Positions 1 to 16,367 of a DNA stretch of 16,367 bases are shown piece after piece. This stretch comes from a virus. The notes below the pieces were generated by a model. It searched no databases, was not told where the DNA came from, and worked only from the letters and a program-made list of their open reading frames with translations. Both the position numbers and the translations under genes were made by a program. Within the stretch, counting starts at the first letter, position 1. Each line of letters starts with the position of its first letter. The stretch spans positions 1 to 16,367 of the IMG/VR virus record IMGVR_UViG_3300043353_000054, one strand, 5' to 3'.

Positions 1-127
1 AGCCGCAGCAGCGGGCCTGGTCGTGTACCCGCCCACCCAGGACGTACGCCTGGGGTACGAGAACGACAACCAGCGCGGCGACGAGCTCGCAACCCACATG
101 ACCGGGCCCGCCGCCCATCAGTGGGAC
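1..127 (+). repeat. Terminal overlap, copy 1 (identical to 16241-16367)
   Basis: Base-by-base comparison of both window ends shows 127/127 identity. Confidence 0.97.
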
Positions 128-322
128 CAGATCGTCGGCAAGCCGGTGCTCGTCTACTCGTTCGTCGGCCAGGACATCCGGTTGCGGTCGGACGAGACGC
201 TGACCCGGGTCATCTTCTACGTCGAGGGCAACGAGTTCGACCTGGCGCCCCTGTCCCGGGTCACCGCCCTGGAAGCCCGGGTCGCCGCCCTCGAGGCCGC
301 CAACCCCCACCGGGAGGACTGA
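2..322 (+). CDS. Minor tail protein, 3' part of the junction-spanning 112-aa gene (starts at 16224)
   Basis: Same frame as the listed ORF 23-322, but open from base 2 and continuous with ATG 16224 through the 127-bp overlap. C-terminal heptad-like RVTALEARVAALEAAN. Sits in the tail module. Confidence 0.7.
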   Translation, partial: AAAAGLVVYPPTQDVRLGYENDNQRGDELATHMTGPAAHQWDQIVGKPVLVYSFVGQDIRLRSDETLTRVIFYVEGNEFDLAPLSRVTALEARVAALEAANPHRED

Positions 323-325
323 GCC

Positions 326-829
326 ATGCCCGTGGGTGCACCCGACGCGAACGGGATCTACCACTACACCGAGGACGACCTCGCGTCCCCGTTCTCGAGC
401 ACGCTGAACAAGCTCGCCGACACCGTCTCAGCGGCGTTCGCCGCGAACACCTACGTCCCGACCCTGACCACGGACACCGGTCCTAACCCGACCAACTACA
501 CCGCCACGGGCCGCTACCGTCGCTCCGGCAAGATCCTGCTCGTCCAGTTCTCGATCGCCATGAACGCCGGGATGACCCCCGGCACGGGCGTCTACCGGGT
601 CAGCGTGCCCGTCCCCGTGGTCACCGCGGGGGGCGTCGCCCGCCTGTTCGACAGCTCGACCGGCAACGCACACCTGGACTCGCGCATCGCCCTGGCCTCC
701 GCGACGACTCTCGGGTTCCAGTACACCGTGACCCACGGCGGCACACTCGGCAACGTAGCCGCTGGGCTGCCGTGGGTGTGGGCGTCGGGCGACCTGCTCG
801 ACGGGTTCGCCGTCTGCGAGGCGGCATGA
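326..829 (+). CDS. Minor tail protein (possible receptor-binding/tail tip protein), 167 aa
   Basis: ATG 326 preceded by GGGAGGA (312-318). Balanced, non-shadow composition. Last structural ORF before the endolysin. Stop overlaps the next ATG (ATGA at 826-829). Confidence 0.75.
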   Translation: MPVGAPDANGIYHYTEDDLASPFSSTLNKLADTVSAAFAANTYVPTLTTDTGPNPTNYTATGRYRRSGKILLVQFSIAMNAGMTPGTGVYRVSVPVPVVTAGGVARLFDSSTGNAHLDSRIALASATTLGFQYTVTHGGTLGNVAAGLPWVWASGDLLDGFAVCEAA

Positions 830-1707
830 CGATCGCCGTCACCTCGAGCAACGGCCAGGCGCCCGCGGACGCGCTGTCCGTGCTGCCCGGGGCCAACGGC
901 GACGGCACGCCTCACACCGCACCGCACGTCACCGCCCAGTCCTACGCGCGCATCCGCGACGCGATGCGCGCCGCGAACATGGGCGACCTGATCCCGACCG
1001 ATGGGTGGTCCTGCTACCGGGACCGTGACGCCCAGCAGCACATGCGTGACCTGGGCCTGACCACGATCCCGGTCGGGCAGTCGATCCACGGCGAGTGGTC
1101 GATCGGGTCGGCCGTCGACTTCTCCGGCCTGGGCGGGTTCGGCGCACCCCGGCACGACTGGCTACGTCACAACGGCGGCCAGTACGGCTGGTACCAGCCC
1201 GGGTGGGCGCAGATCTACGGCTCGCTACCCGAGCCCTGGCATTGGGAGTACGACCAGCGAGACGACAGGCATCTCGGAGAGGACGACGACATGACACCCG
1301 ACGAGGTCAAGGGCGCGTGCGAGGAAGCGGTCAAGGGCGTCCTACGCGCACCCGAGTTCCAGGGATACATGCGCGACCTGCCATGGGCGCACCCGATCAA
1401 CGGACCCGACGCAGCAGATCTGTGGCTCAGGGACGCCCGCCTCGCCCCCGAGCTGCACGCCGAGATCGCCGGCGTCTCGACCCAGGTCGACGAGCTCGCC
1501 GTCGCCGGCGGCGTACGGGCCTGGCCCTCGACCCTGGCCCTGATCCTGGCCGTCGCGATCATCGCCGGCCTGGTCGCCGCCCTGATCAACCAGGTCGTCG
1601 ACGACGGCGTCGTCGCCGGCGTCGCCACCCTCATCGGCGGGCTGGTCGGATGGGCAGCAACGACCCTGGGGCAGAGGGTCGCACGCCACCGCACCGCGAC
1701 GACCTAG
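826..1707 (+). CDS. Endolysin, M15/VanY-type (LAS) peptidase domain with C-terminal two-transmembrane module, 293 aa
   Basis: ATG 826 in an ATGA overlap. SIHGEWSIGSAVDF and EPWHWEY resemble the SxHxxGxAxD and ExWH zinc-ligand motifs of VanY/M15 peptidases. The C-terminus has WPSTLALILAVAIIAGLVAALI and VVAGVATLIGGLVGWAATTLG, followed by the basic tail QRVARHR. Confidence 0.8.
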   Translation: MTIAVTSSNGQAPADALSVLPGANGDGTPHTAPHVTAQSYARIRDAMRAANMGDLIPTDGWSCYRDRDAQQHMRDLGLTTIPVGQSIHGEWSIGSAVDFSGLGGFGAPRHDWLRHNGGQYGWYQPGWAQIYGSLPEPWHWEYDQRDDRHLGEDDDMTPDEVKGACEEAVKGVLRAPEFQGYMRDLPWAHPINGPDAADLWLRDARLAPELHAEIAGVSTQVDELAVAGGVRAWPSTLALILAVAIIAGLVAALINQVVDDGVVAGVATLIGGLVGWAATTLGQRVARHRTATT

Positions 1708-1820
1708 CCCGGCCCCGGACCTACAGGGCCGGGCACGTCGGTCCCGAGCGGCATCAGCAGACCGAACGCGAGCACGACCAGCGCGATCACGACCAGCGCG
1801 ACCCACTCCCACCACCGCAT
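1704..1820 (-). CDS. Small single-pass membrane peptide, 38 aa (function unknown; holin-like or exclusion peptide possible)
   Basis: Internal ATG of listed ORF 1704-1904 gives MRWWEWVALVVIALVVLAFGLLMPLG..., last gene of the leftward operon. The C-terminal GPVGPGPG is encoded by the hairpin at 1707-1734. Confidence 0.45.
   Translation of the reverse strand: MRWWEWVALVVIALVVLAFGLLMPLGTDVPGPVGPGPG
1707..1734. terminator. Hairpin at convergent gene junction (candidate bidirectional terminator)
   Basis: GCCCGGCCC (1707-1715) pairs perfectly with GGGCCGGGC (1726-1734) around a 10-nt loop, starting at the last base of the endolysin stop codon. No U-tract. Confidence 0.5.
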
Positions 1821-1831
1821 CGGGTCCCGTT

Positions 1832-2272
1832 TCACCGCGGCGTCACGAACACCCGCAGGCCCGCACGCGGCGCCTGACCCTTGCGGTACCGGGTCGGCCC
1901 CCACGGGCCCACCTGCAGCAGCCCGTCAGCCGCCAGTTGCCGCACGCCGGCACGGTCCGTGCCGAGCAGCCGAGCAGCCTCGTCGAGCGTCAGCAGCACC
2001 GGCACCGCGTACGCCAGGCGTACGTCTGGCGCAGGGGGGCCAACGTCAGACGCCGCCTGGCGTACGACAGACGTACTAGCACCCGCCGCCGACACCCGCG
2101 CCGTCGACGGGATCGACCAGTTTCCCCGCTCGTCCTTCACCGCCCCCTCGATCCGCCCCTCAGCCAGGTACCGCTGCATCGTGCGGTCCGCGATCTCGTG
2201 CAGCGCGCCGTACTGCGACCGCGTCAGCATCACCTCGTGCTCGTACGCCTGGCGTACGTCTGGCGTGCTCAC
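1832..2272 (-). CDS. Tandem-HTH DNA-binding protein (two excisionase/MerR-type HTH modules), 146 aa; candidate recombination directionality factor or regulator
   Basis: GTG 2272 sits in a GTGA overlap with the upstream stop (alternative ATG 2230). Two related modules are PDVRQAYEHEVMLTRSQYGALHEIADRTMQRYLAEGRIEG and PDVRLAYAVPVLLTLDEAARLLGTDRAGVRQLAADGLLQVG. The upstream part of listed ORF 1832-2557 is R/P/A-rich shadow. Confidence 0.7.
   Translation of the reverse strand: MSTPDVRQAYEHEVMLTRSQYGALHEIADRTMQRYLAEGRIEGAVKDERGNWSIPSTARVSAAGASTSVVRQAASDVGPPAPDVRLAYAVPVLLTLDEAARLLGTDRAGVRQLAADGLLQVGPWGPTRYRKGQAPRAGLRVFVTPR
2008..2031 (-). repeat. 24-bp motif copy A (17-bp perfect palindrome CGTACGCCAGGCGTACG plus TCTGGCG)
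   Basis: Read directly. Identical to 2242-2265 except the central base. Translated on the minus strand as PDVRLAY. Confidence 0.9.
2242..2265 (-). repeat. 24-bp motif copy B (17-bp perfect palindrome CGTACGCCTGGCGTACG plus TCTGGCG)
   Basis: Read directly. Lies 234 bp from copy A. Translated on the minus strand as PDVRQAY. Confidence 0.9.
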
Positions 2273-2478
2273 AGTGTCGTCGCCGCGCCCAGAGACTCCA
2301 GGGCAAGCCGGTAGATCCCCGCCACGCGCGGCCGCAGCACGACGTCGCGGTCGACGTCGTCGCCGAGCTCGAGCAGGAGCTCGACCGCCCGCACGGGCAG
2401 GCCGTACTCGTCGGCGATCTGCCGCAGCGTCGCCGCGTCGTCCTCGCTCACGTACACCGTGTTCCCCTCGCGCCTCAT
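2269..2478 (-). CDS. Hypothetical small acidic protein, 69 aa (possible ribbon-helix-helix fold)
   Basis: ATG 2478 in an ATGA overlap with the upstream stop; its own stop is in a GTGA overlap with the next gene. TVYVSEDDAATLRQIADEYGLPVRAVELLLELG has a strand-helix-helix pattern. The fold call is inference only. Confidence 0.65.
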   Translation of the reverse strand: MRREGNTVYVSEDDAATLRQIADEYGLPVRAVELLLELGDDVDRDVVLRPRVAGIYRLALESLGAATTL

Positions 2479-2687
2479 GAGGTGGCCTCCCACGCGTCAG
2501 CGAACACCTCGAGTGCCTCGAGCGTCGTGGTGACGGATCGGTACAGGTGGCTGGCACCCATGTCGAGCGCCGTCACTTCGGCGATGCGGTCGAGGACCAA
2601 CGCGCACCCCGCGATGTCAGTCATCGTGAGCCCTGGGAAGCTGGCCCGTACCCTCGCGGCCACCAGCTCCGGCGCTGTCGTGCTCAT
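2475..2687 (-). CDS. Hypothetical small acidic protein, 70 aa
   Basis: Internal ATG 2687 of listed ORF 2475-2753, preceded on the minus strand by GAGGAA. Protein-like composition, whereas the overlapping plus-strand ORF 2482-2736 is Ser-rich shadow. Confidence 0.65.
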   Translation of the reverse strand: MSTTAPELVAARVRASFPGLTMTDIAGCALVLDRIAEVTALDMGASHLYRSVTTTLEALEVFADAWEATS

Positions 2688-2700
2688 GCGGTCGTTCCTC

Positions 2701-2732
2701 TCGATTCGGGATTCCGGAATCCGGAATCCGGT
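2701..2732. promoter_or_regulatory. Heptamer repeat / palindrome block in the int-orfA spacer (candidate operator/promoter)
   Basis: Four tandem heptamers: ATTCGGG ATTCCGG AATCCGG AATCCGG (2704-2731). Contains the perfect 14-bp palindrome GGATTCCGGAATCC (2709-2722). Lies in the only uncoupled gap (2688-2778) of the leftward arm, which is locally GC-poor. Confidence 0.45.
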
Positions 2733-2778
2733 CTGATGTCCGAAGACTCCCAATCGCCTGATTGGTAGTTGATGTCCG

Positions 2779-3660
2779 TCATGTCTGAACCCCGGCTAGG
2801 CGCCGGTGACGCTTGTCGACGGCCGCGCGCATCAGGTCCGCGTTCGGCTTCACGTACCGCTGGGTCGTGGCCAGCGAGCGGTGCCCGAGCAGCTGCTGGG
2901 CGACGATGATGTTCGGCTCGTCGTCGACGATGCCCGTGGCGAAGCTGTGGCGTAGCGCGTGCATCGTGTGGTGGCCGGGCAGCAGCCGGGCGACGAGCGT
3001 GCCGACCCACCGCGGCGACAGGTGCCCGTCACACGATCCCGGGAACAGGTAGCCGGCTGGCGCCTGGCGGATCGCCGTGGCGATCTCGGCCGGCAGCGGC
3101 AGGACCCGGTTCCGTGAGCCCTTCCCGTGCACTACGAGCGACGAGTCGAACAGGTTGTCGATCAGGTCGCCCGTGCTCACCTGCGCGACCTCCGCGCGGC
3201 GCATGCCCAGCTCGAAGGCCAGCTGCAGCATCAGCCGCTCACGCGGCGCGGCCGCGGCGACCGCCGCCTCGTACACGTCGTCGGGCGCCGGCCGCGGGAT
3301 CCCGTCAGAGGCTCGGATCGTGGGCAGGTCGCGCGCGACGTCGCTGGCGACCAGGCCGACGCCGTGCGCCCACCGGTAGAACCCGACCAGCGTCGAGCGG
3401 ACCATGCGCTGACGCTCGACCGACCACCGCGGCCGCAGCCGGCCGAGGTCGGCGTCCCACACCTCCGCGCCGAGCCACTCGACGAGGTCCGTCGTCGTGA
3501 GCTCCCACGGGCTCTCGGTCCGCTCGCGTGAGAGCTGCGCGAGGATGTCGCGCCGCGCCCTGATCGTCGAGACCGCGCGCCTGGCCGCGCGCTGCGCGGT
3601 CGACCAGCCATCGATGGGTACCTGCCACTCTGCGCGCACGTGGCGCTTCTGCATGCTCAT
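2779..3660 (-). CDS. int: Tyrosine integrase, 293 aa
   Basis: Catalytic signature is readable: GMRRAEV (Arg), HGKGSRNR (Lys), HALRHSFAT (His-x-x-Arg), LGHRSLATTQRY (His...Tyr). ATG 3660 is in an ATGA overlap with the upstream ORF. Adjacent to a tRNA-like attP core. Confidence 0.95.
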   Translation of the reverse strand: MSMQKRHVRAEWQVPIDGWSTAQRAARRAVSTIRARRDILAQLSRERTESPWELTTTDLVEWLGAEVWDADLGRLRPRWSVERQRMVRSTLVGFYRWAHGVGLVASDVARDLPTIRASDGIPRPAPDDVYEAAVAAAAPRERLMLQLAFELGMRRAEVAQVSTGDLIDNLFDSSLVVHGKGSRNRVLPLPAEIATAIRQAPAGYLFPGSCDGHLSPRWVGTLVARLLPGHHTMHALRHSFATGIVDDEPNIIVAQQLLGHRSLATTQRYVKPNADLMRAAVDKRHRRLAGVQT

Positions 3661-3866
3661 GCCCCACCCATCGGCCCGCCGGCCTCACGCTGCAGGAGGT
3701 CAGCCGCCGCGTACTGCAGTCGGATCGAGAGGTCGATTGCCGTGTCGGGGCTGAGCCAGATCCACTCGTCGCCGACCTGCAACTGCAGGTGCGGTACGCC
3801 GAACGAGTCGGCGACGGTGTAGAGGTGCAATTCGACCGGTGGCCTGCCCCCGCCGTGCGCCCTCAT
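3657..3866 (-). CDS. Hypothetical protein, 69 aa, between repressor and integrase
   Basis: ATG 3866 in an ATGA overlap with the repressor stop; its own stop is in an ATGA overlap with the int start. Protein-like composition (ELHLYTVADSFGVPHLQLQVGDEWIWLSPDTAIDL). Confidence 0.6.
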   Translation of the reverse strand: MRAHGGGRPPVELHLYTVADSFGVPHLQLQVGDEWIWLSPDTAIDLSIRLQYAAADLLQREAGGPMGGA

Positions 3867-4258
3867 GCGCCGAGCACCCAGCCATCACGCGAGGGTGCAG
3901 AACCGGAAGACCTGCAGGTCAGACGCCGCCCGGCGTTTCGCGCGAATATCCGCCGGACGACCGTCCAGAAGGTTGGGGGTTCGAGTCCCTTCGGGCGCAC
4001 AGCAGGGCCCTCGTCGTCACGACGGGGGCCCTCGTCGTTCAACCAGTCCAGCGACACGCCCGTGGCGAGCGCCCAAGCGATGAGGACGGGGCGCCGCGGT
4101 TCGCGCTCGCCACCCTCGTACCCCGCGATCGACCGTCGCGACAGCCCTGTCGCCTCGCCGAGCTCGGTCTGCGAGAGGCCGCTGACCTCACGCGCCTTCC
4201 GAAGCCTGTCAGTGAGCGTCCAGGCTGGGACTGTCCCCTGCACCGTTACCTGCGTCAT
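3863..4258 (-). CDS. XRE-family HTH repressor, virion form 131 aa, with C-terminal extension read through the attP core
   Basis: ATG 4258 (the listed ORF start 4285 is a TTG). HTH: LSQTELGEATGLSRRSIAGYEGG...LIAWALATGVSLDWL. Residues ..AVRPKGLEPPTF.. are the antisense reading of the tRNA-like segment at 3975-3999. Divergent from the HTH gene at 4353. Confidence 0.85.
   Translation of the reverse strand: MTQVTVQGTVPAWTLTDRLRKAREVSGLSQTELGEATGLSRRSIAGYEGGEREPRRPVLIAWALATGVSLDWLNDEGPRRDDEGPAVRPKGLEPPTFWTVVRRIFARNAGRRLTCRSSGSAPSRDGWVLGA
3965..3999 (+). other. Candidate attP common core: 3' fragment of a tRNA (variable loop, T arm, acceptor 3' strand, discriminator)
   Basis: AGGTT-GGGGG-TTCGAGT-CCCTT-CGGGCGC-A: a 5-bp T stem (3 GC + 2 GU), a canonical 7-nt T loop and a 7-nt acceptor strand. 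No matching acceptor 5' strand, D arm or anticodon arm upstream. The left boundary is approximate. Confidence 0.7.
4005..4031 (+). terminator. Strong hairpin immediately 3' of the tRNA-like core (would serve as tRNA terminator after integration)
   Basis: GGGCCCTCGTCG / CGACGGGGGCCC forms a 12-bp stem (11 WC + 1 GU) with a 3-nt loop, followed by TCGTCGTTC. Lies inside the repressor ORF on the opposite strand. Confidence 0.5.
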
Positions 4259-4352
4259 GTGCGCAACGTTACACGGTCTGCGCAACCTTGCTCAGGGCAA
4301 CACGCGCCGATGTGCTTGGCGAACGTTGCTCAACTGTGGCAAGGTTCGCCGG
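4259..4352. promoter_or_regulatory. Divergent repressor/cro-like control region with four operator-like repeats
   Basis: GCGCAACGTTACA (4261-4273), GCGCAACCTTGCTC (4280-4293), GGCGAACGTTGCTC (4318-4331) and, inverted, GGCAAGGTTCGCC (4338-4350). TAACGT (minus strand, 4271-4266) lies 7 nt before ATG 4258, consistent with a leaderless repressor mRNA. Confidence 0.6.
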
Positions 4353-4544
4353 ATGAACGATGATGCACTGATGGCGACCCGTGAGGTCGCGGAGCGGCTA
4401 GGCGTCTCGATCGCCACCGTGAACCGCATGGCTAAGGACGGCCGGCTCACGCCGGCCCTGCGCACGCCCGGAATCCGTGGCGCCCACCTCTACGACCGGA
4501 ACAAGGTCGAAGCCCTCGAGCAAGAGATGAGGACGGCGCCGTAG
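4353..4544 (+). CDS. Cro-like / excisionase-family HTH protein, 63 aa
   Basis: Internal ATG 4353 of listed ORF 3789-4544. ATREVAERLGVSIATVNRMAKDGRL is a typical excisionase/MerR-type HTH. Divergent from the repressor. Confidence 0.8.
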   Translation: MNDDALMATREVAERLGVSIATVNRMAKDGRLTPALRTPGIRGAHLYDRNKVEALEQEMRTAP

Positions 4545-4560
4545 TAGCGGCGCCGTCCTC
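4529..4560 (+). terminator. Perfect 13-bp stem hairpin spanning the stop codon of the cro-like gene
   Basis: GAGGACGGCGCCG (4529-4541), loop TAGTAG, CGGCGCCGTCCTC (4548-4560). The TAG stop (4542-4544) sits in the loop. No U-tract, so it could be an attenuator or an RNA/protein binding site rather than a terminator. Confidence 0.5.
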
Positions 4561-4573
4561 CGGGATCTCAAAG

Positions 4574-5437
4574 ATGAACGCTAGTCCAGAGTCGGGCCAG
4601 CCGGACAGAACCCGCAAGGGTGACCCCGGCGTGTCCCGCGAACGCACCGCGCTCAACCCCGACGAGCTGCGTGCCCTGTTCGGCTCGAAGCCCAAGGCCC
4701 GCATGCCGAAGGGACGTGAGCGGCGTCGTCGACCAGCCAAGACCCCGCACGCGGGCTGGAAGACCAACCAGCTGATCCTCGCCCTGTCGCGTGCGGGCTG
4801 GGGTGAGCTCGCCGGCCACGACGCGCGCGGTCTGCGCGCGGTCCTCGATGCCGTCGCGGCCAAGATCGTCGACCACCGCATGGGGCGCGCGTTCTCGACG
4901 ATCCCCGAGATCGCGGCCGCGGCCGGCTACGGCCACACCTGGACGCAGATCAAGCTCACCGAGCTCGACGAGATCGGGTTCATCGACTGGCGACGCGGTG
5001 GGCTCAAGCCCGGCCGCGGCCACGGTCGGGAGCGGTCGTTCTTCATCGTGAACCGGCACGCGCTCGTCGAGGCGATCGCCGCCGCGAAGGCACTGCGCGG
5101 CCCGGTCATCACCGAGCACGTCGCCGAGTGCATCCGACGCCTGCGAGAGCAGCGCCTCAAGTGGCTCCGAGCCCGCTACGCGAAGCGAAAGCCCAGGTCA
5201 GAACAGGACCCACCCACTGGTAGCCACTCTCTTCGTACCTCAGGGGAGTCGGTACGCGAACCCTCACCTGAGGGGGCCAGCGACTACTTCAAACAGCTGC
5301 ACGCCAGCGGACCAGCACCCGACGAGTGCGAGCACGGATACGCCAGCGCGCTCTCCTGCGCGTGGTGCAAGAAACAGCCACACGGAGCCGGCTCCGCCGG
5401 CGCCCAGACGATGAGAGGCGGTGCGGCCCGTGGTTAA
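4574..5437 (+). CDS. Winged-helix DNA-binding protein, candidate replication initiator, 287 aa
   Basis: ATG 4574. STIPEIAAAAGYGHTWTQIKLTELDEIGFIDWRRGG reads as helix-turn-helix plus wing. It is the only large early gene, and no polymerase, helicase or primase is present. C-terminal CEH...CAWC cluster. The function is inferred. Confidence 0.7.
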   Translation: MNASPESGQPDRTRKGDPGVSRERTALNPDELRALFGSKPKARMPKGRERRRRPAKTPHAGWKTNQLILALSRAGWGELAGHDARGLRAVLDAVAAKIVDHRMGRAFSTIPEIAAAAGYGHTWTQIKLTELDEIGFIDWRRGGLKPGRGHGRERSFFIVNRHALVEAIAAAKALRGPVITEHVAECIRRLREQRLKWLRARYAKRKPRSEQDPPTGSHSLRTSGESVREPSPEGASDYFKQLHASGPAPDECEHGYASALSCAWCKKQPHGAGSAGAQTMRGGAARG

Positions 5438-5681
5438 CGACAAGGCAGCAGCGACGTACCACCCGGGCGACGAGCCAGACCCCCTGCCGCCGTTGTCGGT
5501 GCTCGACGACATGCTCAAGGACGTGATCGAGATGCTGAACGGCGTCGACGAGCTCGTGTCCGAGCACCGTCGCCAGGCCGGCGACGATCACTTCGTGCTC
5601 GAGCGGTTGCAGACGGCGTCGGCGCGGATCGGGCAGGCGTGGGCCGCGACCGCCAGCGCACGCAGGGCGTTGCGCTCGTGA
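5421..5681 (+). CDS. Hypothetical acidic protein, 86 aa
   Basis: GTG 5421 overlaps the upstream gene by 17 nt. Protein-like composition. Its stop is in a GTGA overlap with the next start. The start codon is uncertain (next candidate is ATG 5511). Confidence 0.55.
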   Translation: MRPVVNDKAAATYHPGDEPDPLPPLSVLDDMLKDVIEMLNGVDELVSEHRRQAGDDHFVLERLQTASARIGQAWAATASARRALRS

Positions 5682-5920
5682 ACCCCGCCGCGACTCTGAC
5701 GACCGGGACGTACTGGATCGATCTGCCCTGCCCGCGGTGCGGTGTGCTCGCCACAGTGTCCGTGCATCTCGGGGCCACCCTCACCACGCCGGACGAGGGT
5801 GGCCCGTCCCTGAAGCTGGTGGCCAAGTCGAAGGCCGTCGACCACTGGTGCGGTCAGCGTCCGATGCTGACCACGCCCGACCTTTCCCTGTTCGTCGACC
5901 CCAACGACGGGAACGTGTAA
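5678..5920 (+). CDS. Hypothetical protein with CPRC...HWC motif, 80 aa
   Basis: GTG 5678 in a GTGA overlap, in the frame of listed ORF 5639-5920. Confidence 0.6.
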   Translation: MNPAATLTTGTYWIDLPCPRCGVLATVSVHLGATLTTPDEGGPSLKLVAKSKAVDHWCGQRPMLTTPDLSLFVDPNDGNV

Positions 5921-5921
5921 T

Positions 5922-5957
5922 CCCACAGTGTTACGCCTGCGTGACACATACTGTGGG
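5922..5957. promoter_or_regulatory. Composite stem-loop filling the 38-bp spacer before the HNH/packaging block
   Basis: CCCACAGT (5922-5929) pairs with ACTGTGGG (5950-5957). An inner GTTACG/CGTGAC pairing is also present. The segment is locally GC-poor. Confidence 0.45.
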
Positions 5958-5958
5958 C

Positions 5959-6105
5959 ATGCGGATCGACCAGGCCGAGTGCGTCCACGGGATGCCCGGC
6001 GGTAACCCGGGCACGTGCGCCCTGTGCCGGGTGGCCCAGCGTCGTGCCACCCGGCACGCGGCGTGGGTCGACGTGCGCCGGCTGGCAGCGGGTGACGACG
6101 CGTGA
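5959..6105 (+). CDS. Hypothetical small Cys/His-containing protein, 48 aa
   Basis: Internal ATG 5959 of listed ORF 5737-6105. GC3-rich codons. Its stop is in a GTGA overlap with the HNH start. Motif CVH...CALC. Confidence 0.45.
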   Translation: MRIDQAECVHGMPGGNPGTCALCRVAQRRATRHAAWVDVRRLAAGDDA

Positions 6106-6404
6106 CGAGCTGGGGAGGCCGACGTGCGGTGCGGCTACGGATGATGACGCTCGGGGAGTACGGCACGGTCTGCTGGTTGTGCGGCAGGGACGGTGCGGAC
6201 TCCGCTGATCACGTGCTGCCCCGCTCGCGTGGTGGGTCGGACGCGCTGGAGAACCTGCGCCCGGCGCACCGGGCGTGCAACTCCGCTCGAGGTAACCGGA
6301 TCGGGTCGGCGCAGCGGCCGGCGCGTGACGGGTCGGGATGGTTCGCCGCGCCGGTCGCGGGCGTCGATGTCACGACGAGCGACGAGCCGAGTTTTAACCC
6401 CTGA
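6102..6404 (+). CDS. HNH endonuclease, 100 aa
   Basis: CWLCGRDGADSADHVLPRSRGGSDALENLRPAHRACNSARG is a CxxC...DH...N...H..CN (HNH) signature. Immediately upstream of the terminase genes, as in HNH-dependent cos phages. Confidence 0.9.
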   Translation: MTSWGGRRAVRLRMMTLGEYGTVCWLCGRDGADSADHVLPRSRGGSDALENLRPAHRACNSARGNRIGSAQRPARDGSGWFAAPVAGVDVTTSDEPSFNP

Positions 6405-6483
6405 CCTGCGGAAACTCTCCCGTCTCCTCTTCCTTTTTCTCCCGACCGCCCAGAAAAAACGACCAGCTCGGAACGGAGCCGGC
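6405..6483. other. Candidate cos / packaging-site spacer
   Basis: Positioned between HNH and small terminase. A 29-nt run (6415-6443) is pyrimidine except for one G. TTTTTCT (6434-6440) and AGAAAAA (6452-6458) are inverted repeats. An A6 run lies at 6454-6459. One of the most AT-rich stretches I could see in the genome. Confidence 0.4.
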
Positions 6484-6834
6484 ATGGACCAGAACCCTTG
6501 GCAGCCGACACTGCCCGGGCTGACCCTGGGCGCGACCGACGTCGCCGGCGGATCCCCACTGACGGTCGCCGCTCAGGCCACGATCGAGGCGTTGGAGGCC
6601 GCTGGGCTGCTCGAGCCGCGCCACACCCTTGCCGTCCAGCTCGTGCTGACGTTGGCCAGCTCGATCGACTCGAACCTTCGCCATGGTGGGAAGGTCACCG
6701 TCGCGGTCGCCCAGGCGGCACGCCAACTCCAGGACGCGCTGGCCGCACTGCCGGTCCCGGCTGTCGGGGACGTCGACCCGTTGGCGGTGTTCCTCGGGGA
6801 GCGTGCACGGATCGGGCGGGAAGTCCTGGCGTGA
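6484..6834 (+). CDS. Terminase small subunit (putative), 116 aa
   Basis: ATG 6484 preceded by GGAG. Its stop is in a GTGA overlap with the large terminase start. Helical, Leu/Ala-rich. The call rests mainly on position. Confidence 0.6.
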   Translation: MDQNPWQPTLPGLTLGATDVAGGSPLTVAAQATIEALEAAGLLEPRHTLAVQLVLTLASSIDSNLRHGGKVTVAVAQAARQLQDALAALPVPAVGDVDPLAVFLGERARIGREVLA

Positions 6835-8228
6835 CGCCGCTGGGAGCGGCATACGCCACCGCGCGGGACCCGAACGCACGCACCATGGGCCCGCTCGTCG
6901 CGCACCTGGCCGCCCAGCTCGGCACCAACCTGATGCCCTGGCAGCGCTACGTCGCTGACGTCGCCCTCGAGCTGCACCCCGACGACCCGGGCCGGTGGCG
7001 CTACCCCACGGTCATCGTGACCGTCCCGCGCCAGTCCGGGAAGACGACGCTGCTACGGGCTGTGGCGTTGGACCGGTGCCTGACCCGGGCTCGGACCCGG
7101 GTGTTCATGACCGCGCAGACCGGCAAGGACGCGCACACCCGCTGGAAGGACACCGTCGAGGTCATCGAGCGGTCCGCGTTCGGGCCGCACGTGAAGGTCA
7201 ACCGGGCCGCCGGCGCACCGACGTTCACCCTGCCGAACGCGTCCCAGGTCCGCGCGTTCGCGCCCACGCCGAAGTCGATCCACGGCGAGACACCGCACCT
7301 GGTCATGGTCGACGAGGGCTGGGCCTTCGACGCCGCCCAGGGCGAGGACCTGATGGGCGCGATCCGGCCCGCGCAGATCACCCTGCCCGACCGTCAGCTC
7401 TGGATCGTCTCGACCCGCGGGTCCATGGACTCCACGTTCCTGGACGCGTGGATCGACGCCGGCCGCCTCGCGACCACCGACCCCGGGGCCGCGGTCGCCT
7501 ACTTCGAGTGGTCCGCACCTGAGGGCGCGGACGCCTACGACCCCGACACGTGGGCGTTCCACCCGGCCTTGGGGCACACGATCACCCGTGACGACCTCGC
7601 CGCCGAGGCCGCCGAGGCGTCCCGCGGCGTGTGGGAGCGGGCGTTCATGAACCGGCGCACCATGACCCTGGAATCGATCATCGACCTGGACCAGTGGGAC
7701 CAGCTCGAGGACCTCGACATGGTCCCGCCGGCCCGGGTCCCGATCCTCGGCTACGACGCGGACCGTGACGGCGCGACCGTGTACGCGGCCTGGTGGGACC
7801 AGCAGCGCGTCACGGTCCGCACCGTCGCGACCGGGCCGGGACCCGCGTGGCTCGTCGAGACGGTGCCGGCCCTGGTCGACCGGCTGCGCCCCGACCACGT
7901 CATGGCCGACGACGGTGGGCACGCCCGGTCCGTGACCGAGGATCTACGCCGCGCCGGCCTGCTGATCGACACGGTCGCCGGCAGGGACTTCGGGACGATG
8001 TGCTCGAGCCTGCTTCGCCTGGCCCGCTCCGGGCGCATCACCCACGACGGGTCGCCCGAGCTGCGGGCGGCGTGGGCCGGCGCCGCGCTGAAGTTCGTCG
8101 GGGACCAGGAGGCGTTCGACCGGCGCCGCGCCCGCACCCCGCAGCACGCCCTGCTCGCCGTGGCCGCCGCGGTCCGTGGCCTGACGAACGGCCCAGAGTC
8201 CCTGGGCGCACCCGATGTGAGGTTCTGA
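6831..8228 (+). CDS. Terminase large subunit, 465 aa
   Basis: GTG 6831 in a GTGA overlap. Walker A VPRQSGKTT, Walker B LVMVDEGW. Appropriate size and position. The first 111 codons of listed ORF 6498-8228 overlap the small-terminase gene and are R/G/P shadow. Confidence 0.92.
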   Translation: MTPLGAAYATARDPNARTMGPLVAHLAAQLGTNLMPWQRYVADVALELHPDDPGRWRYPTVIVTVPRQSGKTTLLRAVALDRCLTRARTRVFMTAQTGKDAHTRWKDTVEVIERSAFGPHVKVNRAAGAPTFTLPNASQVRAFAPTPKSIHGETPHLVMVDEGWAFDAAQGEDLMGAIRPAQITLPDRQLWIVSTRGSMDSTFLDAWIDAGRLATTDPGAAVAYFEWSAPEGADAYDPDTWAFHPALGHTITRDDLAAEAAEASRGVWERAFMNRRTMTLESIIDLDQWDQLEDLDMVPPARVPILGYDADRDGATVYAAWWDQQRVTVRTVATGPGPAWLVETVPALVDRLRPDHVMADDGGHARSVTEDLRRAGLLIDTVAGRDFGTMCSSLLRLARSGRITHDGSPELRAAWAGAALKFVGDQEAFDRRRARTPQHALLAVAAAVRGLTNGPESLGAPDVRF

Positions 8229-8229
8229 G

Positions 8230-8385
8230 ATGACACGACAAGGCGGGTTCTACCTCGACAAGTCCCCCACCTCCACGGTGGGCATATGCCGGGTCTGCGG
8301 GGCCCGGTGCCAAGCCCTGACCACGACCGGCGCCCGGACCCTGATCGCCGCGCACGTGGCCGTGAACCACCGCGCGGTTCACTGA
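8230..8385 (+). CDS. Hypothetical small protein with CRVC...C motif, 51 aa (not in the supplied ORF track)
   Basis: Hand translation gives MTRQGGFYLDKSPTSTVGICRVCGARCQALTTTGARTLIAAHVAVNHRAVH. ATG 8230 is 1 nt after the terminase stop. 44 of the 50 codons after the ATG end in G/C. Confidence 0.45.
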   Translation: MTRQGGFYLDKSPTSTVGICRVCGARCQALTTTGARTLIAAHVAVNHRAVH

Positions 8386-8415
8386 CTTTCGGTACCACGT
8401 TCATAGCCTTGAAGC

Positions 8416-9612
8416 ATGGGACTCAGGCAACGGGTCAAGGCCGGTGCGGCACCGCCGCCAGCACCGTCCCCCCGGTCCGGGTACCTCGGCACCGGGTACG
8501 CGTCCCCCTGGTCGGACAACTCGAACCTGATCGACATCACGTTCGACGAGCTGTTCGGCCCGACCGAGGACACCCTGAACCGGGGCGTCTCCCGCGACGA
8601 GGCGATGTCCCTGGGCGTCGTGGCCCGCGCCCGCAACGTGGTTGCCCCCACGATCGCGCGTCTGCCGCTTCCCGCGCAGGACACAGCCGGGCCCCGCAAC
8701 GAGTCCGCGTTCGACTTCCTGCGCCAGCCTGAGAACGATCCGTCGTGGATCCGCCCCGGGTTCGTCACCTACCTGTGGACCGTGGACGCGATGATGTTCT
8801 ACGGGCGGGCCTGGTGGTGGGTCACGCAACGCTACGCCGACACCCGCGCCCCCCGATCGTTCCGGTGGGTCCCCGAGTGGGACGCCCGCCTGATCAACGG
8901 TCGCCTGGTCGGGCTGCTGTCCGACGACTCCGTGCACATCAGCGACGCGGACACGGTCAGGATCGACGCACCCCACGAAGGTGTCCTGAACTACGCCCGC
9001 CGCGAGCTGAACATGGCCCGCTCCCTGGACAGGTCCGCCGCCTACACCGCAGACAACCCGGTACCCGCTATCAACCTCCAGGAGCAGCCCGGCGTCGGAC
9101 CGGCCCACCGCCTCACCGAGAGCGAGACGGACAACCTGGTCTCGAAGTGGCGTGCCGCCCGCCGCGCCGGGAAGGTCGTGTCCTACACGCCGGCGTCCGT
9201 CAAGCCCGAGGTCCTGGGCCTGAACGTCGAACAGCTGCTCATCGAGGGCCGCAAGTACTCCGCCTTGCAGGTAACCCGGGCCATGAACGTGCCCGCGTGG
9301 GTCACCGACGTCGCCCTGGAGGGCTCGTCCATCACCTACGCGAACGTCGCGTCCCGCTCGAGGGAGCTCGTGGACTTCGGCCTCATGCCGTACCTGTCCG
9401 CGATCGAGGCCCGCCTGTCCGCGGACGACGTCCTACCGCGCGGCGTGTGGTGCCGGTACGACCTGACCGAGCTGCTGCGCGGGGACTTCGGGCAACGCAT
9501 GGCCGACTACAAGGCCGCCCTGGACGCCGGCGTCTACACCCTCGAGCAGCTCCAGCAGATGGAGCACGGCCCCGCCTACGTGGCCGAACCCGCACCCCCA
9601 CCGGAGTCGTGA
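8416..9612 (+). CDS. Portal protein, 398 aa
   Basis: Position between terminase and protease-capsid, and appropriate size. EAMSLGVVARARNVVAPTIARLPL resembles the conserved N-terminal helix region of HK97-type portals. Confidence 0.85.
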   Translation: MGLRQRVKAGAAPPPAPSPRSGYLGTGYASPWSDNSNLIDITFDELFGPTEDTLNRGVSRDEAMSLGVVARARNVVAPTIARLPLPAQDTAGPRNESAFDFLRQPENDPSWIRPGFVTYLWTVDAMMFYGRAWWWVTQRYADTRAPRSFRWVPEWDARLINGRLVGLLSDDSVHISDADTVRIDAPHEGVLNYARRELNMARSLDRSAAYTADNPVPAINLQEQPGVGPAHRLTESETDNLVSKWRAARRAGKVVSYTPASVKPEVLGLNVEQLLIEGRKYSALQVTRAMNVPAWVTDVALEGSSITYANVASRSRELVDFGLMPYLSAIEARLSADDVLPRGVWCRYDLTELLRGDFGQRMADYKAALDAGVYTLEQLQQMEHGPAYVAEPAPPPES

Positions 9613-11177
9613 TGGACGTCCTGATGACCAGCCCGGCCGTCGTGACCGCGTCGACGTCGGCGCGGACCGTGACCGGGACCGCGGCCCTGTACGGGGTCGT
9701 CGGGAACGCGTCCCTGGGCCCGATGATCATCGAGCCCGGCGCGCTTCAGCTCGCTGAGCAGATGTCCCGCGTCAAGCTGCTCGTCGACCACGACCAGGGC
9801 CAACCGGTCGGGTTCGCGTCGTCCGCGACCGACACCCCTGAACGCCTGTCCATGACGTTCAGCGTGCCCACCGGGCAGGCCGGCGACCAGGCGCTGGTCC
9901 AGGCCGCGAACGGGCTACGCGACGGGCTGTCCGTGGGCATGTGGATCAACGACGGCGGGTACACGTGGGACGAGGACGACGTGCTGCACGTGTCCTCCGC
10001 CCAGCTGCGCGAGGTGTCCCTGTGCGCGCTGCCCGCCTACGACGACGCCCGAGTCACTGACGTAGCCGCATCCGCGGCCGCGTGGCGTGCCGCCCGTGCG
10101 GCCGACCAGAAAGGTTCCACCATGTCCGCACCCGTGATCGAGGCTGCGGCCCCGGTGACCGCAGCAACCCCCGACCCCACACCCCCGGCACCCGCCGCAC
10201 CCGTGGTGGTCGCGACCCAGGCCGCACCCGTGGACCCGCCCCGGGCCACGTCCCGCGCCATGACCCTTGCCCAGGCGTCCGACAAGGCCCTCGAGCTGAT
10301 CCGTGCGGGGCAGCCCCAGCTGGTCCAGGCGGCCCTGGCCGACATCGTCCCGGCCGACGACGCCGGCGCCGCGGACCGGCCCCAGTGGATCGACGAGCTG
10401 TGGCAGGCGTCCCAGGCCGTCCGTCCCCTGATCGACGCCCTGGGCACGCCCCGTCCCCTGACCGCCCTGAAGGTCATGGGCTACAAGCGGGTCTACACCC
10501 AGCTCGTCGACGAGTACGCCGGGAACAAGACCGACATCTTCTCCGGCGAGTACACCACCGCCCCAGCCGAGGCACCGGCCCAGCGGTTCGCCGGCGGCAA
10601 CGACATCGACCGGGCGTTCTTCGACCTCGGGGACGGGTCGTTCATCCGGGACTGGTTCACCGCCGCCACCGACGACTACAAGCGACAGACCGAGGCCTAC
10701 GTCGCCACCGCGCTGCTGACCGCCGCGACCGTGGTCGCCGGCCAGACGTCGGTGATCGGGGCCCTGAACACCATCGCCGCGAACCTCAAGGGCATCGGCG
10801 CGAACCTCGACTTCGCGATCCTGTCCCCCGCAGCGTGGTCGGACCTGTCCTCGATCACCACCGCCGACGCACCGTGGTGGCTGTCCGGGTCGTCCTCGGT
10901 CAACATCAAGAACCAGGACGGCACGATCTCCAACTTCTCCTACATCGTCTCCCCGTCCCTGACCGGCCTGCAGGTCGTCGGCGGGGACACCAGGGCGGCG
11001 ACGTTCTACGAGAAGAACCCGCCCGTCCAGGTCCGCGCCGAGGTCGTGCCGAAGGGCGGAATCGACGTCGGCGTCTTCGGATATGTCGCCCTGCTGGTCA
11101 ACGACCCCCGTGCCCTGCAGAAGGCCACCTATGTCCCGGTCCCGCCCGCGGCGGCTGCCGCGTCCGCGAAGAAGTAG
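9612..11177 (+). CDS. Prohead protease (HK97/S78-type) fused to major capsid protein, 521 aa
   Basis: ATG 9612 overlaps the portal stop (TGATG); GTG 9609 is an alternative. Protease motifs VKLLVDHDQGQPVG (His) and GLSVGM (Ser). Pro/Ala linker PVTAATPDPTPPAPAAPVVVATQAAPVDPP. The C-terminal ~350 aa is capsid-sized and is followed by a hairpin. Confidence 0.88.
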   Translation: MDVLMTSPAVVTASTSARTVTGTAALYGVVGNASLGPMIIEPGALQLAEQMSRVKLLVDHDQGQPVGFASSATDTPERLSMTFSVPTGQAGDQALVQAANGLRDGLSVGMWINDGGYTWDEDDVLHVSSAQLREVSLCALPAYDDARVTDVAASAAAWRAARAADQKGSTMSAPVIEAAAPVTAATPDPTPPAPAAPVVVATQAAPVDPPRATSRAMTLAQASDKALELIRAGQPQLVQAALADIVPADDAGAADRPQWIDELWQASQAVRPLIDALGTPRPLTALKVMGYKRVYTQLVDEYAGNKTDIFSGEYTTAPAEAPAQRFAGGNDIDRAFFDLGDGSFIRDWFTAATDDYKRQTEAYVATALLTAATVVAGQTSVIGALNTIAANLKGIGANLDFAILSPAAWSDLSSITTADAPWWLSGSSSVNIKNQDGTISNFSYIVSPSLTGLQVVGGDTRAATFYEKNPPVQVRAEVVPKGGIDVGVFGYVALLVNDPRALQKATYVPVPPAAAAASAKK

Positions 11178-11189
11178 CCGGCACCCGTA

Positions 11190-11221
11190 CCCCGGCCCGC
11201 CGCCCTCCTGGTGGGCCGGGG
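11190..11221 (+). terminator. Hairpin after the capsid gene
   Basis: CCCCGGCCC (11190-11198) pairs perfectly with GGGCCGGGG (11213-11221) around a 14-nt loop. No U-tract. Confidence 0.45.
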
Positions 11222-11246
11222 ACTCGCCCAAGAGAGGGGGTAGACG

Positions 11247-11570
11247 ATGACCAACCCGTGGGTCGACAAGGCGTACGCCCGTGGCGCGTGGCCGGACTCC
11301 GGGAAGATCTCCGACGTCCGCCTGGACCAGCTGCTCGACATCGCCTACGAGGCGTGCGCGTCCTACGCGGTCCCGGTCCCCGACGACGCGGTCCCTGCCC
11401 GCTACCCCGAGGCTGTGACCCTGGTCGCGCGTGCCACCTGGACCGCGGCCCGCGCGAGCTCGGACGGGCTGGGCCTCAACGACGGCACCGACCTGGCGCT
11501 GCCGCAACCGGTCCTGTCCTCTCAGGCCCTCCAGCTGCTACGCCCGCCGGCACCGGTGGTCCTGGGATGA
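11247..11570 (+). CDS. Head-to-tail adaptor/connector protein (putative), 107 aa
   Basis: ATG 11247 preceded by the strong GAGGGGG. First gene after the capsid, with the size typical of gp6-like adaptors. Confidence 0.7.
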   Translation: MTNPWVDKAYARGAWPDSGKISDVRLDQLLDIAYEACASYAVPVPDDAVPARYPEAVTLVARATWTAARASSDGLGLNDGTDLALPQPVLSSQALQLLRPPAPVVLG

Positions 11571-11938
11571 GCGCCCGCCACGACCTGATCGACCTGCTCA
11601 CCCCGGCCCTGCCGGTCGACTGGGACCTGTACCCCTACCCGGCCACGGTCGACGCGATCGAGTCCGGGCACACCCTGGTCCTGGTCGACACCTACGCCGA
11701 GCAGACCGAACCGATCCGCGGGCTACGCGCCCACACGATCACCCTCGTCCTGGCCGTCCCGTTCACCTCCAGCCCGGAAGCAGATGACGCCCTGGACGTC
11801 GCGTGGGACCTCCTGCGCCCGGTGCTCGAGGACATGGCCGGGTCGCGCCTGATCCACTGGAACGACGCGACCCGGTCCACGTTCGACAGCACGTACCCGG
11901 CGTTCACGATCCCCGTCACGATGAAAACGAAGGACTGA
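11567..11938 (+). CDS. Head-tail joining / neck protein (putative), 123 aa
   Basis: ATG 11567 in an ATGA overlap. This is the only protein-like part of listed ORF 10082-11938. Confidence 0.7.
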   Translation: MSARHDLIDLLTPALPVDWDLYPYPATVDAIESGHTLVLVDTYAEQTEPIRGLRAHTITLVLAVPFTSSPEADDALDVAWDLLRPVLEDMAGSRLIHWNDATRSTFDSTYPAFTIPVTMKTKD

Positions 11939-11943
11939 TCACC

Positions 11944-12429
11944 ATGGTTGCTGTTCCGCTGACTACCCCGTACACGATGTCGACCGCGACCCTGACCCTG
12001 GGCGTGGACGACTACACCGCCGCCGTCTCGCAGGCGATCTTCACCCCGTCCGTCAGCCTGTCCACGTGGCGGGGAATCGGCGGCAACCAGCTCACGTTCC
12101 CCTCGCCCGCCACGTGGACGCTGGACGTGGCGATCGCCCAGGACCTGGCCCCTGCCGGTCTGCTGCGGTACCTGCTGGACCACGCCGGCGAAGAGGTCGA
12201 CGCGACCCTGACGCCGCTGGCCGCCGAGGACCCGATCACCGCGAAGGTCATCTTGTCCCCCGGCGCGATCGGTGGGACCGCCGATGGGTCCGCCGCCGTG
12301 GCGACGATCTCCCTGGGCGTCCAGGGTGTGCCGTCGTTCGTGGTCGCCGCCGCCGCCACCAGTACGCCTGACGTACGCCAGGCGGACCAGGACGAGGTTC
12401 TCGAGTACGACGACCTGACCACCGCGTGA
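11944..12429 (+). CDS. Major tail protein (putative), 161 aa
   Basis: ATG 11944 preceded by GAAGGA. Position upstream of the tape measure, appropriate size, and a Thr/Ala/Val-rich beta-like composition. Confidence 0.65.
   Translation: MVAVPLTTPYTMSTATLTLGVDDYTAAVSQAIFTPSVSLSTWRGIGGNQLTFPSPATWTLDVAIAQDLAPAGLLRYLLDHAGEEVDATLTPLAAEDPITAKVILSPGAIGGTADGSAAVATISLGVQGVPSFVVAAAATSTPDVRQADQDEVLEYDDLTTA
12361..12402 (+). repeat. Near copy (D) of the palindromic motif plus flank, inverted partner of 2231-2269
   Basis: agt acg cct gac gta cgc cag gcg gac cag gac gag gtt matches the minus-strand sequence 2269->2231 at 33 of 39 positions. It encodes STPDVRQADQDEV versus STPDVRQAYEHEV. Confidence 0.8.
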
Positions 12430-12433
12430 CCCC

Positions 12434-12925
12434 GTGGGCACCCTGCTGACCACCGACGACCGGGCCCTGCGCGCGTGCGTGCTCGGGTTCAAGGAGCTGG
12501 ACGCGACGTACCGGCGTGAGCTGAACAAGGCCACACGCACCGTCCTGGGACCCGAGTTCGTGCGGGCCGTGGCCGCGCACGGGCGCACCAACCTGGACAC
12601 CCGGGTCCTGGTCGCCGGCGCGAAGGTCGCCGGAGGTAACCCGCCGGTCCTGGTCGCCGGGTCCTCCAGGCGTCGGATGCGCGGTGGGATGGTCCCGGAC
12701 CGGGACGCGGCCGCCGTCGAGTTCGGGACGCTGGACCGCAACCATCGCACCACCTACCAGCGGCAGGGCGCCAAGGTGACGCGCCGCACCCGGCGCCAGC
12801 TGCCGGCCCGGGTCAAGTCCGGGCGTGTGGTCATGCCGGCCGTGGCCGACGTCGTGCCCAAGGTCACGTCCATGTGGGTGCAGCAGTTCGTGCGCCTGGT
12901 CTACGAAGCGGCCGGGGAGAGCTGA
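12434..12925 (+). CDS. HK97 gp10-like tail/neck component (putative), 163 aa, in the slot usually held by tail assembly chaperones
   Basis: GTG 12434. AAVEFGT...MPAV resembles the (V/I)EFGT motif I recall for the gp10-like family. Basic central region. Confidence 0.55.
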   Translation: MGTLLTTDDRALRACVLGFKELDATYRRELNKATRTVLGPEFVRAVAAHGRTNLDTRVLVAGAKVAGGNPPVLVAGSSRRRMRGGMVPDRDAAAVEFGTLDRNHRTTYQRQGAKVTRRTRRQLPARVKSGRVVMPAVADVVPKVTSMWVQQFVRLVYEAAGES

Positions 12926-12929
12926 CCTC

Positions 12930-14633
12930 GTGGCTATCCGTATCCCGATCATCGCGGACGTCGTCGACGCGATCCGTGGCGCCAAGAAGCTGGGCGAGTC
13001 CTTCGACGATGTGGCCGACGCCCTCGATGACGTCGACCACTCCTCCGGGGACGCGACCACCGGGGCCAAGCAGCTGGACCGGGCGTACGGCGACGTTGCC
13101 GACACCCTGGGCGACGTCGACCGGCAAGCCAAGGACGCTGCCGACGGGGTAGCCGACGTCGGGGACAAGGCCGACGCGACCAAGCGTGACGCGGACGACA
13201 TGCAGAAGTCGTTCCGTGACGCGTTCGACTCGGTCCGCAAGGAGGCCACGACCGCCGGGGACAGCATCGGGGACCACGTCAAGAAGGGCACCGAGGAAGC
13301 CGACGCCGGCTTGAAGGACCTCAAGGAAGAAGCCGGCCAGACCGCCCGCGAGTCCGCCGCGTCGTTCTCCGACGTCACCTCCGCACTCGACGCGGTCCAG
13401 GAGGTCGCAGCGAACGCGTTCTCCGGGTTCGGCCCGGCCGGTGCCGCGGCCGGCATCGCCGCGGCTGTCGGGCTCGGCCTGGTCTTCAGCTCGTTGCAGA
13501 AGAACGACGAGGCTGCCCTGGCCCTCACGCAACGCATCATCGACCTGTCCCAGGAGCTGTCCGAGGTCGGTGGGGACCTGTCCAAGATCGACTTCAAGGA
13601 CAAGATCCGCGAGTGGTCCAACGAGATCAAGGACAACAAGTCATGGTGGGAGGTCTGGCAGAAGGACACCACCACCAACCTCGATGACGTCAAGGACAAG
13701 GCGGACAAGTTCGGGATCTCGTTCACGGACCTGCTGCGCGGCATGTCCGGGTCGGACTCCGACGCGGCCGCACGCTCGCTCGGTCAGATCAACGACCTGA
13801 TCACCGAGCAGAACAAGATCATCGCGGCTGCGGAGGACCCCACCAAAGCCCACACGGACGCCACGTACGGCGCGGCCGCGGCCGCCACGATGCAGGCCGA
13901 CAAGCTCGAGGACCTGCGCCGCGAGCTCCAGAAGAACTCGGGCGTCACCGACGAGGCCGTGGCCCGTCAGAAGCTGCTCGACGAGGCCCTGGGCGAGTCC
14001 GCCGCCGCCAGCGAGCACGCACGCCAGGTAGCCGAGTCCTACGCCGACGCCCTGGAGTCCACCGCCGACCCCGTGTCGGTGTACGAGGGTTTGCTGGCGT
14101 CCAAGAACGACGCCGAACGCAAGGCCGCTGAGGCGACCGCCGCGGCGACGGAGGACTCGTCGGACTCTTGGCAGGACTACGCCAAGGACGTCACGGTCAC
14201 GACGGACGACCTGATCACCGAGTGGAACCGCCAGGCCGAGCAGAACAAGGCGTTCGCGGACAACCTCGCCAAGATCGGTGCCGCCGGTGGGCAGGCACTG
14301 GCCGACGAGCTGCGCGCCAAGGGCCCCGAGGTCGCATACGCCACCGCGGCCGCGATCGCGCAGTCCGACCCGACCGTCCAGAAGGCGGCGATCGACGCGC
14401 ACGCCGCCGCCACCGGGTCCGCGGTGGGTACGAGCATCGCCGGCGGGATCAGCGGGCAGGCCGCGGCCGTGCAGAGCGCCGTGAACGGGGTGATCGCGGG
14501 GATCAAGGTCGGCAACGTGACCGTCCCGCTGAAGATCGACTTTGCGCAGGCCGTCAGGGACTACGACAACTACGTGCGCAACCTGCCCCCGGTCAGGGTC
14601 TTGGCGCACAGCTCCATGCCCCAGGCGATCTGA
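12930..14633 (+). CDS. Tape measure protein, 567 aa
   Basis: GTG 12930 preceded by GGGGAGAG. Largest tail ORF, with Ala/Asp/Lys/Glu-rich helical repeats and the hydrophobic Gly-rich segment FSGFGPAGAAAGIAAAVGLGLVFSSL. Confidence 0.88.
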   Translation: MAIRIPIIADVVDAIRGAKKLGESFDDVADALDDVDHSSGDATTGAKQLDRAYGDVADTLGDVDRQAKDAADGVADVGDKADATKRDADDMQKSFRDAFDSVRKEATTAGDSIGDHVKKGTEEADAGLKDLKEEAGQTARESAASFSDVTSALDAVQEVAANAFSGFGPAGAAAGIAAAVGLGLVFSSLQKNDEAALALTQRIIDLSQELSEVGGDLSKIDFKDKIREWSNEIKDNKSWWEVWQKDTTTNLDDVKDKADKFGISFTDLLRGMSGSDSDAAARSLGQINDLITEQNKIIAAAEDPTKAHTDATYGAAAAATMQADKLEDLRRELQKNSGVTDEAVARQKLLDEALGESAAASEHARQVAESYADALESTADPVSVYEGLLASKNDAERKAAEATAAATEDSSDSWQDYAKDVTVTTDDLITEWNRQAEQNKAFADNLAKIGAAGGQALADELRAKGPEVAYATAAAIAQSDPTVQKAAIDAHAAATGSAVGTSIAGGISGQAAAVQSAVNGVIAGIKVGNVTVPLKIDFAQAVRDYDNYVRNLPPVRVLAHSSMPQAI

Positions 14634-14992
14634 TGCCCACCACGATCACGAAGGGCGCGACAACCGTGGTGGCTCTGTTCGTCCTGGGCTGGAACACCCC
14701 GCGCACGGCCCGCACCGTCGAGCACGACGTGATCGGCAAGCCCATCCCCGACTTCACGCTGCGTCCCTCTGGCCCGCGCGGCGGGACGCTGACGTACTTC
14801 TTCGACCAGCTCACCGCCGCGCAGGCGTGCGAGACGTTGCACGCGGACGCCCCCGCACAGGTGACCGTCGCAGACCCGGGCATCCCCGCCGGAGTGCTGA
14901 CGTACGTCGTGACCGGGGACGTGACCCTGTCCGCGGCCGACGAGGCCGGCGCGGTTTGGACCGTGGCCGTAGGGTTCAGGGCCGCCGCATGA
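14633..14992 (+). CDS. Minor tail protein (distal-tail position), 119 aa
   Basis: ATG 14633 overlaps the tape-measure stop (TGATG). Its stop is in an ATGA overlap with the next gene. Confidence 0.7.
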   Translation: MPTTITKGATTVVALFVLGWNTPRTARTVEHDVIGKPIPDFTLRPSGPRGGTLTYFFDQLTAAQACETLHADAPAQVTVADPGIPAGVLTYVVTGDVTLSAADEAGAVWTVAVGFRAAA

Positions 14993-16224
14993 CGCTGTCC
15001 GCGCTGTCCGCCACCGTCAAGGTCGGGGCCCTGACGCTGCCGGTGCGCCAGGTCGCCCTGAGCGTGGACCAGACCCGGGCCCCGTTCGGCATGGCGGACC
15101 TGACGATCCCGTACGACCCGGCCACCATCGACGCCCTGGACCCGCGCACCACCCCCGCACCTCGGCTGTCCGTGACGCTGGACCGCCGGTTCGCTGACAT
15201 CTTGACCCTCGCGCGGATCAGCACGCAGTTCGCCGGCGGCACGTTGGCCGCGGTCAGCACGAAGTACATGGGTGCGACGCTGCGGGCCCTGTCCGCGGCG
15301 TACGGGACCGTCTGGAACGCGTTCGGGTTCCGCCCCCCGCAGGGCTTCACCGCCGACCTGGTCGTGCGCTCACGCGATATCGACTTCGCCGCGAACACCG
15401 TCCACGTCAGGGCCGGCACCGACGAGGCCCTCCTGCTGGACTACGGGCTGCTCGCCACGGCGCCCGTGTCCCCGGCTGCGCTGACGGTCGCGGACGCGGT
15501 ACGCCTCGCCCTGGCGTACGCCGCGCCCGGTGCGGTCCTGGTCACCACGGACGGCGCCCAGGCGATCAGCGCCGAGTCCGCCGTCTGGAAACCGGGCGTG
15601 TCCGCCTGGAACTACGCGTCCACGCTGTGCACCTCGGCCGGGCTGCGGCTGTGGTGCGACGAGCACCGGGTCTGGCGCCTGGTCGCACCCGACGCGATCA
15701 CCGCCCCCGGGCAGGTCACCCTGTCCGCGTCCGACTCCGTCACCCAGGCCGGCGACCTGATCACCCGCGAGACCGACGCCTGGTTCGACGGAGTCGTGGT
15801 CACCTACGCCTGGACGGACGCCGCGAACGTCCACCACGAACAGTCCGACATCGCCGGCCCCGCGTCCGCCTCACGCATCCTGCTCGTCCAAGAGGACCGC
15901 CCGTTCCCGCGCGCCGGCGCGGCCGCGGCACGGCTGCGCAAGGTCAAAGGACAGGGCCGCGTCCTGACGATCGACGCCGTGGCGGACCTGGCCGCCTACC
16001 CCGCAATGGCCGCCTCGTTGTCCGTCCCGAACACCCCCACCCAGACCGGGTATGTGGCCGCCGTCACCTGGACCGTGCCAGCCGATGAGATGACGGTCGC
16101 GACCCGCGGCCTGGTCGACACACCACCGACCTCGTGGGCCTACGGGAACGTCGCACAGTCCTGGACCGACGTCCCCGCAGGCATGCACTGGAACACCTTC
16201 AACTGGACAGGAGTGGCCCCCTAA
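14989..16224 (+). CDS. Minor tail protein (tail tip/hub position), 411 aa
   Basis: ATG 14989 in an ATGA overlap. Protein-like composition. Second gene after the tape measure. Confidence 0.8.
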   Translation: MTLSALSATVKVGALTLPVRQVALSVDQTRAPFGMADLTIPYDPATIDALDPRTTPAPRLSVTLDRRFADILTLARISTQFAGGTLAAVSTKYMGATLRALSAAYGTVWNAFGFRPPQGFTADLVVRSRDIDFAANTVHVRAGTDEALLLDYGLLATAPVSPAALTVADAVRLALAYAAPGAVLVTTDGAQAISAESAVWKPGVSAWNYASTLCTSAGLRLWCDEHRVWRLVAPDAITAPGQVTLSASDSVTQAGDLITRETDAWFDGVVVTYAWTDAANVHHEQSDIAGPASASRILLVQEDRPFPRAGAAAARLRKVKGQGRVLTIDAVADLAAYPAMAASLSVPNTPTQTGYVAAVTWTVPADEMTVATRGLVDTPPTSWAYGNVAQSWTDVPAGMHWNTFNWTGVAP

Positions 16225-16367
16225 TGGCGATCGGAGACAAAGCCGCAGCAGCGGGCCTGGTCGTGTACCCGCCCACCCAGGACGTACGCCTGGGGTACGA
16301 GAACGACAACCAGCGCGGCGACGAGCTCGCAACCCACATGACCGGGCCCGCCGCCCATCAGTGGGAC
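16224..16367 (+). CDS. 5' part of the junction-spanning minor tail gene (continues at base 2 after circular closure)
   Basis: ATG 16224 overlaps the upstream TAA (TAATG). GGAG at 16210-16213. MAIGDKAAAAGLVVYPPTQDVRLGYEN... runs off the window end in frame with 2-322. Confidence 0.7.
   Translation, partial: MAIGDKAAAAGLVVYPPTQDVRLGYENDNQRGDELATHMTGPAAHQWD
16241..16367 (+). repeat. Terminal overlap, copy 2 (identical to 1-127)
   Basis: Same comparison. The overlap stops exactly at the window end, typical of a circular-contig overlap. Confidence 0.97.

Follow-up and report, generated by a model that had tools for sequence, protein, structure and literature searches.

The stretch of DNA analysed here, referred to throughout as the window, comprises 16,367 nucleotides of viral sequence with a G+C content of 70.6%. 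Bases 1-127 are an exact repeat of bases 16241-16367, so the contig is a circular assembly of a genome of 16,240 bp with an assembly overlap of 127 bp. An independent assembly of the same phage (SRR35183086) is 100% identical and colinear, and in both assemblies the repressor gene rep is intact, as in the unintegrated form. Besides the genes for the large terminase and the portal, further plus-strand open reading frames with coding-type codon bias are taken to be the other virion and lysis genes. The features referred to below are the following.

1832-2230, minus strand: 132-aa HTH_17 protein with an excisionase/MerR-like fold
2779-3660, minus strand: int, 293-aa tyrosine integrase without arm-binding domain, predicted to go to attR on integration
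3657-3866, minus strand: orf69, 69-aa protein, coupled by ATGA to the stop of rep and the start of int
3863-4258, minus strand: rep, virion form, 131-aa XRE/HTH_3 repressor (phrog_2328), homologue of Angel/BPs gp33
3866-3967, minus strand: 34-codon C-terminal extension of rep, WTVV...DGWVLGA, predicted to be lost on integration
3965-3967, minus strand: rep codon 98, TGG (Trp), predicted to become TGA on integration
3966-3999, plus strand: putative attP common core, identical to the last 34 nt at the 3' end of tRNA-Arg(ACG)
3968-4258, minus strand: rep codons 1-97, predicted prophage form ending ..KGLEPPTF, kept with the promoter at attL
4004-4032, plus strand: stable GC-rich hairpin with a 14-bp stem, directly 3' of the core
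4259-4352: 94-bp control region between rep and the cro-like gene, with four 12-bp operator-like motifs
4261-4272, 4280-4291, 4318-4329 and 4339-4350 (the last inverted): copies of the operator-like motif GSSSAACSTTRC, from a motif scan
4353-4544, plus strand: divergent gene for a 63-aa HTH_17/MerR/excisionase-like protein, at the place of gene 34 (cro-like) in BPs
6498-8228: large terminase
8416-9612: portal

Rep carries an HTH_3 domain in residues 19-73 (E 7e-13) and matches phrog_2328, a transcriptional repressor family, over residues 1-105 (E 1e-26); an alignment of this gp33-type family contains an invariant VR..G.EP.TF block. As the first-pass annotation of this DNA had stated, the XRE reading frame of 131 codons runs from 4258 to 3863 antisense through a tRNA element, across which it reads ..AVRPKGLEPPTFWTVV.., and the ATGA overlaps proposed to couple rep, orf69 and int are indeed present, at 3863-3866 (rep stop and orf69 start) and at 3657-3660 (orf69 stop and int start). 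At the gathering cutoff of 27.1 bits, Int matches only the catalytic domain PF00589 and no arm-binding domain family, which fits the armless integrases of integration-dependent immunity systems (PMC6109161). Its C-terminus, ..RLAGVQT, shows no recognisable tag; the corresponding ends in its relatives are ..TASA, ..KGTA, ..WAA and ..IAS, and published tags are diverse.

The genome contains four matches to the operator-like motif, all within the control region, against 0.04 expected, the motif having been defined post hoc. A consensus scan of 2600-4700 for sigma-70 promoters and intrinsic terminators found nothing. HTH_17 is present in the product of the divergent gene as well as in the protein encoded at 1832-2230; the Angel gene in the position of the former was first annotated as a recombination directionality factor, and BPs gene 34 is equally ambiguous. 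Both HTH_17 proteins of the window could be recombination directionality factors, which are absent from the canonical system.

The tRNA-Arg(ACG) 3' end within rep

The stretch 3975-3999 had been read as the T stem, T loop, acceptor 3' strand and discriminator of a tRNA, with the 5' half absent upstream; the sequence is as written there, and ARAGORN finds zero complete tRNAs in the window. The full core at 3966-3999 additionally takes in the 3' strand of the anticodon stem and the variable loop, with the whole T arm. A 25-mer scan of 185,579 genomes, one per species, in which G or A was allowed at one acceptor position, returned at least 120 loci. Among the matches listed, 3966-3999 is reproduced exactly in complete tRNA-Arg(ACG) genes from Cellulomonas, Georgenia and some Microbacterium, which read GCGCCCGTAGCTCAATGGATAGAGCATCTGACTACGGATCAGAAGGTTGGGGGTTCGAGTCCCTTCGGGCGCA. 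Every actinobacterial tRNA-Arg(ACG) match listed has its left boundary at 3966, and two species, C. edaphi and C. cellasea, extend the identity to 4004 (39 nt, 3966-4004). The actinobacterial tRNA with a matching 3' end for which the first-pass annotation had proposed a search is hence tRNA-Arg(ACG), over 34-39 exact nucleotides. The 5' half of the host tRNA-Arg, which would adjoin the core at 3966 in the predicted attL, ends ..GAGCATCTGACTACGGAT.

These sequence comparisons confirm that the match between core and tRNA is not due to chance. The core occupies rep codons 87-98, near the gene's 3' end, and the earlier reading of it as an attP-type core inside the repressor gene is supported both by the exact tRNA-Arg(ACG) identity and by the prophage junctions of relatives described below. 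The phage integrase would be expected to recombine at 3966-3999; no convincing arm-type repeats were found flanking this core. The best-matching tRNAs together with the G+C content make Cellulomonas or a near relative the probable host.

The hairpin at 4004-4032 has a predicted folding energy of -28.8 kcal/mol (z -5.2), and hairpins likewise follow the core of phage Barebow and native tRNA-Arg genes; in the rebuilt tRNA gene it probably stands in for the terminator. The opposite strand of the same segment encodes the DEGP..DEGP linker of Rep.

Two other loci were considered and set aside. L019 carries a partial tRNA copy, but the identity includes the TGA base, and it was not retained as an example of the same architecture. 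In L057 (Microbacteriaceae) a 38%-identical Int adjoins tRNA-Arg, but this is a different island, in which int reads away from an intact tRNA and which has no rep homologue.

The consequence of integration for rep depends on a single base. At the base 5' of the common CAGAAGG, the host tRNA has T, which gives antisense ..ACC TTC TGA, and the phage has C, at position 3965, which gives TGG (Trp98). When the C. cellasea tRNA-Arg is joined in silico to window 4000-4258, the predicted product is a Rep of 97 residues ending ..KGLEPPTF. The first-pass annotation had placed the truncation at residue 87-98 of 131: the truncation itself is supported, and the range contracts to exactly residue 97. Similarly, its open frame from the core to the ATGA stop holds, but counts 34 codons and not about 35. 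The in silico attL, encoding Rep-97, also agrees with the proposal that integration keeps the HTH domain and its promoter at one end and sends orf69-int to the other. In all virion-form relatives with the same core the corresponding codon is TGG or TGT. Relatives with a tRNA-Arg(ACG) core follow a precise rule: the tRNA sequence carried by the phage stops just short of the base with which a stop codon would arise.

The third-position G+C content (GC3) of rep falls from 0.83 in codons 1-86 to 0.72 in the last 36 codons, in agreement with the modest relaxation that had been counted by hand. By our estimate, a stop-free run of 34 random codons at the same G+C content would arise with a chance of about 0.5, so the extension is not significant by itself and its reality as a coding sequence is to be judged from comparative evidence.

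Prophages of relatives and the C-terminal end of Rep

Verified prophage junctions were found in three relatives, at tRNA-Arg(ACG), where the first-pass annotation had suggested that junctions be sought. In Curtobacterium sp. VKM Ac-1376, two copies of the core lie 17.7 kb apart in direct orientation. One is part of a complete tRNA-Arg(ACG) and is followed by Barebow-like DNA encoding a 109-aa Rep that ends ..GLEPPTF at the tRNA-derived TGA, and the second copy, a partial tRNA, adjoins an integrase that shares 42% identity with the window's. The other two junctions, from C. flaccumfaciens GCA_018598465 and a metagenome contig, show the 3' end of rep overlapping a complete antisense tRNA-Arg, beyond which, in the C. 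flaccumfaciens genome, host metabolic genes follow. In VKM Ac-1376, to judge from the sequence at the partial copy, the remnant there would give the excised form of Rep the end ..WSVVDQAA. For the window phage itself, the exact attL pattern had 0 matches in metagenome contigs, and no lysogen was found there; the pattern of phage flank plus core had three matches in metagenome contigs, all of the unintegrated form. A search of viral_contigs with Int returned no relatives.

A broader comparison was made with 76 Rep homologues taken from a collection of 5.8 billion proteins. Ten of the 76 stop exactly at a tRNA-antisense motif, eight of them at ..GLEPPTF, and four of these truncated homologues come from named isolate genomes, on contigs of 36-597 kb. 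The remaining 66 untruncated homologues mostly end in alanine (60/66), with Ala-Ala in 49/66, at an overall alanine frequency of 11%; the homologues being related by descent, these counts yield no true binomial probability. The comparison of prophage and virion C-termini that had been suggested earlier thus sets ends at a tRNA-antisense motif, mostly ..PPTF, against ends that are mostly alanine. In the sequences checked, the extensions vary in length from 5 to 65 residues and are mostly unalignable except at the very end, a pattern that speaks for selection acting on the terminus as such. Extensions such as ..DDLALAA and ..DDYALTA closely resemble what we take to be actinobacterial ssrA tags.

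The Rep of the window ends ..WVLGA, with L-G-A as the final three codons before the stop (3866-3874), whereas its close relatives end in LAA, LTA or LVA, the closest in ..WVLAA; to judge from these endings, LGA is an atypical variant of the ssrA-like LAA end. Other endings of the form L-small-A are LCA in L128 (GLCA) and LVA in P0002. Of the closest relatives, P0014 ends ..WTVVPAPGTWVLAA, and L130, whose Int is about 65% identical by our count from the alignment, has a Rep ending ..PPTFWTVVPAPGTWVLAA versus ..PPTFWTVV(+20 aa)DGWVLGA in the window, an alignment which indicates that the rep frame is used to its end in the window phage. In BPs gp33, the substitution A135E at the penultimate position stabilises the protein (PMC4557955). 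Since the window has LGA in place of LAA, and the deviating residue occupies this same penultimate position, its tag may be weak or inactive. The idea that the C-terminus is a degradation tag thus fares differently at two levels: for the family it is strongly supported by the conserved alanine ends, while for the window phage, with its LGA, the sequence lends it moderate support.

Proposed switch and alternative explanations

We consider it likely that the window is the complete circular genome of a small temperate siphovirus-type phage, with Cellulomonas or a close relative as its probable host, and that it carries a BPs-type integration-dependent immunity cassette in which recombination by Int at the tRNA core shortens Rep to a stable form. 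In the unintegrated genome, rep, orf69 and int would be read leftward as a single unit with coupled translation, its expression presumably driven by the promoter region at 4259-4352, and the 131-residue Rep with its ssrA-like ..WVLGA end would be unstable, presumably being turned over by host proteases. Recombination by Int would then take place between the core of 34-39 bp (3966-3999/4004) and the identical 3' terminus of the host's tRNA-Arg(ACG), and that tRNA would be rebuilt from its host 5' part and the phage core, followed by the phage hairpin 4004-4032. At attL, rep codons 1-97 and the promoter would remain together, and the host base would turn codon 98 from TGG into TGA; the tag-less 97-residue Rep should be stable, confer immunity and maintain it. 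The extension, orf69 and int would come to lie at attR, with neither promoter nor upstream translation, so that Int levels are proposed to be low and the prophage stable.

Several other explanations have to be weighed against this switch. The core might lie in rep and shorten Rep without the extension having any regulatory role, both forms being stable and active, the tag decayed and immunity independent of integration. The end in LGA where close relatives have LAA, LTA or LVA, the relaxed GC3 of the extension and its length, about 20 residues beyond that of the closest relative, speak for such decay, but the terminal WVL-x-A is in frame relative to P0014 and L132, L-small-A endings recur (as in L128), the extension is identical in two independent assemblies, and coupling to orf69 through ATGA depends on rep being translated to its end; we hold this explanation to be rather improbable. 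That the cassette is non-functional altogether, with an inactive Int or core and a phage that is lytic or only pseudolysogenic, would accord with the finding of unintegrated copies only and with an Int that has no recognisable C-terminal tag. However, int is intact, with a GC3 of 0.94 and a full match to the catalytic domain, and a perfect 34-39 nt match between core and tRNA would decay if unused, which leaves this explanation with very little probability. It is still harder to credit, and in our view extremely improbable, that the tRNA-like segment is a relic and that integration takes place elsewhere, for example in the spacer at 2688-2778: this spacer, which follows int, does contain a GGATTCCGGAATCCGGAATCC palindrome, but its fold is not unusual (z -1.3), for which it was rejected as an attP candidate, whereas the junctions of related prophages lie exactly at the tRNA core, and the core is common to two phages, Barebow and that of the window, that are otherwise unalignable.

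The reading frame between rep and int deserves separate consideration. The GC3 of orf69 is 0.87, a coding-type codon bias; its product matched no Pfam or PHROG family and had no tblastn match in 50,697 phage records. An AlphaFold model (pLDDT 81) consists of three strands and one helix, and no significant structural match to it was found in PDB or BFVD. A 74%-identical homologue is placed likewise in the cassette of L132, lying, with ATGA coupling, between an XRE repressor (..RQDSNLQPTDLWVLAA) and an integrase that both differ from those of the window. Since this repressor sequence implies a tRNA core other than that of the window, orf69 is retained amid a different Rep, core and Int, which suggests that it moves as a module of its own. 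L130 has a 10-codon mini-ORF between rep and int with ATGA overlaps at both ends, and L125 and L126 have unrelated Cys-rich frames of 62 and 52 aa there; ATGA coupling from rep through the bridging frame to int is kept in L125, L130 and L132, with short spacers in its place in L126. Across these cassettes, then, the presence of a bridging reading frame is conserved and its content variable. One might go further and regard orf69 and the unrelated frames in its position as a functional third component of lysogeny that acts on Int, in directionality or stability, or on the decision between lysis and lysogeny. On that reading it would be expressed from the unintegrated genome only, because its transcription and translation need read-through of full-length rep; we think such a role unlikely.

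Comparison with known integration-dependent immunity systems

The integration-dependent immunity switch was reportedly described in BPs by Broussard et al. in 2013. Its defining features are an attP core inside rep near its 3' end and codirectional rep and int genes with a divergent cro-like gene (PMC3694055), as well as a prophage repressor shorter than the virion form, an ssrA-like tag on virion Rep, an Int tagged for proteolysis, an armless Int with a simple attP, the absence of xis, cII and cIII, such that the switch consists of int, rep and cro, and the dependence of immunity and lysogeny on integration, virion-form Rep being unstable (PMC3694055, PMC4557955). In the window we find attP in rep, a shorter predicted prophage Rep, an armless Int, homology to gp33 and the gene layout, with int and rep on the minus strand and the 94-bp spacer before the plus-strand HTH_17 gene; orf69 between rep and int is the deviation from it.

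The likeness to the cluster G phages BPs, Angel and Halo, as asserted in the first-pass annotation for BPs-type phages, extends from layout to sequence. In a tblastn search of the 50,697 phage records, in which cluster G repressors were matched, Rep aligns to Angel gp33 with 41.9% identity (E 7e-12) over residues 1-97 only. Int and Angel gp32 share 42% identity (E 3e-54), their alignment beginning at Angel residue 62; the alignment to gp33-type proteins proposed earlier thus bore fruit. Angel gp33 holds the antisense tRNA-Arg end CAGAAGGTTGGGGGTTCGAATCCCTCCGGGCGCA, of the M. smegmatis type, in the same frame, reading ..GFEPPTF|CLGA.., and if stopped after PPTF its product would have 103 aa. 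The published BPs repressor is gp33^103 in the prophage and gp33^136 in the virion (PMC4557955), so that this length validates the logic applied to the junction. Integration removes 33-34 residues in either case (136 to 103 there, 131 to 97 predicted here), and both systems have the tRNA-Arg 3' end in the ..EPPTF frame, rep and int read leftward, a divergent small HTH gene, a short operator-bearing region and a start codon overlapping the rep stop. They differ in genome size (41 kb in cluster G versus 16 kb), in the 69-codon frame that the window has between rep and int, in the length of Int (398 aa annotated in Angel versus 293 aa), in the tag (..KAS versus ..LGA) and in the host, which is non-mycobacterial for the window.

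With respect to its meaning, the mechanism is already known and the finding raises no new question. Integration-dependent immunity gains a probable Cellulomonas phage and relatives of about 15-18 kb from metagenomes and Curtobacterium genomes, in which the Ala-rich C-terminal end is conserved and the remaining extension appears free to vary. The int-attP-rep module of about 1.6 kb with a defined attB, tRNA-Arg(ACG), might furnish integration vectors for Cellulomonas and Microbacteriaceae.

Such systems have also been reported from Mycobacterium clusters G, I1, N and P, from many Gordonia phages and from Streptomyces cluster BC. The proposal that the window carries the switch over to a minimal phage is not new, as this is already published for the 17-kb Gordonia cluster CW, in which GMA5 has an extra frame between int and rep (Pope et al., 2017; PMC5559632), and for small Bifidobacterium prophages with armless integration-dependent immunity (Mavrich et al., 2018; PMC6109161). 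Like the window phage, the Gordonia phages Jeanie, McGonagall, GMA5 and GRU3 of cluster CW (17.1-17.7 kb), SallySpecial and Rahul are small temperate siphoviruses with an int-rep-HTH cassette and a tRNA 3' end in rep. Their Rep proteins are 39-47% identical to that of the window over the HTH part and end ..SAA or ..HAA, and no DNA similarity was found between these phages and the window; the cluster CW core derives from tRNA-Lys (PMC5559632), unlike that of the window, and the core of SallySpecial and Rahul was seen only as a sequence different from the window's. The Bifidobacterium prophages Bb423phi2 and 689b-1, likened here by description only, are small and actinobacterial and have different hosts (PMC6109161). 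The closest isolated phage is Barebow (PQ868957, 18.3 kb), isolated on C. flaccumfaciens, with 51% identity in Rep and 41% in Int, in which the core lies inside gp19, whose annotation says no more than helix-turn-helix DNA binding protein. Its tRNA-Arg(ACG) core is read in the frame seen in the window and is followed by a hairpin, and attL and attR occur as predicted in prophages related to it; Barebow differs in one position of the acceptor stem, CGAGCGCA, which matches Curtobacterium, in having no reading frame between rep and int, and in an extension of 24 aa that ends ..RAS. What the window adds to these known systems is modest: a probable Cellulomonas host, relatives of 15-18 kb in Micrococcales, the stop-codon rule at the core boundary and the recurrent reading frame bridging rep and int.

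Genome ends and apparent exchange of modules

An exact 127-bp direct repeat terminates the sequence (window 1-127 = 16241-16367), so that the contig represents a circular assembly of a genome that is actually 16,240 bp long. The repressor homologues P0001-P0006 and P0043, together with those encoded in the repressor/integrase cassettes of L125 and L132, share up to 86% identity with the HTH domain encoded in the window; their genes contain a different tRNA core (read in antisense as ..RQDSNLQPTD..) and are accompanied by integrases different from that of the window. Evidently, phages exchange the HTH module with one another, and likewise the attP/int module.

The tRNA-Arg(ACG) gene as an integration target

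Among the matches listed, five further loci (L006, L019, L035, L041 and L046), found in Cellulomonas, Curtobacterium and an actinomycete MAG, carry partial copies of the tRNA-Arg(ACG) 3' end without the tRNA's 5' half and with different left boundaries; the integrase near the L019 copy shows 32% identity. Several unrelated elements seem to favour tRNA-Arg(ACG) as an integration hot spot. A match to the core was also found in the Microbacterium sp. 5N024 MAG (L081; NZ_JASGHZ010000001, 1280001-1288000), within a CRISPR array whose repeats, at least 20 in number, recur every 61 bp. One spacer of this array, TTGGGGGTTCGAGTCCCTTCGAGCGCACAGTA (at about 2535-2566 of L081), corresponds to the tRNA-Arg(ACG) 3' end (the attP core) together with 5 nt of flanking sequence, and may derive from an element bearing this core. 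The tRNA-Arg of this MAG itself (L033) is identical to the spacer at 29 of 32 positions, with differences confined to three of the last four bases, and the spacer is nearly self-targeting.

The region lost on integration and the sequence downstream of int

Several relatives encode CxxC...CxxC zinc-ribbon-like motifs, either in the repressor extension present only in the virion form or in a small ORF between rep and int:

Relatives with the motifs: P0012, P0015, L129
Small ORFs: L125 2373-2561; L126 10479-10637

These motifs suggest that the region lost on integration sometimes bears a folded domain, beyond a mere tag. Two features of the window lie downstream of int:

2688-2778: spacer after int, with the palindrome GGATTCCGGAATCCGGAATCC and, by inspection, an A+T content above that of its surroundings
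1832-2230, minus strand: 132-aa HTH_17 protein (Pfam domain match 30.9 bits, above the cutoff of 27)

The spacer may serve as a terminator, or as a site controlling the leftward genes that follow; fold prediction for 2688-2778 gave nothing unusual (z -1.3). Counting downstream from int along its strand, the HTH_17 gene is the third, and in L125 and L126 a comparable HTH protein is likewise encoded beyond int. The 132-aa protein of the window could be a recombination directionality factor, a component absent from canonical integration-dependent systems.

Follow-up and report, generated by a model that had tools for sequence, protein, structure and literature searches.

An 11-bp repeated motif in the coding sequence of a small temperate actinophage and a candidate binding protein

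The motif and its places in the genome

The window analysed here is the whole of IMG/VR record IMGVR_UViG_3300043353_000054 (positions 1-16,367), which is the genome of a small temperate actinophage; its termini overlap by 127 nt, giving a circle of 16,240 bp. The major tail protein gene (11944..12429, plus strand; 161 aa, phrog_4574) carries, in the part that encodes an acidic C-terminal extension, a 26-nt block that we call copy D (12362..12387, plus strand). Three blocks of the same kind lie within a minus-strand gene (1832..2272) for a 146-aa tandem winged-helix protein (HTH_17, Xis/BldC-like), hereafter the tandem-HTH gene. A weaker copy, E (33..58, plus strand, and again at 16273-16298), lies in a tail-fibre-like gene that spans the junction of the circle, with its 5' part at 16224..16367 on the plus strand and the remainder continuing to 322 (112 aa, beginning MAIGDK). 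There are five sites in total: three inside the tandem-HTH gene and two satellites, D and E, both in coding sequence.

The blocks are built of 11-bp units, each GTAC followed by GCCWGGC, in the arrangement GTAC-N7-GTAC-N7-GTAC, and their core is the 15-nt palindrome GTACGCCWGGCGTAC, which has perfect dyad symmetry. The spacing of the units is 11 bp in every block, in the window and in its relatives alike. With up to three mismatches allowed, GTACGCCWGGCGTAC has 11 matches in the window against 0.69 expected, while GTAC-N7-GTAC occurs five times against 0.07 expected, all five within the sites described here. The preliminary description of this DNA had named similar copy numbers under a codon-shuffled null as a possible refutation. 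Shuffling the order of codons gave a mean of 0.00 matches at one mismatch or fewer, against five observed, which places the motif beyond chance; shuffling synonymous codons gave a mean of 0.63 and a maximum of three. Overall, five motif places stand against an expectation of approximately 0 to 0.7.

We also scored the window with a 26-mer matrix trained on the tandem-HTH-gene sites of relatives alone, with the window excluded. Genuine sites score 32.5-38.6 bits with this matrix, compared with a 99th percentile of 15.1 bits under the null, for which the probability of any score of at least 20 is 0.001. Scans of the surroundings of the sites for intrinsic terminators and, using the sigma-70 consensus, for promoters found none, and there was no match in Rfam. 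We rejected GTAC or CCWGG as the target of restriction or methylation, because both are over-represented in the genome rather than avoided (65 against 38 expected for GTAC and 123 against 46 for CCWGG).

The tandem winged-helix gene and selection on its DNA

The tandem-HTH protein matches Pfam HTH_17 (E = 4.5e-7), and its AlphaFold2 model consists of two Xis/BldC-like winged helices. In a Foldseek search the model aligned to lambda Xis with a TM score of 0.78-0.80 and an rmsd of 1.5-1.6, and likewise to BldC, RacA and the Xis of Pukovnik. The JGI gene call starts the protein at M15, while its homologues begin MS(T/A)PDVRQAY. The segments encoded by the motif have pLDDT below 50 and are predicted to be a disordered N-terminal tail (aa 1-11) and a disordered linker (aa 64-84).

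The gene belongs to the integrase operon and is transcribed convergently with the lysis genes. The integrase has 293 aa and only its catalytic domain is recognized in Pfam; being short, it probably lacks an arm-binding domain. We found no tRNA that could place attP, and attP was not located. The switch region between the divergent XRE and small HTH_17 genes (4258..4353), an XRE/Cro-like immunity switch, has operator-like repeats of its own (TGCGCAAC[GC]TT; GGCGAACGTTGC / GCAAGGTTCGCC). Since it holds no GTAC motif, it can be used as a negative control. A candidate early protein of 287 aa at 4574-5437 matches no family.

The preliminary description was centred on two copies in the tandem-HTH gene, A and B, and we found a third block in the same gene with the same 11-bp period. 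Site 1, the former copy B (2243..2268, minus strand; GCACGCCAGAC GTACGCCAGGC GTAC; 38.4 bits), spans codons 2-10, directly after a GTGA stop/start overlap with the upstream ORF, and is kept at the DNA level in seven of eight related genes. Site 2, the additional block (2051..2076, minus strand; GTACGTCTGTC GTACGCCAGGC GGCG; 32.5 bits), lies in the part encoding the inter-domain linker, and its rare codons GCT, AGT and TCT are kept across relatives. Site 3, the former copy A (2009..2034, minus strand; CTGCGCCAGAC GTACGCCTGGC GTAC; 38.6 bits), lies at the end of the linker, just ahead of the second winged-helix domain, and retains its GTA codon in all eight related genes. The three blocks together span 260 bp; sites 1 and 2 are 192 bp apart, and sites 2 and 3 are 42 bp apart. 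Across the related genes the distance between sites 1 and 2 is 183, 192 or 198 bp, without helical phasing, and the conserved 42-bp spacing of sites 2 and 3 could be a mere by-product of a 14-codon linker. No A+T-rich element lies beside the blocks; the 40-nt stretches of lowest GC content are elsewhere in the window (at 11916, 8378 and 2743, for example).

As judged by comparison of eight tandem-HTH genes with amino-acid identities of 49-78%, the motif is under selection at the level of DNA. Synonymous-codon identity in these genes is 91.8% for motif codons and 61.5% elsewhere, and codons ending in A or T make up 27% of motif codons as opposed to 7% elsewhere. Valine is encoded by GTA in 21 of 31 motif codons but in none of the 86 valine codons outside the motif; genome-wide, GTA accounts for 20 of 436 valine codons (4.6%). 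A single 11-nt unit is translated in two ways, as TPD(V) and as RQA(Y), because a period of 11 bp is not divisible by three, and the peptides VRQAY and VRLAY represent the same DNA read from opposite strands of the palindromic core. Extra copies in two relatives, one in the HNH gene of L004 and one in the integrase gene of L007, are read in yet another codon phase, giving HARRTPGA and HVRRTP.

In all integrase-bearing relatives the tandem-HTH gene lies downstream of the integrase. The presence of the motif follows the tandem-HTH gene, and shows no such link with the integrase or with either of the other regulators, XRE and the small HTH_17 protein, although its co-inheritance with the tandem-HTH gene is trivial, because the motif lies inside that gene. 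For example, a relative with a 90%-identical integrase has no motif, whereas relatives with 44%-identical integrases have it. A homologue of the tandem-HTH protein is also kept in two integrase-less relatives of 14.4 kb and 12 kb (sample 3300043313) and in the cluster EE phages, in none of which is a replication gene recognizable.

The same architecture occurs in other lineages with other motifs. In the cluster EE phages Quaker and Efeko, GGACATGTCC forms arrays of 11/12-bp units in the homologous gene, where they occupy the 5' end and the linker. It also occurs at gene boundaries of the late operon, where the dispersed copies are intergenic, with nine hits in Quaker (0.61 expected) and five in Efeko (0.64 expected). 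L014 has five copies of GTCAGACCCCC in the linker at 11-bp spacing, in two reading frames, and L018 has units of GACACGACGTA at 11-bp spacing just upstream of the gene. Neither L014 nor L018 has copies in late genes; such copies are carried only by the cluster EE phages and the window.

Copies in the tail genes

Copy D consists of GTACGCCTGAC GTACGCCAGGC GGAC, with the codons at 12367-12387 reading cct gac gta cgc cag gcg gac as first described, and differs from site 1 at three positions in 26 nt. At 36.4 bits it has the full strength of the intragenic blocks. It precedes the stop codon of its host gene by 40-65 nt and the following gene, which starts at 12434, by 47-72 nt. The segment that hosts it is a hypervariable, indel-prone linker at the 3' end of the gene; in the alignment at this point L016 has a gap of approximately 27 nt and L014 has a different insertion. 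Copy D and its peptide are absent from all 18 homologous major tail proteins compared, and the copy could be a neutral templated insertion in the linker. The inverted match between D and site 1 noticed earlier holds over 33 of 38 nt (87%; 2232-2269 against 12361-12398). We rejected the identity of the 3' flanks of these two copies (ACGAGGT) as evidence of copying, since much of the flank is ancestral and D-x-D/E-V-L-E-Y is conserved in tail homologues.

Copy E, previously placed at 38-58 and 16278-16298, is indeed present at both positions, and the duplicate lies in the 127-nt terminal overlap of the circle. It has one good 15-mer, GTACGCCTGGGGTAC, after a poor unit, scores 20.5 bits and is predicted to be of intermediate strength. 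It covers codons 17-25 of the junction-spanning gene, which encode part of a widespread conserved N-terminal domain, TQDxRLGYENDN. The residue at x is valine in two of the 19 sequences compared, namely the window protein and P0078, and K, R, A or H in most homologues; the valine codon in the window is the rare GTA. Most of the score of copy E could be owed to the conserved peptide. While the intragenic blocks are conserved with the tandem-HTH gene, neither D nor E is conserved in any relative read (L001, L002, L014 and L016, together with 18 major tail and 18 tail-fibre homologues).

Two further places had been proposed, and neither is counted here as a site. Copy F in a third tail gene (15493..15519, plus strand; GTACGCC N7 GGCGTAC) scores no better than background, at -4.9; both half-sites are retained, but at a distance of 17 nt instead of 11, and they may have paired by chance or be the remains of a decayed site. 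The preliminary count of three tail-gene copies is thereby reduced to D and E. The degenerate version placed in an intergenic hairpin (5922..5957, plus strand, after the gene ending at 5920; -21.1 kcal/mol, z = -2.3) also scores at background, with a best value of -4.6, and its resemblance to the motif requires an indel.

The observation as first described is largely real, but the codon phase, orientation and nesting that had been drawn from it carry little weight as evidence. The constant codon phase holds within the window and fails in relatives, where the L004 and L007 copies are read in another phase; a shared phase is in any case nearly automatic for a 15-nt palindromic core, whose length is a multiple of three. 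An asymmetric flank pointing in the direction of transcription had also been claimed. The core, however, is perfectly palindromic, so that an orientation can be defined from its imperfections alone, and the tail-gene part of the claim comes down to two sites, D and E. The nesting of the pairs on the circle is trivial, since it follows from the positions of the sites.

Candidate binder and alternative explanations

The motif is almost certainly a site of protein binding. We consider it somewhat more probable than the contrary that it is a DNA-level recognition element whose likeliest binder is the phage's own tandem winged-helix protein, as linkage and fold suggest. The array repeats once per helical turn, and every 11-bp unit would take up one winged-helix domain, all of them on the same side of the DNA, after the model of Xis, Apl and BldC on direct repeats. 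The conserved core is the three 26-bp blocks, one at the 5' end and two 42 bp apart in the linker-coding stretch, through which the protein would autoregulate the leftward operon by roadblock or looping. Copy D would be a lineage-specific, full-strength fourth block in the hypervariable tail linker, and copy E a weaker fifth site that arose where the conserved tail-fibre N-terminal peptide resembled the motif. These satellites would bring tail-gene transcription, or the organization of the DNA there, under the same protein. The analysis itself shows the sites, their departure from chance, the selection on their DNA, the fold of the protein and the parallel layout in other lineages; the identity of the binder and the effect of its binding are inferred. 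Of the three readings first proposed, that of dispersed regulator sites is the best supported, but not as stoperators: most of the sites lie in the tandem-HTH gene and are conserved along with it, and there are only two satellites.

Several known proteins act on comparable repeats. Apl, like recombination directionality factors (RDFs) generally, binds direct repeats one helical turn apart (PMC7498355), BldC forms cooperative multimers on direct repeats (PMC5859096), and D29 Gp36 represses genes downstream of its own direct-repeat site (PMC12266134). With Xis and these proteins the window protein shares the fold of each domain and repeats one helical turn apart, and Apl and Gp36 also regulate phage transcription, much as proposed here. 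It differs in that a single polypeptide combines two domains, the units have dyad symmetry as well, and the putative binding arrays lie in coding sequence, including the binder's own gene. An RDF, or excisionase, would be expected to act with a cognate integrase at attP, whereas this motif is independent of integrase type. In cluster A mycobacteriophages, stoperators are dispersed in late genes and the repressor has two DNA-binding domains (PMC9283540), a likeness to the dispersed regulator sites proposed here in actinophage late genes. Stoperators, however, are asymmetric 13-bp sites whose orientation goes with the direction of transcription. A genome has dozens of them, mainly in short intergenic gaps; their sequence is that of the immunity repressor's operator at the early lytic promoter, and the repressor bound to them blocks transcription elongation. 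By comparison, the window motif is symmetric, consists of 11-bp tandem units, has two coding satellites and is absent from the switch region. Repeated motifs at actinophage gene boundaries are also known from Microbacterium phages of clusters EC, EF, EG and EI, as small conserved motifs of unexplained function (PMC7302621); the passages of that paper on repeats and motifs include none on cluster EE. In cluster EE, the association of GGACATGTCC with the tandem-HTH gene, at its 5' end and in its linker, supplies a candidate binder.

Lambdoid iterons differ from phage to phage, and comparison of relatives shows the repeats studied here to be lineage-specific in the same way. This bears on an explanation that we think unlikely, in which the blocks are iterons of a replication origin inside the gene of its own initiator, the tandem-HTH protein is the origin binder, and D and E are secondary sites that may stall replication forks. 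Lambda has its origin within gene O, with four inverted-repeat iterons (PMC5043065), and the direct repeats bound by SPP1 gp38 are found in gene 38 as well as at oriR, which belongs to the late region (PMC6316719, PMC3485210). The window resembles both in having repeats inside the presumed binder's gene, here in the linker-coding part, and SPP1 in having a second set of sites in the late region; moreover, the integrase-less and cluster EE relatives that lack a recognizable replication gene all keep the tandem-HTH protein. Unlike lambda and SPP1, however, the window has no A+T-rich unwinding element adjoining the blocks, and the protein has an Xis/BldC-like fold in place of a Rep- or O-like one. 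The gene's position, within the integrase operon and facing the lysis genes, also speaks against an origin, the 287-aa product of 4574-5437 is available as another candidate early protein, and the window has no helicase or helicase loader gene. Of the alternatives, a better, though still clearly lesser, chance attaches to the view that only the intragenic array is functional, with D a neutral templated insertion of approximately 27 nt and E a peptide coincidence plus one valine codon. The indel-rich setting of D, with the gap in L016 and the other insertion in L014, fits this view, as does the absence of both satellites from every relative and the occurrence of the relatives' own extra copies at unrelated places (the 3' end of the HNH gene and the integrase gene). 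Against it, D is only three nucleotides in 26 removed from site 1 and scores at full strength, E uses a codon that serves for few valines, at a residue that is K, R, A or H in most homologues, and late-operon copies can be systematic, as cluster EE shows. A protein-binding site would also have consequences whatever its origin.

An attachment and excision architecture, in which the tandem-HTH protein would be the excisionase and the blocks would be attP sites of the arm type or for an RDF, appears improbable to us despite the Xis fold, the place of the gene downstream of the integrase in all integrase-bearing relatives and a span of three blocks that has the size of an attP. The integrase probably lacks the arm-binding domain, the motif is found irrespective of integrase type, the homologous gene is kept in integrase-less and lytic relatives, analogous arrays occur in cluster EE phages, and L001, with host-like genes adjoining it, has an intact copy of the gene. 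We give still less credence to the earlier suggestion that the nested inverted pairs, site 1 with D and site 3 with E, are substrates for inversion or homologous exchange that would create in-frame fusions. The pairs do match over some length (the 38 nt noted above for D, and 32-33 nt at 78-82% for E against sites 3 and 1), but the longest exact match between site 1 and D is 15 nt. Site-specific inversion systems have a dedicated invertase and inverted crossover sites on either side of a switchable segment, and the window has no invertase gene. What lies between the paired copies is 2 kb in one case and 10 kb in the other, made up of essential genes. Exchange would invert 10 kb of these genes and join the major tail protein to the regulator. 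The shared phase is automatic from the palindrome, the pairs are missing from all relatives, the motif does not track the integrase, and analogous arrays occur in integrase-less and lytic relatives. Least credible of all is the third early reading, a short peptide (P)DVR(Q/L)AY recognized by a common partner. The peptide is conserved in all HTH homologues and lies in segments predicted to be disordered and accessible, yet GTA and other A/T-ending codons are conserved with it, one DNA unit is read in two frames, relatives' copies occur in another phase, the dispersed cluster EE copies are intergenic, and the peptide of D occurs in none of the homologous tail proteins.

Returning to recognition by the tandem winged-helix protein, we would suggest, quite tentatively, that Orlajensenviridae-like small actinophages share an undescribed module, consisting of such a protein with a lineage-specific array of 11-bp period, read in two frames, in the DNA that encodes its own disordered N-terminal tail and linker. 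It might act as a lambda-O-like origin plus initiator or as a master early/late switch, in genomes otherwise devoid of genes for replication or regulation. Copies D and E in the window, like those at gene boundaries in cluster EE, would in that case be barrier or bridging sites in the late genes. The array is a clear case of dual coding, with a DNA signal and a protein sequence on the same bases, and the 'peptide motif' PDVRQAY that it dictates is easily mistaken for a functional peptide. Orphan repeated motifs of the smallest known actinophages gain a candidate binder and a testable function; among these phages are the Microbacterium phages of cluster EE, which can be cultured and have uncharacterized regulation and replication. 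If the late-gene copies are functional, they would illustrate how a regulon can grow where genes leave hardly any space between them, by placing sites in coding segments that are structurally tolerant.

Scans for the tandem-HTH family gave no hit among GTDB genomes or in IMG/VR, and in JGI metagenomes they gave only a 1-kb contig; a scan of IMG/VR for the major tail protein found nothing, and no close cultured phage was found. L017 was left out of the comparison as a different type of phage, with a D5-like primase. At its HNH end, L001 abuts host-like genes (Fur/Zur-like, ZnuA and glutamate dehydrogenase), with its tandem-HTH gene intact; this flank could represent a prophage junction or a chimeric assembly. 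The HNH end is also the place of the genome termini in cluster EE phages.

Genome organization and the repeated motif

The window is a circular contig of 16,240 bp with a terminal overlap of 127 nt and a G+C content of 70.6%. We mapped its genes from third-position G+C, ORF structure and family searches, and on this map it is a small temperate siphophage. The plus strand carries early genes, HNH, terminase, portal and a protease-capsid fusion, then the major tail gene (11944-12429), tape measure, minor tail genes, a tail-fibre-like gene spanning the contig junction (16224 to 322) and lysis genes. On the minus strand lie an XRE repressor (3863-4258), a tyrosine integrase of 293 aa (2779-3660), two small ORFs and a 146-aa gene with tandem HTH_17 domains (1832-2272), here called the tandem-HTH gene. 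A long ORF in another frame (12825-12925) overlaps the 3' end of the gene at 12434-12925 and enters the tape-measure gene, the position expected for a tail-assembly-chaperone frameshift. No close cultured phage relative of the window was found; its distant relatives are very small actinophages of Microbacterium cluster EE (family Orlajensenviridae) and Arthrobacter cluster FE.

The motif GTACGCCWGGCGTAC, allowing up to 3 mismatches, has 11 matches in the window, where 0.69 are expected, and the spaced pair GTAC-N7-GTAC occurs five times (0.07 expected), exclusively at motif loci. The preliminary description had proposed a codon-shuffled null as a check. Shuffling codon order within genes gave 0.00 matches at no more than one mismatch, and shuffling synonymous codons gave a mean of 0.63 and a maximum of 3, compared with 5 observed. 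Every site is built from 11-bp units that together make up a block of 26 nt (GTAC + GCCWGGC, GTAC + GCCWGGC, GTAC), an architecture that the preliminary description had missed; nor had it cited a third block in the tandem-HTH gene, at 2051-2076. We scored the window with a 26-mer matrix trained solely on tandem-HTH gene sites of relatives, for which the 99th percentile of the null is 15.1 bits. The three minus-strand blocks of that gene score 38.4 (site 1, 2243-2268), 32.5 (site 2, 2051-2076) and 38.6 bits (site 3, 2009-2034); copy D in the major tail gene (12362-12387) scores 36.4 and copy E in the tail-fibre-like gene (33-58) 20.5 bits, while all unrelated window sequence falls below 0. By enrichment, spaced-pair counts, codon-shuffle nulls and matrix scores, four of the copies originally described (sites 1 and 3, D and E) are thus real and non-random. 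Two other proposed copies are not sites: copy F in a 411-aa tail gene (15493-15519) reaches at best -4.9 bits, and the intergenic hairpin at 5922-5957, taken for a degenerate version, at best -4.6. The inverted match between site 1 and copy D was recovered with its 33 matching nucleotides, but over 38 nt rather than 39. Across the whole window, CCWGG occurs 123 times where dinucleotide shuffles predict 46, a strong excess; the excess of GTAC is moderate (65 versus 38).

Constraint on DNA and the question of codon phase

One suggestion had been that the copies encode a shared short peptide with a common partner. Eleven metagenomic homologues of the tandem-HTH protein (44-78% identity) do retain the 'peptides' MS(T/A)PDVRQAY, VVRQAA and PDVRLAY. 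The codon evidence contradicts this suggestion and indicates that the constraint acts on DNA. Because the unit length of 11 nt is not divisible by three, successive units are translated as TPD(V) and then RQA(Y). The valine in every motif copy is GTA, a codon used for 20 of 436 valines genome-wide. In a codon alignment of eight tandem-HTH genes, gene pairs with less than 65% amino-acid identity agree in their choice of synonymous codon at 91.8% of motif positions, compared with 61.5% elsewhere; A/T-ending codons make up 27% of the motif and 7% of other positions, and valine is GTA in 21 of 31 motif codons but in 0 of 86 elsewhere. In an AlphaFold2 model the motif-encoded residues (1-11 and 64-84) have pLDDT below 50 and lie outside the two confident winged-helix domains. 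The JGI gene call starts this gene at the ATG at 2230 (M15; region 2230-2272). In homologues, an ATG or GTG located 14-21 codons further upstream is conserved and overlaps the stop codon of the ORF before it (GTGA/ATGA). Indels between the two starts all come in multiples of three, so that site 1 would occupy either codons 2-10 or a short leader.

The earlier description put its stress in the wrong place, on phase, orientation and nested inverted pairs. The 15-nt core is palindromic and its length is divisible by three, so that in either orientation of insertion its two strands read VRQAY and VRLAY in one and the same phase. The shared phase is indeed seen in the window, but it is expected of such a palindrome, and extra copies in two relatives are in a different frame, read as HARRTPGA at the HNH 3' end of L004 and as HVRRTP in the integrase gene of L007. 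That the pairs nest on the circle is a consequence of where the copies lie and carries no further information.

Copy E lies in an N-terminal domain, MAIGDKAAAAGLVVYPxTQDxRLGYENDNQRGDELA, common to many actinobacterial phage tail proteins, so its phase and most of its sequence pre-existed. The variable residue is V in the window and in a single close homologue, other homologues having K, R, A or H; this residue and its GTA codon are all that shifted copy E towards the motif. Copy D falls in the major tail protein's acidic C-terminal extension, whose length and sequence are different in each of the homologues read, and none of these contains STPDVRQA. In large part, the flank identity between site 1 and copy D (D/E-V) is ancestral to both genes.

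Arrays in related phages

Seven relatives (L001-L007) have all three blocks at the same places in the tandem-HTH gene, with sites 2 and 3 always 42 bp apart and sites 1 and 2 separated by 183, 192 or 198 bp. Their integrases are 44% to 97% identical to that of the window, and most of their XRE and small HTH_17 proteins are unrelated to its own. Conservation in relatives holds for the three blocks but not for D and E, nor does it extend to L014, which is 79-86% identical to the window in nucleotides over the structural genes, has a 90% identical integrase and differs in its tandem-HTH protein (37% identity). The GTAC motif is absent from L014, the D and E positions included; its HTH linker carries five copies of another 11-bp unit, GTCAGACCCCC (11459-11567, minus strand), which is read in two frames and gives SDPR and QTPV. 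In the window, the immunity switch region carries repeats of its own, different from the GTAC motif. Together, these patterns place the motif with the tandem-HTH gene and not with integrase or repressor, with the caveat that an intragenic motif is inherited along with its gene.

Remnants of the GTAC motif (GTGGTACGTCAGAC) at the edge of the GTCAGACCCCC array in L014 suggest turnover in place. The switch-region repeats (4258-4353) lie between the XRE repressor and a divergent 63-aa HTH_17 (Cro/Xis-like) gene; they comprise TGCGCAAC[GC]TT twice, AAC[CG]TTGCTCA twice and an inverted pair GGCGAACGTTGC/GCAAGGTTCGCC, and are probably immunity operators.

Parallel arrays occur in more distant phages. 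Gene 21 of the cluster EE phage Quaker (MH371111) is a tandem-HTH homologue (32% identity), and the palindrome GGACATGTCC is clustered in 11/12-bp tandem units at its 5' end and inter-domain linker (15275-15300, 15505-15570). At late-operon gene boundaries Quaker has GACATGTCC-TA-GACATGTCC (748, 1068, 2540-2560, 6085-6105, 7423-7445 and 13307-13330), with nine matches versus 0.61 expected. Efeko shows the same pattern of GGACATGTCC (913-933, 2403, 7324, 15117; five matches versus 0.64 expected), and the cluster EE gene with these 5'-end and linker clusters is gp21/gp22. In L018, GACACGACGTA tandem units stand just upstream of the tandem-HTH gene (11513-11570) and eight GACACGCCG half-sites form palindromes in the 450-bp gap downstream (12270-12405, 12693); its late genes contain no copies of either. 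Late-gene satellites are present in the window and cluster EE. Of greater interest is that, across small actinophages, lineage-specific arrays of 11-bp period have a conserved placement inside the coding sequence of a tandem Xis/BldC-like gene. Repeated motifs of Microbacterium clusters EC, EF, EG and EI are described in a survey of 2020, in which cluster EE does not figure among the text matches for repeats and motifs (PMC7302621).

Proposed role and alternative explanations

Each domain of the tandem-HTH protein matches Pfam HTH_17 and, in structure, lambda Xis (TM 0.78-0.80), BldC, RacA and the Xis of mycobacteriophage Pukovnik. Apl, like other recombination directionality factors, binds direct repeats with a spacing of one helical turn (PMC7498355), which the 11-bp units resemble, and BldC forms cooperative multimers on direct repeats (PMC5859096). 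Given this fold and the way its known members bind, we propose that each 11-bp unit is occupied by a single domain of the tandem protein. An autoregulatory complex would then assemble on the three intragenic blocks and work as a roadblock or a loop, and copy D, more weakly copy E, would provide further occupied sites within the tail operon. Apl and D29 Gp36 are also phage transcription regulators, Gp36 repressing genes downstream of its own site (PMC12266134). The original idea of dispersed regulator sites pointed in the right direction, apart from its stress on orientation and its inclusion of copy F and the hairpin; what we appear to have is dispersed phage regulator sites combined with sites inside the binder's own gene.

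Since D and E are not conserved, they may instead be neutral by-products, which we regard as possible if doubtful. A replication origin inside the binder's gene, as for lambda O or SPP1 gp38 (PMC5043065, PMC6316719), would share the arrays within the gene of the presumed binder, and it would agree with the linker placement, with motifs that differ by lineage and with the smallest relatives lacking replication genes. Against it, the blocks have no A+T-rich element next to them and the fold does not resemble that of an initiator, so we think an origin unlikely. An attP or excisionase architecture is disfavoured, and very improbable, because the motif is independent of integrase and integrase-less phages have the homologous gene: two such contigs, of 14.4 kb and 12 kb, encode a homologue of 136 or 131 aa on the reverse strand after the lysis genes. 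Still less credible is the earlier suggestion of inversion substrates, for the longest exact match is just 15 nt, the window has no invertase, and the fusion product would make no biological sense.

The two contigs (14,410 and 12,022 nt; JGI sample 3300043313) are syntenic with the window, with 720-830 bp devoid of called genes after the retained tandem-HTH gene, so that the integrase cassette has the look of having been inserted into a lytic-type backbone. Just 3' of the integrase stop codon, window positions 2735-2783 are among the lowest-GC stretches of the genome (47%) and lie inside a 96%-identical block common to the window and L001, making them a candidate attP core. In L001, a 19.6-kb ENA contig, host-like genes (Fur/Zur-like, ZnuA, glutamate dehydrogenase, cNMP-binding; 1-3700) are joined to the phage directly beyond the HNH gene, where cluster EE genome ends fall and with the integrase not adjacent; L001 may represent either a prophage attached at an unusual point or an assembly chimera.
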